In this document: piece by piece, positions 1 through 64,000 of the stretch | Position numbering within the stretch: the stretch's first letter is position 1 | How the letters are laid out: every line of letters starts with the position of its first letter | Assembly (NCBI GenBank): GCA_000002445.1 | Contig: CP000067.1 | Coordinates: 320,001-384,000 of the forward strand | DNA length: 64,000 nt | Direction: 5' to 3' | DNA from: Trypanosoma brucei | Taxonomy: Eukaryota | Program-made: the position numbers and the translations under genes | Notes under the pieces: generated by a model | Told to the model about the DNA's origin: nothing | Database searches by the model: none | What the model saw: the letters and a program-made list of their open reading frames with translations, nothing else

Positions 1-10967: not shown

Positions 10968-10990
10968 CTCCCCCTCCTCCTCCTCCTCCT
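10968..10990. repeat. (CCT)n trinucleotide repeat
   Basis: cccctcctcctcctcctcctcct, intergenic. Confidence 0.7.
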
Positions 10991-11822
10991 TTATATCCAA
11001 ATACCAAACAACTTTCATACGCCCCTGCTGTAAACCACACTCGTCCTAATATTCTCAGTTCCCTTAATTGAGCTCATTGACGGGGAATATAACGTGCCGG
11101 GGAAATATCAGACGCATGTGCGCCATATGGGAGAAATCGTGATGATGATCTGAATGGAGCCCTATCTTTTCTAATTTTTTTTGCTTTGTGATGGCGGTGA
11201 CGAGGAAACTTGCGTCCATGAGGGTCACTGGATACCATTGCATAAAAAGCAGAGAACAACAATATAGCGGAACCGGCTGGCAGTATATTTTCCTCCCCAT
11301 GAAACCCCCGTCAGCACCTCTTTGATATGCATGGGTTTTAGCACATTGGGAATTAAAACCGGTGCTCGGCACACGCGAGCCCCTTCCCCCCAAAAAAGTA
11401 TCGGAACGTACGGACATTTGCCACGAAGTACATAATGAAACAAACAAAGGAACGGTGGCCCAAATAACGCACAGTTTTTTTTGTTCCGAGTAGTCTTACT
11501 CAAGAACCGGACGCATCGGCGCCTTGCCTAGTTTTTTAGTTGTCTTTTTTTTTTTTTTACTCAGCCAAACGGAATCGAAAAAGAAAGGAGGAGGGAGGAA
11601 GAAAGGGAAATAAGAAGAGCCCGTTGTATTACCTGGAGAAGTCCTTTCTTGTCTCCAACTCTCTGCGAATTGCTTGGGTTCCAAATTTACAAAAAAAAAC
11701 AGCGTTACCCCATCACTCTCCTTTTTAGTATCCACACAATCTGAGCCCCAAGCCATACTGGAGAGGGCAGAGGAGTGGCTGACAGAAATTAACGAATTGT
11801 AGAGTGTTTTGGTGTTACCACC

Positions 11823-14558
11823 TCACCGTTGGGTCAATTTCCTTCCGACTTCCCTCGTACTGCTCTTTTCCTGCTTACTGAAGAGGCGGTGAATTCTTTC
11901 CTGTTCCCAAATGTGTTCCTTGGTTAGGGAGGGTTTTGTCATACCCATTGCTTGCCGCACATCTTTTATGGTGATGCGGTTGGCCACGTTCAAGGCCTCT
12001 TCTCTCGCCGCGGCAGCTGCAGATGGCCTCAAGATATCTTCTATTTTCTCCCGTGTCGTTCCTTTTCCCACGTTAAGCACGGCAAAATTATGTTCCACTT
12101 CACGCTCCTCACAACGCTTGGAAAGTTTCTCGATAATGCGCCTATTTACCACCATACTCGCTGATGACGCTAATCCGTTCAGGTCTGCCGGCGTCCAATT
12201 GATTGTCTGTTCGGCAATTTCTTTAATTTCCGGTAGCGTTAACTCCGCCTGAAGTTGCTCAAAGCAAATTGTCAAGATGTTAACCCGGTCCTCCAACGAT
12301 GGAATGGGACAGTGAACAGCCTTGTCTAACCGTCCAGGCCGCAGAAGCGCCGCATCGATGAGGTCAGGACGGCTAGAGGCAGCTACAACGTAGACATCTT
12401 TTCTGCTTTCCACGCCATCCAGGTAACACAGAAGTTGGTTAACCACTCTGTCTGTTACACCGGAGTTGTCCACCCCCCGCTGTGGGGCGACAGAGTCGAA
12501 CTCGTCGAAGAAAACAACGCATGGCGCAGCAGCTTGCGCGCGCTCAAAAACGTCACGGATCTTCTGCTCACTCTGGCCAATGTATTTGCCAAAAACCTCA
12601 GGGCCGTTAACCACGATGCAGTTCAAGTTTTCGGAATTCACAATGGCCTCCACAACAAACGTTTTCCCGCACCCCGAGGCACCATAGAGAAGTACGCCGC
12701 TACGTGTCTTCAGTGGCAACCGTGCGAAGAGTTCTGGGTGTTTCATTGGCAGCACCAGTGTGTCATACAAAACTTTTCGCGCCTCAGCGAGGCCACCAAC
12801 AGATTGCAAAGATGCCTTTTCACTTTTGAGAAATGTTATTCCCGTGTGAGACAAGGGTGTGAAGGCGGCTATGGCCCCTCGCGCGGCCTCACGAAATGGC
12901 ACCCTCCCCCCATCCAACGAACTCTTTATTGGCTGCGACACCTTCCTCATATCAAACGGCGTGTAATTGCCCATGAGGTCTCCAACTTCCTCGAGAGCTT
13001 CTGCTGACTCCTTGGGGAACAATTGCTTCAGCAATGCTACTCTTGTCTTGCGATCCAGCGCCTCCACTTTGATCACTTTGGTAAAACAGTAGGCGGAGCG
13101 CAGACCCTCGTTAACACATTGTCGGTTGGCACAGGTGGCAACAACGAGAACGGACGCGGCGCCACATAGTGAAAGTGCTTCAGTAAAGCAGCGCAGGGTT
13201 CCTTCCAAAATGGCTTTTGTTGCGCCGGTGACACTCAACACCGATTCTTCCTTTTGCGCGGGCGCAACAGCGTCAAAGTTATCCAAGACTAGAACGGCCG
13301 GGGCGCACATCACACACTCAACCAGGGCTCGTTGGAGGGATGCCAACAGCTTCTCGGCTTTGCACTGAACCACGTTGATGTGGACACCGTGAAGTTCATT
13401 GAGCACAGCGCCGACGATAGCCGTCTTACCGGTTCCACTTCCACCACAAAGTAAAACATTACCATTGCTTCCATATTTGCTGTGGTGAGGCCCGAGTTTC
13501 TTAATTTCCTCGAACCAACATACCAAGTGCTCTCGAAGCTCTTGAGGAGCTGTCCCGTGCACCTCTACCACACTTTCGTAAGGTATCTGGTTGCTGAAGG
13601 GAGATGTACTGGCGGAGGGGCAGTCCCTATCTGTTGCCGTGGGTATGTTCTCATCAAGTGTTGGAAAAACGACTATATTGGATGCCTGAATGAAAGCTGG
13701 AGAGGTGCACACACCATCTTCCATTCCCTCTACCAACCGGATGGGGGCCTTCAGTGCGTTGGATCGAAGGAAGGAGGATGTGACTTCCTTCGATTCGAGA
13801 AGTTGTGAAGCCTTCGCCAGGTCCCAAAAACCCATCACAAGACCTTCACTCCAGTGGTGGCGCGCCGCCGTTGAAGGATTCATATAAAGCGACACCGCCT
13901 CTACATTTGCGTCTCCGGCCGTCGCCTCGTTGTTAAATCCCTTTTCCTTCCTCCAGGTAAGGCACCGCAGTACCGACCACGTCGGAGCACCGCTCTGTTC
14001 GACGTGACGCGTTCGAGTGGCAACAACAAATTCCGTGCCTTCGGCCATTACGGCACATCCAGATGTGACTTCGTGACCTTCACGGTCCTCAATACGCTCG
14101 ACCACCATTTTCGCATTAACACCATCAAACACCGCGACATCGAGCGTCATTGCGGGGAACACCACTTGGACCTGCCGCAATAATTGTGCCTCAATGCGAA
14201 GTGCATTCTGTTCAACCACCTCACTTTCATCCACGGAGGATGGGCGCACAAGGACCGTGGCTGCCTTTGCGAATTTGAACACCGCTGTGCACTGCACTAT
14301 TGCGCCATTAGTAACTCCCAGGCTCGTCGCCATGGTGACGGATATGATTAATTTAAACGCAGCAAAGTTGTGCGGCCGGTGCGCCAAGCAACCGACGTAC
14401 GTGTTCTTATGACCGTCCGAAATCCTCAAGGGTACCACGAAGGGTATATTCCTTCCATAGTAGGGTAGTAGATTTCCACGGATGAATTCATTTGACACCA
14501 AGACAAATGAGTCCGTTCGGGACGGGTCGATAGAAACTTCAAAGGAGCTGTGCTGCAT
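11823..14558 (-). CDS. Type II double-AAA+ ATPase, PEX1/PEX6-like (peroxin for glycosome biogenesis), 911 aa
   Basis: ATG start. It has two Walker A boxes, GGSGTGKTAI (D1) and LLYGASGCGKTFVVEAIVNSE (D2). D2 also has Walker B VVFFDEFDSVAPQRG and the second region of homology. Overall architecture is the Cdc48/PEX1/PEX6 family; the specific peroxin assignment is inference. Confidence 0.7.
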   Translation of the reverse strand: MQHSSFEVSIDPSRTDSFVLVSNEFIRGNLLPYYGRNIPFVVPLRISDGHKNTYVGCLAHRPHNFAAFKLIISVTMATSLGVTNGAIVQCTAVFKFAKAATVLVRPSSVDESEVVEQNALRIEAQLLRQVQVVFPAMTLDVAVFDGVNAKMVVERIEDREGHEVTSGCAVMAEGTEFVVATRTRHVEQSGAPTWSVLRCLTWRKEKGFNNEATAGDANVEAVSLYMNPSTAARHHWSEGLVMGFWDLAKASQLLESKEVTSSFLRSNALKAPIRLVEGMEDGVCTSPAFIQASNIVVFPTLDENIPTATDRDCPSASTSPFSNQIPYESVVEVHGTAPQELREHLVCWFEEIKKLGPHHSKYGSNGNVLLCGGSGTGKTAIVGAVLNELHGVHINVVQCKAEKLLASLQRALVECVMCAPAVLVLDNFDAVAPAQKEESVLSVTGATKAILEGTLRCFTEALSLCGAASVLVVATCANRQCVNEGLRSAYCFTKVIKVEALDRKTRVALLKQLFPKESAEALEEVGDLMGNYTPFDMRKVSQPIKSSLDGGRVPFREAARGAIAAFTPLSHTGITFLKSEKASLQSVGGLAEARKVLYDTLVLPMKHPELFARLPLKTRSGVLLYGASGCGKTFVVEAIVNSENLNCIVVNGPEVFGKYIGQSEQKIRDVFERAQAAAPCVVFFDEFDSVAPQRGVDNSGVTDRVVNQLLCYLDGVESRKDVYVVAASSRPDLIDAALLRPGRLDKAVHCPIPSLEDRVNILTICFEQLQAELTLPEIKEIAEQTINWTPADLNGLASSASMVVNRRIIEKLSKRCEEREVEHNFAVLNVGKGTTREKIEDILRPSAAAAAREEALNVANRITIKDVRQAMGMTKPSLTKEHIWEQERIHRLFSKQEKSSTREVGRKLTQR

Positions 14559-15011
14559 CCTCTTATTCTTTTTGGAGCTACACTAGTAATAATTACGTTT
14601 ATAAAGGGACCCTCTAGATCGGTTGGAGAACGAAGAAACAAACGGTTGGAGTCAAAGCAATGAACCCAGGAAGGGTAGTCGGCACCATATTGTGGGTTGT
14701 CAACAATCGCATTTACCTCCTTTGGCGTATCGTTAAAGTTGAAGCGATAATTACAAAAAAAGAAACCAAGTTAAGCGTTGGCATGAACCCCGACACCCCA
14801 ACCGATATCTCTGCGCGTCGTGTAACCACCACTCAGTACAACAACACGTGGGCCTGAGCTCGCAAAGGCGTGGGATGTAAAATATAGAGCAGTGGGTTGT
14901 TTCACGTCACCACATGCATCAGGACGCACTCCATCCCTCCCTTCACCAGGAATACCTTGCATCCTTTCGGAAGCAGCACACCGCGTACTGGAGTTTTGTT
15001 TCTCATATCTG

Positions 15012-16016
15012 TTATATTCCTGTGGGCACACGCCTCTCTCCATCCGTCTCCACAGTCCTTGCCCTCCCCTCCCTGTCCGGAACAAACCCCCACTTCATTT
15101 TCCAGTACTCCGCATCCTCTTGCGAAGCCGCGGCGCGAGTGCTATATGCAATAGTCACGGCACTACCAGCAGGAATGGTTTGACGAGCAACTAAATGCGC
15201 ACAAGGTTGTGTTTTGTCGTACCACCGTCCCCCAATACTGCCCTCACTATGGCACTCGGGGTGCGTTAAATGTATCATCGCGTTGGGTTCGTAGTCGTGT
15301 AGGGAAAAGTCAATCAATGGATACATCGTGAGGCCCCCGTCATCGTCACGAAGGGCGCGGGCGAGGGCCATTGATAAGCCCCATGATGTGGACTTTGAAG
15401 CAAAATGGGGCAAGCTTTGCTCCATGCGCCGCCGAAGGTAATCTATGCGAATCCAATCGGCACGCTGTGACGCCGTTACAAGTTTACTCTTCGATATAAA
15501 GGGAGCATTAGGGACCCCCTTCACATGTAATGCATTTCCCATATACATGGCATCCAGTTCGTTTTGCAGTGGTTCATTCACCGCAAATTGGTCCGTGGCG
15601 TCACTGTTGTACACATCGTGCAAAAACTCAAGATAGAGTCGGTGGAAGCTACTTGGATTATGAAGCTCGCGGGTCAGTGTTCCCGCCAGCTCCTCGAGTG
15701 GCCCCCATCGAGCTGCAATATTCCTCTCATCATCACTTCCTTGCGTAAAAGCTGAGATGGAAAGTGAAACGGGAACGGAGATGAGGGCTGCACCGGACTT
15801 AATGGGGCGTTGGGCGACCAAACAACAACCTCGGTTCCGATGGGGATGCAACCGCAGTGCGCAGTGAAATGCACCGCCCTTGCGTGCGACCCACCGTGTG
15901 AGGGAATAGGCTGCTGGAACCCTCATTGAAGCAAGGCGCGGCCATATATCTCTATATGTACTACGGTTGGCACAGATGTATCGTTGTGGTTTCGTGTCTA
16001 ACCACACAAACTTCAT
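15012..16016 (-). CDS. SET-domain-like protein (putative protein lysine methyltransferase), 334 aa
   Basis: ATG start. The segment LIDFSLHDYEPNAMIHL resembles the SET NHSCxPN motif, followed by a post-SET-like region (AGSAVTIAYS). Weak call made by eye. Confidence 0.5.
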   Translation of the reverse strand: MKFVWLDTKPQRYICANRSTYRDIWPRLASMRVPAAYSLTRWVARKGGAFHCALRLHPHRNRGCCLVAQRPIKSGAALISVPVSLSISAFTQGSDDERNIAARWGPLEELAGTLTRELHNPSSFHRLYLEFLHDVYNSDATDQFAVNEPLQNELDAMYMGNALHVKGVPNAPFISKSKLVTASQRADWIRIDYLRRRMEQSLPHFASKSTSWGLSMALARALRDDDGGLTMYPLIDFSLHDYEPNAMIHLTHPECHSEGSIGGRWYDKTQPCAHLVARQTIPAGSAVTIAYSTRAAASQEDAEYWKMKWGFVPDREGRARTVETDGERRVPTGI

Positions 16017-16559
16017 CCTTTACTGCAGTTCTTAATGCAACGTGTCATCACCCTAATAATTAAGGGAATAATTTACACACATATATTTTTTTTTAAAAAG
16101 AAAGAAGATGCGGAGAAGAATTAAAGGTAAGAAGAGAAAAAGCAATCCAGAGTGGGGGACAAACGCGGTCCATACGCCGCCTTCCAGGCAGAAAGAAGAG
16201 CATGCCGTCACCTCTCCTCATAGCTTTCAAATTTGTCATTTTATATTCTTTCGTAACTCCCAGCGAATGGAATACGTAGTTTAAAGCTTAGTGTTAACCT
16301 TAGCGTGGTTCACCCCTGATAAATCTTTGAAATAGACCATCCTCCTTCCTTCTCCAAGAGTTTTGCATGCGGCCGTATAAATAGTAAAAAAAAAAAAGAA
16401 GTAAGACTTAGTCTCTTTCTTAGGCGCACGCATGTTTCCGGGCTTCTGGGAAGTCTGCTTCTTCTGTTTATTTGCTCTACAGTTTCCCCTTCTTCCATGC
16501 TCTTCTTCCCTTTTTGTTATCCCACTTTCTCTCCATCTCTTCTTTTCTTTTTTCATATT

Positions 16560-17951
<1,392 letters not shown>

Positions 17952-18346
17952 TCACACTTTCTTCCCCCTTATGTGTCTTTCAACCTATCTTACTTGTTTC
18001 CCCCAGGTACAAATCGATGCAGATGCAAGTCGTAGCGTGGTGCGACGGGGGATGGGGTGGGGAAATGGAGCGAAGAGAAGTGAAATTTTGAAAAGGTTGG
18101 AAAGAAAAAAAAATCAATAAACAAGAACACACAAAAGTTTGTACATCGGTGTGGCCGGGTGACATCTGGGAGCAACACGGGATGAAAAATGAGGATGATC
18201 TGACACGTATGTGCAAACCACGAAGCGCGCTCTCATGGTGACGGCGTTTCGTGCTCCTCGTCTCAATGACGCGTTTCTCCTTAGTTGGGGGTTAGGGGGT
18301 GACAGGGGGAAGGTGGAGAAAAACTGCGCTCACAAAAAAAATTCAC

Positions 18347-19543
18347 TTACCAACCGTCTTTAGCACGAGAGGTTTCTTCAACTTCTTTCTGGATGTGACG
18401 AAGCTGCGCCGCCGCTGGATGGGTTTCTGAAGCTGTCGCCTCAATGATGGCACGAGCCTCTTTTACCAAGGCTCTTGCCTTTTTCATGTTTCCAACGCGT
18501 GCACAGCCCAACGCGCACTTGGCGGCTGCAGTTCCGAGAGTGATATGGTTTCCTTCGTAGCGCTGCCGTGCAATTTCAAGGGCCTCACAGTAGGAAGCGG
18601 CTTGGTTTTCCTTCTCGCCTAAATCACCATATGTATCGCCGAGTGCAGTGTAAGTTTTCACGAGAAATGTGTGTTGGCTGCCAAACGCCCGTTTTTGCAC
18701 ATCGATAGCTTTTTCAAGCAGTTCCTTTCGTCGAAAGTGGTCTCCATTGGCTCCACACGCACTCGCCAGCTCCACCAGCGTAACTGCTAGTTGTGGGTTC
18801 ATCCCCCCCAGTCTTGTCTCCTGTATGTCGTATGCCTGCTGCGCAAGCTGTAGGCGCTGAAATGAGTTGCCGTTCGCTCCGTGCGCGCGGGCCAATGTGA
18901 GCATAGCGACAGTGGTTTGTATGTGGTTTGCGCCACAGTGCCGACGGATAATTTTGTCGGCCCGTTCAGCCACCTGCAGCTGTGCCTCGTGTTTACCAAG
19001 ATAACCGTGCGCCTCCGCAAGCAACAGGAGAACCCGTCCCACTTTGGGGTGATCTGCGTTAAACTTCCGCTCGTGAAGTGCGAGGGAGCGCTGCAAAAGA
19101 TCTTCCATTTCCTGGTATTGCCCCATCTCCTCTTGTGCACTGGCCATGTTGTAGAGGACCATGCCGTACTGTGGGTGGTCATCACCGTAAACATGTGCCA
19201 CCATGTCCCGCGAGCGCTCCAGCAGCTTCAGTTTCCTAGCATGGTCCCCAGTCTCCCCGTATGCACAGGCTAAGTTGTTCAGACAGTTCATCAATGTCGT
19301 AGAATTCCCACCACCACCACCGTCATTTGCGGTTAGCACCGCCTCCCATGCACTGATTGCCTTGCGGAAATCCCCTTTCTCAAAAAACTCCATCCCTGAC
19401 TTGTGCAGCTCCTCCAACTGGCCGTTAGATACATGAGTGGGCGGAATTTTACAACGACGGATGGCAGCCGCACCGCGATGGTCGCCAGTCCCCACGCGTT
19501 CCACCATCGTGACGCACCTGCCGAGGGACATGAAGCGCCTCAT
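18347..19543 (-). CDS. Tetratricopeptide-repeat (TPR) protein, kinesin-light-chain-like TPR array, 398 aa
   Basis: ATG start. Repeated ~42-aa TPR units with the pattern L..LA..Y...G.Y..A, e.g. NNLACAYGETGDHARKLKLLERSRDM and YNMASAQEEMGQYQEMEDLLQRSLAL. Confidence 0.75.
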   Translation of the reverse strand: MRRFMSLGRCVTMVERVGTGDHRGAAAIRRCKIPPTHVSNGQLEELHKSGMEFFEKGDFRKAISAWEAVLTANDGGGGGNSTTLMNCLNNLACAYGETGDHARKLKLLERSRDMVAHVYGDDHPQYGMVLYNMASAQEEMGQYQEMEDLLQRSLALHERKFNADHPKVGRVLLLLAEAHGYLGKHEAQLQVAERADKIIRRHCGANHIQTTVAMLTLARAHGANGNSFQRLQLAQQAYDIQETRLGGMNPQLAVTLVELASACGANGDHFRRKELLEKAIDVQKRAFGSQHTFLVKTYTALGDTYGDLGEKENQAASYCEALEIARQRYEGNHITLGTAAAKCALGCARVGNMKKARALVKEARAIIEATASETHPAAAQLRHIQKEVEETSRAKDGW

Positions 19544-19924
19544 GTTTCAATACACCCCAGTCACTCTAAGCAAGTAATGAAAAGGAAGAAAACAGGTTTC
19601 CCTGGAATGGAAACGTAAGGTTAATTAACATCATCCACTCGTCTAGAGATGTGGCAAGTAGGCCATGCGCGGGCTGCTGGGCCCGCATCGCGACTTGTGC
19701 CGTCCCGCCCCCTTCTTATTGCCTCTAACTCTCTACATTCCCCACTTCTGTAACGTACTGGTGATGGGCGTTGCAATATTGTCGACGGTAGTGCGAGTAC
19801 CGTAGCCCCAGTGAAGGCCATATAGAGGGGAAACCCCTCCCCACACTCTATCCATTTAGATTTATAAGTAAAAAAATATAAATATATACACGTTCCTGAG
19901 CCTGCTCCGCACATCTGCGGTGTC

Positions 19925-20539
19925 TCATTTGACTTCATCTGATTCTGCTGCTGTTGTGTCGAGTGACGTAGTGCAGCACTCAGATGGCATCTCCTCCCTA
20001 TCTACAAATGTATGCGCGACTTTTGCATTCCTTTCGCAAGCATCTGCCAGCCGACGACGCAGGGAACCAACGCACTGTACACCATCCATCCGACAGTCTA
20101 CGATACGTTGATTGCACTTAACGAGTTTGAGGAGCGCATCCACGCCGAAGGAACCAAATGGATTCCCCGACACATCAATGACTTTTATCCGCGGAAGTCT
20201 GCACAACGCCTCACACAACAAGTGAATGAGAGTTGTCGTGAGTCGCTCCTCCCGCAAATTAATACGCTCTAGCCAGGTACAGAGAGGGAGCGTAAGGAGA
20301 ACAGGCAACAAAGCTCGCTGACTTAAGTACGACTTATGCAAATCCAATGACACCTTCGTCATGTCCTCGGTGAATGCCTGAAATGTAGCGTTTGGCCGCT
20401 CCCCGCTCACCTTGCACAGGTAAAGGTACTTTTTATTTGGGGTTGTAATGACATCATCATCCGCTCTAGACAGCGCCTCGCGAAGCGCAGCGCAGCGCCT
20501 GCTAACCTCTGTCACATCATCGTAAGGGGTTGTCGACAT
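19925..20539 (-). CDS. Hypothetical LRR-containing protein (~204 aa from the first ATG)
   Basis: The ORF-track start at 20551 is GTG; the first in-frame ATG is 12 nt downstream (MSTTPYDD...). The C-terminal half has LRR-like segments (LxxLxRLPRIKVIDVSGNPFGSFGVDALLKL). Confidence 0.5.
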   Translation of the reverse strand: MSTTPYDDVTEVSRRCAALREALSRADDDVITTPNKKYLYLCKVSGERPNATFQAFTEDMTKVSLDLHKSYLSQRALLPVLLTLPLCTWLERINLREERLTTTLIHLLCEALCRLPRIKVIDVSGNPFGSFGVDALLKLVKCNQRIVDCRMDGVQCVGSLRRRLADACERNAKVAHTFVDREEMPSECCTTSLDTTAAESDEVK

Positions 20540-21058
20540 GGTTACTTCCACATGGAGTGACCTGTACGTTGTATAGGGGGAGGGAGGAGAAGGAGATTAA
20601 AAAAAAAAAGAAGCAGAGAATGAGAGTGAGAAGGTGTGTTGGCGAAACCTGAAAGGAGGTAAGTATATTTTAGATATACCACACCCACACGACCGATGAG
20701 TGTGAAAGTGTTCAAAAGTAAGAAGAGGGTAGTTGGAAGGAAGCAAAGCGGAAGCAGGCGAAGACACGCAACAGCGCCAGGACCCTTTACCCGTGAAAAT
20801 ATCATGTTCCCTGTGAGGAACATGCATCAACACACGCACAGAGGAAACAAACGCAAGATTGCCGCAGTGTCCTTCCTCCTTTTCTCCTCTCTCGTGTCCA
20901 CATTTGTTTTAAGTACTTCTTTCTTTTTCTCTTCCGGACACGGAGCAGGTCCCTCTTTTGCTTTTTTTCTTCTTCAAACATTCTCATGTCCAACATTTCT
21001 CTCTTTTTTTATTCCCCTCATTGTCTCTTTGACCCTCTGCTCTTGCCTTTCGGGGTCA

Positions 21059-21077
21059 CATATATATATATATATAT
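21059..21077. repeat. (AT)n microsatellite
   Basis: catatatatatatatatatatt, intergenic. Confidence 0.8.
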
Positions 21078-21651
21078 TCTCTGTTCCTCCACACAGTTTA
21101 ACGTACATCTTTCCTTTCCCTAGTGTTGCCTATTCCCTCTCAACATATCGTCACTCATCACTCTCCTTTTCTTGTTGTGTCTTATACTCTTTTTGTTTTG
21201 ATATTTTTCCTTTTTTTAAAAAATTTGTCATTTTTCTTTTTTGTCTTTAATTACAAGGGGATGGGGAAAACTAGTAATAATAACCGAAAAAAATGAAAAA
21301 AAAATGCTTCGAAAGCTTCATTCCTTCTCACGACTATCTTCCCACCTCTTTCTGAATAACTAAGTACAATAATGAAATGATGATCGCGGTGGTATGTACG
21401 GTCCATCCGCTGTCACTTCGCTCTCCTTCCCGTTCTATCCTCTTTCCCCCTTTTGTTTGCATTCATTTGTCCTCCCGCGCGCAAGGAGTAGCGCAACTGC
21501 TGAGAAAGCCTTTGCACATTTACACGCATACATACATAACACATAACTGACATGCGGGTGAAAGAAAAGCATAGAAGGGATGAGCTAAAGAAGAAGAGAG
21601 AGAGAGCTCCGCTCCCTCCTGCTCCTCCTCCTTTCATAAGCATGCACCACA

Positions 21652-22776
21652 TCAGCAACCGCCGTCCTTAATGTCAACCTTCGCCGCCTCAATGACGCCG
21701 AGTTCACCTGGCAAGGGGAGAACTTCACCGTGGATCACAGGCACAGAGACGAGGGAACCAACAGACCGACCGGCACGACGCTCCAGGACGTCCGCATAGA
21801 AGGGAAGAATGTTCCCGAGGCCGTACCAATCCTCCAGCATCTGTCGTTTGAAGGGGCGGAGTGCGTTGAGGGCCTGGTGGGAGATGCACAACACACGGCG
21901 TTCCCCATTACCATGAGCGATTGCGACCTCGCGGGCATTGCCGCAGAAGGCACGAAGCTCGCTCTCATCGAGGTTGATGACCTTCGAGTAATTGTTCTCC
22001 AAGTGCTCATAGAAGGCTTCCTGGTCCTTTTCCGAAGGGAAGCGAAGGAATTCAAGGCCCCATGCGCAAATACCCTTTCCACACCACCCAACGAGGCTGG
22101 TGTATGGGATAACATCCTCGCCGATGACTCTCCCGTTCTCCTTCGACCGGTGAGGAAGCACAGCCGTAAAAACGAAGCGCTTCTCGTTGGGGATGTTCAG
22201 GTTCTCAGGAGCACAAATGATGCTGAGCACTTGCTCGCTGCTGCGACCAGAAAGAGCCATATACACAAACTCGCCGTTATATGAGTAGCACGCCGCGGCC
22301 TGCCCCTCGAGGTACACGTGTTTCTTCTGCAGTTCCACCAAGTCGACAACCTCAATCCCGCAATTATCCTCGGGCTGGTTCGCGGCTTTCTCGACCTTCT
22401 TGAGGATCTGCTGCTTGGGAATTTCTTCCCGCCGAGAGAAGGTCATGGGATAGAGGATAAGCAAGCGGCGGGTGATCCTGCCGTAGTCGTCAGTGAAGTG
22501 ATGTATTGACATGGAGTCACCGACAAAGAGTGCCATCGACTTGTTCTCAAACAAGGCCCGGTTGAAGCGGGGCTCACCTCCCATCGTGATGTACAAGGTT
22601 TTGACGCCAGCATCCTCCTCCAACCGCTTTTGCAATTCCTTCTGAAGGTTGACAACCATAATGTTGTCTTGGGACGATTGATTGTGGCTTACAGCTGCGG
22701 TCGTCATCAGCTTGTTGTCCGTGGACTTGTTGTCCGTGTTGAAGAACGTAGCCTGAACGAACAGAGCAGTCGACAT
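21652..22776 (-). CDS. Conserved hypothetical protein (~374 aa from the first ATG)
   Basis: The ORF-track start at 22836 is TTG; the first in-frame ATG gives MSTALFVQ... Long uninterrupted ORF in PTU orientation; no motif recognised. Confidence 0.5.
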   Translation of the reverse strand: MSTALFVQATFFNTDNKSTDNKLMTTAAVSHNQSSQDNIMVVNLQKELQKRLEEDAGVKTLYITMGGEPRFNRALFENKSMALFVGDSMSIHHFTDDYGRITRRLLILYPMTFSRREEIPKQQILKKVEKAANQPEDNCGIEVVDLVELQKKHVYLEGQAAACYSYNGEFVYMALSGRSSEQVLSIICAPENLNIPNEKRFVFTAVLPHRSKENGRVIGEDVIPYTSLVGWCGKGICAWGLEFLRFPSEKDQEAFYEHLENNYSKVINLDESELRAFCGNAREVAIAHGNGERRVLCISHQALNALRPFKRQMLEDWYGLGNILPFYADVLERRAGRSVGSLVSVPVIHGEVLPLPGELGVIEAAKVDIKDGGC

Positions 22777-23062
22777 GTTAGCTGTACTTTTTTTAGTTTT
22801 TTGTGTACAAAAAAAAACGATTCCTTGTGTACTCAATACAGATCTGAAAATGTAGACTTACGTATCGTATGCGGAAACACCGACTTCTCTGCTCTTAGAT
22901 CCCTTTTTTTCCTCTCTATTAAAAAACCTATTCTTATTTGATTTGAATGGTGGTGCAGCTAATGTCAAGCTTCCCTCAAGGAAGGGAATGGGAAGGAAGG
23001 GAAGGGGGAACAGAATCGGGTATAAAAAACAGGCGCACGCACGCATACACAGATGGAGATAC

Positions 23063-23084
23063 CACACACACACACACACACATT
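23063..23084. repeat. (CA)n microsatellite
   Basis: accacacacacacacacacaca, intergenic. Confidence 0.8.
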
Positions 23085-23279
23085 CTCAGGAGCTACAGGG
23101 GTAAGCAGCGACGGGACATGATGCCGTGCCGAGTAGGAGCATGCGCATGCACTTGCAGGGGGAAAGGACCGCAACGGATAAAAAAGGGCACGCTCTTCGC
23201 TCCACAAAGCAACATATGTCCCCGACAAACCGTAACCCACACCTTCTTCCCTGGTCACACGGCACACGGAACGCGTCAC

Positions 23280-24695
23280 TCAAAACTCTTTTGTCATAGA
23301 CACGAGATTACCCTCCTGCTCTGGTGATAATCCTAATGACGCCTCAGTGCCACGGATCTCTCTGAAAAAGGGCGGAACAAATGGTACCGCAACGCGGTCC
23401 ACTTCCCAGGCCGAGAACATAATCGTGCAAGCAGTTAACAGCGTCTCCCGCGGTGAGCCCGACAACTTGGTTCCACTAGTTGTTGCAACCTGCTTTACAC
23501 ACAGTGCAAGTTCAGCCAGTATCTGTGGTGCCTTGGGGTCACATACACCGCGCTCAACGATTGTTTGAGCGAGGAAAGCCACAGCATTCACCGGGTCCAT
23601 GTGCTCGGGTATTAATGATTCGGCTGGCAAATTGCTTTGCATGGAGCCCATATCCAAAGTTTCTTCTGGAGGCCCAATGTCAACATTGGGATAGTTCTTC
23701 TGCATCCGTATCCGTTCCTCCAGCTCGGAAGCCGGGGGTTTTCCGAGGATGCGGACCCGGTACGCCGCTCGCCTTTCATCTTTGTAAACCTCAAAGGGAG
23801 TACTCTCCCAGCGAGTGTTCCAGTGGGCTACCGCCTCTGCAGCAATGTTGGGGTCGTAGCCGAACTGGCGTTGAACCGCTGCAAGGGCAGACGGGTCTGG
23901 TTTCGATAGTGCATCTTCCTCCGTAGTGCTCTTTCGGCCCTTTTTGTACTGCGGCTTCTCCCTAACGCAGTTTGAGCATCGGCGCTGAAAATGCCGGTTG
24001 ATAGCACCACATGACGAGCATTTCCAGTCTCCCAGGCGACATTCTGGGGGGAGCGTCCCTTCCTCACCCGGCGGGTGGTACAACTTGCAGTCATCCCCCC
24101 AGAAGCAACGGCCCTGGAGATAGTCCATGCACGGCTGTCCGTGATCGTTCAGTCCGTCTTCATCCTCTAGAGCCAACTCCTCCTCTTTCCACTGCCTCTC
24201 TTCCTCCTCCTTCTGCTTCAGAACCTCCTCTGGATGAGCCAAGGCCCAAAGACGGTCCTTCTTCGCCAGCCATATCGCATCCACAACATGCCGTGGGAAC
24301 ACACCCTCCCAGTGCTCTACGAGGCTTTCGTACTTGGGACCAAGCAAAGGGTCCTCATAAGGGATGTAATCCCGGCCTATATCAAGAATGTACTTACTTG
24401 CCGTGTAGCCGTACTTGTCACGGTCTTCTTTGCAAAGCTTGTCCAGCACGTACCAACAGGTTAGCTGTTTGCTCCCTGTCCATGACTTGATGTGCCGAAA
24501 GAGGGTCCCAACCACGAGTTCAAATGCCATTTCATTATTACCAACTTCGCGAGCAAGCTGTGTGCACTCACTCACTGTCTTCTTTCCCGGTTTCTCAACC
24601 GCCCTAAGTCTGGCACAGAAAAGCGCAAACCGACGAAGCGTATCGCGGTCAATCGATGGCGGATCTCGGAAGTACTCTTCGCCACCACCGAACAT
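23280..24695 (-). CDS. Zinc-finger protein with CCCH (C-x7-C-x5-C-x3-H) and RanBP2-type (W-x-C-x2-C...C-x2-C) zinc fingers and a possible N-terminal CID/RPR-like domain (~471 aa)
   Basis: The ORF-track start is TTG; the first ATG is 5 codons in (MFGGGEEYF...). Motifs CMDYLQGRCFWGDDCKLYH and WKCSSCGAINRHFQRRCSNC are present. Likely RNA-binding. Confidence 0.65.
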   Translation of the reverse strand: MFGGGEEYFRDPPSIDRDTLRRFALFCARLRAVEKPGKKTVSECTQLAREVGNNEMAFELVVGTLFRHIKSWTGSKQLTCWYVLDKLCKEDRDKYGYTASKYILDIGRDYIPYEDPLLGPKYESLVEHWEGVFPRHVVDAIWLAKKDRLWALAHPEEVLKQKEEEERQWKEEELALEDEDGLNDHGQPCMDYLQGRCFWGDDCKLYHPPGEEGTLPPECRLGDWKCSSCGAINRHFQRRCSNCVREKPQYKKGRKSTTEEDALSKPDPSALAAVQRQFGYDPNIAAEAVAHWNTRWESTPFEVYKDERRAAYRVRILGKPPASELEERIRMQKNYPNVDIGPPEETLDMGSMQSNLPAESLIPEHMDPVNAVAFLAQTIVERGVCDPKAPQILAELALCVKQVATTSGTKLSGSPRETLLTACTIMFSAWEVDRVAVPFVPPFFREIRGTEASLGLSPEQEGNLVSMTKEF

Positions 24696-25184
24696 CTCAC
24701 CTTCTCGCAAAGGAAAGAAGAATGAGGGGTAATTTTTTGAAGGAAAAAAGGTAAGGTACGAGCCATGGGCAGGTGCACATCACAGCAAGGAAGGGACATA
24801 ACGAGTGGGGAAACTAGCTTCGCTTGGCTGCACGTCCGTGCGACCAGATCAGTCAAATGGAGCAGGTGAATTGGTGATGACCACACACATGTTTTGCTCC
24901 AACCGTTTGGGCGATTGGACTTGGGGATACCATCCAAGGACATATATATAAAACGCGTACAGGATGATGAGCAAAGGGTAGCGTTTCCTATGATCATCAA
25001 CGTGAAGAAGATAATCAAGGGACTGGGGGGGTGGGTGGGTAAAAGAAGGATGCAGCGTTAGGGGGTAAACATTGTCGGAAACGGAGGGAAGGAGGAAACC
25101 ACACTTCCCCTTCCCTTTCCTTCTCCACACATCACCGCTCGTCTGATCCCCACTCCACGTGCAACCCTCCATCTGTACCGTTTT

Positions 25185-27911
25185 CTATCTCGAGGCGGAT
25201 AGAAGCAACTCCCGCCGCTCGTTACGAAGCGCCTGCACAACGGCCTGCAGGTGTTCACATTTCTTCTTATAGTCATTCAAAGTCGACTCCAAGCACTCCT
25301 CGCGTAGGACCATGAGACCAAGCCTCTTCTTCAAATCACAAATTTCTCTGTCACGGTGCTGGACGGTTACGGCCTCCTCGTTGGCTCGTTGTTCCAGTGC
25401 AATGATTCGGTCAACGAGACGCAGTCGGTCCTCCGTGAGTGCGGCGACGGCGACGCGTGCGTCCAAACGGGCCGCAGCACACTGATCTCGTGTAACTGTG
25501 CCACAGCCGGGTGCCATTTCTGTCGTTTGCGTCGTCTTGTCAGACACACTATGCGGCTGCGTCGGCAAAAATTTGTTTACACTTGGCGTCGTTATTGGGA
25601 GCGACAGTCGTTGAACAACGTTCGGAGTCTTGTCGGTTTGCAGTGTATATGACCCATCACCCGCGCAGTCCAATGATTGCTTTCCGCTAGAGGTGAGACC
25701 GTCTGCCTCGGCCGTCATCACCTCATCAGGTTGTAGTTGTTGTGGCCCTTTTTCTCGGGTGCTGGGTTCGGAAACGCAATTTTTGTGTGCCCCCGCGTAT
25801 GCCTGTTGAGGTACAGGATCGCCGAAAGGCTCTTCTATGGTTGTTGGACTCTTCTCTAAACGGCACCGCGCTGCATTTTCTCGGATGCGCAGCCGCCGGC
25901 ACCAGTGGTTGCACACACTGTGCATGGTTCTTGAGCGATAGTAATTCTCAGCATACGTTATGTTGTTCATTTCATACGCGCGGTGCCTCCAGCGCATAAG
26001 TAGGGATCTGAGTTGGAAGTACCTTGGCAAGTAACGGGAGCGTGCACGCTCCAACCAGACCCTAAAAAGCACTCGCTTCCGCTCCGTGCGTGGGAGCAAC
26101 TCTAGTGTCGTACATATTGAATGTGGCGTTGGACATGTGGTTGTAATGAGATTCGTTAACCTCTCTCGCACAAACTTGGAACACAGCATATTATTATATT
26201 TGTGCTTCGCTTTTGAGTTCCAACAGCGCAGCACGCGCTTCTTTACGTGCCTATTAATCAGAAAAGCGTCCTCATCATCCACCGCGGTTTCCTCCTTCCA
26301 CGGTGAAGGATGAGGTGAGGGAGCCTTCTGGGGAAGCGGCATCGCAGAAGACGATAAACCCACATCCCTCTCCCCTTGCGATGCTGTCTGGGCCTCAGTC
26401 GGAGTCTTCACAGTTCCTTCACTTTTTTCACTTAGTGGGCGTGGAGAAACATCCCGCGCCTCACTCCCCCGTTTTATCAGTTCCTTCTTCCTGCAGCTGG
26501 ACATGACAGTTTCGGCCCGGCGGAGGATGGGTGAGATACAGGTCAGTGAAACCTCTTCATCATTAGCGTCCCCAACAACCAGGCCACCGGACGTAAATAT
26601 TTCGTTGGGCGCCAACATGATCTCCACAAGTTCCTCCTGCAAGGAACTACTTTGGCCCTTCGTTCCTTTGCTTGGTGTATTTGCCGATTGGTATGACAAC
26701 GCGGGAGACCTTTCCTCTGACATCCCATCTTCACATCCTACACGATGTTGCCGTTGCTTGTGAAGCCTCCAATTATCAACCTTCGCTACTTGCATGAACC
26801 ACAGTTTGTTCAAATGATCCACATCTACAACACTCAGTTCCTCACCAAGTGCATGCGCGATGTCAAGCAGCAACCCGCATATTCGATGGTCAAGGGATGT
26901 TGTGGCCCGTCGGAACACATCCTTTGACCAGTCCTTACAAAACGTGGTGAGTACCGCGTGCTGAGGGTGGTGAAGGACCAACGCATTGATGTCCCCCTGC
27001 GAATGGTTTGGCGACTGTGCCAAGAGGGAGGAGTCCGACCTGCAGAGGGAGTCGGAACCGACGCCGGTGTCATGGTTGTTAATATCGCATAACCGACATC
27101 GGCCGCTCATAAGGCGACGCACAAAGTGCGATGCGGCGCTGACATCGACAAGGGCCAGTAGCTGCGTTGAACATCGTGTGACGACATTTTCAACAGTCAT
27201 GTTCACCGTGATGTCCTGTACAACAACACCCCTACGGCGAAGTTCATGGTGTAGATCAATCCGTTTCTTAGCCTCGATAAGGAAGGCCACAAAGCGCATA
27301 CGTTGGACAAGCTCCCCCATAGTCACTTTCTCACGCTGAAGACACTGAGCGGCCCTCTCCACTTCCACGGCCGTAACGGGCCGCGTGTCCAGCTTTCGCA
27401 GACGGCAGTTCTTGGGCTGGAGGCTTTCGGGCCACGAGCAGATGCGCAACATATGGGCACGATAATGCGGAAGCTGCGTAACTGGATTGAATTCTAATGA
27501 GAGAAACTGGAGCAACGGCAACAGCGAGAGCCCCTCGCAGTCTTCTATGCGCTGCACTCTGTTTCCGAGAAGCGAGAGCCGCACCACGCTCTTGAACTGA
27601 ACAAGTCCGATGGTGGTTGTAATCCTATTTCTGGAAAGAAGCACTGTGTGAAGTGACACAGCAATGGCCGCGTTCATCCCTGCTCCCTGCACACCCACAC
27701 GGCCACACCCCTTTGCAGCTGCACGCGCCCCTTGCGGGAGAAGCTCCGTAATTGCGTGCTGCACGGGAGATGGAAGTGGTTCCTTCAGCAAAAGGGAAAG
27801 GAAAACCATATCAATGTCCACCTCAGTGATATTCTGCGAAACGCAGCTGAGCCGCTGGAGAGTGGAATCTATGACCTCGGGATTGAGCTGCACATAGCGG
27901 GAAAGGCGCAT
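25185..27911 (-). CDS. Large LRR plus coiled-coil protein (~908 aa from the first ATG)
   Basis: The ORF-track start at 28091 is GTG; the first ATG is at codon 61 (MRLSRYVQLNPEV...). Central LRRs (LSLLGNRVQRIEDCEGLSLLPLLQFLSLEFNPVTQLP) and a C-terminal heptad coiled-coil (EDRLRLVDRIIALEQRANEE...). Confidence 0.6.
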   Translation of the reverse strand: MRLSRYVQLNPEVIDSTLQRLSCVSQNITEVDIDMVFLSLLLKEPLPSPVQHAITELLPQGARAAAKGCGRVGVQGAGMNAAIAVSLHTVLLSRNRITTTIGLVQFKSVVRLSLLGNRVQRIEDCEGLSLLPLLQFLSLEFNPVTQLPHYRAHMLRICSWPESLQPKNCRLRKLDTRPVTAVEVERAAQCLQREKVTMGELVQRMRFVAFLIEAKKRIDLHHELRRRGVVVQDITVNMTVENVVTRCSTQLLALVDVSAASHFVRRLMSGRCRLCDINNHDTGVGSDSLCRSDSSLLAQSPNHSQGDINALVLHHPQHAVLTTFCKDWSKDVFRRATTSLDHRICGLLLDIAHALGEELSVVDVDHLNKLWFMQVAKVDNWRLHKQRQHRVGCEDGMSEERSPALSYQSANTPSKGTKGQSSSLQEELVEIMLAPNEIFTSGGLVVGDANDEEVSLTCISPILRRAETVMSSCRKKELIKRGSEARDVSPRPLSEKSEGTVKTPTEAQTASQGERDVGLSSSAMPLPQKAPSPHPSPWKEETAVDDEDAFLINRHVKKRVLRCWNSKAKHKYNNMLCSKFVRERLTNLITTTCPTPHSICTTLELLPRTERKRVLFRVWLERARSRYLPRYFQLRSLLMRWRHRAYEMNNITYAENYYRSRTMHSVCNHWCRRLRIRENAARCRLEKSPTTIEEPFGDPVPQQAYAGAHKNCVSEPSTREKGPQQLQPDEVMTAEADGLTSSGKQSLDCAGDGSYTLQTDKTPNVVQRLSLPITTPSVNKFLPTQPHSVSDKTTQTTEMAPGCGTVTRDQCAAARLDARVAVAALTEDRLRLVDRIIALEQRANEEAVTVQHRDREICDLKKRLGLMVLREECLESTLNDYKKKCEHLQAVVQALRNERRELLLSASR

Positions 27912-29236
27912 GTTGATGGAAGACTTCCTTTCTGCCTTCGCTGCGGGAGGCCACGCGTCGTGCGCACGTATGGATGTGCTCCCTTTTCCCCTGGATCGAT
28001 CTCCACTTCCAATGCGGCGCAATCTCTGCTTTCCCCACGGTGAAGTACAGACCTCCGTACGGTGAGGATAAAATCCTCCTTTAGCTATCACACCACAAGC
28101 GGTGAGAGTGTGCGTGTGTGGAGATATAACATAACGGAGAGAAAAGATGAGAGTACAATGCGGAAAATGATGTTTCTGCGGTCGCCAACAAAAGTCCCCG
28201 CACTTAGAGCTTAAGCGTTAGATTGACATTTTCTCCCACACCTTTACGTTGGATTGGCAACATAATATATCACTCTTTTATGACAATAGAAAACGGCACA
28301 GTTCAGTACCACTAAAAAGAAACATGCCTCTTTGTAATGGTTATTTTTTGAGGTGAGGCGAGCAGAGGAGTGTTAGTGGGAAAAATTCAACCACGTAGCG
28401 ACAATCTTAAGGAATCACTGCAACGTAACAGGAACACCATAGAGGGACCCATGCATCCAGTTTGTTTTTCCAGTCCTTTCTTTCCCTTCCGATGTTGGGT
28501 GTTTGACGTCCCCCTTTAGCTCCACCACTTTTTTTTTTGACCCCTTTCCTGCACCAAAGCCTCCCCACCCCCATTTCCTCCTTCCCTTCCGCCGTGGTAA
28601 GAGCTAAGTGAAGGGAAATAATATGGAATGAAGAGTTCCACGGGTCCGCGCAGCGATAACCGGCACCGCACCACCCACCACCGGCGGTTTCATTGCACAG
28701 AAACAAATCTCTCCGCATTCGGACACAGACAACGAATACGTTCCGATCACAGTTCCACTCAGCGGCGCGCTGATTATACGTAAGCACCGTGTTAATTTAC
28801 TACCCGTGCTCATTCTATGCTTCCGTCACATTTATCATTGTCGTGGGAAATAAGACAAAGGGCACGGCCCCCTTACATTATGGTAACGTTCCCAGGGTCA
28901 GATGAAACCCAAAACGCCAGATGCCCCACACGTATGATGTGTGCAAGCCAATGCTTCACTCCCCCTTTTCTTCCTCTCTTATTTTTTGTTTGTTTCAAAG
29001 GTAAAGATCGCGAGCACAGGGCGACCTTATCACACTTTCTCCTTCGCATCCTCCCTTACATTTTGAGATTGTTCGCTGCTGACTGGGGTGTGTACGGTTG
29101 ACGACACCTTTCCCCTTCCGTCTCATATTAATTTTGTCGCATTATTTTTTTTCGTTTGTTTGTTTCGACTTGCTCTTTTCTTTTATTCAGTTATCCCCAC
29201 TCTCCAACGAACATACGTCACTGCAACGGCGTGTTA

Positions 29237-31327
29237 TTATTTTGCTATGATGTTGACAAGCGGGGCGTCCTCGTCGTTTTCGTCTCCCGAAGCAGCCCCA
29301 GCTCCGTTCTTTCCTCTGGACCCGCGTTTTGAGCCACCCCGTTTCTTTTGCTTCTTCTTCTTGCCGCTTGCTTTCTTGCCTGTTTTCGCGGCTGATTTTT
29401 TGCTTCGGGTTTTTTTCTTCTTTGTACCACTCGCCTTCTTAGTGCTGCGCTTGGCACCACCCGACTTTTTGCTTTTTCCATTCGCCGTCTTCTTTCCACT
29501 CTTGTTCTTTGTACTGGATGCGCTCCCTGTCAAAGCAGTTGGGATGACCCGCTTCTTAACGAACTCCTCATATGCCTGTATTTCCTCCGGTGTGCCATAG
29601 GTATTGAGCCACTGGTATTGAACCTCATCTTGCTCCTTGAAGAATTGTGTCGCTGCCTCCTCTACGGAGCCGTTCTCGCTCACGCTTTGGGCGCGCCTGA
29701 GGGTATCGATGGTCCTCTTTATGTCTTCTAATTTGTACTTGATCGATTGAACGGACACGTGGAAAGTCTTGGGGATGGAGCGCTGATGGTTACAGAGCTT
29801 AGCGACTTCCGTATTTGCCTTGTTGAAATAGACGAGTTTGTCCGAAAGGGAGGCCTTCGGGTCCACTGGCTTTTCCCTAAACCACTCATCCAATGTGATG
29901 GAAGCGTTGTAGGTACGGAACACCTTTGCAGACAGGTCCTTCAGAAAGCTCTTCAGGTAGTTGTTTAGGGTCGTGGGTGTCACTTTTCTGAAAATTTCGC
30001 TGTCCGTTCTTTTTATGAAACTCCCCAGAAGCTTGTAAACTTCTGGCAGGACGGTGACCTCATTCACGTACCGGATGGAGTCTTTACCCAGAAAGTCAAA
30101 ACGCACCACATTATCTGGCCTTAACTCGATGTGCTCCTTGCGAAGGGAGCAACAACCCACAGTATCCGCTTCCTCTTCGCCCTTTTCATGACCTACACGC
30201 AACGCCAATTTATCGATAAAGTATGTTGCTACAGCACGCTGCCTCTCCATCTCATCCGTCGACGAAAAATCCTTCGTATAGGATTCCCGTATATCATCAA
30301 TGTGATTTTTCAGCTCGCGCGCTGTCTCGAATTTGGCATAATCCGACTGACCTTTCAGAGTTGAAGACGGCGCAAGCATCACATACTTGCACTGACCAAT
30401 GGTGGGTTCGTACCACATCGCCAACCACGTCACATTCTGATCGTGCACAACCCCCTTCCACTTGTGCCCCGCTGGTGCTTGGGGAATCGGGGCTTCTTTG
30501 CCTATATTTAACACGACATCCTCGGGAAGTATACGTTTCTTCAGTTTCCCTCGCATTGGGTGCTCTCCACGTCCACGGAATAAACCGGGTGGCTCCACGC
30601 GGAAGTTGGCCACCTGCTCCTTCTTGCCATTCCATATACACCATTTATACGGCTCCGCCTCCTCGTCAGCAATACGTTTCAGTTCCTTTTTCTCTTCTCT
30701 TGTGCGACTCTTGCGCTTCTCCACCTCCCTCTGATGCCATTCATATATAGCACTGAAATCACATAACTCGAGGCAGCGAATGGGATGCTTCCGTTTATCG
30801 AGTATCTCCCTCCAGCTCTGAAAAAAGTTCCTACGGAACACTTCGTTGCGGTAATAGTCGTGCTCTCGTAGGACAGCGAACATTGTCGCCACCTCTTCCT
30901 CCTCTGGGGTCATCTCAAACTTTTGCTGATTGTAAAGAATAGGAATGCCATGCGGAACATATGCCGGGGGAAATAACACACCGTTGTGCAACAGTGTGTC
31001 CCACCGCTTTTCCCCCTTTTTTGTTGTTGTCAGAGTCCCCTGCGTCCACCATTCAGTTTCCCCATCGTTTCCACCCCCCTCCTCGTTTGCCAGCAAAGCC
31101 GCCTTATTTTCATCGCCTTCTCTTTTCACAGCCCCTTTTGCGGGCCCCATCCCCGCGGCAACCATCTCCAGCTCATTTTCTTCTTCCTTTATGACAACTT
31201 TCTTGATCTTTTTCTCCGTCATATCTTCTTTCTTAACTACAACTCTCTTCCCATTAACCTCTTCATCTTTTACGGCAACCTTCTTTCCCTTCCCTTCACC
31301 ACTCTTCGGCTTCTGTGCCTTACCCAT
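29237..31327 (-). CDS. TOP1B-L: DNA topoisomerase IB, large (DNA-binding core) subunit of the kinetoplastid heterodimeric enzyme, ~696 aa
   Basis: The ORF-track start is GTG, immediately followed by ATG. Conserved topo I core: WWTQGTLTTTKKGEKRWDTLLHNGVLFPPAY and later DTVGCCSLRKEHIELRPDNVVRFDFLGKDSIRY. The long C-terminal Lys-rich tail carries no catalytic Tyr region, consistent with the split large/small-subunit enzyme of trypanosomatids. Confidence 0.9.
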   Translation of the reverse strand: MGKAQKPKSGEGKGKKVAVKDEEVNGKRVVVKKEDMTEKKIKKVVIKEEENELEMVAAGMGPAKGAVKREGDENKAALLANEEGGGNDGETEWWTQGTLTTTKKGEKRWDTLLHNGVLFPPAYVPHGIPILYNQQKFEMTPEEEEVATMFAVLREHDYYRNEVFRRNFFQSWREILDKRKHPIRCLELCDFSAIYEWHQREVEKRKSRTREEKKELKRIADEEAEPYKWCIWNGKKEQVANFRVEPPGLFRGRGEHPMRGKLKKRILPEDVVLNIGKEAPIPQAPAGHKWKGVVHDQNVTWLAMWYEPTIGQCKYVMLAPSSTLKGQSDYAKFETARELKNHIDDIRESYTKDFSSTDEMERQRAVATYFIDKLALRVGHEKGEEEADTVGCCSLRKEHIELRPDNVVRFDFLGKDSIRYVNEVTVLPEVYKLLGSFIKRTDSEIFRKVTPTTLNNYLKSFLKDLSAKVFRTYNASITLDEWFREKPVDPKASLSDKLVYFNKANTEVAKLCNHQRSIPKTFHVSVQSIKYKLEDIKRTIDTLRRAQSVSENGSVEEAATQFFKEQDEVQYQWLNTYGTPEEIQAYEEFVKKRVIPTALTGSASSTKNKSGKKTANGKSKKSGGAKRSTKKASGTKKKKTRSKKSAAKTGKKASGKKKKQKKRGGSKRGSRGKNGAGAASGDENDEDAPLVNIIAK

Positions 31328-31703
31328 CACACCGAAAGGGGGAGAGATATTATGGCCACTGTGTTTTTCTCTTTATTTCTGTGTGTCTGCACCTATCCCC
31401 ACGGCAAGTTGCGTCGCAGGTGGCAGCGTAAAAACACTAACGTGTGACTTCAAAGGAAAAAAAAAAGCGACAGAGCTACCAGCCGAGTGGAAAGTGGTAG
31501 ACGGAAATGGGAATGATTAAAGAGTATGATAGAGGCAGCACCTTACAAAAAAAAAAAAAGAAGCGTATAACACACAAAGGCACAACGTCGCCCGGTCTAA
31601 TCCCAGCCGCCAGCGCACACCGCAGAGCCCCCGACGAGAGCACGTCTCCTGAGCTAATCCCTTTTCCTCCTTCCACCAAAGAGACCGAAGGGAAACTAAG
31701 ATG

Positions 31704-31779
31704 TTATTATTATTATTATTATTATTTTTTAACTCATGTACTTAATGTGCTCCAGTTTGAACAACAACAACAACAACAA
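31704..31779. repeat. (TTA)n and (CAA)n trinucleotide repeats in the TOP1B-L/CPSF73 intergenic region
   Basis: ttattattattattattatt at ~31704-31726 and caacaacaacaacaacaa at ~31760-31779. Confidence 0.8.
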
Positions 31780-31970
31780 TTCCTCCTCTCCCAACCCTCT
31801 ACAGGAAACCTTCAGTGTACGATTTTGAGGGAGCGTGGATAGCAGAAGAGAAAAATAAAATGGTCCGTTCCAGAGTGCTTGGAGATGATACAAGTCAACT
31901 TGCGAGTGACGGAACCACAGTCAATTCAGGCAACCATCAGATGTCACCAGTTTTTCCCCATACTCTCTGT

Positions 31971-34283
31971 CTATGCGCCCTCGTCAATGGGAGCCGGTTC
32001 AGCACCGTGAATCATACCACAGTCACACCAGCCCTGGTCAACAGGAATTGGGAAGAGAGTCAGGTATACTCGCTTCAGGACGGTCTTCAACCGCTCCACC
32101 TCGGTGGATGAGTAACTTGACTTTGTGTTTCCCTGCAGGTCAATTTCAATACAGCCCGTAATGGTGGCGTGTTGTCCATCCTCTAACTCCACGGTGCACA
32201 CCCCGGTGCCAAGGTTTGTGACAACAGATGGGTAGAACTGTGACATCATGTGGTGAAAGCATTTTAGTCGAAAAAGACGATCATTTCCACAAACGTCCAC
32301 CGGAAGCGCATCTGCGCTGCTTGCTGCATGTTCTTGTTGCATGAGCTTAATGAGAGCAATGCAAGTGACATCCGCAAGGAGGTCGTTGTGATGGCTCGAG
32401 GTCCAATTCACCGTGACTGTCGTCTGAGATCTCGTGCTCTGCTGAACATCAACCCAAACGTCTTTGGAAACCGTAATCTGCGTTGCATTTCCCGCACACT
32501 CCTGCTCCTGACCACCTCCTATGGCATTGGCTGCATCCCCTCCTTCCTGCTTCTGCTGTTCATGCGGGGTTACGTCACTGAACATTTGACTCTGCGCGAA
32601 GTACCGCTTCAGCATTTCGAGCACTTCGTGCGGAGACTTGTACCTTGGAAGCGGCAGAACTATGGCCTGTTGGATTTGCGCCACGTCCAGATCCGTGAAG
32701 TGCGGAATATCGGTTGGATGCACAACGCTATATGTGTGATGTCCGGACATTAGTAACACCCCGCTAATGAATTCGCCATCGCGAGGTGGGTTACGGGCCA
32801 ACGTACCTAATACCTTGGCTGTTCGTTGCACACTAAAGGGTATACGAATGGCTTCTTGGTTTTTGGTGGCGTATACCTGCACCCCGCGGTCGGCAAAGTC
32901 TTGTTGGAGTTTGTTTTTCAGTTGCCCCATTGCCCCAACGTTGCCATGTACAAGAATGACATGTTTTGTCTTGGGTAGAGCTTGGATGAAGTCGCGTGTC
33001 TGTCTGCCATCGGAGTGAGCGGAGAAGGAGACGGATTGAATTGTTCTCATACGGAGAGGCAGGACCTTTCCGTCTGGCTTGGTGATTTCCCTTGGTTTTG
33101 AGAGAATGTCCTTGGCGATGGTCCCGTCAACGCAATAGCCAGCAACAATAATGCCATTCCGTTTGTCACCGCACCACCTTTCAAACAGTTCAAGTGATAT
33201 ACCCGACTGTAGCATACCAGGAGAAGCCAACACAACGCATGGCCCGGTGTCTTCGAAGGAGCGAGTGTCGAGAAGTGACTGAATATACTTAAACACGAAA
33301 GGGTTTCGGTGATTTTCGTGTTGCTTCTTCACTCGGTCATTCATAGCACTGACAAATGTCTGGTACAGCTTCATGCATCGCTGGGCTAGCGAAGATGCGT
33401 AGTAGATGGGTATGTGTTGCAACTCCTTGTGTGCTTCCCAATATTCTTCAAGTATGAGAAGAAGTTCTTGCGCGCGGCCCAGAGCAAATACTGGTACCAA
33501 ACATCGTCCACCCCCCTTCACGACATCGTGCACCCACGTCGTAAACAGGGATTCCCGCTCTTCACGTGACTCCAGTTCGCGTATACCATTTGTACTCTCT
33601 GCAATGAGAATATCGGGCGAGTACGGTGGAACTTCAGCTCCCAGAAGGTGACGGTCGGGAACACGTGAGAAGTCACCTGTATATAATAGTTTCATCCCCG
33701 CAATATCAACCATGAAAAGTGCAGCCCCAAGAACGTGACCGGCATTGAAAGGCTGGAAATGAATACCGTTCACTGTCACCTCTTCGTGGTATTCCACTGT
33801 TTCAATCTTTTCAATGGTACTTTGCAGCCACTCGTTGTTCACAATGTCCTCGGCACTTGCACCAATGCGCAGGAAATCGTTCATCACCATTTTATAGAAA
33901 GCTTTTGTTGCGCTCGTCATGAAGATGCGCCCCCTGAAGGAAGTCTGCTCGCAAAAGTACGGCAGTGCTCCACAGTGATCGAGGTGAAAGTGAGTGATGA
34001 GCACAAGGTCAATTTCGTCACAGCGGATGCTGTCAAAAAATGGAAGAGAATCTAATCCGCTCTTCGCCGGGTGGTTCCCGCAGTCCAGCATAACGGAGCG
34101 GCCCTTGTAGCGGACAACCACACACGAACGGCCGACTTCCCCGCCGCTGCCGATCGGTAGAATCTCCACCTCGTCTGTGGATGGCGGCGCGGCGGCCGGT
34201 TGAGGTCCCGCTGCAAGATGGCGTGGGGAGGAGCTGTCAAGCACATGTACGCCGGGTGCGCTGTACGCCGCGTGTGAAAACAT
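31971..34283 (-). CDS. CPSF3: Cleavage and polyadenylation specificity factor 73-kDa subunit (CPSF3; metallo-beta-lactamase/beta-CASP endonuclease), 770 aa
   Basis: ATG start. Contains the MBL motif LITHFHLDHCGALPYF, the beta-CASP region and the CPSF73 C-terminal domain. The N-terminal core LPIGSGGEVGRSCVVVRYKGRSVMLDCG is highly conserved. Confidence 0.92.
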   Translation of the reverse strand: MFSHAAYSAPGVHVLDSSSPRHLAAGPQPAAAPPSTDEVEILPIGSGGEVGRSCVVVRYKGRSVMLDCGNHPAKSGLDSLPFFDSIRCDEIDLVLITHFHLDHCGALPYFCEQTSFRGRIFMTSATKAFYKMVMNDFLRIGASAEDIVNNEWLQSTIEKIETVEYHEEVTVNGIHFQPFNAGHVLGAALFMVDIAGMKLLYTGDFSRVPDRHLLGAEVPPYSPDILIAESTNGIRELESREERESLFTTWVHDVVKGGGRCLVPVFALGRAQELLLILEEYWEAHKELQHIPIYYASSLAQRCMKLYQTFVSAMNDRVKKQHENHRNPFVFKYIQSLLDTRSFEDTGPCVVLASPGMLQSGISLELFERWCGDKRNGIIVAGYCVDGTIAKDILSKPREITKPDGKVLPLRMRTIQSVSFSAHSDGRQTRDFIQALPKTKHVILVHGNVGAMGQLKNKLQQDFADRGVQVYATKNQEAIRIPFSVQRTAKVLGTLARNPPRDGEFISGVLLMSGHHTYSVVHPTDIPHFTDLDVAQIQQAIVLPLPRYKSPHEVLEMLKRYFAQSQMFSDVTPHEQQKQEGGDAANAIGGGQEQECAGNATQITVSKDVWVDVQQSTRSQTTVTVNWTSSHHNDLLADVTCIALIKLMQQEHAASSADALPVDVCGNDRLFRLKCFHHMMSQFYPSVVTNLGTGVCTVELEDGQHATITGCIEIDLQGNTKSSYSSTEVERLKTVLKRVYLTLFPIPVDQGWCDCGMIHGAEPAPIDEGA

Positions 34284-34576
34284 GTCCGCTACCGCGTATC
34301 TCAGAAGCTAAGCGTTACTACGTGCACTAATGGAAAAACAACAATGTCAACAATGAAGTAGCGAAAGCGACGATAGTGAAGGAACTTGGGCACCCCGATG
34401 GAGAGGGTCATATTGACAAAGTCATATATATATATAGAGAGAGAGGTAGTGGAGTAATGAAGAAGAGTTGAATGCCATGGTGCACAAGTTGAGTGTCTTT
34501 TCACGGGTTTGCACCCTCGCGCGAAGATGTATGGAATTCGCACCAATTCTGTTGCGTCAGCTTCAGCGTTTCGCCT

Positions 34577-36010
34577 CTACCCCGTGTCGTTCCGCTTGGT
34601 GGAAGTGTAAATGGCGCGTTGTACAGCCATTGATGCGTACGGTTTCCCCTGGAATTCCTCTAAAACACACCTCTTCAGCGACAGAAGTGCGTTAACCTTT
34701 TTCTCGATGGTGACGGTTGACGGAACCGTGCACGCACGTAAATGCAACGGTGCTTTTGTTTCCATGCTAGTCACCTTCATGTAGACATCATCTGCTACAA
34801 CACAACTTCGAAGCCTCCTTGCCCCATTTCTGGCCTGAGCGACGGTGTCGCAGTAATTAGATGTCGCAATCGCGGACTGTTCCCCAGTTTGATTCGCCGT
34901 TCTTTGAACCGATAATATCATATCCAGGGACCTTTCTGTGTATTCATGACCGACGTAAATTAGGACATCGTCCGTGTGTATAATATCACCGGTTGCGGGG
35001 TGCACCCATGTGCGATTATTGTTGAAAATGTCCACAGTTTCGAGTGTTTCATCGACTGATGTAGCCTCAAAGAGGGCACCGCAACCCCCACAAAATACGC
35101 AGTCACCTGTGAAGAGTGCAAGCCGCTGCGGCTCACCTTCCTTTGGTAGCGCGTCTCCAACCAAAAACATAACGGACCCGCCGGTGTGGCCCGGGGTCGA
35201 CAGCACCACGACTTTGGCACCACCACCTGCAACAACCAGCTCATCACTACCCTTAATTAATTTATTGCAGGCGTGCGGCCTGTCCACCTCTGAGCCGTAG
35301 ATGTTAAGCTCCGGGGAGAGTAGCGCGCGGCACCTCTCACTACTGCATTGTGACAGGGCACGCATCTCCATGTTTCCACCGGCGTGGTCCCAATGCTTGT
35401 GGGTGGTGAGGATGTCTGTTATCATAAAATCAATTTGCGTGAGGTTCCGCACAACTTCCAGCATATTAAGTACAAGCGTTGGATCAGCAGGATCAACTAC
35501 GGCGCACCGCTTCGTTTTGCAACTCAGAATAAAGTAGGCGTAATTATCCAGTAGCACTGGCACCGGCATAACAAACACACCGTCATAGCATCCTTCCCGG
35601 CACTTCTCCCCAAGATGCTTCAGGTCCACCGTCCCGCCACCCCGCGTATGAAACTCGGAACCTTCCAACACATGAGGAGGGAAGGGACATCGGGTGATGA
35701 TGTTCCCGCTAAGACACCGCACGCCGTGGCGGTAGTCCGAATGCGGGACAGAGTAACGTTTGTGTATGAGGAATCGCAGCCACCTATAACCAACGAGCTC
35801 AGAACAGTAAAGATTGTACAAACACACGAAGAGATTCAACCTGAACCAAACAGGGGGGAAGTACGCGTTGGCTGGTATGAGTCCCAGCAAGCAAGTTGCA
35901 GCGGTGCCGATGACAAGTTGCGTAGCGCTCGCAATAGACGTAACGTAGAGAAAAATAGTGACCGCAACCATGAGAGACGGCCCGACGAACTGCTTCACGC
36001 TTTCCATCAT
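34577..36010 (-). CDS. Hydroxyacylglutathione hydrolase (glyoxalase II)-like metallo-beta-lactamase with an N-terminal extension of 2-3 predicted TM helices, 477 aa
   Basis: ATG start. TTHKHWDHAGGN matches the GLO2 THxHxDH motif (human HAGH: TTHHHWDHAGGN), with downstream GHTxGS and HEYT elements. The N-terminal ~110 aa is hydrophobic (LMVAVTIFLYVTSIASA..., LNLFVCLYNLYC). Confidence 0.7.
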   Translation of the reverse strand: MMESVKQFVGPSLMVAVTIFLYVTSIASATQLVIGTAATCLLGLIPANAYFPPVWFRLNLFVCLYNLYCSELVGYRWLRFLIHKRYSVPHSDYRHGVRCLSGNIITRCPFPPHVLEGSEFHTRGGGTVDLKHLGEKCREGCYDGVFVMPVPVLLDNYAYFILSCKTKRCAVVDPADPTLVLNMLEVVRNLTQIDFMITDILTTHKHWDHAGGNMEMRALSQCSSERCRALLSPELNIYGSEVDRPHACNKLIKGSDELVVAGGGAKVVVLSTPGHTGGSVMFLVGDALPKEGEPQRLALFTGDCVFCGGCGALFEATSVDETLETVDIFNNNRTWVHPATGDIIHTDDVLIYVGHEYTERSLDMILSVQRTANQTGEQSAIATSNYCDTVAQARNGARRLRSCVVADDVYMKVTSMETKAPLHLRACTVPSTVTIEKKVNALLSLKRCVLEEFQGKPYASMAVQRAIYTSTKRNDTG

Positions 36011-36651
36011 TGCCGGAGACTAAGCGGAGAGTTGGCACCTTCCCCCTTACTACTACTACGTTTAACTGCGGGTGCTTATCAAAGAACAAACTGTGAGTGC
36101 GGGAGGCGTGTGAATAACCAACTGGCAAAGGTCCAGTCGTGCATTCATGTTGTTCCCCCCTCTCTTTTTGCTGTCGATAAGGGCAATTCTTCCGCCCACC
36201 GACCACTAATACTCAAAGGCAGCGCCTCCGCCTCATCTGCGGGTCATTACAACTGTGCCACTGACCACTGGAACGTTCATCGGTCGTATAGCATTATGCT
36301 CGAGATAAATCTAAAACGAAAAAACACCTGAAAAATAACTGATTCCTCCCTAGCTTGTCTATCACATCCCCCTCCACCACTTGAACCTAAACAACCAGTT
36401 GAAAAAAAAACAACTTCCTCAACTAAATAATGCGTTAAAAGGACCACAAACCCATTTTCCTTTACTCGTCGTCTTCGTGTTACGTTTCCCCCCTTGCAAA
36501 ATGCGCCCCATTGACTTAGTACCTCTTTCCACCTCTCTACCCGGGCTCAGCGGCCTTCGCGAACGTGAAAAAACGAACCAACTGGCTATCACACACAAGG
36601 AGGATCCTGCTATGTTTTCCTTTATCCTCCCTGCCTTATTCACTTTTTTTT

Positions 36652-37533
36652 TTACATTTTAGAACTGGGAAGCACAAGGATACGCTGCCGTCCCTTCCAT
36701 TCAAACTGGGGCTGCAGCTTCACTCGCTTGGCAATGACACCGTGCTCGATGCAAACAAACTCCTTGTACCCGTCTGCCGGGAGGTCCTTCAACTTCTTTG
36801 ACTTCTCCACGTGAGGGTTCCATACGACGACGTCTGGAAGGTTTTCTCCTGAAACATGGACCGTGTGCCCCTTCATCGCGTCTACCAGAAGCACGGCACA
36901 AGCCTGGTTGAAGTATGTGCGGTCCGTTTCCTTCTTTATTATCCACAACCGCCTTGGCGGCAGCACACCCTGGTGGGGAGCCATGTTGTTAACATATGAG
37001 GTCATGTTCACCCCCTCCACCACGGTTTTCTCCACATTTCCCACCGCGAAGTATGTGTGAAACGCGAAGGTAAACTCCGCCACGCTCGTGGGATGCTGAT
37101 TCAATATTTCCATCTGCAGGTCTAAATGACTGTTGCTGAATGTGATTGTGTAGAGAAGTGCGACTGTTTCGGTTTCGGCCGACGGTGCCTCCGCAATGGG
37201 GGCCTCAGCAATCATGCCGGAGTCGTGTCCAAGCAAATCGCGAAGAGGCACGTTGAGTGTGAAGGAAGCAGAACCATTTGTTACTTCCTTCACAGCCCAC
37301 ATACGAACGCGCGCGAAGCCATGTGGCGGCAGCGGTCCCATGTTTCCAAACTGCGGAAAAACAATTGGGACACCACCGCGTATGGGAATTCCCTTCTCAT
37401 AGACGGCTTTGGAGCTGGTGTACAAGAGTTCTGTGCCCTCCTTGTTGCGCCAGTTGGTGAGGTGGGCGCCCTGCAAATGAACTAAGATGGAGGAACCGTC
37501 ATCGTTTCGTGCCACAATAGGAGATTTCGCCAT
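36652..37533 (-). CDS. Glucose-6-phosphate 1-epimerase (aldose-1-epimerase family, YeaD-like), ~293 aa
   Basis: The ORF-track start is TTG; the first ATG gives MAKSPIVARNDDGSS.... Diagnostic motif GIPIRGGVPIVFPQFG. Length matches the family. Confidence 0.85.
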   Translation of the reverse strand: MAKSPIVARNDDGSSILVHLQGAHLTNWRNKEGTELLYTSSKAVYEKGIPIRGGVPIVFPQFGNMGPLPPHGFARVRMWAVKEVTNGSASFTLNVPLRDLLGHDSGMIAEAPIAEAPSAETETVALLYTITFSNSHLDLQMEILNQHPTSVAEFTFAFHTYFAVGNVEKTVVEGVNMTSYVNNMAPHQGVLPPRRLWIIKKETDRTYFNQACAVLLVDAMKGHTVHVSGENLPDVVVWNPHVEKSKKLKDLPADGYKEFVCIEHGVIAKRVKLQPQFEWKGRQRILVLPSSKM

Positions 37534-37983
37534 ATGTTCTTCTCTCCTCTTTTGTGTATAGTTCGGTGGTTTATATAAACGATAATAAAACAAGACAGTG
37601 ATGATGCCGATAACTGAAACTGACCAATAATTTTGATGACTGCTAGTTGTTTTTTTTTTTTACCTTTTCGATATGCTTCGCTGTGGGGAATAGGGATGAA
37701 GCAAGAAGGAAATGTATGCGTAAGGACAGGAAGAGAAGAAAACAATATACGTCAAGCAATATTTGCACAAACACCAGAAAAGGTTGGACCTTAAGAGACC
37801 CGCTCCAAAGGTAACGACAGGCAGGTACGCAGGATAAAATAAACCACCGTTAATATATTAAACCCAGTTCCCCCAACACTAAAGCGGTCACGGCTCCTCG
37901 CCTACTCACAGGTGACAGTACCAACTGACTACAACACCGTCAGTCACTGCATTTGTTCTCTTCAATCTTCAGACAAGGAAGAA

Positions 37984-38439
37984 CTAGAAAAACGGGTAAG
38001 GCGGTGGTGGCCTACGCTTCATAATGTTTTTAATCTTTTGCTTGCACCACGAGTCATGCTGCTTCTCAGCCAAGAGGTAGTCGCTACGGAATTTCTTTGC
38101 CTGCGCCACGGGTAATGCCATCATTGTTTCATTGTGTTTAACAATACGTTCAACATCTGTTCGCATGTGATGATCTATAAATGCCGCGACTTCAAGACCA
38201 ATGGCCACTAGTTGCTTCACCGCCTCCTCATTTGCTTCCTCTGAATACTTGTAGAACTCAACAAGAACACGATGACGCGACCAGAAGAGCTTAGAGCGAT
38301 CATGAAAGTAAGCGGCCCGAAGGCTCTTCATGAGTTGCCGATAGCAATGCTGCTGCGGAGTCCAACATGAGGTGATCAGCGATGCTGTGCTCGGAGCAGA
38401 CACCACCGCATGACATGCCAATGTGGAGCTGCAGTTCAT
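37984..38439 (-). CDS. Small hypothetical protein (start uncertain; possibly LYR-motif-like)
   Basis: The ORF-track start at 38529 is TTG. In-frame ATGs occur at codon 31 (38439) and codon 67 (~38331). The C-terminal half (FWSRHRVLVEFYKYSEEANEEAVKQLVAIG) is basic and helical. Weak call. Confidence 0.35.
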   Translation of the reverse strand: MNCSSTLACHAVVSAPSTASLITSCWTPQQHCYRQLMKSLRAAYFHDRSKLFWSRHRVLVEFYKYSEEANEEAVKQLVAIGLEVAAFIDHHMRTDVERIVKHNETMMALPVAQAKKFRSDYLLAEKQHDSWCKQKIKNIMKRRPPPPYPFF

Positions 38440-38692
38440 GTCGCTATCTACACCAAACGACCGGGAGAAAATGGAAAAACAAAGACAACGAGGTAAGATA
38501 TTTAAATGACTAAAGGTTACAGGTTGCAAGGAATAAGGGAGGCCGATTGCAAATTTGTGAAGGAACTTTGTATTTCATTGGAACAACAAACGATTCCGAC
38601 AAACCGGCGCACATCACTCCATCGGTAAACCCGAGGCGATGACCCTGCTGCCAGCTGCGAAACATCTTCACAAACCCATGACAAAAAAGAAC

Positions 38693-39220
38693 TCACAAGT
38701 CTAAAACATGTGTGAGAGGTCCTTGCGACTCCAACCTCAGCCCCTGCCGGTTACCCCACGTGCCATTAATAACCCGCGCACTTGAACCTACCGCCGATCC
38801 GACCAGCGGAACCCCATTTGAGTCAACAGTAGTTGAGTCAACCCCACGCGCCTTCCTCATGAGCTGACAAAACTGGTTGTAGAGTAACTCCCCTTCACTT
38901 TTCCCCACCAACGCATGAAACTGCACATTCCGACCCTTCAATTTTCCCCCAAGTGACGCCTGTGGTACGATAAGCACATCAGCTGAGGGGAAGCTGCTTA
39001 AAGAGTCGGAAGATCGTGGCAGCGCATCAGATGACGACAAGTTATGGAAAACGTTTGCTGTAAGAATAACATCCACAGCATTTTTCAGTGCGTCTTCACT
39101 CACGGCGCCGATAAATGCAATGTAAATAAGGGCTCCACGACCGACGGACCCGTACCGCTGTTCGTTGTCAAGAAGAAGCGATGCCTTCTCTATCGACTGG
39201 AGTGCTACACGAACGGTCAT
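38693..39220 (-). CDS. DTD: D-aminoacyl-tRNA (D-Tyr-tRNA) deacylase, DTD, 175 aa
   Basis: ATG start. Family-like N-terminus (MTVRVALQSIEKASLLLD... GRGALIYIAFIG), a central VLIVPQASL (cf. VLVVSQFTL) and the C-terminal GTWGNRQGLRLESQGPLTHVLDL matching the DTD C-terminal SQFTL / NDGPVT-like motifs, with an internal insertion. Confidence 0.7.
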   Translation of the reverse strand: MTVRVALQSIEKASLLLDNEQRYGSVGRGALIYIAFIGAVSEDALKNAVDVILTANVFHNLSSSDALPRSSDSLSSFPSADVLIVPQASLGGKLKGRNVQFHALVGKSEGELLYNQFCQLMRKARGVDSTTVDSNGVPLVGSAVGSSARVINGTWGNRQGLRLESQGPLTHVLDL

Positions 39221-40413
39221 TCTTATGTACGATATGATTGAGTACTATTAAATGCTAAAAAAATCCGTAGTGATGAATGATGGGAGGCAAAATGAAAAAA
39301 GATGACCCATCGACTCAAAGGAGGGAAAAGTTAAAGGTAAAGGTAACGGAATAATAATTGATGCGTTAACATCCGGCGTTCACCCAACGAAAAGACAAAA
39401 GAATCCAACAAGATACTCGTTGCAATTAAAAGGCAAACGGAACTTTGGCCATGAGCTCCCACCTCCCCACGAAAAAAAAAAACATCCAAGCAAGAATAAA
39501 ACGAGACGAAACATAATATATATATATATATACTACTGAAACAAATAGCGAAAAGAAAACGCACCGCAATCATGCAGTTCCCCCTCTCCCGCTTTATAAC
39601 TTCAACAGGCATGCGGGAAAAATAAAACGGCAGTCTAATTTTGAATGCCTTAACATCGCCGCAAGTCCACAAGGCCTAGGCCAAATTTTATGCGAGATAT
39701 TCTCATAATCCCCGTGGTTTCATTAGCCGGCTACTTGTGTTTAACACACATGCAACGCACTTGCGTACACGTGTAGTGGTTGCCAAGGGAACACTCATCA
39801 GAAAGTAAAAGAATAAAAACAAAACTAAAAACTGCATTGAAACAAAGAAAACTGGCAGAATGGAATTCTCCACTTTGTAGACAATCTTATGAGTGTGAAA
39901 TACGACGCAGAGAAGGTTGCCAGCGACGTGTGTGAGGAACTGGTACGTAGAGCCAGTAAAAAAAAAAAAATGAAACAAATATTAAATTCGACGTACCGCT
40001 CGAAACCTAAGTAAATAACAAAAGGACACCAGATAGAGTAGTGAAAAGCTAAAGCCAACAACAACAAAATATATTCTAAGCACGGCAAACCGCAGACACG
40101 AGCTGCAGCGTGACGCCGCGGCTAACAAAAAGGAAGAAAAGGGGGAAAGATGGGCCATACGCGGCCCAATCAAATAAAATTAGATAGCGATAAGCTTGAG
40201 GATCAAAGCCTCAGCAACGGCAACCCTTTCACTCTAGACAGAGATGCACGAAGGGGTGTGAAACTAAACGAGTTTTTTTTTCTTACAATTAAAAAGGGAG
40301 AAATGAAAATGTTTATACGAGCAACTTCGCTCAACAGCGCCGCCTCCTCCAAGCAAATACTATTCTCGCCATAAAGACCAACAAGACAAAGAAACCGTGG
40401 GGAGCAAAGCACC

Positions 40414-43218
40414 TCAAGGATTACCTTCGACCTCAGGCAGCGCGGTCTTGCGGTAGCGTGCGTAATACAGGACTGTTATTGCTGCAGTGATGGCAACCAG
40501 CAAAGCATCCACCGCTCCAAGAGCAATGAGTGGCACTCTCAAGCGGAGCATACCCGATACCATTCGAGACTGCTGCGTCACATCGGCGCCCTCGTCGTGT
40601 CCTCCTTCATGGGGCTTCTTCGCACCTTCATTACGACCTTCGTCGTTGTCGTCATCATCTGCTCTGTGGCCTTCTGTATTATTTCGCGGGGCAAGAAAGA
40701 AGGTGACGTTAGATACATCGCTTGCGATAAAAAGGTGCCTGGAGCCCGCGCAGCTTGTGTGATGGACACCTTCTTCTGTTGTACAGAAGTCAACAATTTG
40801 TGTTGTCACCACTAGTTCTGAGATATTGTTGGATTTGACGCCAACCGTATGCATGGCGCGTCCGACGGCGATGTTTCCACTAAACGCTTCTCCCACCGTG
40901 GTGACATTTCCATGGCATTTGAACGTTACCTTCACTGCGAGGCGCATTCTCTCAACCACCGGCTTCATTAGCTTACCCAACTCCTTTGCTTTCGCCCCGT
41001 TGGTCCAAACTGACCTCTTAAGAATATGCCACATCGCATTTGTGAGCGGCGTGTATGCATGTGTGCCGATGCGTACAGAGACGTCCTGCCCATGAGTGAC
41101 GCAGAGAGCGATGCCAACACTGCCAGGGTCGTTACGCACCTCGCTCGTGCAGTTCGCAAGTTGCTCAACTGCCATTGCATTCGCTGATGATTGCTGCACG
41201 GGGAGGGCAGTGTTCCTCAACTCCGCTACAGGGGGTAAAACCAGCAGTGTGCCCGCCTGCACCACAGGTGAGTCGCTATACTTTGGGTTTACCACCTTCG
41301 TGCTGAAGTTGCACTGGTCTCCACCGAACGCCGCTGAGGTGTCCAGACTGATTGTAGTATTCGATGTGGTGAAGATGTACGTGTTGCGCTCCACTGGGAG
41401 GTCGACAAGCTCAGTCTTGGAAGAATTACTCTGTGTGGATGTTATGACTGCTTTAAACTCCGTTAGCCCCTTTGTGCACTCAATCAGCACTTTTACTTGG
41501 TCTCCATCCTCAGCATTCGGTGGCGCTTTCACCACAAGCAAAGGCACCAACTGGCCATTGTCCCTATTGGCAACCCTGACGCCCATCGGCCCGCCAAGCC
41601 ACTTCCACTTAGCTTTTATTGGATACCGCCCCCTTTTGGTCATGCAGCCCATGAGGGTTGGGTAGGAGGCACTGCTGCAGCGACAACCACCCTCACCGTC
41701 GCTGAAGGATCCCGGCGGGCAGACGACACATGGCTCTCGTGTGCTCCAAAGGTTTCCACTCGCACGAGTAAAGCCCCACGGACATGGCGTTCCTGCATAG
41801 GATTCCATCCCTTCTCCTCCAGCGACCCACTTATATTTGCTGGGAGGTGCTTCATTGTCGGTGGATTTCATTCGAGATTGGTTATACGCCGGTGAATAAC
41901 AATCGAAGAGTGAGGGTTGCGGCGGCAAACCGTCCCTACCGGTGATGCGGAGGATACTACGAGTCACGCATTCGGCGAGTGCCAGACCGCCCCCAAACCT
42001 CCCCGTTTCCGCTGAATGGTCGAGTGTATAATTGAGAATGTATGCGAACTGCTTCATGGTGTAACTGCGGTACTTGGGACTCATTGTAGTTACGGTGCTA
42101 AGTTCCTCGAATCGAGCCCAAGGCCAGAGTGTTTCCGTATTAGCTTCACCCGTTATGTTTTGATACAACAGACGTACAGGGAAGTCATCGTGTAGCATCA
42201 TTGCAACGGCAAGCGACACCGCTGCGCAGGGGAGGTGACTAACATTAGGATAACGCTCCTTGCTGCTCTCGTTCACCTTTGTTCCACGAAAGAAGGTTAG
42301 CAACTCTGAATACGAGCGACCGTGAACGCCAGGGATGTACAAATTACGATCTGTTATAGGCATCCAATCGTCTATCCTTTCCGCAACGTTACAACAGACG
42401 TCCATTGAAAGCAAAGTTCCATTACCGACGGCTGTGAAGGTGGGAACCTGGCGGTCCACTTTCCCAATGGACGTCTTCAGCCACTGCTTAACAATTTTCC
42501 ATTTTCGCATTGCGGCAGAATAGGCTTCCTTCACCATCTGTGTCCCCCTAGCGCTCACGGCGTGGCGAAAGGCTTGCTGGTCCTCTTCGGTAGTGTTCAG
42601 CTTCCACCCTCGACGTGCAATTTCAAACAACTCAGCCCCCGCCTTGTTGAACTCCTTGTTTAACCGAATAGCGCGGCGCAACTCCTCACGCTGCGGGCGG
42701 ATGTACAAAATATCTTCAACAAGAACGCTAGCCCCGTTTTCAAACACTTTTGTCGATTCGGCCACCGGACTCCTCTGGTTCACACGGTACGCCCAATACA
42801 TTGTGGAGCTCTCAATATCCATTCCGCACTGTTTCGGCAGCGACTGCAGCGATGCGGCACAAACTTCTCCATCCTCGTCGTACTTCGTGTAGCAGCCCTC
42901 TACCATATTAAGATCCAACATGGTGCCGCTCCATGGCATCCCTTGTTGCACCCTTCTGTGCATGCTGTCTAACTTCTTCAAAGTAATGGGAAATACCATA
43001 CGCGGTGTGATATTGGCTGTTGTTCCGCACACCGCCGCCCCACTCTCGCTGTTTCCTGAAGTGTAGAGGAGTCCGTCATCATACGCCAGTAAGGGCGCGA
43101 TGTTTGACTCTACAAGTTCTTCCACTTCCGGCACAAATCCATCATAGTGCAGAATATCCACAGCCTTCGCGACGACGCTACCAAACAACAGAAGCAACGC
43201 GAGGGACGGTGACATCAT
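40414..43218 (-). CDS. Large type I membrane glycoprotein (signal peptide, ~880-aa lumenal/extracellular domain, single C-terminal TM, ~15-aa cytoplasmic tail), 934 aa
   Basis: ATG start. N-terminal MMSPSLALLLLFGSVVAKA; C-terminal LIALGAVDALLVAITAAITVLYYARYRK. At least 15 NxS/T sequons and a Cys-rich module EPCVVCPPGSFSDGEGGCRCSS. No cyclase or peptidase motif. Confidence 0.7.
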   Translation of the reverse strand: MMSPSLALLLLFGSVVAKAVDILHYDGFVPEVEELVESNIAPLLAYDDGLLYTSGNSESGAAVCGTTANITPRMVFPITLKKLDSMHRRVQQGMPWSGTMLDLNMVEGCYTKYDEDGEVCAASLQSLPKQCGMDIESSTMYWAYRVNQRSPVAESTKVFENGASVLVEDILYIRPQREELRRAIRLNKEFNKAGAELFEIARRGWKLNTTEEDQQAFRHAVSARGTQMVKEAYSAAMRKWKIVKQWLKTSIGKVDRQVPTFTAVGNGTLLSMDVCCNVAERIDDWMPITDRNLYIPGVHGRSYSELLTFFRGTKVNESSKERYPNVSHLPCAAVSLAVAMMLHDDFPVRLLYQNITGEANTETLWPWARFEELSTVTTMSPKYRSYTMKQFAYILNYTLDHSAETGRFGGGLALAECVTRSILRITGRDGLPPQPSLFDCYSPAYNQSRMKSTDNEAPPSKYKWVAGGEGMESYAGTPCPWGFTRASGNLWSTREPCVVCPPGSFSDGEGGCRCSSASYPTLMGCMTKRGRYPIKAKWKWLGGPMGVRVANRDNGQLVPLLVVKAPPNAEDGDQVKVLIECTKGLTEFKAVITSTQSNSSKTELVDLPVERNTYIFTTSNTTISLDTSAAFGGDQCNFSTKVVNPKYSDSPVVQAGTLLVLPPVAELRNTALPVQQSSANAMAVEQLANCTSEVRNDPGSVGIALCVTHGQDVSVRIGTHAYTPLTNAMWHILKRSVWTNGAKAKELGKLMKPVVERMRLAVKVTFKCHGNVTTVGEAFSGNIAVGRAMHTVGVKSNNISELVVTTQIVDFCTTEEGVHHTSCAGSRHLFIASDVSNVTFFLAPRNNTEGHRADDDDNDEGRNEGAKKPHEGGHDEGADVTQQSRMVSGMLRLRVPLIALGAVDALLVAITAAITVLYYARYRKTALPEVEGNP

Positions 43219-43819
43219 GATGAAGTAGGCGAATAAATTTCCACGTGTGTGTCTCGTTAACGAGATCTCCTCTCTCCTCGTATTAATGCACTGTTAAGGC
43301 TGTGCTTCTTATATATGCCTCCCACCCTAATTACAGTTATCTCAGGAAATCTGGCGGGAAGGCACAAAAAGGAAATAACATGGAAATGACTGAATGTGAA
43401 GCGCACGGTGGTAGTAATGGTAAAGCAGCAATACAAAAATAATTTTCAGCTACCAGCGGTACAAAGCAATACGCAAAACCAATTTGAAGAAGCCATCTAA
43501 ACGAATTCACAAAAGGAAAAAAAATGATGAAGTCAAAGAGGTGAGAAACAATACCTCTCTGCATGTCGGGTTAGGGTTAGGGTGCGCGGGTGCACACATT
43601 ATAATAGCATATAAAACAAATATTTCTGTGAGGAGTGTATAGTGGGTGGAGCGTGTTTATGATGACAATAATAAAGAAATAAGATATATGTGTCCACAGC
43701 AAGAGTGGAGGTCCGCCGCTAGTGGGTTAGGGTTAGGGACAGAGGTTACTCCTAGTTCTTCCTCGCCTTTCGCTTACTGATGTGAGTTCATGCTTGCCAG
43801 CAAAATGTTACGCAGGTCC

Positions 43820-45201
43820 TCATTTTCCTCCTGTGCGCCACTTTAAGAACTTTTCCAGCTCTTCCGAAGTGGTAGTGGGCGGGAATTCACGGAGCGCGCA
43901 CTCAAAATTCTCCCTACACACTGCCGGTACGTGTAGTGCCGCCGTAGGCACAGTTTCAATTGGTCGCGCTCCTTCTTCATCTTCGTCGCAAAGTACGTAC
44001 TGCGGGCTGCCGCTGCTCGACTTTTGTGAAACCAATTCATTGTCAGTCGGGGCGCTGTTACTCACAGTAGTGGTGGAAGGTCTGATAGGCTTTGCATACC
44101 CCGCCATTGAAATCTTCTGTATAGGTTCCATGACGGCACGTCGCGTTATGCGGCAAATATCTGATGCTGAGTATCCCTCAGTGGAGTTGACGAGCCACTG
44201 GATGTCCTCCTCACCAAGTTCACTTGGCACATGCCGTAGTTCCTCAACAATAAGTCGGAACCGCGCCGCCGAGGGCGGAAGCCCCACAAAGACGAGTTGG
44301 TCAAAACGCCGAAGAATAGCGCTGTCAAGTCCCCAAGGAATGTTGGTGGCTGCTATAAGCGTGATTCCATCCACATGCGATTTTTGCATGCGCAGAAGCA
44401 GTTCAGTTTTGACTCGCCGAGATGCTTCGCTCTCCCCGGCCCCGCCCCGTACGCCACCTATCGCGTCGATCTCGTCAAGAAATAGAACGCAGCGGGGGAA
44501 GGAGGCGGCCACCTCGAAAACGCGCCGCACCTGTCGCTCCGAATCCCCAATCCACTTGCTCAAAATGTCTGCTGATGACACGGTAAGCAGTGGTGCTGCA
44601 TACTCAGCCGCGGCCGCCGCAGCAAGCAGCGTCTTGCCTGTACCTGGTGGGCCGTAAAGGAGAATATGCCGGGGCGGGTGCCGTTTACCTTGAAACAGAT
44701 GAGGGAATCGTAGTGGGAGCACCGTTGCTCGTTTCAAGGCAGCAATGGCGTCCTCACAGCCACTCACGTCAACCCACCGGACCCTGTTGGTATTTCCATG
44801 CTCTTTGAGCCCATCGACACTTCCCGGTGGGTACAAAATGGCGGCTCCAAGCTCCTCCACTTCCTGTTCACAGCTGGAGACTGATGGTTTTGCCTCCATC
44901 TCGTACTGCTGAAGTTGCTGGTGTTGTCGGTGGCTAGAGGGAAAGGTTCCGTCAGGTGGAAGATCAATAACTCTGAGAAGGGTACGGGAAACGTGGGCGT
45001 AAATGGCGCAACGATGCGGCGAATCGTCATATGCTTGCATTAAAGAGGAACACTGTAGTATGGCGCGCAGTATTCCTTGGAGGCGAATGATTGCGTCCTC
45101 ACCGGCATTTCGGAAGTGACTGTATTGCAGAAGCAGTTCGCGCGCCTCCGTCACTAACTGTATGGCCTCTTCTGCTTTCTTCAGGTTGAAGGAATCTTCC
45201 A
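43820..45201 (-). CDS. Meiotic-clade AAA ATPase (katanin p60 / spastin / fidgetin-like), ~460 aa
   Basis: The ORF-track start is TTG; the first ATG gives MEDSFNLKKAEEAIQ..., an MIT-like helical N-terminus. AAA core [53 protein letters not shown], Walker B VLFLDEIDAIGG, and C-terminal helix typical of the katanin/Vps4 clade. Confidence 0.8.
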
Positions 45202-45565
45202 TGGCCGATCGAACTTCCAAGGGCGAGAGTTGAGAAAAGTTGTCGTTGTTGTTCTTGTCACACCTTCTTGGAAAATCTATTATTTGCCTGCCCTCTATCT
45301 GTGAATGCTTTTTTTTTGCCTCGCTAATGTAAGTGCACGTGAACGCACGTATATTATATTCGTTGGTGAAGGTAGGTGGGAGAGTTTTTCATCAGAGGGA
45401 TATCCACACAATCAAACGTAGGCGGGGAATATTCGAAGAACACTTCACATTTGAGAGAGAGGCAAAGTGTAAGGAAGAAGCGATGCAACATCCACAACCG
45501 GCCCATTAAGCGGTGACTATCGCACACCCCCACAAATTCAAGTTTACTTTGCCCCCCTCACAGAA

Positions 45566-47410
45566 TCATTCGCGCCCCCGCTGGCTCGATAACAAACTGA
45601 GAGTACGTTCGATTGCCTCTAGGCGTTTTTCTAATCTCTGCATCATCTTCTCGTTTTCCTGCCGCACAACTGCCCGCACCACCTCCGTCAGCCTTTCCTC
45701 GTCCAAGCCTGCTGCTCCACTTCGTCTCCACGGTTGTGGAATCTCAGATACCAGTGTAAGATCCCCAATGGTGCGCACTGTTACTTTCTTCGTTTCTCCT
45801 TTCGGTCTTGCATCATTACTAACATCATTAGAACCATGACAGCCATCAAGAAGCTTCCCTGAGAGCAGGAGCAGAGCATCCGAAGTGTCAAAGGGCCACA
45901 CTAACCCAGCCAAAAGACTGGACTCATGCTCAACACCAACAGAAGCCCGTGGCTCCACTTCACAATTTTCACATAAGCCAAACACAATTGCCCGCTCGCT
46001 ATCAAACAGACATAGCTCTCCCCCCAGCTTCCCTGGAGTTGTGTTCCGTGGGCGTCGGATCGTGGCGACCATGGTGGCGTCCCCCCTAAACATGCTCAAG
46101 GCGTTTTTGCACTCCAGAGAGGTCGCGAGGAAAATTTGAGCATCAATTGTGGTCTCTGGGCGCAGCGCTTCAGCACTCCCCTTTCTTTTGCCTGCCGGAA
46201 CATCAGTACAACTCGTGTTTCTTAATACATGCAACTTATCTTGAGCAACCGAAACAACTAGGATTTGTGGCACCGCTGCTGTCGGACTTAACTGCGGCTG
46301 CGTTACTAGTAGCAACGAACTAACGCTTTGCGGACGACCAGAGTCCAAACGGCAGACATCGTTCCACGATGGGAGCACAGACGAATAGTGTGAAGCAGTC
46401 GAGTCGCTTACGGTTTCCATTACGCAAAGGGGGGTGCCGTCTGCCATCTTCAGGGAAAGCGCACCCCGCTCTGCCTGGTCCTCAGCTCCAGTGTTTCCCA
46501 GTGCGCAAAATGTGACAACTCGTTCCACCTCCTCACCGCTCGTGGCAACACTAACATATTGCACACCAGCGGAGATTGCCATGTAGCGGGTGGTGGGTCC
46601 CATAAGGAGCGACCGAATAGCAATAGGCTTCTCTTTGACAGACGACCATTCAAATAGAACAACGCTTCCAAGCGTGCACCCAAGAAGAACCGCGGGACAT
46701 CCGTGGCAGTCTGACAAACCGGAAATAAGTTGAAAGGCTCCAATAGATAGCTCCCGGTGTTGATGACTCGCAGCCGCGGCGCCACCAGAAATTGCGAACG
46801 CATAACTCTCTGTCCGTATGTGATCAGTGGTAACTATGACTGCGTATCCGTTAACTGTCAACGCGCACACATCAATCGCGTGCTGCGGGATGCGGAGCAA
46901 GACGCTACTGTCACCCTCACACGTACCATCGCCGCCGTCATCATTCTCGCTATCGTTTTGCGCATTAGACGGCTCGCACAAGCCCGAGCGAAGGCACACC
47001 ACCTCACCAACAGAGCTCATCACGGCAATTGTCGTTCGACCAGCCCACACCACCTTGGAAATGCCCTGCGATGGCTCAGCACTGAAGTTGAAAGTGCGCC
47101 GTGCGACTGTCATTGAAGAAAGTTCCTCCCCGCAGCCGGCGGTCGTGACGGTCATGACTGTAAGCTCTACTTGAGAAGGCACTTCCGGATTCAGGCTTGC
47201 AACTGCCAGGGTGTTGAACGAGTGGTCGCCCTCCTGCGACGTAGAGGAGGAGGGCGCCATTGCCATAATTCCGGCATTCGCACGTACGCGTAGGCCCCCC
47301 GCCGGGGGAAGGCGAGCAATACCCCGCAATCGCTTCACCGGAACGGCAGTCCCCCTCTTCCCGGTTATGTGGGAAACTGGCGCCCCTCCCGAAGTAAGGA
47401 AGGAAAACAT
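45566..47410 (-). CDS. Hypothetical protein, 614 aa, with C-terminal coiled-coil
   Basis: ATG start; long ORF in PTU orientation. C-terminal EERLTEVVRAVVRQENEKMMQRLEKRLEAIERTLSLL is coiled-coil-like. No recognised domain. Confidence 0.55.
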   Translation of the reverse strand: MFSFLTSGGAPVSHITGKRGTAVPVKRLRGIARLPPAGGLRVRANAGIMAMAPSSSTSQEGDHSFNTLAVASLNPEVPSQVELTVMTVTTAGCGEELSSMTVARRTFNFSAEPSQGISKVVWAGRTTIAVMSSVGEVVCLRSGLCEPSNAQNDSENDDGGDGTCEGDSSVLLRIPQHAIDVCALTVNGYAVIVTTDHIRTESYAFAISGGAAAASHQHRELSIGAFQLISGLSDCHGCPAVLLGCTLGSVVLFEWSSVKEKPIAIRSLLMGPTTRYMAISAGVQYVSVATSGEEVERVVTFCALGNTGAEDQAERGALSLKMADGTPLCVMETVSDSTASHYSSVLPSWNDVCRLDSGRPQSVSSLLLVTQPQLSPTAAVPQILVVSVAQDKLHVLRNTSCTDVPAGKRKGSAEALRPETTIDAQIFLATSLECKNALSMFRGDATMVATIRRPRNTTPGKLGGELCLFDSERAIVFGLCENCEVEPRASVGVEHESSLLAGLVWPFDTSDALLLLSGKLLDGCHGSNDVSNDARPKGETKKVTVRTIGDLTLVSEIPQPWRRSGAAGLDEERLTEVVRAVVRQENEKMMQRLEKRLEAIERTLSLLSSQRGRE

Positions 47411-47939
47411 GTTTGACTACGCGCACGAGTGACGATGGGAGTGAGGCAACGAGAGCAGCAAAGACGGTTGACAAATTTAAAAGTTGGTCATCTGTTTCCT
47501 CACTGAACGCACATAAAAATCGACCAACATCACCTCCCTGCCTCACTAAGAACGAAATAAATTCACAGTTACGAAAGGAAACAGAACACGATAAACATGG
47601 GTAGACGTGTGGAAGTCCAAACAAACAAACACGACACACACGCGTCCACAACATTACGAGCAAATGCACCTCCCGTTTCCAGAGCACGTTTTTTTTTGTT
47701 GGCATGGATCCGACTGAAGGAGCGCCCCACTAGTCAATGAAATTGCACCACTACGTCTTATGATTTCACCTTCCTATCGCAGGTAAGGCATCCACAGGTG
47801 AATATTGGCAAGCAACGCCCCCATACACAGGACCGACTGCTCCATTTTGGGGCGTGGGTCCGCGCTCCAAAGGGGTCACACCGCGGGCACCCGCCGAAAA
47901 TTCAAGTTCAACACACCTTACCGCAATTTATGACACGCC

Positions 47940-48644
47940 TCAACTAAGTTTCGCGCCCACGGGTAATTTATGCACCGTCTTCGTGGCACGCTCAGCCTTC
48001 TCCTTGAGCGCCTCTTCGTATGCTTGTCGTCTCGACAACTGAAACACAATCGGCTCACCTGGCTTCGGGTTGCGGGGGGAATGAAGCGCCTGAAGGAAAG
48101 CTCCCGCATGATCCATCAGAAACCGCTGCTTCTCCGGATCCGTCTCGCGGCAATGCACATGCCACTGCTCCATCAGCCGCCTCTGCAGGAACTGGCGGGC
48201 GTGACGGGACTTAACTTTGATATCGATGGAGCGATAGCACATGCGGAGAAGTGAATAAGCGGAGTTAATTTCCAGCACCTGTTGTTGCGCGTTGGTGTGC
48301 GTCATCTTGGGACCACACAACCACAGTGATGACCGGCACAACATCACTAGTATGGTTATATAAAGGGTGCCTCTTCCTTGGGCTGAGTTAACGGCCAGCA
48401 AAGCACTTTCCTCCAGTACTATGGCTGTGAAGGACCAAGTGATTTCCGGGAAAAAGAAACAAAGGCAAGTAATGCAGAGAAAATGCAGTCGTGAAGAGAA
48501 GGGTGAGGACACTAGTGATGTCATTACGGCATGTATTAACGTAACGGGGGTGGCTTTTGTATACATACCCAAGAAAACGGCCATAGGGCGGTGAAGGTGG
48601 TCAAATATGGAGAGTCGGGAAGTTTGGAAGGTACATGGGCGCAT
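47940..48644 (-). CDS. Hypothetical protein, 234 aa
   Basis: ATG start; the N-terminal ~90 aa is hydrophobic (possible TM segments). No recognised domain. Confidence 0.45.
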   Translation of the reverse strand: MRPCTFQTSRLSIFDHLHRPMAVFLGMYTKATPVTLIHAVMTSLVSSPFSSRLHFLCITCLCFFFPEITWSFTAIVLEESALLAVNSAQGRGTLYITILVMLCRSSLWLCGPKMTHTNAQQQVLEINSAYSLLRMCYRSIDIKVKSRHARQFLQRRLMEQWHVHCRETDPEKQRFLMDHAGAFLQALHSPRNPKPGEPIVFQLSRRQAYEEALKEKAERATKTVHKLPVGAKLS

Positions 48645-48835
48645 AACAACGGTAAGATACGCTCAATAAAGAAAGGGGAACAGAGAAACAAAAAACAACA
48701 AAAACAAACAAACACACAAACACAAGAACGGCCACTAAAGACCTTTTTCTTTGATTTGTGGGTAGAGGCTCGTGTGTGTCTGTGGAACAAATAAAAATCC
48801 AGTCTACAAACTAGCGCATCTAACGCCCTACATAT

Positions 48836-50239
48836 TCATCCTTGGCTAGCTGGGTAAGGTGAAGTAAACCATCCCCCCTCCCTTGTGCCATCTGTTGGAG
48901 TCCCCAACCTTCTCGACCAGGGGTGAAGCGACGGATCGTTCGTGGTGAATGGACGATACCCGGGAGGGAGCGCCGACCGGTCTCTGGGTCTGAAAAACGT
49001 TGAAGCCCGATTGTCAAACGCCTCAAAGAAGCTACCCGACCCTCTGGAGTACCATCCCGACCCCTTCCCACTGCGGCCCGTCCAATGTTTTCTACACGCC
49101 TCGGCAACTCGCCCCAAATACGAGTCACTAGAGCATGCTGGGATTGCAATCAGCGACACTTTAATAAGCTGTGATAACTGAATGGCGCGTAGAAGAGATG
49201 CCGCTTTACCCTCCGGTACAGGCACGCCGTCCAACAGCAGCACGCGTAACTGCCCAAGCAGTGGAATAGTACGGATAAGTTGATACACTTCAGGGGCGCT
49301 TAGTGAAGTATAACCTAAGTCGAGTTCTTCTAGAAACATACAGCCGCCCATCAGGAACTCCTGAAATAATCCTACATCTCCACCCCCAAAACGATTGCCG
49401 CGAAGGCTCAGTCGTGTTATGCTCGTCAGCGGAAGAAGTGTCGTCAGCATGTTCACACAGGAAGCATCGATCCAGTTGTAAGCAAGGTGTAAGTTTTCTA
49501 CCTGCGGCTCCAACTGAGTGGCATGGTTAAGAATCAGAAGTATCACCAGCAGTGAGGCAGGACCAATGTTGCAGAACTGAGCAGAAAAGGTCTCCACACC
49601 ACTGTTATTATTTCTAAAGACACCATCTAACAGAAGCACGTTTGTTTGCTCGGGAGTGAGATTTATGTGATCAAGGTGAAGGAGGTACAGCGGGGATTTT
49701 GACTGACGTATCTTGAGAGCAACGTCCGCGAGAAGCTGATTTTCCGCCTCCTTTCCACGCTCACTCCACGGGATAAGAGGCGGGTAGTGGCCATTTGGTT
49801 CCTCCCTGTAGGGAAGAGTGCGTAGCGACAGCCACCACTCGTGCAAGAAACGGAAATCCATGTCCCATTCCCGTCTCTCGGTGGGTTTATTCCACTCACA
49901 ATTTTGCACCGAAGCGCAGATATTTTCCGTCAGTTCTTCCAACACTTCCCGCATGATATGGGCGTGCAAGGAGTACGGTGACGTCAGGTGGGCTGCCCGA
50001 TCGTCCGTAAGATCCTCCAACTTAAGTTTCCTTACATAGTCCATCACTTCACACTCTTTCACCGGCGGAAGCGGTTCCACACCCTTGATGAAATTCCTAA
50101 TCCTAACTTCTTCAGCATATCTCTCGCTTCCCCCAACTATTCGTTTTGCATGTTTCTGCTTTCCGAGGTACCTTCTCCTTTGCTTTCCTACGGACACACG
50201 CAAAAGTGCGCAGGGCTCCGCCAATTCAGGCAAGGTCAT
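48836..50239 (-). CDS. Leucine-rich repeat (RNI-like) protein, 467 aa
   Basis: ATG start. RNI-type LRRs such as ITRLSLRGNRFGGGDVGLFQEFL, LEELDLGYTSLSAPEVYQL and LRVLLLDGVPV. Confidence 0.6.
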   Translation of the reverse strand: MTLPELAEPCALLRVSVGKQRRRYLGKQKHAKRIVGGSERYAEEVRIRNFIKGVEPLPPVKECEVMDYVRKLKLEDLTDDRAAHLTSPYSLHAHIMREVLEELTENICASVQNCEWNKPTERREWDMDFRFLHEWWLSLRTLPYREEPNGHYPPLIPWSERGKEAENQLLADVALKIRQSKSPLYLLHLDHINLTPEQTNVLLLDGVFRNNNSGVETFSAQFCNIGPASLLVILLILNHATQLEPQVENLHLAYNWIDASCVNMLTTLLPLTSITRLSLRGNRFGGGDVGLFQEFLMGGCMFLEELDLGYTSLSAPEVYQLIRTIPLLGQLRVLLLDGVPVPEGKAASLLRAIQLSQLIKVSLIAIPACSSDSYLGRVAEACRKHWTGRSGKGSGWYSRGSGSFFEAFDNRASTFFRPRDRSALPPGYRPFTTNDPSLHPWSRRLGTPTDGTREGGWFTSPYPASQG

Positions 50240-50529
50240 AGTGCGCTTAAAAACGCTAACCGACCAAACAAGGAGGGAGTGAAGGCAAGGTGCTACCCCT
50301 TAATGATAGTGTAATGACCCCTTTTCTCTTCTGTTCTACGGCACCAACGTTGGCGACCTCCTCTAAACAACTCAACCGACGAACAAAAAAGAGATCAGTG
50401 GACAGAAGTTGAGCAACGGAGAGTAATCCGGCGTGCGAAGACACTGTGCGGGTACCAGGCAATCAACTTCGTGACATTAGACAGCTTTGGTCTCAAATGG
50501 GAAGGGATTTTTCTCTTCTCGTAAAAAAT

Positions 50530-50552
50530 GTATATATATATATATATATATA
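50530..50552. repeat. (TA)n microsatellite
   Basis: tatatatatatatatatatatata, intergenic. Confidence 0.8.
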
Positions 50553-50663
50553 GACAGATATATGGACAGATATACTTCCACCAGTCTAAATGCCACACAC
50601 ATCCCGAACGGAAACAATCGGTCACCCATGCACTCATTCTGCCCCATCGCTTGTACGCACCTC

Positions 50664-51281
50664 TCACCGCGTCACCGGGGACATCAGCATTTCAACTCCA
50701 TCCAGCTCCTGGAGGCAGCCTGGCCAACGCCGCCGCCAAACAGATAACCGATGCCTAAGAAACCTTTCTCGTTTCGTCATCCTCTTCCACTGCTCAGGTG
50801 TGGCGTGATCGTACCCCAAGGCATGAAGCAGCGCGTGCGTCAACGCCGCCTGCAGATAGTCGTGGAACCTTAGGCAGTGCGTGGGCCTGCACGAGCAACG
50901 CATCGAAATGTATTCCACGCTAAAGTAAATGTCACCGAGCTCCTGAAGGAGGGCACGACGCTCCGCCAATACACTTGGGTCAGCGACGCACGCGTTGTCA
51001 CCCTCCACACGAGCTAGCAAAACTGTTTCGTTGAGGAACTTTGCATAGGGCGTCCCACTTCCGCTTCCAGGGAACGTCAGTACGTCTGTTGGTTTGTCCA
51101 CTCCACGATGCTCGAGGTTCAGCTCATGCATTCTGCCAGGTGTAACAAAGTGGATGGAAAGTTCAACAGCTTGTGGGGCTCGTTCCGCCAGCAACACTGC
51201 TTCTGTCAACCCTTGAACACCGGCGGCGAACCGAGGCGTGGCGCCCAGCACACGAACGTTGCGAAACAGGGAGCGTGGCAT
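50664..51281 (-). CDS. YBEY: YbeY-like metallo-endoribonuclease (rRNA maturation factor family), 205 aa
   Basis: ATG start. Diagnostic zinc-binding motif H-x3-H-x5-H as HALLHALGYDH, plus the upstream TDVLTFPG element typical of YbeY. Confidence 0.72.
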   Translation of the reverse strand: MPRSLFRNVRVLGATPRFAAGVQGLTEAVLLAERAPQAVELSIHFVTPGRMHELNLEHRGVDKPTDVLTFPGSGSGTPYAKFLNETVLLARVEGDNACVADPSVLAERRALLQELGDIYFSVEYISMRCSCRPTHCLRFHDYLQAALTHALLHALGYDHATPEQWKRMTKRERFLRHRLSVWRRRWPGCLQELDGVEMLMSPVTR

Positions 51282-51442
51282 CTACTTGAGTACAAACCAA
51301 GGGAACGAATGCATGTGGTTCACTAGACAAGCAATGTAACGGTACAAGTACCACGATAAGACATTCACAGCTCTACAGGCCAACACCAAATCACTCTCTG
51401 TACTTCGCATTTTCCTCCTTTCGGTGTGAGGGACTAGAGGCA

Positions 51443-52708
51443 TCACATAAGTTTATTAAAGCAAGTACTTTCCCATCCTGCTGGAACCTCTCGCGCCACT
51501 TCTACATTTGCAGCACGAACAAAAGCTTTGCTCCACGGAACGAAGGCTCCATCGTTAGGGCTGCCGTCACGCCGAGCCACACGGGCCGCTGCCCCCAGCT
51601 GAAGCCACTCCAGCTCTTTTATTGGGCACACGTTCCATATGTCGTCGACGAATTTTGTGCAGCTGTGTACGTGTACGCTGGCTTCCTCTTTTTCTGCTCC
51701 GCCGCGGACACACCCGCCTACTGTCACAAGAAGTTTCACAAGTGCCCTGGTGACCGGGGCAAAGTAACCCTCCCCAACAAACTCACGAAACATACGAGCA
51801 AATAACACGTAATGTAATGTATCTATCTCAAGTTGCCTTTTCCGTTTTTCGCTATTTTCCACAGTTTCTACCGCGGCGATCATTGCGAAGGAACCATGGT
51901 ACCACACCTGCGCAATAACTTGGCGACATGATCTGTCGTCCCCCGCAAGACCGCTGTTTCTGTAAGCCCGTACAAGGGAGATCATTGTGGTGAAGCAAAA
52001 GTAAATCGTTGGGTGAACACCATCAACAAGTATACAGGCGGGTGAAGGCGCACCGCCAATATTCCAGTAGGTGGGGAAGGCCACTTCCTCAACGAACAAC
52101 GTAGCACAGCGCTCGACAAGCTTCGTGTAAGCTTTGACAACGTTTAATATCAGGGGATGAAGTAAAATTGGGTTCAAAGACGTACAGTTGCCGGTCGTTT
52201 TCATCTTATCTCCCGGAAGGTGATAATATTCCTGCAGTAGGTCAATGAACATCAGCACCTGTTGTAACAAGTCTAGTGGAGGAATCAGCGCTGCTATCTC
52301 AGCGGTCCGCTTAGCCACGACATCGACTACAGCCTTCGTGAGGGACTCAACACACTCTGAGTTGGTGGAGACAGCTGAGCTGCACGATGCTGCTGTAAGT
52401 ATGGACGACTCAACTGCTGCACTCGACGCCAAGATTGCCTCCAACAGTGGCCTGTAATTCAGTAGTGGATTGCCACTCATCACATAGGAAACCGCGTTCT
52501 TCACAAAGCCGGACCACATGTCCACCAACTTCCTTTGCATATCTTCTCCCTCCTCCGTTCCCGGTGCCAGTGGCAGGTTGGTCCACAATGTGATCAAGTC
52601 AGCGCAATCGGCCTCAAAGGAGCGAGCGGATGCATAACTCTTGAACTTGTTGGGGCGGCTTAACCTTTGAAGGAGGTAAGATGCCTCAGGCGGGACACCT
52701 ATCATCAT
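51443..52708 (-). CDS. Hypothetical protein, 421 aa
   Basis: ATG start (MMIGVPPEAS...); long helical ORF with no recognised motif. Confidence 0.55.
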   Translation of the reverse strand: MMIGVPPEASYLLQRLSRPNKFKSYASARSFEADCADLITLWTNLPLAPGTEEGEDMQRKLVDMWSGFVKNAVSYVMSGNPLLNYRPLLEAILASSAAVESSILTAASCSSAVSTNSECVESLTKAVVDVVAKRTAEIAALIPPLDLLQQVLMFIDLLQEYYHLPGDKMKTTGNCTSLNPILLHPLILNVVKAYTKLVERCATLFVEEVAFPTYWNIGGAPSPACILVDGVHPTIYFCFTTMISLVRAYRNSGLAGDDRSCRQVIAQVWYHGSFAMIAAVETVENSEKRKRQLEIDTLHYVLFARMFREFVGEGYFAPVTRALVKLLVTVGGCVRGGAEKEEASVHVHSCTKFVDDIWNVCPIKELEWLQLGAAARVARRDGSPNDGAFVPWSKAFVRAANVEVAREVPAGWESTCFNKLM

Positions 52709-53161
52709 GGTTGCATCAAGCGTCCAGAAAAATGTCGTTTTTACCTTCCCACAGGGGGTACAGTACTGTAGGTGCTAGTGTATAGATGTATTTGTGCGGA
52801 AAAAAGAGAAAAGGGATAATGTGCCCATGGATATGAGGCAGAACACTAAACACTAGTCCAACGCATGCACGGGCACCACACGTCCTTTTATTTGTTTAGT
52901 TCGCACAACACTAACGCAGCTCCACCTGGCACGAAGGTTATCTAACCCTCACCCAAACTTTTTTCAGTGTATTACAAATTCGTTATGAGGGAGTTTCTAA
53001 GACAGTGACACTGGTGCCAGTAACTAAGCACATAAGCAAACATATATATGTATAAATTTACGAAGAGGGGGATCAATATGGGTAGCCAACCCTTCAGCGC
53101 TAAATTCTCCCTTTGGAGAAGTGACACCAAGACGGGAGAGGGAGAGGAACATACATGCGCT

Positions 53162-54652
53162 CTACGCTCTCCCGTCTCTTGTGTTATTTCCGCCTCTCCT
53201 CCTTGGTTTTGGCTCCTTCGTTCCTCCCACAATACGAACGTGTTCCAATGTGTCGTTCCCAAGTCCTCTGGACAACTTCGCAAACGTTCGCAAGTTAGTT
53301 TCCACGTCTGTAATTGTTTGTCGCAGCTCATTGATTTCCGTTAAGAGGGAGTACTCCCGTGTCGCGTAGTGTTGCACGACACTCCGCAACTCCTGCTGGA
53401 GCTCATCGATCGTTTTTTGGTGTGCTTCTTCCTCCCTCCTCCGCTGCATCAACTCCTCCTGAATGCTTTTGTTAGCATTGTGTAGTTGCCACCACCGCTC
53501 ACGGGAGGCAGCACAAGCCCTTTCTGCGACAATGACGCTACACAGCGAGGGGTCACCCATGAGTTCATCATTCAAATGGTGAGAGCCTCCATGCATTTCT
53601 GTTTCGTACTCCACACGACGAGTATTCAACTCACTTATAATCATAAGAGCCAATTGCTCGTTTGACGTTTCAACTTTGGAGTCGAATTTTGCGTTAATGT
53701 GCTTCTTGCTCACCTTTTCCGCTGCGGCGTCAACGTATTCGTCCGCGAGGGATGACGGGATATTGTCTCTGTCAGGATACTGTACACGATTGACAGCACC
53801 CGTAGCATTGTCTAGGAGAACAACCACACGGTGCACAAAGGCGTCGCTGTCGTAGTCCCATATCTGTTGTGTGAGGAGGCTCATGGAAAAGAGGTGTTTG
53901 TGCTGCAGGTAATGTTCCCTTGCGTGCTTAGCTTGGTATCGACTACATCCAACGTACCCACACACAAGGCAGATCCATGGATCACCTGTGCGGCTGCACT
54001 GCTCACATTGCACTTTCTGGCTCTCATGCTGCATTGTGATGGATGTTTGACACACCACGCAGGAGGACTGCTCGAGCAGGCACCTGCACTCCCTTCCATC
54101 AACACAACTACAAGTGGGAGAACTGTAGCCGGTAAGTGTGGGTTCCAACCTCTCTGCGCAAAGCGTGCATGTGGGGACAATATAATAATTGCTCTCCAAC
54201 TCAGAGTCTGATATTTCATCATTATCGCACGGAAACACCAACACGCGACGCTTCCCCACCGTTGGTGCCTCTGGCTCTTGCGAGAATGAGTGCACGTCTA
54301 AAGTAGTAAGTGTGTCAGGGCATTCGATGACAACAACGGTGCAACCCGAGAGGATGCACACATAAAGCTGTAGTATCTGGAAAGAATAGACTCCCCTCTC
54401 CCTAATCCAGTTGAAATAATGAGACACAAGATCAGTTACTTCATCCTTCACTTTTCCCTCTTCCAGCGGATTGCGCGTCTGAAAAGTGAAAATTACGTGT
54501 TTCGTGGGCACAAAGGGCACAAAGAATTCCCGCTTGAAACTAAGTCGGCGGAGTAGCTGAACGTAGCCAACGGTAGCCTGGACGGGGGGAAAGTTAGTCA
54601 TCTCACACATTTGGTCACTGGAAACGACATCCGCTACTCGACACCGAAGCAT
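53162..54652 (-). CDS. BRAP2/IMP-like E3 ligase (BRAP2 N-domain, RING finger, ZnF-UBP, C-terminal coiled-coil), ~496 aa
   Basis: The ORF-track start is TTG; the first ATG gives MLRCRVADVV.... RING CTLCAERLE...CSCVDGRECRCLLEQSSCVVCQ; ZnF-UBP CEQCSRTGDPWICLVCGYVGCSRYQAKHAREHYLQHKH; then a coiled-coil tail. Confidence 0.8.
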   Translation of the reverse strand: MLRCRVADVVSSDQMCEMTNFPPVQATVGYVQLLRRLSFKREFFVPFVPTKHVIFTFQTRNPLEEGKVKDEVTDLVSHYFNWIRERGVYSFQILQLYVCILSGCTVVVIECPDTLTTLDVHSFSQEPEAPTVGKRRVLVFPCDNDEISDSELESNYYIVPTCTLCAERLEPTLTGYSSPTCSCVDGRECRCLLEQSSCVVCQTSITMQHESQKVQCEQCSRTGDPWICLVCGYVGCSRYQAKHAREHYLQHKHLFSMSLLTQQIWDYDSDAFVHRVVVLLDNATGAVNRVQYPDRDNIPSSLADEYVDAAAEKVSKKHINAKFDSKVETSNEQLALMIISELNTRRVEYETEMHGGSHHLNDELMGDPSLCSVIVAERACAASRERWWQLHNANKSIQEELMQRRREEEAHQKTIDELQQELRSVVQHYATREYSLLTEINELRQTITDVETNLRTFAKLSRGLGNDTLEHVRIVGGTKEPKPRRRGGNNTRDGRA

Positions 54653-55058
54653 CGTACATGCAACCCCACTGGGCAATCAAAACAACTAACTAATTGCAAC
54701 AAAACCAAAACTAGAGCCGCAATCCAAAACAAATCAGTAATAATAATAATTATGATTATTATTATCAATGCAGGAATTTCTGCTTTTTTTCTTAGTGGGG
54801 AGTTACCGCATAGAAGATCGGGTGAGATGGGATGAAGGACGACGGTAAAATACAAAGACGGTAACTAATGAACACAACAAGTTAACCAGAAAAAAAAATC
54901 TGTCATTATGGAGTGGCTATGCACGTAGGTGCCCGCTCGCGGTCCGTTAGGACACGGGGGACGAGGGAAACATGCACGCGTATGTTTTTTTTTCTTGTGT
55001 ATGACAGACCGATGCGTCGGTGAAAACTTTGCGAATATTGTGACCTCACCTATTAGAC

Positions 55059-55490
55059 TCAGTACTTTGTACGCATGTTGAACATGACGGGCCTCTTTGG
55101 CCGCAACTGCGAATCCATTTCCCCTTCAAGCGCTCCATCTGCTACCGCTCGCTTCCCATTAACTACACACTGAGGGCAGCCGCCACCCCGCACTACACGT
55201 TTCTCAACACTCATTTGATACGAATGGCTGCAAATGGCGCACTTCCACCATACCGGCTGCACGTGACCAATTCCAATAATTGCCGGATACATGTGCATTG
55301 GATTGAGTTCATCATGCCATTCTGCTGCGATGTCCGGTGCAGCCGTTGCAAGTCGTGTTGGGAGGTGGAAACGCTTCGCTACGAACATTTCTACCCGTTT
55401 GCGGTTGGCTATTCGAATGTGCGATGCTTTGAAGCGCAGTTGGTTAGCGCTCAGGGGAAAATGTGCTATGGAAGGTCCAAAGTGCCGCAT
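55059..55490 (-). CDS. Small zinc-ribbon protein (treble-clef/zinc-ribbon-like Cys motif), ~143 aa
   Basis: The ORF-track start is TTG, immediately followed by ATG. Motif WWKCAICSHSYQMSVEKRVVRGGGCPQCV is of the W-x-C-x2-C...GCP-x-C zinc-ribbon type. Confidence 0.4.
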   Translation of the reverse strand: MRHFGPSIAHFPLSANQLRFKASHIRIANRKRVEMFVAKRFHLPTRLATAAPDIAAEWHDELNPMHMYPAIIGIGHVQPVWWKCAICSHSYQMSVEKRVVRGGGCPQCVVNGKRAVADGALEGEMDSQLRPKRPVMFNMRTKY

Positions 55491-56505
55491 CAATAACTGC
55501 TATCTAAGTAAGTATTAACCGAGATGAGAAGTAAATTAAAGGACGGGAAATAGATGATACAGGGTACAGACTAAAAGAGTTTCCTTTCTTCCCTTTTTTT
55601 ATTTTTCATTTATAAAACACACAACCACTGCAACATTGTGTAATGAGGAGGAAAACAAGTGATACAACGATACCATTCGTGGTTAAATTTTCGCGACACC
55701 ATGAAGGCAGTAGTAACTTTTTGTTGTTGTTGTCGTGCCACATACCAAACAAGAAAGACAGTAAATGTTCCGGCATTTTGGGGATTTAACATTCACCATG
55801 TGACCCCCATCCTTCCTCTCTCTCTCTCTCATACACGTACACACACATACACACGTATAAAAAGCAGAGAAAGAATCAAATACCTCCCCTTTCACATTTA
55901 AATGCACAGACAGACAGAGAGAGATATATGATAATGTGTCATTTCCCACGGAGGCGGTGCAGAAATCGCACAAAACACTCGCAATGCAGCGCATTACATG
56001 ACCGCATGGGAGCGTAGACGAGTCCCAACAAGTTCTGTACTGAGTATCAGTTAACGGATACTCTCTTCTTCAAGTTTATTCCCTTTTCATTTTATTTTGC
56101 ATCTTTTACACACATGTACGCTAGGCAACTGCGCCAATACAGGCGGTTTCATGTGGCGGCGCCAAGAAGTAACACAATCTGCCCTCCATCAGCCTCTCCC
56201 CCACGAAAAAAAAAAGAAAAAGTGCCACGAAAGTTTGTGCCCAAATAGCTCAGGGTTAAGCTGCAGTGTATGTATTGGCGTCATTTAACAAAGCAAATGG
56301 CGGTCGAGAGGAGAAAATACAAAACAAAAAGAAACAAAACAAAGGCATGTGCTATCGCACAAATCGAAAGTAAATGGACTTACAAAGAAAAAAATGAAGA
56401 GTGAGCAAACAAGAAAAACTATGTTACTTCTTTCATCAGGTACCGTTCCCCCCCCTGGATTGTCGGCCCCCTGCTTTTCAGTTCGCACTTCCTTTAACCC
56501 AAGAG

Positions 56506-58668
56506 TTATTCTGAGTCACTACTCAGGTCAATCACTTCTTTGGCGTTTGCCCTGTCCGAACTTTTGTAACCACTTTGACACCACCTTCGGATAGCTGCTT
56601 GAGTAGTGGCAGCAACCGATGGCGGTTTCCTGCTATGAGGTCGGCCACGCTTACGGATCTGAGTTACGCTACCAAGCCTACAAACTGTGCTCATGACACG
56701 CTCCGGTTGAATATTCATCTCCTTACACACCACTTCGTTGCGTGCATTCTCCACCAAGTTCGGTAAAGAACCACTTTCATTTCTATTGTGCGTATCCTCC
56801 GATGCGGTGCTCTCCTCATCCTCCACATCCACACATTCGGGTCCTTTGCGGCTCTCACAGGTGTTTGCAGAACTCAACCCCTTACTTGGCTCCGCGTTCA
56901 AGCTCCGCCCAATGGCAAAAGGGTTCCGCTGCTTTTCAGTTTTGATGGACTCTTCTTGTTTAGCATCTCCAGGCTGTGTGCGTGTTTCGGGACTGTCCAC
57001 TGAAGATGCCCTCGCCAACAGCCGACAGATGGGCTGCATGTTGGAGTAGCGGGTGCGCAGCCGGGGGGCCTTTTCAGCAAATAAGGACTCGTGTTGCGCG
57101 AACGCTTCTTTTGACACCGTTGGCACCACGAGGGCGGGATTCACAAATTCCACAAAGTCAATGAGTTCGGAAAAGCAACAGTGCTCACTGTAGGGAATGT
57201 TCAGAAGCGACACGCGCTCATTGATTTTCTGTCTGGAAACCTTCGCAGCCCACCCGGTGGGATTCACGAAGAGGACGCCATCAAATTGCTTTAAATCCAC
57301 CCTTTCGTTTCCCCACAGACTAACTGTTTCATCACCGGTATCGGCTGCTCCACCATCTATTGCGGTGCCTTCTCCATGCCTTCTTCTCACTGGTCTGCCG
57401 AACGCTGGAGCCAGAGCACTGTACGTTGTTAAGGACAATGGGACGAGAAACAGGGCTAACGAGTATTTCACCCCACCGGTCATCGAGTCGGGGGCCACAT
57501 GGTCAGAAGACATTTCACCAGCAGTTTTTGATGTTGAAATCTCCGAGTCGACGGGTAGCTTTACCTCACATGTTGTGAATCGGCCTGTGCATTCCCCGCC
57601 GCTTTCCCCGTTTCCTCCCATACGATAACCAAGATAGATGTCTTGGGGTTCCTTCATATGGTGTGGCGTAAAGCGCTCGGGAAAATAATCTAGTTGCCTC
57701 ATGGCCTCGTACCTCTCCGGGGTCACGTATATTGGGGCGTACGCAGGCGCCCCATCGCCAGATTTCTTTGAGGGAAAGTTCTCCTGAACTGAGAGAGCAA
57801 TAATCTCCTTTCCAATGAAGTAGGATCCCACTATCACAGCTACTGAGACCGTCTGCCCCTCCTCCTTTGTTTGCATGTGCTCTTGGCTCTGGGAGTAACT
57901 TAGCCGGCGTTCGCATCCCATGATCATGTCTAATACCTCCTTATTTACTGTTTGAAAAATCGCGGCTCGGTCCGGAAACGTGAACTGCGGTTGGCAGTAT
58001 GTATTATCAAGGAAGAGCACATCGACGTTTCCCATACTCTTCAGCACAGGGTTGCTCCTGAGGTCCGGTTCCCAGCACCTGTGTTTGATGCTCAAAGCGG
58101 GGACAGCGGGTGAGCTGAAGCGAAAATCACCCGTGTGGAGAATCGTGCCGAAGTCTGCCGATCGAAAGAGAAACATAACTGCACCAGGACAGTGATTAGC
58201 GGGTATCAATTCCACTGAGAAACAACCTTCGCCACACTCTGCTCGTCCTTCCTCCTTCTTCACCAGATCACCATTGCGGAGGGAGAAAATATACGTCACC
58301 GCAAGGTCCAAGCATTCCACACAGGACCTCCGAACGCCCAGCTTCCAGCACAAAACATTCCCTGTGGCGCGGCTAGCGTAAATAGTTCCGTGCGACCACT
58401 TCTCAGTAATACCGCTGTAATGATCCGAATGGAAGTGCGAGAGAAAAAACAACCCGCGAAACGACTCTCCAGCGGGCCCTAACCCCGAAGACGCGCCGTC
58501 ACCGTCCGCTCGGCACGATTTCAAGTATCTGCGTGTGTGAACAAACGCATCAACAAGGATAGCAACCGACGCGTTCCGGTACACCTCTCTGGTGAGCATG
58601 TACTTTTTGAGAGTGTCTGGCATATCATCACCAGTGCGAGTCACCTTACCTGCAGCTCCACCTGCCAT
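56506..58668 (-). CDS. SNM1: DNA interstrand cross-link repair nuclease SNM1/PSO2 (MBL/beta-CASP with C-terminal DRMBL), 720 aa
   Basis: ATG start. GLFFLSHFHSDHYSGI (cf. FLTHFHSDHY), ILHTGDFRF, and the beta-CASP and DRMBL regions; the C-terminus is Ser/basic-rich. Confidence 0.88.
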   Translation of the reverse strand: MAGGAAGKVTRTGDDMPDTLKKYMLTREVYRNASVAILVDAFVHTRRYLKSCRADGDGASSGLGPAGESFRGLFFLSHFHSDHYSGITEKWSHGTIYASRATGNVLCWKLGVRRSCVECLDLAVTYIFSLRNGDLVKKEEGRAECGEGCFSVELIPANHCPGAVMFLFRSADFGTILHTGDFRFSSPAVPALSIKHRCWEPDLRSNPVLKSMGNVDVLFLDNTYCQPQFTFPDRAAIFQTVNKEVLDMIMGCERRLSYSQSQEHMQTKEEGQTVSVAVIVGSYFIGKEIIALSVQENFPSKKSGDGAPAYAPIYVTPERYEAMRQLDYFPERFTPHHMKEPQDIYLGYRMGGNGESGGECTGRFTTCEVKLPVDSEISTSKTAGEMSSDHVAPDSMTGGVKYSLALFLVPLSLTTYSALAPAFGRPVRRRHGEGTAIDGGAADTGDETVSLWGNERVDLKQFDGVLFVNPTGWAAKVSRQKINERVSLLNIPYSEHCCFSELIDFVEFVNPALVVPTVSKEAFAQHESLFAEKAPRLRTRYSNMQPICRLLARASSVDSPETRTQPGDAKQEESIKTEKQRNPFAIGRSLNAEPSKGLSSANTCESRKGPECVDVEDEESTASEDTHNRNESGSLPNLVENARNEVVCKEMNIQPERVMSTVCRLGSVTQIRKRGRPHSRKPPSVAATTQAAIRRWCQSGYKSSDRANAKEVIDLSSDSE

Positions 58669-59059
58669 CTCTTGTGTACGAGGTTGATGACACCTTCTCG
58701 GCCCCTCCTATCCTTTGAAACAAATGCAGAGCAGTTACAGCACCGGAATTAACGGGTAGGACCACAGTAAAAATTGAATCTGAAGCAATGAAGGAATTAG
58801 AACCAAAAGGGGCAGCTGTGTCAAAGTGCACTCCTTCAACGACGACCGCAAAGAACAGGCACCTCATCTCCCTGGGGAAAGCGGGTGGGAGCTGGGAGAA
58901 CGGGTGTGTGAAGAGAAGGGATTGTAAACCGGAGGATGAACGCAGCGGCAACAGCCAAGATAGTCGAAGCAACTAAACAAAAAAAAATGTGTACACTATT
59001 CACTCCACTTCCCTCCTTCCCGGGTCTGTGATGATGAACCACACCTGCCAGTTGCTTGG

Positions 59060-60871
59060 TCACGCGTGTTTCCATCTGCCGTACCCCTCGTCAAGAACGC
59101 TGTCCTCCGTTAACGCTGGTGGCTCCATGGCTCCAATTAGTCGCATGAGGGCGTCGTAAAGGGGATCCTGCAAATCAATCAGCCTCCCCAAAATTGCACA
59201 GGCCACGCCCACCGCAACCCCAAGGGCGATGAAGTCGGGGACAAACATTGCCAACTGCGGTACAAGCCTATACATCACCAAACCTGCAATAACAAAAACG
59301 AGGAGGCTTATGACAAGAATAAACGTCCTCACAAACTTCCTGAAGAGGACTCGAGGCGTAACGAGTATGATGTTTTGATTGAGCAAATGCACTCGAACAT
59401 CAGACGACTGGGAATATTCTAGCAACGCTGCGACAGAAATAAGAAACCCCATGACTGCGCACGCCACGACAACCAGCGTTTTGTAGCACGCTTTTTCGGT
59501 ACGAGGTCCAGCGGAGACTTCCTCATCCATGGTCACTGTTTCCTCCACCACCTCTCGAAGCATTGTCACGACCTTTTCAACGTATGACCCACTAGTTCTC
59601 ACACCATGCTCTAGATCCTCTAATGAATGATAACAATGAAAGCCCAACGCTACGAGCACCGCCAGTGTGCCACCAAACCGGGAGTGAGTGACATTGGCGA
59701 CTAAACTATACAGGATACATATATCCAACCACCAGAGCGAGAACAAAGGAATAAGTCGCAGCGACCCCCACTTTGTCGTGTGGTTCATCTTATACACCAC
59801 GAATGAAACTGCGGTAGTGATGCAGATAATGTAACTGACTGCGCAAGAGTCAATGATGGCGGGTATCCAAACCGTCAAGAGGAAGAACATTAACCAAATG
59901 AGAAGCAACTCCACCACATGGACGCTCACAACCAGCGCCAATACGGAGAGATACACCATAAAAAAGAGGACTATGCACTTGCTAATGCCATTCGTTGTTT
60001 CCCTGACGGATGAAGCAGAAGACGTTGACGCAGTCCACCCAGCTCGCTTCGATGGACCGAAGGTATAATTCACCATAGCGTACCATACCACTGAGGTAAG
60101 GAGTAAACTCCACGAACTGTATTGACGAAGGCCATCCCCGTACATCATTGTGTATGCCTCACACAATGAACGAAATATCATTATCGTCATGATATACCAA
60201 CGCAAGGCTGCGTGAGCGCTCCTTCGGGCGTCTCGCCCCGAACGGTAAACAAACGCCAGTATTACCGCTGGTAACATACGCTTTACAAAAGACATTGCGT
60301 ACGCCTTTAAAATTTGCACCTGAATAAGAAAGTGTGGATTAGCGTACTTCAGACGCGGGTCGAAGCCGGTCTGCTCAAACCCACGAAATCCTGTAAGCAC
60401 GAAATGCGCAATGGAATCGCTACTGGAAAGTTCGCATGCCGCTTCCTCCTTCAGAATTACCATCCCCTCGCAGGCTAGCATTAAGCACATGATGGCTACA
60501 GGCCACCTTCTGCTGTTGCTGTCTACTCCACTCTCCTGCACAAGGTGGTATAAAACATCGCGGCCGGTTTTAACATACGTGAACATGGCGAGTGCTGACA
60601 GTGCCACACCGTAAAGTGTCAGAGACAAGCGCTCGTTGAGTGTCATCAACTCCAGCCGCCGCTGGTACTCGACGGACCACACAATTTCTGTTCCGAAGGA
60701 ACTGTGCATGGTAACAGCCAGCCATGCAATCACCGGATTTTCTCGTATCGAGGCGAGAAAGAAGGCCCCAAAGAGTGCAAAGATTTGAAAGTACCGGGGA
60801 AGGTACTCGAGTGAGCGATAAATACTGCCGAGGTGCTGATGACTTCCAGTGGAGATACCGCCGTCTGACAT
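59060..60871 (-). CDS. Polytopic membrane protein (at least 10 predicted TM helices), 603 aa
   Basis: ATG start. Repeated hydrophobic stretches (IFALFGAFFLASI, LTLYGVALSALAMFTYV, LSVLALVVSVHVVELLLIWLMFFLLTVWIPAII, VVVACAVMGFLISVAALL, ILVISLLVFVIAGLVMY). No transporter signature recognised. Confidence 0.6.
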   Translation of the reverse strand: MSDGGISTGSHQHLGSIYRSLEYLPRYFQIFALFGAFFLASIRENPVIAWLAVTMHSSFGTEIVWSVEYQRRLELMTLNERLSLTLYGVALSALAMFTYVKTGRDVLYHLVQESGVDSNSRRWPVAIMCLMLACEGMVILKEEAACELSSSDSIAHFVLTGFRGFEQTGFDPRLKYANPHFLIQVQILKAYAMSFVKRMLPAVILAFVYRSGRDARRSAHAALRWYIMTIMIFRSLCEAYTMMYGDGLRQYSSWSLLLTSVVWYAMVNYTFGPSKRAGWTASTSSASSVRETTNGISKCIVLFFMVYLSVLALVVSVHVVELLLIWLMFFLLTVWIPAIIDSCAVSYIICITTAVSFVVYKMNHTTKWGSLRLIPLFSLWWLDICILYSLVANVTHSRFGGTLAVLVALGFHCYHSLEDLEHGVRTSGSYVEKVVTMLREVVEETVTMDEEVSAGPRTEKACYKTLVVVACAVMGFLISVAALLEYSQSSDVRVHLLNQNIILVTPRVLFRKFVRTFILVISLLVFVIAGLVMYRLVPQLAMFVPDFIALGVAVGVACAILGRLIDLQDPLYDALMRLIGAMEPPALTEDSVLDEGYGRWKHA

Positions 60872-61486
60872 GGTAGTTCTCCCGGACGTTCCAAAGAGTT
60901 TCTTTGAGTAGGTGTTCTATGTTGGCGAGCTGGCCGCCTGTCGTGCAAGTATTGAAAGTGGCCCAAACAAAAGAAAGATGATAGGAGGAAAAGAGATGCC
61001 ACAAACGAAAAGGAACAAGTGTGGTAAAATGTACCAAACACAAAAGAAGGAACACGCGCCTGAATATGGATTAATAAAGAAATGAGGGAGATGTGAACAA
61101 CTCCACGCGTTATGTATCTGTGACTTTTGGTACGCAGGTGTTCTTCCAGCAGACAGAACACAGGAGGGGGCAAGTGTGATTAAGAGGAACGAAAAAAAAA
61201 GTGTGCCGAAAGCTAAAGGAGAACTGCCACCATTTCTTCTCTGCCTTTACCCCTCCCCCCCAAATCCACACACTCAAGTGCCGCGTAAATAGTCGCCACA
61301 CTCTGGAGTTCCTTAGGGTTTGAAAAAGATTACTATTGCTTACCTTAAGCGGCGTACTTATCCTCTGCCTCCATTCCCTACCAAAAGTGCGCATGCAGAC
61401 CCGAAACATGGTGGCATAGGGAACATAGCGCTAAGACCTTCTGGGGAAATGGTTTCATGAGCTCGACCCACTCATCTTTGGCCACA

Positions 61487-64000
61487 TTACGAGTCTCCAC
61501 CAGCCTCAGCACTTGTGGTGGGGGTGTGTGATGAGTTGACGTGCGTCTTTTCTGCTTCACTTGAGCCCCCCTTGGGTTCTGTGCATGGTTCTATAATGAC
61601 GCCCTTCTCCTCCCACGGTTTCTCCGCCAAATCGTTCGGTTTGAATGGCGTACACACAAGTTCCTTTATGATGCAACGCAGTTCCTCCAGTTTTGCGTTG
61701 TTTTCCTCGTCATTCGGGTTCATGAACTTGCGTCCCAGGCAGACGTTGAGGGCACGTTTGAACTTCCGTATGAGTTCCAGTGTACCGAATGTTGCACGGA
61801 ACATAATCCACTCATCCACCACCGCCAAATTTAGGTCGTCGCGGTAAGTGACAGGCATGCTGCTGGTGCCCATTAAAAGAATGGTCCATAGTGACACATT
61901 GGTGAGATCCCGCACGAGCAGCCGTTCGGATTCCGATGACTTCACCAGCTCATCATACACGAAATAGGGCTGGCCAATATTTTCCTGTGATGTACGATGG
62001 ACAACAGATGCCGATGATGGGTCCAGTCGGTTGGCAAGTTTGTTCCTCATGAGGCGCTTCCCCCGGTTCATAACGACATTAGGAAATAGTCCAGAAGCAA
62101 CAACACACTTCACCAAGCCAACATTGAGAGAGTCGGCAGAGTACTCAGATTGGTCAACGAAGATATCTGCGCGGTCTTTATTTTTCGCATCTTTATAATT
62201 TTGCTTCATATGAATGAACCCACTGCCTGCAACAATTTCAAAGAACTGCTGTTTGTACTTGGAAACAGTAAGGAGCTGAGGGACGCTCAACATTCTCTCC
62301 TGCAGGTCATACACCACTTCCGCGGGCGTCTTTGCATAGTGCGACGTTACCCAAAAGTTGAAAGCGTTCACCGACGCAATTACATCAGATTGTGTACCGT
62401 ACGAGAGGTCTTCCTTGTGTAGTCGGACGGCTTCGCGATGTTCTCGTGTGCTTATAAAGACATCCGTGTCACTTACCCCGGCAATGGTGAGAGCGGAGTC
62501 CAAACACCTCAGAATGGCCCCCATAATCACCATCTTCCCCACCTTGGGCGCTACCGGTAACCTGGAAAGTCGTAGCCCAAGCGGCGTCAGTTGACGTGTA
62601 GATGTCGTGGCACCGAGTTCATGCAAGCGCTTCATGGCGGCTTCGATATGATCGGAGGACGGTGGTTCAAGTGCCTGCTGCAAGAAGTCGGCTGGGTCAC
62701 CCAAATCAAGGGCAAGAATCTGTAGACACAGTGAATCGAGGTGAGTGCGGAGCATTTCAGGCGTCTGAAAGTCATGCAGGCTTTGAAAATGCTTCTTCGA
62801 GTAGAGGCGAATGCACATACCTGGCCTCGTACGACCCACGCGACCACGGCGCTGGACACAGTTCGCCCGACTAGCATAGACGGTTACCAGCTGTGACATA
62901 GATCCCATCTCGTTGCGGCCCACAGACGTAGTTCCCTTACGCATGACATATGATTTCTCCTTTCCCCGACCAACGTCGATAACTGCTGCAACATCGTCTA
63001 TCGTTACACCACTTTCTGCGATGTTTGTTGAAAGGATAAGTTTGATTTTTCCTTCTGGCGCCGGAAGAAAGCATCGCATTTGCTCTTCTGCACCCACAGA
63101 GGAGTGCAAACATATGATATGAAACTTTGCGTTGCGCTCAAGTATCTCCTTTGCCCTGTTAATTTCATCCCACCCAGGTAGAAACACCAAGATAGAAGAG
63201 TCCGTTAAATCAAGCGACCTCACAGCGTGATCTATGGCGATCTGGATAGTCATGTAATCAATGTCCGCTGTAGCTTCTAAAAACCCGTACTTCGCGGTGG
63301 GAGGCACGACGGTTGGACAAAACCCGTCAGCTGCCCCATTTCTCTCCAAAGCTGCAGCCGCCTCTTTCAACAGAGGTGTCATGACATTCCGCTCAGTAGC
63401 AATGGGAACTAGGTCCTCCAGGTACATTTCCTCGACGGCGTGAACGTACCCCTCCACGTTGATGATCGGAGCATTACCGAAGTACTTGCCAAATTGATCC
63501 GCCTGCAACGTTGCACTCATGAGAATGACGTGAAGGTCCTTACGACGGTGCAGGAGCTGCCGCAGCAAAATCAGCAGAAAGTCTGAGTTAATGTCGCGTT
63601 CGTGTATCTCATCTATGATGAGATAATTAATCCCATTTAGCAGCGGGGCTGAGTGAAGAAGGCGGAGCAGTACGCCAGAAGTACAGAAGTTGATGTTCCG
63701 TCCTGGCTTTGCGTCCAGGCGAATGGAATATCCGCAGGTTTCTCCAATGCTTTCCAGTCGTTCAGCGGCGACGCGGCGTGCAATCGAAACCGCGCTTAGT
63801 CGACGGGGTTGAGTGATAACAATGGAACAATCACCACCCATTCCCTTCTCTGTCATGTCGTCCAAAATGTATTGAGGAACCTGTGTCGTCTTACCACACC
63901 CAGTTGTGCCGCAAATAATAACTATCTGATTGCTACTGATTGCACGCAAAATCTCATCCCGCTTCTCATAAATGCGCAGCCTCTGCCTCTGCGAAGCATA
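61487..64000 (-). CDS. DEAH-box ATP-dependent RNA helicase (DHX family; helicase core, HA2 and OB-fold). The 5' end is truncated by the window edge.
   Basis: The reading frame stays open to position 64000 (...ASQRQRLRIYEKRDEILRAISSNQIVIICGTTGCGKTTQVPQ). The track 'start' is TTG. Motif I GTTGCGKTTQ, motif II DEIHERD, SAT, and downstream HA2/OB regions are present. Confidence 0.9.
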   Translation of the reverse strand, partial: YASQRQRLRIYEKRDEILRAISSNQIVIICGTTGCGKTTQVPQYILDDMTEKGMGGDCSIVITQPRRLSAVSIARRVAAERLESIGETCGYSIRLDAKPGRNINFCTSGVLLRLLHSAPLLNGINYLIIDEIHERDINSDFLLILLRQLLHRRKDLHVILMSATLQADQFGKYFGNAPIINVEGYVHAVEEMYLEDLVPIATERNVMTPLLKEAAAALERNGAADGFCPTVVPPTAKYGFLEATADIDYMTIQIAIDHAVRSLDLTDSSILVFLPGWDEINRAKEILERNAKFHIICLHSSVGAEEQMRCFLPAPEGKIKLILSTNIAESGVTIDDVAAVIDVGRGKEKSYVMRKGTTSVGRNEMGSMSQLVTVYASRANCVQRRGRVGRTRPGMCIRLYSKKHFQSLHDFQTPEMLRTHLDSLCLQILALDLGDPADFLQQALEPPSSDHIEAAMKRLHELGATTSTRQLTPLGLRLSRLPVAPKVGKMVIMGAILRCLDSALTIAGVSDTDVFISTREHREAVRLHKEDLSYGTQSDVIASVNAFNFWVTSHYAKTPAEVVYDLQERMLSVPQLLTVSKYKQQFFEIVAGSGFIHMKQNYKDAKNKDRADIFVDQSEYSADSLNVGLVKCVVASGLFPNVVMNRGKRLMRNKLANRLDPSSASVVHRTSQENIGQPYFVYDELVKSSESERLLVRDLTNVSLWTILLMGTSSMPVTYRDDLNLAVVDEWIMFRATFGTLELIRKFKRALNVCLGRKFMNPNDEENNAKLEELRCIIKELVCTPFKPNDLAEKPWEEKGVIIEPCTEPKGGSSEAEKTHVNSSHTPTTSAEAGGDS

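What the first reader, a model, noticed from the sequence alone, without database searches (positions are those of the whole stretch)
31971..34283. CPSF73 (CPSF3): essential mRNA 3'-end endonuclease and validated drug target
In trypanosomes CPSF3 couples polyadenylation to trans-splicing of the downstream gene. It is the reported molecular target of trypanocidal benzoxaboroles (acoziborole class). The active-site region (HFHLDHCG and the beta-CASP histidines) is fully intact here, so the locus is worth checking for resistance-associated substitutions when comparing strains.
Basis: established knowledge. Interest (0 to 1): 0.5.

Follow-up and report, generated by a model that had tools for sequence, protein, structure and literature searches.

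The report
T. brucei CPSF3 gene, drug-sensitive reference allele
This is the already well-studied Trypanosoma brucei gene for CPSF3/CPSF73, the enzyme that cuts mRNA 3' ends and is the target of the sleeping-sickness drug acoziborole, present here as the ordinary drug-sensitive reference sequence with no resistance changes.

Summary
Window 31971..34283 (minus strand) is one intact 770-aa ORF. Its product is identical, residue for residue, to T. brucei brucei TREU927 XP_844284.1/Q581U7, which is CPSF3, Tb927.4.1340, on chromosome 4. It has the full CPSF73 architecture: metallo-beta-lactamase, beta-CASP, RMMBL and the CPSF73 C-terminal domain. Its best solved relative is human CPSF3 (617 bits), well ahead of INTS11 (336) and CPSF100 (116). 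All seven catalytic motifs are intact, including HFHLDHCG at aa 98-105.

All 26 residues within 5 A of docked acoziborole match the published wild type. The published amplicon and sequencing primers match exactly. The resistance positions are wild type: N232 (AAT), Y383 (TAT), S421 and N448 (AAC). So this is the drug-sensitive reference allele.

The gene lies in a minus-strand polycistronic unit between glyoxalase II and the topoisomerase IB large subunit.

Nothing here is new. The gene, its function, its drug-target status and its resistance map are all published (Begolo 2018; Wall 2018; Ridgway 2026). Interest as a discovery is low.

The parts
31971..34283 (-). CPSF3/CPSF73 coding sequence (Tb927.4.1340), 770 aa plus the TAG stop
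   Evidence: ORF. Exact match to XP_844284.1/AAZ10725.1/Q581U7.
33636..34142 (-). Metallo-beta-lactamase domain, N-terminal part (aa 48-216). It carries motif 1 D67, motif 2 H98-F-H100-L-D102-H103 (HFHLDHCG = 33969-33992), motif 3 H183 and motif 4 D204.
   Evidence: Pfam Lactamase_B E=5.1e-21. Residues. Conservation.
33105..33473 (-). beta-CASP domain (aa 271-393) inserted in the MBL fold. Motif A, E229 (33597-33599), lies just upstream of it.
   Evidence: Pfam Beta-Casp E=6.4e-31, profile positions 1-120 of 120.
32895..33062 (-). RMMBL (RNA-specificity) segment, aa 408-463, containing beta-CASP motif B H423 and motif C H446
   Evidence: Pfam RMMBL E=2e-11. H423 and H446 are invariant in 58 of 58 sequences.
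32160..32771 (-). CPSF73 C-terminal domain (aa 505-708)
   Evidence: Pfam CPSF73-100_C E=1.3e-13 over aa 505-655. hhalign of the kinetoplastid CTD profile against the metazoan CPSF73 CTD profile gives probability 98.5% and E=2e-15 over aa 470-708.
33588..33590 (-). Codon N232 (AAT), wild type. N232H (CAT/CAC) gives about 3-fold acoziborole resistance. Human CPSF3 has Tyr here.
   Evidence: for N versus Y across taxa.
33135..33137 (-). Codon Y383 (TAT), wild type. Y383F is the second change in the resistant double and triple mutants.
   Evidence: Y383 is invariant in 58 of 58 sequences.
32940..32942 (-). Codon N448 (AAC), wild type. N448Q or N448H is the third change in the >40-fold resistant triple mutant. 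Gln needs two nucleotide changes from AAC.
33021..33023 (-). Codon S421 (TCC), wild type. It is equivalent to Toxoplasma S519C. No resistant edits were recovered here in T. brucei.
34300..34466 (-). Inferred 5' processing region. It has polypyrimidine tracts at about 34466-34436 and 34341-34332, followed by candidate AG spliced-leader acceptors at 34386/85, 34328/27, 34319/18, 34309/08 and 34301/00. No ATG lies between 34385 and the start codon.
   Evidence: Read directly from the sequence. Their function is inferred from the general kinetoplastid rule (PMC6173450, PMC6597758) and is not mapped here.
31331..31970 (-). 3' intergenic region, containing the CPSF3 3'UTR and the downstream gene's splice signals. 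Poly(T) tracts lie at about 31562-31545 and 31468-31451. The CPSF3 poly(A) site is expected roughly 100-150 nt upstream of the first tract. (TTG)6 and (AAT)7 microsatellites lie at about 31775-31715.
   Evidence: Read directly from the sequence. The position rule comes from PMC6597758. This is inferred, not mapped.

Best explanation
The locus is the single-copy T. brucei brucei TREU927 chromosome 4 gene Tb927.4.1340. It encodes CPSF3 (CPSF73), the two-zinc metallo-beta-lactamase/beta-CASP endonuclease of the cleavage and polyadenylation complex.

Shown here:
- The ORF is intact.
- It has the complete CPSF73 domain architecture.
- All metal-binding and catalytic motifs are present.
- The protein is identical to the reference protein.
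- Every published drug-pocket and resistance position is wild type.

From the literature:
- The enzyme cleaves pre-mRNA at the poly(A) site.
- In kinetoplastids that site is set by the downstream polypyrimidine tract and trans-splice site, so the two reactions depend on each other.
- Benzoxaboroles (acoziborole, AN7973, AN11736) occupy the RNA/zinc pocket next to N232, Y383 and N448.
- They block mRNA processing and trigger proteasomal CPSF3 turnover.

Inferred:
- The gene is transcribed as part of a long minus-strand polycistron.
- Its mRNA is excised by spliced-leader addition at an AG within about 100 nt upstream of the ATG, and by polyadenylation upstream of the topoisomerase IB splice signals.
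For: ORF and coordinates.
Pfam: Beta-Casp 6.4e-31, Lactamase_B 5.1e-21, RMMBL 2e-11, CPSF73-100_C 1.3e-13.
PDB ranking: human CPSF3 at 617 bits and E=2.7e-184, yeast Ysh1 at 454, Cryptosporidium CPSF3 (6q55) at 426, INTS11 at 336, CPSF2 at 116.
Exact identity to XP_844284.1/Q581U7 on a 1,590,432-bp contig.
Six neighbouring ORFs match TREU927 records exactly, and a seventh falls in the cluster of a shorter TREU927 record. Together with CPSF3 these accessions lie in the colinear range AAZ10721-10732.
Published primers ampF, ampR and mid-seq match at 34300-34319, 31926-31945 and 32840-32859. The 26 of 26 drug-pocket residues and the AAT codon at 232 also match.
Orthologues: T. congolense 88%, T. 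cruzi 85%, metazoan CPSF73 43-45%, all named CPSF3/CPSF73.
Catalytic residues are invariant or at least 90% conserved.
The CTD is homologous to the metazoan CPSF73 CTD.
All ORFs of 200 aa or more that are not antisense overlaps lie on the minus strand.
Functional literature: PMC12970967, PMC6173450, PMC6597758.
Against: Nothing in the sequence argues against it.
Endonuclease activity and complex membership cannot be tested with these tools.
No solved structure of the T. brucei enzyme turned up. The drug-pocket residues come from homology models.
[quoted passage not shown] 2022, cited in PMC12970967). Ridgway et al. themselves cannot exclude a second target.
The primary papers Wall 2018 and Koch 2016 were not available to read.
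The trans-splice and poly(A) sites given here are inferred, not mapped.
Confidence: 0.97

Rival explanations
1. It is a different beta-CASP paralogue: the catalytically inactive CPSF100/CPSF2, an Integrator-11-like enzyme, or an RNase J-like protein.
For: All of these share the MBL + beta-CASP fold and are hit in the same searches: INTS11 at 336 bits, CPSF2 at 116 bits, RNase J at 41 bits or less.
Against: CPSF3 scores nearly twice as high as INTS11 and five times as high as CPSF2. All catalytic His/Asp/Glu residues are intact, whereas CPSF100 is the catalytically inactive subunit (established knowledge). The CPSF73-type CTD is present. Every named homologue in the top 120 that carries a functional name is CPSF3/CPSF73. 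The sequence is identical to the gene used experimentally as TbCPSF3.
Confidence: 0.01
2. The allele carries benzoxaborole-resistance or other functionally relevant substitutions that would make it worth flagging in a strain comparison.
For: None in this window. Close relatives do differ at three positions: D92G in one T. b. equiperdum record, A584T in T. equiperdum and T. b. gambiense DAL972, and A770T in gambiense.
Against: The protein is identical to the TREU927 reference. N232, Y383, S421, N448 and all 26 pocket residues are wild type. None of the three natural variants is among the 26 pocket residues.
Confidence: 0.01
3. The gene is CPSF3, but CPSF3 is not the only, or not the main, efficacy-relevant target of acoziborole. 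Other effects, such as SAM/methylation metabolism or other binding proteins, contribute materially.
For: N232H alone gives only about a 3-fold shift, and over-expression gives about 3-fold. Sharma et al. [quoted passage not shown] Benzoxaboroles perturb SAM metabolism (PMC5976210). Ridgway et al. state they cannot rule out a second target, and they see biphasic dose-response curves.
Against: Three pocket substitutions on one CPSF3 allele give more than 40-fold resistance and block drug-induced CPSF3 degradation. The SAM changes were judged to be a possible indirect consequence of mRNA loss.
Confidence: 0.12

Closest known systems
Trypanosoma brucei brucei TREU927 CPSF3 (Tb927.4.1340; XP_844284.1; UniProt Q581U7)
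   Same: Identical over all 770 residues. It sits in the same genomic neighbourhood, between glyoxalase II (XP_844285) upstream and the topoisomerase IB large subunit downstream. The published primers and the codon at N232 match.
   Different: Nothing at the protein level. DNA-level identity to the reference chromosome could not be checked directly, because no T. brucei DNA record is reachable with these tools.
Human CPSF73/CPSF3 (PDB 2i7t/2i7v, 6v4x_H, 6m8q)
   Same: It has the same domain order and the same seven catalytic motifs, with E=2.7e-184 over aa 34-545. The CTD is homologous to the metazoan one. Full-length identity to metazoan orthologues is about 43-45%.
   Different: The pocket differs at N232 (human Y), R235 (H), L237 (H) and N448 (E). 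These are the differences proposed to explain acoziborole selectivity. The parasite protein also has a 35-aa N-terminal extension and a longer linker at about aa 570-600.
Apicomplexan CPSF3 (Cryptosporidium 6q55/6q5a; Toxoplasma TGME49_285200; Plasmodium PF3D7_1438500)
   Same: They are the same enzyme family and the same benzoxaborole-target logic applies. The resistance sites Tg Y328/Y483/S519/E545 and Pf Y408/D470 map to Tb N232/Y383/S421/N448. The hit to 6q55 is 426 bits.
   Different: The residues at the equivalent sites differ, and so do the resistance substitutions: Y383F versus Y-to-N or Y-to-S, and N448Q/H versus E-to-K or D-to-N.
Integrator subunit 11 (INTS11) and CPSF100 (CPSF2)
   Same: They share the MBL + beta-CASP fold.
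   Different: Their scores are much lower, at 336 and 116 bits. Apart from generic labels, the top 120 homologues are named CPSF3/CPSF73 and none is named INTS11 or CPSF100. CPSF100 is a non-catalytic paralogue (established knowledge), whereas every catalytic residue is intact here.

Membership tests
CPSF73/CPSF3 (eukaryotic pre-mRNA 3'-end endonuclease) | Metallo-beta-lactamase motifs 1-4: Asp, HxHxDH, His, Asp | tested here: met
   D67, H98-x-H100-x-D102-H103, H183 and D204 are present. They are invariant in the 33-sequence alignment wherever a residue is present.
CPSF73/CPSF3 (eukaryotic pre-mRNA 3'-end endonuclease) | beta-CASP domain inserted in the MBL fold, with motif A (acidic), motif B (His) and motif C (His) | tested here: met
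   Pfam Beta-Casp covers aa 271-393 and the full profile at E=6.4e-31. E229, H423 and H446 are invariant in 58 of 58 sequences.
CPSF73/CPSF3 (eukaryotic pre-mRNA 3'-end endonuclease) | RMMBL RNA-specificity segment | tested here: met
   PF07521 covers aa 408-463 at E=2e-11.
CPSF73/CPSF3 (eukaryotic pre-mRNA 3'-end endonuclease) | CPSF73-type C-terminal domain, the interface for CPSF100 and symplekin | tested here: met
   PF11718 at E=1.3e-13. hhalign against the metazoan CPSF73 CTD gives probability 98.5% over aa 470-708. The last ~60 aa were not aligned. The binding partners themselves were not tested.
CPSF73/CPSF3 (eukaryotic pre-mRNA 3'-end endonuclease) | Closer to CPSF73 than to the paralogues INTS11, CPSF100 or RNase J | tested here: met
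   617 bits versus 336, 116 and 41 or less. The named top hits with a functional name are all CPSF3/CPSF73. No formal phylogeny was built.
CPSF73/CPSF3 (eukaryotic pre-mRNA 3'-end endonuclease) | Zinc-dependent endonucleolytic cleavage of pre-mRNA, and membership of the CPSF complex | not testable with these tools
   This rests on the literature only: PMC6597758 and PMC9758897 (abstract). Koch et al. 2016 was not available.
T. brucei CPSF3 gene Tb927.4.1340 (benzoxaborole target), wild-type allele | Identity with the experimentally studied gene | tested here: met
   Exact protein match to XP_844284.1. Three published primers match exactly and flank or lie within the ORF.
T. brucei CPSF3 gene Tb927.4.1340 (benzoxaborole target), wild-type allele | Wild-type residues at the 26 pocket positions and at resistance sites N232, Y383, S421 and N448 | tested here: met
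   26 of 26 match. The codons are AAT, TAT, TCC and AAC, checked against S1 Table and the text of PMC12970967.

The most novel reading that the evidence does not exclude
The only mildly new observation concerns the drug-selectivity residues Asn232 and Leu/Met237. They look like a derived state confined to trypanosomatids. All 23 sequences at least 64% identical to the window protein carry them, and the named ones are Trypanosoma, Phytomonas, Angomonas and Strigomonas. All 35 more distant CPSF3s, including Neobodo, Naegleria and unnamed environmental euglenozoan-like sequences, have Tyr/Phe/His at 232 and mostly His at 237. The residues selected in the laboratory as resistance changes also occur naturally elsewhere (H232, Q448, H448). 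Phe383 never does. The most novel reading not excluded is that this pocket remodelling arose once at the base of Trypanosomatidae, and that it reflects an altered RNA-substrate pocket rather than neutral drift. That would make benzoxaborole sensitivity predictable from two residues across kinetoplastids.
Probability: 0.15. Interest if true: 0.3.

Novelty: already known. Interest (0 to 1): 0.08.

Why it matters
CPSF3 matters medically because it is the target of acoziborole, a single-dose oral therapy for sleeping sickness, and of related veterinary and anti-Chagas/anti-leishmanial benzoxaboroles. That is established literature, and this window simply contains the reference, drug-sensitive allele.

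The practical value of this re-check is a set of exact coordinates for surveillance:
- N232 at 33588-33590 (AAT)
- Y383 at 33135-33137 (TAT)
- N448 at 32940-32942 (AAC)

From these codons, N232H, Y383F and N448H are each one nucleotide away. N448Q, the third change of the most resistant triple mutant, needs two nucleotide changes.

Tried and rejected
- The look-up of encoding contigs found no record for the exact protein, so I could not compare the window DNA with a public chromosome. I established strain and chromosome from exact protein look-ups of CPSF3 and its neighbours instead.
- The first neighbour look-ups failed only because the ORF lister starts at the first ATG/GTG/TTG. Six of the eight neighbouring ORFs retried from an ATG matched TREU927 records exactly. 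A seventh (45566-47410) matched T. equiperdum exactly and falls in the same cluster as a shorter TREU927 record. The topoisomerase IB large subunit still did not match from its second codon, and I did not pursue it.
- Wall et al. 2018 (PMC6156652) and Koch et al. 2016 (PMC4829303) are not held. Their content is cited only as relayed by PMC12970967 and PMC6597758.
- I considered that the C-terminal ~115 aa beyond the Pfam match might be a kinetoplastid-specific module linked to trans-splicing coupling. I rejected this because the profile-profile comparison aligns aa 470-708 to the metazoan CPSF73 CTD at 98.5% probability.
- The antisense ORFs inside the gene (32328-32753 +, 141 aa; 33735-34055 +, 106 aa) are treated as chance ORFs opposite a conserved coding sequence.
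- I ran no structure prediction, because sequence evidence was already decisive.
- The Rfam, tRNA and tandem-repeat scans found nothing within the CPSF3 locus itself.
Full report
**Observation.** The ORF listing shows a single 770-aa ORF at exactly 31971..34283 on the minus strand, with an ATG start. The stop codon is TAG. A 770-codon open frame in DNA of about 50% GC has a chance probability of about 1e-16. The beta-CASP histidines H423 and H446 are also present.

**What it is.** Pfam finds the complete CPSF73 architecture:
- Lactamase_B, aa 48-216, E=5.1e-21
- Beta-Casp, aa 271-393, full profile, E=6.4e-31
- RMMBL, aa 408-463, E=2e-11
- CPSF73-100_C, aa 505-655, E=1.3e-13

Against all PDB chains the ranking is as follows:

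| Chain | Bits |
|---|---|
| Human CPSF3 (E=2.7e-184) | 617 |
| Yeast Ysh1 | 454 |
| Cryptosporidium CPSF3 (6q55) | 426 |
| INTS11 | 336 |
| Archaeal CPSF-like / FttA | 150-180 |
| CPSF2/CPSF100 | 116 |
| RNase J | 41 or less |

The exact-sequence look-up shows the product is identical to T. brucei brucei TREU927 AAZ10725.1/XP_844284.1/Q581U7, on a 1,590,432-bp contig. A direct string comparison confirms identity. Six neighbouring ORFs, once started at the annotated ATG, also match TREU927 records exactly. A seventh (45566-47410) matches T. equiperdum exactly and clusters with a shorter TREU927 record, AAZ10732. Together with CPSF3 these accessions lie in the colinear range AAZ10721-10732. The window is therefore a piece of TREU927 chromosome 4.

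**Independent link to the experimental gene.** Ridgway et al. 2026 (PMC12970967) studied CPSF3 = Tb927.4.1340. Their amplicon primers match the window exactly at 34300-34319 and 31926-31945, flanking the ORF. Their sequencing primer matches at 32840-32859. All 26 residues they list as lying within 5 A of docked acoziborole are present at the stated numbers: V50, P72, H100, L101, D102, H103, H183, D204, T231, N232, R235, L237, F266, L268, R270, M357, Y383, V385, V418, F420, S421, A422, H423, H446, G447 and N448. The N232 codon is AAT, as they report.

The resistance map in the literature is as follows:
- N232H gives about 3-fold resistance. It was the only hit among more than 1,500 single-site edits.
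- N232H/Y383F/N448Q gives more than 40-fold resistance and protects CPSF3 from drug-induced proteasomal turnover.
- S421, equivalent to Toxoplasma S519C, yielded no edits.

The window carries N232 (AAT), Y383 (TAT), S421 (TCC) and N448 (AAC), all wild type. From these codons N232H, Y383F and N448H are single-nucleotide changes. N448Q needs two, which agrees with the authors' remark.

Other members of the same 90% cluster differ only at three positions:
- D92G in one T. b. equiperdum record
- A584T in T. equiperdum and T. b. gambiense DAL972
- A770T in gambiense

None of these is a pocket residue.

**Comparative evidence.** The homologue search returned T. congolense (88%), T. grayi (84%), T. 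cruzi (85%), T. rangeli (84%) and Phytomonas (73%), down to metazoan CPSF73 at about 43-45%. Where named with a function, all are CPSF3/CPSF73. The catalytic residues D67, H98, H100, D102, H103, H183, D204, E229, H423 and H446 are invariant in a 33-sequence alignment wherever a residue is present. They are invariant or at least 90% conserved in 58 sequences.

The selectivity positions show a clean split. All 23 sequences at least 64% identical to the query have N232 plus L/M237, and every named one is a trypanosomatid. All 35 more distant ones have Y/F/H232 and mostly H237. N448 is replaced by D or E in many distant taxa. H232, Q448 and H448 occur naturally in a few sequences, whereas Y383 is invariant. 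The human-versus-parasite difference at 232 and 448 is already published. The published oligo set also includes humanising edits at 235, 237 and 418. This pattern therefore only extends known facts.

**C-terminus.** Pfam covered only the first half of its CTD profile. I therefore compared a kinetoplastid CTD profile with a metazoan CPSF73 CTD profile. hhalign gives probability 98.5% and E=2e-15 over aa 470-708. The C-terminal domain is an ordinary, diverged CPSF73 CTD and not a lineage-specific module.

**Context and mechanism.** Every ORF of 200 aa or more in the 64-kb window lies on the minus strand, apart from two that are antisense overlaps. This is as expected for a kinetoplastid polycistronic unit. 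Upstream of CPSF3 is glyoxalase II (34577-35971/36010). Downstream is the DNA topoisomerase IB large subunit (29237-31327).

The 293-bp upstream intergenic region has polypyrimidine tracts followed by several AG dinucleotides within about 100 nt of the ATG. The 640-bp downstream region has two poly(T) tracts ahead of the topoisomerase start.

By the published rule, poly(A) sites are set at a characteristic distance upstream of the active polypyrimidine tract. Trans-splicing and polyadenylation depend on each other (PMC6173450; PMC6597758). These are therefore the likely processing signals of the CPSF3 mRNA. This step is inferred and not mapped.

The enzyme's role is cleavage at the poly(A) site. 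Inhibiting it with AN7973 abolishes the trans-splicing Y-intermediate within 1 h, and CPSF3 over-expression raises the EC50 3-fold.

**Caveats.**
- Enzymatic activity and complex membership cannot be tested here.
- The pocket is defined from homology models, and no solved T. brucei structure turned up.
[quoted passage not shown] A second target is not formally excluded.
- Wall 2018 and Koch 2016 could not be read.

**Verdict.** The finding is correct in both observation and interpretation, but it describes a textbook gene in a reference genome. The suggested follow-up has now been done and is negative: the allele is wild type and drug-sensitive. Novelty is "already known", and interest as a discovery is low.

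Noticed in passing
window 5763-6181: A Pol III gene cluster: U6 snRNA (5763-5858, minus; Rfam 62 bits), a divergent tRNA-Thr(CGT) (5958-6030, plus) starting 99 bp from the U6 5' end, and tRNA-Tyr(GTA) (6097-6181, minus). The tRNA-Tyr is 85 nt long, which fits an 11-nt intron. From my own knowledge this matches the classic T. brucei arrangement in which an upstream divergent tRNA supplies the A/B boxes for U6 transcription, and tRNA-Tyr is the intron-containing tRNA. The cluster sits inside a run of minus-strand protein-coding ORFs.
   Followed up: partly
window 34577-36010 (minus): The gene immediately upstream of CPSF3 is another metallo-beta-lactamase-fold protein, named glyoxalase II / hydroxyacylglutathione hydrolase. 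It has a hydrophobic N-terminal extension of about 150 aa before the MBL domain. TREU927 annotates the start at Met14 (464 aa), whereas gambiense and equiperdum records use Met1 (477 aa).
   Followed up: partly
window 45566-47410 (minus): This 614-aa ORF is annotated as 515 aa in TREU927 (XP_844291.1) but as 614 aa in T. equiperdum, T. b. gambiense and T. b. equiperdum. This looks like a start-codon annotation discrepancy.
   Followed up: no
window 29237-31330 (minus): The DNA topoisomerase IB large subunit has the Topoisom_I_N and Topoisom_I core domains and a Lys-rich tail. This is consistent with the kinetoplastid two-subunit enzyme. Its exact sequence, from either the GTG or the following ATG, is not in the protein collection, although the other neighbours tested have exact matches there. 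I did not resolve why.
   Followed up: no
window 34008-34010 (codon D92 of CPSF3): One public T. b. equiperdum record (RHW73324.1) has D92G. D92 lies six residues before the HxHxDH motif. It is invariant in the 33-sequence alignment and at least 90% conserved in 58 sequences. The variant could be a sequencing or assembly error, or a potentially impaired allele.
   Followed up: partly
window 33573-33590 (codons 232-237 of CPSF3) and homologues P0005-P0066: N232 plus L/M237 occurs in all 23 sequences at least 64% identical, and the named ones are all trypanosomatids. Y/F/H232 with mostly H237 occurs in all 35 more distant CPSF3s. The laboratory resistance residues H232, Q448 and H448 occur naturally in a few distant sequences (P0038, P0039, P0032, P0056). 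F383 is never seen.
   Followed up: partly
window ~31715-31775 (mRNA strand = minus): (TTG)6 and (AAT)7 microsatellites lie in the intergenic region 3' of CPSF3. Poly(T) runs of about 14 and 10 nt lie further downstream, ahead of the topoisomerase IB start.
   Followed up: no
window 37594-40413: This 2.8-kb stretch has no ORF of 200 aa or more. The accession numbering (AAZ10728 and AAZ10729 fall between the matched neighbours) implies two small annotated genes here. I did not examine it.
   Followed up: no

What the first reader, a model, noticed from the sequence alone, without database searches (positions are those of the whole stretch)
34577..36010. Glyoxalase-II-like hydrolase with an N-terminal multi-TM anchor
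The catalytic core matches hydroxyacylglutathione hydrolase (TTHKHWDHAGGN). Canonical trypanosome GLO2 is a ~295-aa soluble trypanothione-thioester hydrolase, and T. brucei lacks GLO1. A second membrane-anchored GLO2 paralogue of 477 aa, with a ~110-aa hydrophobic N-terminus, suggests a different substrate or compartment (mitochondrial, ER or glycosomal membrane). It sits immediately downstream of CPSF73, another MBL-fold gene.
Basis: partly seen in the sequence, partly recalled or inferred. Interest (0 to 1): 0.55.

Follow-up and report, generated by a model that had tools for sequence, protein, structure and literature searches.

The report
Membrane-tethered glyoxalase-II-like enzyme of trypanosomes
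This is the already annotated second "glyoxalase II" gene of Trypanosoma brucei (glx2-2): a real, conserved enzyme with a hydrophobic N-terminal tether, probably related to the animal protein PNKD, and with an unknown true substrate.

Summary
The ORF is real: 34577-36010 on the minus strand, 477 aa, with the TTHKHWDHAGGN motif. It is T. brucei Tb927.4.1350, already annotated as glyoxalase II "glx2-2". The catalytic domain is closest to GLO2 by sequence and by fold, and all seven metal ligands are intact. It scores below the GloB equivalog cut-off and lacks the glutathione-binding basic residues.

The N-terminal extension is 146 aa and is not a mis-called start. It is conserved across Trypanosoma, Leishmania and relatives, with 25 invariant residues. 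The internal Met148 is Val or Ile in the other 15 aligned species.

"Multi-TM, ~110 aa hydrophobic" is overstated. Only residues ~9-47 form two short, moderately hydrophobic helices. Residues 50-146 are a conserved linker modelled as packing on the enzyme.

The linker motif (F..LY.LYC...GY...PHS) and the overall architecture resemble metazoan PNKD. PNKD is a membrane-associated GLO2 homologue with negligible lactoylglutathione hydrolase activity. The N-terminal homology is supported by shuffle-controlled profile tests but is not significant database-wide, and the catalytic-domain tree is unresolved.

The gene lies upstream of CPSF73 in the direction of transcription, not downstream. That order is the same in Leishmania, and the two proteins share no specific similarity.

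Verdict: a known gene and a new member of a known kind. Interest is modest.

The parts
34577..36010 (-). Complete CDS of GLX2-2 (Tb927.4.1350), 477 aa plus stop codon
   Evidence: ORF list. 99% identical to the T. brucei equiperdum 'glyoxalase II' cluster representative. Gene id from the neighbours Tb927.4.1330/1340/1360 in PMC4689576.
35870..35986 (-). Residues 9-47: two adjacent moderately hydrophobic helices. Candidate membrane hairpin, or signal peptide/anchor plus one TM.
   Evidence: Translation. KD 19-residue windows of 1.76 and 1.63. AF2 helices 9-23 and 29-42. G43, P46 and N48 at the end of the segment are invariant.
35717..35845 (-). Residues 56-98: conserved juxtamembrane motif F..LF..LY.LYCS...GY....L.H......PHSDYR.G.R
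   Evidence: Translation. Invariant F61, Y65, Y68, C69, G74, Y75, H83, H90, S91, D92, Y93, R94, G96, R98. AF2 helix 60-68, a break, then helix 71-82. This is the stretch that aligns to metazoan PNKD N-termini.
35573..35716 (-). Residues 99-146: conserved non-hydrophobic linker (F120, R123, G125, G126, G144 invariant) with high model confidence
   Evidence: Alignments A1 and A3. pLDDT block means of 70-94 for residues 91-150. That it packs on the catalytic domain is inferred from this confidence; coordinates could not be inspected.
34940..35572 (-). Residues 147-357: metallo-beta-lactamase catalytic domain of the GLO2 type. Metal ligands are H204, H206, D208, H209, H275, D303 and H355.
   Evidence: Pfam and NCBIfam scans. 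PDB sequence alignments. Foldseek. Ligand mapping to human H54/H56/D58/H59/H110/D134/H173.
35372..35407 (-). TTHKHWDHAGGN (HxHxDH metal-binding motif), residues 202-213
   Evidence: Translation. Invariant in all aligned homologues.
34580..34939 (-). Residues 358-477: diverged HAGH_C-like helical domain, with CTVPST...E...N.LL and a family-specific C-terminal IY.S..R motif in place of the R249/K252 glutathione-binding motif
   Evidence: Pfam HAGH_C matches 12 of 14 family members, but not the T. brucei protein itself. The Foldseek alignment to 1qh3 spans 323 columns. C-terminal alignment block.
36011..36651 (-). Upstream intergenic region with pyrimidine tracts followed by AG (about 36385-36415 and 36310-36345): candidate trans-splice acceptor region upstream of the first ATG
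   Evidence: Sequence read. Function is inferred; no RNA data were available.

Best explanation
The ORF is the T. brucei gene Tb927.4.1350 (glx2-2). It is a genuine 477-aa protein conserved across kinetoplastids, in three parts.

1. An N-terminal pair of short, moderately hydrophobic helices (about residues 9-47). These most likely tether the protein to an endomembrane or organelle membrane.
2. A ~95-aa conserved linker that carries the F..LY.LYC...GY...PHSDYR motif.
3. A catalytically intact binuclear-metal hydrolase domain of the glyoxalase II type.

Basic residues follow the second hydrophobic helix, so the positive-inside rule places the enzyme domain on the cytosolic face.

The enzyme most likely hydrolyses a thiol ester. 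That ester is probably not S-D-lactoyl-glutathione, and possibly not the lactoyl-trypanothione handled by the soluble GLO2. The enzyme lacks the basic glutathione-binding residues, and only one of the two T. brucei GLO2 genes is reported to show GLO2 activity.

In architecture, and probably by descent, it is the kinetoplastid counterpart of metazoan PNKD. PNKD is a GLO2 homologue with a unique N-terminal extension whose long isoform is membrane-associated; every PNKD retrieved here starts with a strongly hydrophobic segment. It also barely hydrolyses lactoylglutathione, and its physiological substrate is unknown.

Shown here: gene identity, conservation of the extension, the intact metal site, the loss of the GSH-binding residues, and the synteny.
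Inferred: membrane insertion, topology, substrate class, and common origin with PNKD.
For: Identity
- 99% identical to the T. brucei 'glyoxalase II' cluster representative.
- The neighbouring genes match Tb927.4.1330-1360.

The extension is real
- Sixteen orthologues of 469-542 aa align end to end.
- The extension has 25 invariant positions over 12 species.
- Met148 is V or I in the other 15 aligned species.
- A profile of the extension alone, searched against 1.84 billion representatives, found 16 proteins at E <= 1e-3. Nearly all of those inspected are N-extended GLO2-like proteins. The weakest hit is a 1607-aa protein that was not examined.

Enzyme
- The best sequence and fold matches are GLO2.
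- All seven metal ligands are present in every homologue.
- K143 is replaced by Ala, N179 by Ser or Leu, and the R249/K252 motif by IY.S..R.

Anchor
- Two hydrophobic segments, KD 1.76 and 1.63.
- AF2 helices 9-23 and 29-42.
- The protein was detected by 3 peptides in organelle-enriched fractions. It is absent from the mitochondrial reference set and from the ATOM40 importome (Peikert 2017 Suppl. Data 8).

PNKD link
- The kinetoplastid-only N-terminal HMM scores 97 metazoan PNKD N-termini at a median of 11.3 bits. The 99.9th percentile of 19,400 shuffles is 7.5 bits and their maximum is 10.8 bits. The alignments inspected all fall on the same motif.
- hhalign gives P = 0.0066 on that motif.
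- The reciprocal PNKD HMM scores Trypanosoma at 6.5-15.8 bits, Trypanoplasma at 16.8, Acrasis at 15.7 and P0055 at 25.6. The shuffle maximum is 9.6.
- Both AF2 models show the same helix-break-helix followed by (P/G)HS.
- PNKD-L has a unique 117-aa N-terminus, is membrane-associated and has extremely low SLG hydrolase activity (PMC3098736).
- Only one of the two T. brucei GLO2 genes showed GLO2 activity (PMC9686547).
Against: - Membrane insertion was not tested. The hydrophobic segments are marginal: summed transfer energy is +1.4 and +2.8, the modelled helices are only 14-15 residues long, and the Leishmaniinae segments score lower, KD 1.1-1.6.
- No localisation data could be retrieved. The TrypTag and hyperLOPIT supplements as held do not contain the gene id.
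- The PNKD link is not significant at whole-database scale. PNKD N-termini get E of about 1 to 1e3 with Z = 1.8e9, even after three iterations. None was among the 16 hits.
- The reciprocal scores for Leishmaniinae are only 4.4-8.5 bits.
- The NJ tree of the catalytic domain leaves the backbone unresolved, with bootstraps of 1-36%.
- PNKD keeps the R..KD C-terminal motif that this family has lost.
- The statement about lack of activity comes second-hand from a review. Wendler 2009 itself could not be read.
Confidence: 0.6

Rival explanations
1. The hydrophobic N-terminus is an artefact of a mis-called start. The true protein would be a ~330-aa soluble GLO2 starting at Met148 (VFV-M-PVPVLLDNY), equivalent to residue ~3 of human GLO2.
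For: Met148 sits exactly where canonical GLO2 proteins begin (alignment).
Against: - Met148 is Val or Ile in the other 15 aligned orthologues.
- The 146 upstream residues carry 25 invariant positions across Trypanosoma, Leishmania, Leptomonas, Novymonas and others.
- The extension is found attached to the same enzyme in more distant euglenozoan-like sequences.
- Residues 91-150 are modelled with pLDDT block means of 70-94.
Confidence: 0.03
2. The extension is a mitochondrial or other organellar import signal. The protein would then be a matrix-located GLO2 isoform, like yeast Glo4, Arabidopsis GLX2-5 or mitochondrial human HAGH.
For: - Many eukaryotes have an N-terminally extended mitochondrial GLO2. 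An Acrasis 'mitochondrial hydroxyacyl-glutathione hydrolase' is among the hits.
- The protein was detected in an organelle-enriched fraction.
Against: - The extension is long (146 aa), conserved in sequence, begins with hydrophobic rather than amphipathic basic segments, and is partly folded onto the enzyme.
Confidence: 0.1
3. It is a catalytically silent pseudo-enzyme or scaffold. It could even be the 'PNKD-like' protein reported as required for mitochondrial translation in T. brucei (Tyc et al. 2017), rather than a thioesterase.
For: - A review states that only one of the two T. brucei GLO2 genes showed GLO2 activity.
- PNKD has non-enzymatic roles in the literature.
- A T. brucei 'PNKD-like' protein exists in the literature (cited in PMC11785013), and GLX2-2 is a much closer PNKD relative (E 6e-21) than mt-SAF20.
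Against: - All seven metal ligands, Y175 and the TVPS...N.L substrate-lid motif are invariant over very deep divergence, which argues for retained catalysis.
- The only MBL-fold protein in the solved T. brucei mt-SSU assemblosome is mt-SAF20 (6sg9_FL). It does not match GLX2-2 by sequence even at E <= 10, shares 16% identity in Foldseek, and is itself weakly PNKD-like.
- GLX2-2 is not in the mitochondrial reference set.
Confidence: 0.12
4. The hydrophobic start is a cleaved signal peptide (IASA|TQ fits the -3/-1 rule). The protein would then be secretory-pathway luminal, or a type I membrane protein.
For: Residues 9-29 look like an n/h/c signal-peptide layout, and Leishmania has AYA|A at the same place. 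PNKD-L is N-terminally cleaved (PMC3098736).
Against: - No predictor was available.
- A second hydrophobic segment follows at once and is followed by basic residues. Even with cleavage, this would put the enzyme domain in the cytosol.
- This reading is largely a topological variant of the best explanation.
Confidence: 0.15

Closest known systems
Metazoan PNKD (MR-1; 'probable hydrolase/thioesterase PNKD')
   Same: - A GLO2-like MBL domain with THKHWDH and all metal ligands.
- The domain is preceded by an N-terminal hydrophobic anchor and a juxtamembrane helix-break-helix carrying F..(I/L).Y.LY(T/C)...GY...(G/P)HS.
- PNKD-L is membrane-associated and has negligible lactoylglutathione hydrolase activity (PMC3098736). 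This parallels the report that only one of the two T. brucei GLO2 genes is active.
   Different: - PNKD has one strongly hydrophobic TM (KD 2.2-2.8) and a 55-80-aa extension. The trypanosome protein has two weaker segments and a 146-aa extension.
- PNKD keeps R143 and the C-terminal R..KD motif. The kinetoplastid family has A143 and IY.S..R.
- Sister relationship of the catalytic domains is unresolved.
- The N-terminal similarity is not significant database-wide.
Soluble trypanothione-dependent glyoxalase II of kinetoplastids (T. brucei GLX2-1; L. infantum GLO2, PDB 2p18)
   Same: Same fold and metal site. THKHWDH motif. Lys143 replaced by Ala and Tyr145 by Phe. Same organisms and thiol milieu.
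   Different: - The soluble enzyme has no N-terminal extension.
- Only 24% identity in the structural alignment.
- The two do not group robustly in the tree; bootstrap 20% for the node joining LiGLO2 to a 16-member group.
- GLX2-2 has extra insertions and a different C-terminus.
- The soluble enzyme is the one with documented lactoyl-trypanothione and general trypanothione thioesterase activity (PMC3107426).
Canonical hydroxyacylglutathione hydrolase (human HAGH 1qh3; TIGR03413 GSH_gloB)
   Same: Best sequence and fold match. Seven metal ligands and Tyr175 conserved.
   Different: - Scores 107 bits against the equivalog cut-off of 200.8.
- Lacks K143, N179 and R249/K252.
- Has the 146-aa N-terminal module and several insertions.
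mt-SAF20, the MBL-fold factor of the T. brucei mitoribosomal SSU assemblosome (PDB 6sg9/6sgb chain FL)
   Same: An MBL-fold protein of the same organism. Weakly similar to PNKD.
   Different: No detectable sequence similarity to GLX2-2. 16% identity and TM 0.29-0.41 in Foldseek. It is a different gene and a different compartment.

Membership tests
Glyoxalase II / hydroxyacylglutathione hydrolase (EC 3.1.2.6; TIGR03413, Pfam Lactamase_B + HAGH_C) | MBL fold with THxHxDH and the seven binuclear-site ligands (H54, H56, D58, H59, H110, D134, H173 in human numbering) | tested here: met
   H204, H206, D208, H209, H275, D303 and H355 are all present and invariant in homologues. The top Foldseek hits are GLO2 structures.
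Glyoxalase II / hydroxyacylglutathione hydrolase (EC 3.1.2.6; TIGR03413, Pfam Lactamase_B + HAGH_C) | Score above the curated equivalog cut-off | tested here: not met
   TIGR03413 scores 107.4 bits against a cut-off of 200.8. PRK10241 scores 69.7 against 421.
Glyoxalase II / hydroxyacylglutathione hydrolase (EC 3.1.2.6; TIGR03413, Pfam Lactamase_B + HAGH_C) | C-terminal helical HAGH_C domain | tested here: inconclusive
   Pfam HAGH_C is not detected in the T. brucei protein at E <= 1, but is detected in 12 of 14 family members. The fold alignment to 1qh3 spans 323 columns, and the CTVPST...E..N.LL motif is present.
Glyoxalase II / hydroxyacylglutathione hydrolase (EC 3.1.2.6; TIGR03413, Pfam Lactamase_B + HAGH_C) | Glutathione-binding residues K143, Y145, Y175, R249, K252 | tested here: not met
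   A312 and F314 replace K143 and Y145; Y357 is retained. The C-terminal R..K motif is replaced by IYTSTKR, and alignment there is uncertain.
Glyoxalase II / hydroxyacylglutathione hydrolase (EC 3.1.2.6; TIGR03413, Pfam Lactamase_B + HAGH_C) | Hydrolysis of S-D-lactoyl-thiol esters | not testable with these tools
   There is only a second-hand statement that one of the two T. brucei GLO2 genes showed activity (PMC9686547). The primary paper is not held.
Kinetoplastid trypanothione-specific GLO2 (GLX2-1 / LiGLO2 type) | Soluble enzyme without an N-terminal module, grouping with LiGLO2 | tested here: not met
   The protein is 477 aa with a 146-aa extension. It shows no supported grouping with LiGLO2 in the NJ tree, and the kinetoplastid-type anchored clade is separate with 100% bootstrap.
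Kinetoplastid trypanothione-specific GLO2 (GLX2-1 / LiGLO2 type) | Loss of basic GSH-carboxylate-binding residues (K143 to A) | tested here: met
   A312 aligns with Ala in LiGLO2. The same Ala also occurs in relatives of unknown taxonomy (P0036, P0044), so it is not proof of trypanothione use.
PNKD-type N-anchored GLO2-like hydrolases | Hydrophobic N-terminal anchor directly preceding a GLO2-like domain | tested here: met
   Two hydrophobic segments within residues 9-47. They are weaker than the single PNKD TM. Actual membrane insertion was not tested.
PNKD-type N-anchored GLO2-like hydrolases | Juxtamembrane motif F..(I/L).Y.LY(T/C/S)...GY ... (G/P)HS as helix-break-helix | tested here: met
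   The motif is present at residues 56-91. Cross-family HMM scores exceed the shuffles. hhalign P = 0.0066. The AF2 secondary structure matches. The match is not significant at whole-database scale.
PNKD-type N-anchored GLO2-like hydrolases | Catalytic domain monophyletic with metazoan PNKD | tested here: inconclusive
   In the NJ tree the PNKD clade has 97% support and the kinetoplastid-type clade 100%, but backbone bootstraps are 1-36%.
PNKD-type N-anchored GLO2-like hydrolases | C-terminal R..KD motif and R143, as in metazoan PNKD | tested here: not met
   The kinetoplastid family has A143 and IY.S..R.

The most novel reading that the evidence does not exclude
N-terminally anchored GLO2-like hydrolases may form one ancient eukaryotic family. 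Its members would be metazoan PNKD, the kinetoplastid GLX2-2 group, and similar proteins in Heterolobosea, haptophytes and uncharacterised protists. The shared juxtamembrane module would position a thioesterase at the cytosolic face of a membrane to act on a conserved, still unidentified thiol-ester substrate. The trypanosome orthologue sits in an organism without GLO1. It would then be a tractable model for finding the substrate that is missing in human paroxysmal dyskinesia.
Probability: 0.35. Interest if true: 0.55.

Novelty: new member of a known kind. Interest (0 to 1): 0.33.

Why it matters
T. brucei lacks glyoxalase I yet keeps two GLO2-like genes. The soluble one is regarded as a general trypanothione thioesterase. 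The anchored one has no assigned substrate or location.

If GLX2-2 really is the kinetoplastid counterpart of PNKD, two orphan enzymes become one question: what thiol ester is hydrolysed at a membrane surface? Trypanosome genetics could address it.

In practice the finding mainly corrects an annotation. 'Glyoxalase II' is probably not this protein's real activity. The gene also travels with the drug target CPSF3 in a resistance amplicon, most likely as a passenger.

Tried and rejected
- TrypTag (PMC9981465) and hyperLOPIT (PMC10361982) supplements: the gene id is absent from the stored, partly truncated files, so they give no localisation. The Msp1 outer-membrane paper's supplement has no entry either.
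- Primary papers Wendler 2009, Tyc 2017 and Zikova 2008 are not held. A search for 'mt-SAF20' found nothing.
- A kinetoplastid-only N-terminal profile against 1.84 billion representatives did not reach PNKD. Three local iterations brought in the P0035/36/38 group at E 3e-6 to 3e-5, but left PNKD at E >= 1 for that database size.
- The first bootstrap run with Biopython timed out. It was redone with numpy distances. The NJ backbone is unresolved, so it gives no statement on PNKD sisterhood.
- The AFDB Foldseek library was unavailable.
- Tandem duplication with CPSF73 is rejected (BLASTP E 0.27).
- Another MBL subfamily (ETHE1, AHL lactonase, B3 lactamase, LACTB2) is rejected. All score far below GLO2.
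- The exact window sequence is not in the protein collection. It differs at 5 residues from the cluster representative.
Full report
**What is in the sequence.** The ORF at 34577-36010 on the minus strand starts with ATG and encodes 477 aa. Residues 202-213 read TTHKHWDHAGGN (nt 35372-35407). All 24 ORFs of at least 250 aa in the window lie on the minus strand, apart from one overlapping shadow ORF. The region is therefore a single polycistronic unit. The local order of transcription is:
- aldose-1-epimerase-like gene (37593 to 36652),
- this gene (36010 to 34577),
- CPSF73 (34283 to 31971),
- topoisomerase IB large subunit (31330 to 29237).

**Identity of the gene.** The protein is 99% identical (472/477) to a T. 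brucei-group cluster named 'glyoxalase II'. The neighbouring genes match Tb927.4.1330 (TOP1B large subunit), Tb927.4.1340 (CPSF3) and Tb927.4.1360. [quoted passage not shown] A review citing Wendler et al. 2009 says T. brucei lacks Glo1 but has two Glo2 genes, 'only one' of which showed glyoxalase 2 activity (PMC9686547). I could not read the primary paper. The second GLO2-like gene is therefore already known and annotated.

**Catalytic domain.**
- Pfam finds Lactamase_B.
- The best NCBIfam model by far is hydroxyacylglutathione hydrolase TIGR03413. Its 107 bits fall below the equivalog cut-off of 200.8; the next family scores 31 bits.
- The best PDB sequence matches are human GLO2 (E 4e-21) and L. 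infantum GLO2 (E 1e-20).
- An AlphaFold2 model built on 16 orthologues (pLDDT 77.8, pTM 0.81) matches GLO2 structures best. 1qh3 gives E 1.7e-15 over 323 aligned columns.
- All seven metal ligands are present: H204, H206, D208, H209, H275, D303 and H355. They are invariant in every homologue aligned.
- The glutathione-binding residues of human GLO2 are not kept. K143 becomes Ala, as in the trypanothione-specific L. infantum enzyme. N179 becomes Ser or Leu. The C-terminal R249/K252 motif is replaced by a family-specific IY.S..R.
- Pfam HAGH_C is found in 12 of 14 family members, but not in the T. brucei protein itself.

No other MBL subfamily competes. The domain is a catalytically intact but divergent GLO2-type hydrolase.

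**Is the N-terminal extension real?** Yes.
- Sixteen orthologues from Trypanosoma, Leishmania, Porcisia, Novymonas, Leptomonas and unnamed relatives are 469-542 aa long and align from end to end.
- Within the 146 residues that precede the first MBL strand, 25 positions are invariant across 12 species.
- Met148, the only plausible alternative start, is Val or Ile in the other 15 aligned species.
- A profile of the extension alone, searched against 1.84 billion representative proteins, found only 16 proteins at E <= 1e-3. Nearly all of those inspected are N-extended GLO2-like proteins. The weakest hit is a 1607-aa protein that was not examined. As far as tested, the module occurs attached to this enzyme.

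- Two adjacent segments exceed the Kyte-Doolittle threshold in T. brucei: 12-30 (1.76) and 27-45 (1.63). Their summed transfer free energies are marginal, at +1.4 and +2.8.
- AlphaFold2 models them as short helices, 9-23 and 29-42.
- In the Leishmaniinae orthologues examined the corresponding segments score lower, KD 1.1-1.6.
- Residues 50-146 are not hydrophobic. They carry the motif FRLNLFVCLYNLYCSELVGYRWLRFLIHKRYSVPHSDYRHGVR. Block-mean pLDDT across residues 91-150 is 70-94, which suggests that they pack on the enzyme.
- Basic residues follow the second hydrophobic segment. On the positive-inside rule the catalytic domain would face the cytosol, whether the start is a hairpin or a cleaved signal (IASA|TQ) followed by one TM. 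This is inference.

**Localisation evidence.** In Peikert et al. 2017 (Suppl. Data 8) Tb927.4.1350 was identified by 3 peptides in organelle-enriched fractions. It is flagged neither in the mitochondrial reference set nor in the ATOM40-dependent importome. This argues weakly for organelle association and against matrix import. TrypTag and hyperLOPIT data could not be retrieved.

**Relation to PNKD: the shared layout.** Among the distant hits was a sponge 'probable hydrolase PNKD'. Every metazoan PNKD retrieved has:
- an N-terminal hydrophobic helix,
- then LFRIGY.LYTRTRLGY......L.KAR..YP.GHS,
- then the GLO2-like domain.

The kinetoplastid consensus is NIF..LYKLYCS...GYR.LR..LH.....PHS. TM-bearing GLO2-like proteins from Acrasis, Prymnesium and unnamed protists show versions of the same layout.

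**Relation to PNKD: the tests.**
- A kinetoplastid-only HMM of the extension scores 97 PNKD N-termini at a median of 11.3 bits. The 99.9th percentile of 19,400 composition-matched shuffles is 7.5 bits and their maximum is 10.8 bits. Reversed sequences reach at most 0.8 bits. The alignments inspected all fall on the motif.
- hhalign gives P = 0.0066.
- The reciprocal PNKD HMM scores Trypanosoma at 6.5-15.8 bits, Trypanoplasma at 16.8, Acrasis at 15.7 and P0055 at 25.6. Leishmaniinae reach only 4.4-8.5 bits. The shuffle maximum is 9.6.
- AlphaFold2 of Xenopus PNKD gives a TM helix at 3-20, then helix 32-44, a break, helix 46-62, and then GHS. T. brucei shows the same pattern: helix 60-68, a break, helix 71-82, then PHS.

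Against common origin:
- At whole-database scale the PNKD matches are not significant, even after iteration.
- A bootstrapped NJ tree of the catalytic domain supports the kinetoplastid-type clade (100%) and the PNKD clade (97%) but leaves their relationship unresolved.
- PNKD keeps R143 and the R..KD C-terminus.

I rate common origin of the N-terminal module at about 0.6.

The functional parallel holds either way. PNKD-L has a unique 117-aa N-terminus, is membrane-associated, and has 'extremely low' lactoylglutathione hydrolase activity that is not physiologically relevant (PMC3098736).

**A possible confusion in the literature.** A T. brucei 'PNKD-like' protein is reported as required for mitochondrial translation (Tyc et al. 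2017, cited in PMC11785013). I could not read that paper. The only MBL-fold protein in the solved mitoribosomal SSU assemblosome is mt-SAF20 (6sg9 chain FL). It is weakly similar to PNKD (E 3e-4). It does not match GLX2-2 by sequence even at E <= 10, and shares 16% identity in the fold search. I therefore think 'PNKD-like' refers to mt-SAF20 and not to this gene, but the gene id is unverified.

**Neighbourhood.** The order GLX2-2, CPSF73, TOP1B is the same in L. donovani. GLX2-2 and CPSF73 share no specific similarity beyond the superfamily motifs (BLASTP E 0.27). The adjacency is conserved synteny, not a duplication and not evidence of a functional link. A ~5.5-kb amplicon covering CPSF3 and glx2-2 was seen in an oxaborole-resistant line. 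From my own knowledge, CPSF3 was later shown to be the benzoxaborole target, so glx2-2 is most likely a passenger.

**Verdict.** The 'multi-TM, 110 aa hydrophobic' description and the gene order are wrong. The gene is a known, annotated paralogue. What this analysis adds:
- The extension is a conserved three-part module.
- The enzyme keeps its metal site but has lost the glutathione-binding residues.
- Its nearest architectural relative is PNKD rather than canonical GLO2.

The most likely mechanism is a membrane-tethered, cytosol-facing metallo-thioesterase that acts on a thiol ester other than lactoyl-glutathione. Membrane insertion, topology, substrate and PNKD homology remain inferences.

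Noticed in passing
window 31971-36010 (CPSF73 + GLX2-2): Published copy-number data describe a ~5.5-kb amplification containing exactly these two genes in an oxaborole-resistant T. brucei clone (PMC4689576). glx2-2 is probably a passenger of selection on CPSF3.
   Followed up: partly
window 1-64000: Every ORF of at least 250 aa is on the - strand, except one shadow ORF (43782-44657 +) that overlaps a longer - strand ORF. Cumulative GC skew falls across nearly the whole window. The whole window is one polycistronic transcription unit.
   Followed up: no
window 36652-37593 (-) and 29237-31330 (-): The ORF finder uses bacterial start codons. The aldose-1-epimerase-like ORF is listed from a TTG, but its first ATG is residue 21 (MAKSPIV). 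The TOP1B large-subunit ORF is listed from a GTG directly followed by ATG. The true eukaryotic CDSs are slightly shorter than listed.
   Followed up: no
window 34577-36010 (-): The encoded protein differs at 5 of 477 residues from the T. b. equiperdum cluster representative: T18I, T39A, E116K, V259I and T476R. Three of the five lie in the N-terminal extension. The exact sequence is not present in the 15-billion-protein collection.
   Followed up: partly
PDB 6sg9/6sgb/9hny chain FL (not in the window): T. brucei has another MBL-fold protein, mt-SAF20, in the mitoribosomal small-subunit assemblosome. It is weakly similar to PNKD but unrelated in sequence to GLX2-2. It is probably the 'PNKD-like' protein of Tyc et al. 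2017, though the gene id could not be checked.
   Followed up: partly
proteins P0045 (Acrasis kona), P0062 (Prymnesium parvum), P0044, P0055, P0035/36/38 (metagenomic): GLO2-like proteins with an N-terminal TM segment and a (Y/F).LY...G(Y) juxtamembrane stretch occur in Heterolobosea, a haptophyte and unassigned protists. This hints that the anchored form is widespread in eukaryotes. The taxonomy of the metagenomic members was not resolved.
   Followed up: partly
window 31507-31842 (+), intergenic between TOP1B and CPSF73: A mechanical 111-aa ORF contains YYYYYYY and QQQQQQ runs. This reflects simple trinucleotide repeats in the intergenic region and is not a gene.
   Followed up: no

What the first reader, a model, noticed from the sequence alone, without database searches (positions are those of the whole stretch)
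40414..43218. 934-aa heavily N-glycosylated type I membrane protein with a cysteine-rich module and almost no cytoplasmic tail
It has a clear signal peptide, a single C-terminal TM, at least 15 sequons and a TNFR/ephrin-receptor-like Cys cluster (EPCVVCPPGSFSDGEGGCRCSS...CMTKRG). There is no cyclase, GP63 or ISG signature. Large conserved surface or endo-lysosomal glycoproteins of unknown function in trypanosomes are candidate receptors or host-interaction molecules.
Basis: partly seen in the sequence, partly recalled or inferred. Interest (0 to 1): 0.5.

Follow-up and report, generated by a model that had tools for sequence, protein, structure and literature searches.

The report
Orphan trypanosomatid type I membrane glycoprotein
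This is a real Trypanosoma brucei gene for a large, sugar-coated, single-pass membrane protein that occurs only in trypanosomatid parasites and matches no known protein family; it looks like a receptor without a signalling tail, and its function has never been studied.

Summary
The ORF is real but lies on the minus strand (40414-43218, 934 aa). It is identical to T. b. brucei TREU927 XP_844289.1/Q581U2, annotated 'hypothetical protein, conserved', on chromosome 4. There is a signal-peptide-like N-terminus, one C-terminal TM and a 15-residue tail. There are 16 sequons against 6.3±2.2 expected by chance. A six-cysteine module is invariant across the family.

An exhaustive profile search of 1.84 billion proteins found 15 relatives; every one with a source name is a trypanosomatid (Trypanosoma, Leishmaniinae, Phytomonas), one copy per genome. 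No Pfam, PDB-sequence or fold match identifies an enzyme or a known receptor family.

An AlphaFold model (pLDDT 70) gives this order: α/β cap, long-helix bundle, TNFR-like Cys module, two β-rich Ig/FnIII-like domains, acidic disordered stalk, TM.

The cytoplasmic tails are not conserved. The protein evolves faster than its neighbours (37% against 55-74% identity, T. brucei to T. rangeli) yet is almost invariant within the brucei group.

My best reading is a non-enzymatic, receptor-like or scaffolding ectodomain that needs partners to transmit anything. Its presence in insect-only and plant trypanosomatids argues against a receptor specific to the mammalian host. Localisation and ligand remain unknown. 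Interest is moderate to low.

The parts
40414..43218 (-). Complete CDS of 934 codons plus stop. It is identical to T. b. brucei TREU927 XP_844289.1 / UniProt Q581U2.
43351..43375 (-). Candidate trans-splice acceptor: polypyrimidine tract at 43366-43375 followed by AG at 43351-43352, 132 nt upstream of the ATG. This is inferred from sequence only.
43162..43218 (-). Signal-peptide-like N-terminus, aa 1-19 (MMSPSLALLLLFGSVVAKA|VD).
   Evidence: KD19 peak of 2.04 and the AKA motif. A hydrophobic N-terminus is present in all orthologues.
42808..43140 (-). N-terminal α/β cap, aa 27-137, with four invariant Cys (64, 109, 120, 131).
41878..42807 (-). Long-helix bundle domain, aa 138-447 (helices 162-207, 211-250, 325-357, 367-400 and others). 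It has no sequence or fold relative.
41791..41877 (-). Poorly conserved, low-confidence linker, aa 448-476.
   Evidence: pLDDT below 50. (8-14% identity).
41638..41790 (-). Cysteine-rich TNFR/ephrin-receptor-like module, aa 477-527. It has six invariant Cys and is the most conserved part of the protein (65% identity within Trypanosoma, 41% to the Leishmaniinae/Phytomonas group).
41203..41637 (-). β-rich domain 1, aa 528-672, an Ig/FnIII-like sandwich. It carries invariant C581 and C636 and the motif SAAFGGxQC.
40684..41178 (-). β-rich domain 2, aa 681-845, with an inserted helical hairpin at 727-757. C690 and C706 are invariant.
40537..40683 (-). Acidic juxtamembrane stalk predicted to be disordered, aa 846-894. 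It is largely an insertion specific to T. brucei (HRADDDDNDEGRNEG...).
   Evidence: gap in the other species. (pLDDT 27-37).
40462..40536 (-). Transmembrane helix, aa 895-919 (VPLIALGAVDALLVAITAAITVLYY), with an intramembrane Asp at position 904.
40417..40461 (-). Cytoplasmic tail of 15 aa (ARYRKTALPEVEGNP). It is not conserved among orthologues.

Best explanation
This gene encodes an invariant, single-copy type I membrane glycoprotein. It belongs to an orphan family detected only in trypanosomatids.

Inferred mechanism:
- The protein enters the ER through a cleaved signal peptide, where it is disulphide-bonded and N-glycosylated.
- It then displays a novel N-terminal head (α/β cap plus long-helix bundle) on a stalk. 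The stalk is one TNFR-like Cys module, two Ig/FnIII-like β domains and a flexible acidic segment.
- It acts non-enzymatically, as a binding or scaffolding (receptor-like or adhesion-like) ectodomain on the extracytoplasmic face of the surface / flagellar-pocket / endosomal membrane system.
- Its tail is short and unconserved. Any sorting or signalling must therefore go through lateral partners, possibly through the polar residue in the TM.
- The family is conserved in insect-only and plant trypanosomatids. Its ligand or partner is therefore parasite-intrinsic or common to the shared insect stage, rather than a molecule of the mammalian host.

Shown here: gene, topology features, family distribution, domain layout, lack of any enzyme signature.
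Inferred: binding role, location, dependence on partners.
For: Real gene and family:
- It is identical to the annotated TREU927 protein.
- Orthologues of 890-1020 aa have the same layout in Trypanosoma, Leishmaniinae and Phytomonas.
- There are 18 invariant Cys, all in the ectodomain.

Topology:
- Two terminal hydrophobic segments, and all sequons and Cys lie on the ectodomain side.
- Sequons are enriched over shuffles in 9 of 11 orthologues, but their positions are not conserved. That fits a general glycan coat on an exposed or lumenal domain.

Non-enzymatic, modular, receptor-like build:
- No Pfam family reaches threshold for the whole protein or for any domain.
- There is no PDB sequence relative.
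- The Cys module aligns best to TNFR CRDs.

Function sits in the ectodomain:
- The Cys module is the most conserved part. Tails vary from 12 to 75 aa with no shared motif.

Exposed, fast-evolving but not antigenically diversifying:
- Identity to T. rangeli is 36.6%, against 55-74% for three syntenic neighbours.
- Identity within the brucei group is at least 99.4%.
Against: - There is no experimental datum of any kind. No paper in the library mentions the gene.
- It was not found in the held supplements of six proteomic or localisation studies. Those look-ups used a gene ID that I inferred and could not verify.
- The model is of moderate quality (pLDDT 70, pTM 0.48, 11-sequence alignment). Domain boundaries are credible, but the inter-domain geometry is not.
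- Location is unresolved. Nothing excludes an ER/Golgi-resident or a purely lysosomal role.
- The TM Asp/Asn is present in only 4 of 11 species at the aligned column.
- The absence of a fold match does not prove the absence of catalysis.
Confidence: 0.4

Rival explanations
1. It is a receptor for a mammalian-host ligand, or a host-interaction surface antigen of bloodstream African trypanosomes.
For: It has a receptor-like modular ectodomain. The highest sequon counts are in the two African species, T. brucei with 16 and T. vivax with 19, which could reflect glycan shielding in blood. It evolves faster than its neighbours.
Against: Single-copy orthologues with the same Cys framework occur in monoxenous Lotmaria and Novymonas and in plant-infecting Phytomonas. 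It is nearly invariant within the brucei group. There are no paralogous expansions of the kind typical of host-interface families. It is not in the held supplements of the Gadelha 2015 surface proteome, although that look-up used an inferred ID.
Confidence: 0.12
2. It is an ER/Golgi-resident lumenal factor. Examples are a subunit or chaperone of a trypanosomatid-specific membrane complex for glycoconjugate, GPI-protein or membrane-protein biogenesis, analogous in layout to nicastrin, EMC1 or NOMO-type single-pass subunits.
For: It is conserved across all trypanosomatids, single-copy and invariant. The large lumenal domain has conserved disulphides and a dispensable-looking tail. A polar residue in the TM of several species suggests assembly with partner TM proteins.
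Confidence: 0.2
3. It is a structural or protective endo-lysosomal membrane glycoprotein (LAMP- or p67-like). Its role would then be mainly to form a glycan shield on the lumenal face.
For: The sequon load is heavy but positionally unconserved and the tail is short. Leishmaniinae tails end in a shared ...WPK(K/F)LL(T/L) sequence. The T. conorhini and T. rangeli tails contain LL after acidic stretches, and T. vivax has YFSL. These could be adaptor-type sorting motifs.
Against: The T. brucei tail has no dileucine or YxxΦ motif. The 18 invariant Cys, a highly conserved CRD and a conserved helical head point to a specific binding surface rather than a mere glycan carrier. There is no sequence or fold match to LAMP or p67-type proteins.
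Confidence: 0.15
4. It is a membrane-anchored ecto-enzyme or lumenal enzyme of a novel fold.
For: About 420 residues (cap plus helical domain) have no recognisable relative, so catalysis cannot be excluded.
Confidence: 0.03

Closest known systems
TNF-receptor / ephrin-receptor-like / ELAPOR1-type cysteine-rich repeats (Pfam PF23091, PF07699; PDB TNFRSF21, TNFRSF11B)
   Same: Residues 477-527 carry the C-P-x-G...C-x-x-C-P-x-G-S...C-x-C pattern. The best Pfam and PDB alignments fall on these CRDs.
   Different: Scores are far below threshold: 17.4 against 33.2 bits, and PDB E-values of 0.4-0.5. There are only one to one-and-a-half modules, not a tandem CRD array. No MRH domain (as in ELAPOR), no ephrin-binding domain or kinase (as in Eph), and no death domain or TRAF-binding tail.
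Eph-receptor / class I-II cytokine-receptor ectodomain architecture (head, Cys-rich region, two FnIII domains, TM)
   Different: TM-scores are low (0.35 or less). No fn3 or Ig Pfam hit. The head is a helical bundle, not a jelly-roll. The second β domain has a helical insertion. There is no cytoplasmic signalling domain or Box motifs. This is an analogy of layout only.
Helical-bundle surface proteins of African trypanosomes (VSG, ISG65/75, HpHbR, transferrin receptor, GARP)
   Same: It is a trypanosome extracytoplasmic protein whose membrane-distal part is built from several helices of 33-46 residues.
p67 / LAMP-like lysosomal type I glycoproteins and the IGP ER glycoprotein family of trypanosomes
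   Same: Type I topology, many sequons and a short tail. Like the IGPs, it is restricted to the trypanosome lineage (PMC4497807 abstract).
   Different: There is no sequence relationship. IGPs are small (34-48 kDa by name) with lineage-specific paralogue expansions, whereas this protein is 934 aa and single-copy. The T. brucei tail lacks the dileucine motifs that (from my own knowledge) target p67.
KIAP1, kinetoplastid-insect adhesion protein 1 (LmxM.01.0010)
   Same: It is a type I membrane protein of trypanosomatids with an extracellular binding domain (PMC11322530).
   Different: KIAP1 has a DUF2946 / C-type-lectin-like ectodomain and is reported absent from Trypanosoma. This is a different family.

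Membership tests
TNFR-type / ELAPOR1-like / Ephrin_rec_like cysteine-rich repeat | Profile match above the curated Pfam threshold | tested here: not met
   PF23091 scores 17.4 bits against a cutoff of 33.2 and is found in only 2 of 11 orthologues. PF07699 is found in 1 of 11 at E 0.12.
TNFR-type / ELAPOR1-like / Ephrin_rec_like cysteine-rich repeat | Conserved six-Cys spacing with the CxxCPxG[ST] core | tested here: met
   C479, C497, C500, C512, C514 and C525 are invariant, and C-x-x-C-P-x-G is invariant in all 11 sequences. The best PDB alignments are to TNFRSF21 and OPG CRDs but are not significant, at E 0.4-0.5.
ELAPOR1/2 family | MRH domain flanked by multiple TNFR-like repeats | tested here: not met
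   No MRH hit or other ELAPOR domain hit. Only one repeat-like module is present.
Eph receptors / cytokine receptors | Ephrin-binding jelly-roll or cytokine-binding homology region, fn3 domains detectable by profile, and a cytoplasmic kinase or Box motifs | tested here: not met
Trypanosome three-helix-bundle surface proteins (VSG/ISG/HpHbR/TfR) | Sequence or fold match of the helical head to a solved family member | tested here: inconclusive
   No such Pfam hits at E up to 10.
Type I N-glycosylated membrane protein (generic class) | Cleavable signal peptide, single C-terminal TM, and sequons and Cys confined to the ectodomain side | tested here: met
   Hydropathy, the AKA|V site, 16 of 16 sequons and 22 of 22 Cys lying between the two hydrophobic segments, and a layout conserved in 11 orthologues. 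No dedicated predictor was run, and actual glycosylation is untested.
KIAP1 adhesion protein | DUF2946 / C-type-lectin-like ectodomain; absent from Trypanosoma | tested here: not met
   No DUF2946 or lectin hit. This family is present in Trypanosoma. The KIAP1 description is from PMC11322530.

The most novel reading that the evidence does not exclude
The cap-plus-helix-bundle head may be a previously unrecognised ligand-binding fold shared by all trypanosomatids. In this reading the protein is an ancient receptor or adhesin of the common insect-stage or flagellar-pocket biology. It could even be a distant relative or precursor of the helical-bundle surface-receptor families that African trypanosomes later expanded (ISG, HpHbR, TfR, VSG). 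It would work as the ligand-binding subunit of a multi-protein membrane complex assembled through its polar TM residue.
Probability: 0.08. Interest if true: 0.7.

Novelty: new variant of a known kind. Interest (0 to 1): 0.3.

Why it matters
If the reading is right, this is one of the few large invariant extracytoplasmic proteins shared by Trypanosoma, Leishmania relatives and Phytomonas, and it has a head domain with no known relatives. A protein like this could reveal a conserved piece of trypanosomatid membrane biology, such as a pocket or endosomal receptor, an insect-stage adhesion component or a biogenesis complex subunit. Being invariant within T. brucei, it would also be a candidate diagnostic or intervention target if it is surface-exposed.

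At present it is simply one of the many 'hypothetical protein, conserved' genes. Nothing here overturns existing knowledge.

Tried and rejected
1. Word-index homologue searches with the single protein, the 3-sequence alignment and the 11-sequence alignment each returned only the same three proteins. The exhaustive profile search was what revealed the family.
2. The first AlphaFold run on 3 sequences was unusable, at pLDDT 36. The 11-sequence run was usable.
3. The AFDB fold library was unavailable. The BFVD viral fold search gave only noise, with TM 0.26 or less, so there is no support for a viral-fusogen-like fold.
4. The KIAP1 insect-adhesion lead was rejected. KIAP1 has a different ectodomain and is absent from Trypanosoma. 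The KIAP4/ARND family is NTPase-like and unrelated by description.
5. Internal duplication of the two β domains was rejected (blastp gave nothing; hhalign probability 0.4%).
6. Literature: no paper mentions Tb927.4.1380, 1390 or 1400, the UniProt or RefSeq accessions, or the orthologue locus tags. Only Tb927.4.1410 appears, and that is a different gene.
7. The held supplements of Gadelha 2015, TrypTag 2023, Dejung 2016, Urbaniak 2012, Zoltner 2015 and TUSK 2023 contained none of the IDs. Shimogawa 2015 is not held. These negatives are weak, because the ID is inferred and the files may be truncated.
8. A metagenome scan for free-living kinetoplastid homologues could not be run, because the alignments have no stretch conserved enough.
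9. Per-domain Pfam scans and a helical-domain profile against the PDB gave only chance-level hits.
10. The antisense ORF at 41096-41665 (+) inside the gene is regarded as spurious.
Full report
**Observation.** The coordinates hold a 934-codon ORF, but on the minus strand (40414..43218). The plus-strand frame is riddled with stops. The ATG is the first in-frame ATG after an upstream stop. A polypyrimidine tract at 43366-43375, followed by AG at 43351-43352, lies 132 nt upstream, as expected for a trans-splice acceptor.

Every ORF of 200 aa or more in the window is on the minus strand, apart from two that lie antisense to larger minus-strand ORFs. This fits one trypanosomatid polycistronic unit.

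The translation is residue-for-residue identical to T. b. brucei TREU927 XP_844289.1 / UniProt Q581U2, annotated 'hypothetical protein, conserved', on a 1.59-Mb contig. It differs at 2 residues from T. equiperdum TEOVI_000472000 and at 5 from T. b. gambiense.

Neighbouring genes include PEX1, topoisomerase IB large subunit, CPSF73, an aldose epimerase, D-Tyr-tRNA deacylase, a Vps4_C-containing AAA ATPase and SNM1. The T. congolense fragment is TCIL3000_4_900. All of this places the gene on chromosome 4.

The published description of Tb927.4.1410 is of a 45-residue mitochondrial presequence with downstream in-frame ATGs (PMC3545838). That fits the 614-aa ORF at 45566-47410. By gene order I therefore infer that the target is Tb927.4.1390. 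This ID is an inference and has not been verified.

**Anatomy.**
- Only two hydrophobic segments exceed KD19 = 1.4. One is at residues 5-23 and is followed by AKA|V. The other is at 898-916.
- The TM is V895-Y919, with an Asp at position 904. The tail is 15 residues.
- All 16 N-x-S/T sequons (positions 69-846) and all 22 Cys lie between the two hydrophobic segments. Shuffled sequences give 6.3±2.2 sequons, and 0 of 2000 shuffles reach 16.
- The quoted Cys cluster is at 495-530.
- No dedicated signal-peptide or TM predictor was available, so the topology is a well-supported inference and has not been demonstrated.

**Family.**
- An exhaustive HMM search of 1.84 billion cluster representatives gave 16 hits.
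- Fifteen are relatives. Every hit that carries a source name is a trypanosomatid: T. grayi, T. vivax, T. congolense, T. cruzi, T. cruzi marinkellei, T. conorhini, Porcisia, Novymonas, Lotmaria and Phytomonas (T. rangeli came).
- The sixteenth is a marginal fish fibronectin-like hit at E 7e-4.
- Only one protein cluster was recovered for the brucei group, and no second copy was seen in any other species.
- An 11-sequence alignment shows 18 invariant Cys and the same signal peptide, ectodomain, TM and tail layout.

Per-domain identity to T. brucei:

| Region | Identity within Trypanosoma | Identity to the Leishmaniinae/Phytomonas group |
|---|---|---|
| Cys module 477-527 | 65% | 41% |
| Linker 448-476 | 14% | 8% |
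| Stalk 846-894 | 20% | 10% |

The Cys module is the most conserved region; the linker and stalk are the least.

- Tails range from 12 to 75 residues with no common motif. Leishmaniinae share ...WPK(K/F)LL(T/L).
- Sequons are enriched over shuffles in 9 of 11 orthologues (range 4-19), but their positions are not conserved.
- Synteny with the deacylase and the epimerase is kept in T. rangeli. The Porcisia homologue sits next to MLH1 in a different neighbourhood.
- Identity between T. brucei and T. rangeli is 36.6% for this protein. It is 58%, 74% and 55% for the three syntenic neighbours.
- The protein therefore evolves quickly between species, yet is nearly invariant within the brucei group.

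**What it resembles.**
- Pfam gives only a sub-threshold hit of residues 495-518 to TNFR_ELAPOR1_6th (17.4 bits, cutoff 33.2). Across the 11 orthologues this family is hit twice and Ephrin_rec_like once.
- Scans of individual domains find nothing above threshold.
- PDB sequence searches find nothing meaningful with the protein, the family profile or the helical-domain profile.
- A profile of the Cys module aligns best to CRDs of TNFRSF21 and osteoprotegerin on the CPxG...C..CPxG pattern, at non-significant E-values of 0.4-0.5.

**Structure prediction.**
- AlphaFold failed with 3 sequences (pLDDT 36). With 11 sequences it gave a usable model (pLDDT 70.3, pTM 0.48).
- The model has these parts, in order:
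  - α/β cap (27-137)
  - bundle of long helices (138-447)
  - disordered linker
  - Cys module
  - β-sandwich domain (528-672)
  - second β-rich domain with a helical hairpin (681-845)
  - disordered acidic stalk
  - TM helix
- Foldseek lists tandem Ig-like domains of PAD2, IFN-γR, IL-6Rα, transglutaminases and arrestins, with TM-scores of 0.35 or less.
- BFVD gave noise, and AFDB was not available.
- The two β domains are not detectable duplicates of each other.

**Interpretation.** I take this to be an orphan type I glycoprotein detected only in trypanosomatids. Its function lies in a disulphide-rich modular ectodomain. The layout (head, Cys-rich module, two β-sandwiches, TM) parallels Eph and cytokine receptors. 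However, it has a novel helical head and no signalling tail.

The most likely mode of action is non-enzymatic binding or scaffolding on the extracytoplasmic face of the surface / flagellar-pocket / endosomal system. Sorting or signal transfer would be delegated to partner proteins. The D/N residue in the TM of four species hints at lateral assembly.

Conservation in monoxenous insect parasites and plant Phytomonas argues against a receptor specific to the mammalian host, as do the single-copy status and the near-invariance within T. brucei. The fast inter-species divergence and the positionally fluid glycan load favour an exposed or lumenal endocytic-pathway location over a core ER machine, but only weakly.

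The rival readings remain open and are scored in the rival list: an ER/Golgi biogenesis-complex subunit, a LAMP/p67-like lysosomal shield, a host-ligand receptor, and a novel enzyme.

**Literature.** No paper in the searchable library mentions the gene under any identifier I could derive. Six genome-scale datasets, as held, did not list it. KIAP1, the known trypanosomatid insect-adhesion type I protein, belongs to a different family that is absent from Trypanosoma.

**Verdict.** The gene is already annotated as a conserved hypothetical. What this work adds is the family's restriction to sequences that, where named, are all trypanosomatid, the domain map, and the exclusion of known enzyme and receptor families. 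Interest is moderate to low unless localisation or partner data reveal a conserved receptor function.

Noticed in passing
window 45566-47410 (-): This 614-aa ORF has no Pfam domain. Its first 45 or so residues look like a mitochondrial presequence, followed by in-frame Met codons (…NAGIMAMAPSS…). That matches the published description of Tb927.4.1410 as a gene with alternative trans-splicing that would remove the targeting signal (PMC3545838). I used it as the anchor for inferring the target's gene ID.
   Followed up: partly
window 43820-45220 (-): The gene immediately upstream encodes an AAA ATPase with AAA_lid_3 and Vps4_C domains, making it katanin/Vps4-like. The ORF finder starts it at a TTG, so the true ATG start is probably internal. 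In T. rangeli the gene directly upstream of the orthologue is instead a weak VPS9-like protein, which is a local synteny difference.
   Followed up: no
window 40537-40683 (-), aa 851-884: T. brucei has an acidic, low-complexity juxtamembrane insertion (HRADDDDNDEGRNEGAKKPHEGGHDEGAD) that is absent from all other orthologues. It contains one of the few brucei-group polymorphisms (G865S).
   Followed up: partly
window 40462-40536 (-), aa 904: An Asp sits inside the predicted TM helix. The aligned column is also Asp in T. grayi and Lotmaria and Asn in T. vivax, but hydrophobic in the other species. It is a possible partner-assembly residue, and remains unexplained.
   Followed up: partly
L001 (Porcisia hertigi CM030527.1) 8001-10889: The Leishmaniinae homologue (21% identity, same layout) is not syntenic with the Trypanosoma gene. 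It lies between a 200-aa ORF without Pfam domains and MLH1, near a giant kinesin. In Leishmaniinae and Phytomonas the Cys module has an extra Cys where Trypanosoma has Trp.
   Followed up: partly
P0009 (T. cruzi C4B63_7g298, 227 aa) and P0016 (T. congolense TCIL3000_4_900, 250 aa): Some orthologues are annotated only as short fragments even on large contigs. T. cruzi has a 227-aa model on a 765-kb contig. These may be mis-annotations, assembly gaps or pseudogenes.
   Followed up: no
window 41096-41665 (+), 43782-44657 (+), 35615-36331 (+): There are long ORFs antisense to the minus-strand genes. They are most likely chance ORFs in a unidirectional polycistronic unit.
   Followed up: no
window 11823-14558, 29237-31330, 31971-34283, 56506-58668 (all -): The window also carries recognisable PEX1, topoisomerase IB large subunit, CPSF73-type endonuclease and an SNM1/DRMBL repair nuclease. 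These are useful landmarks for placing the window on T. brucei chromosome 4.
   Followed up: partly
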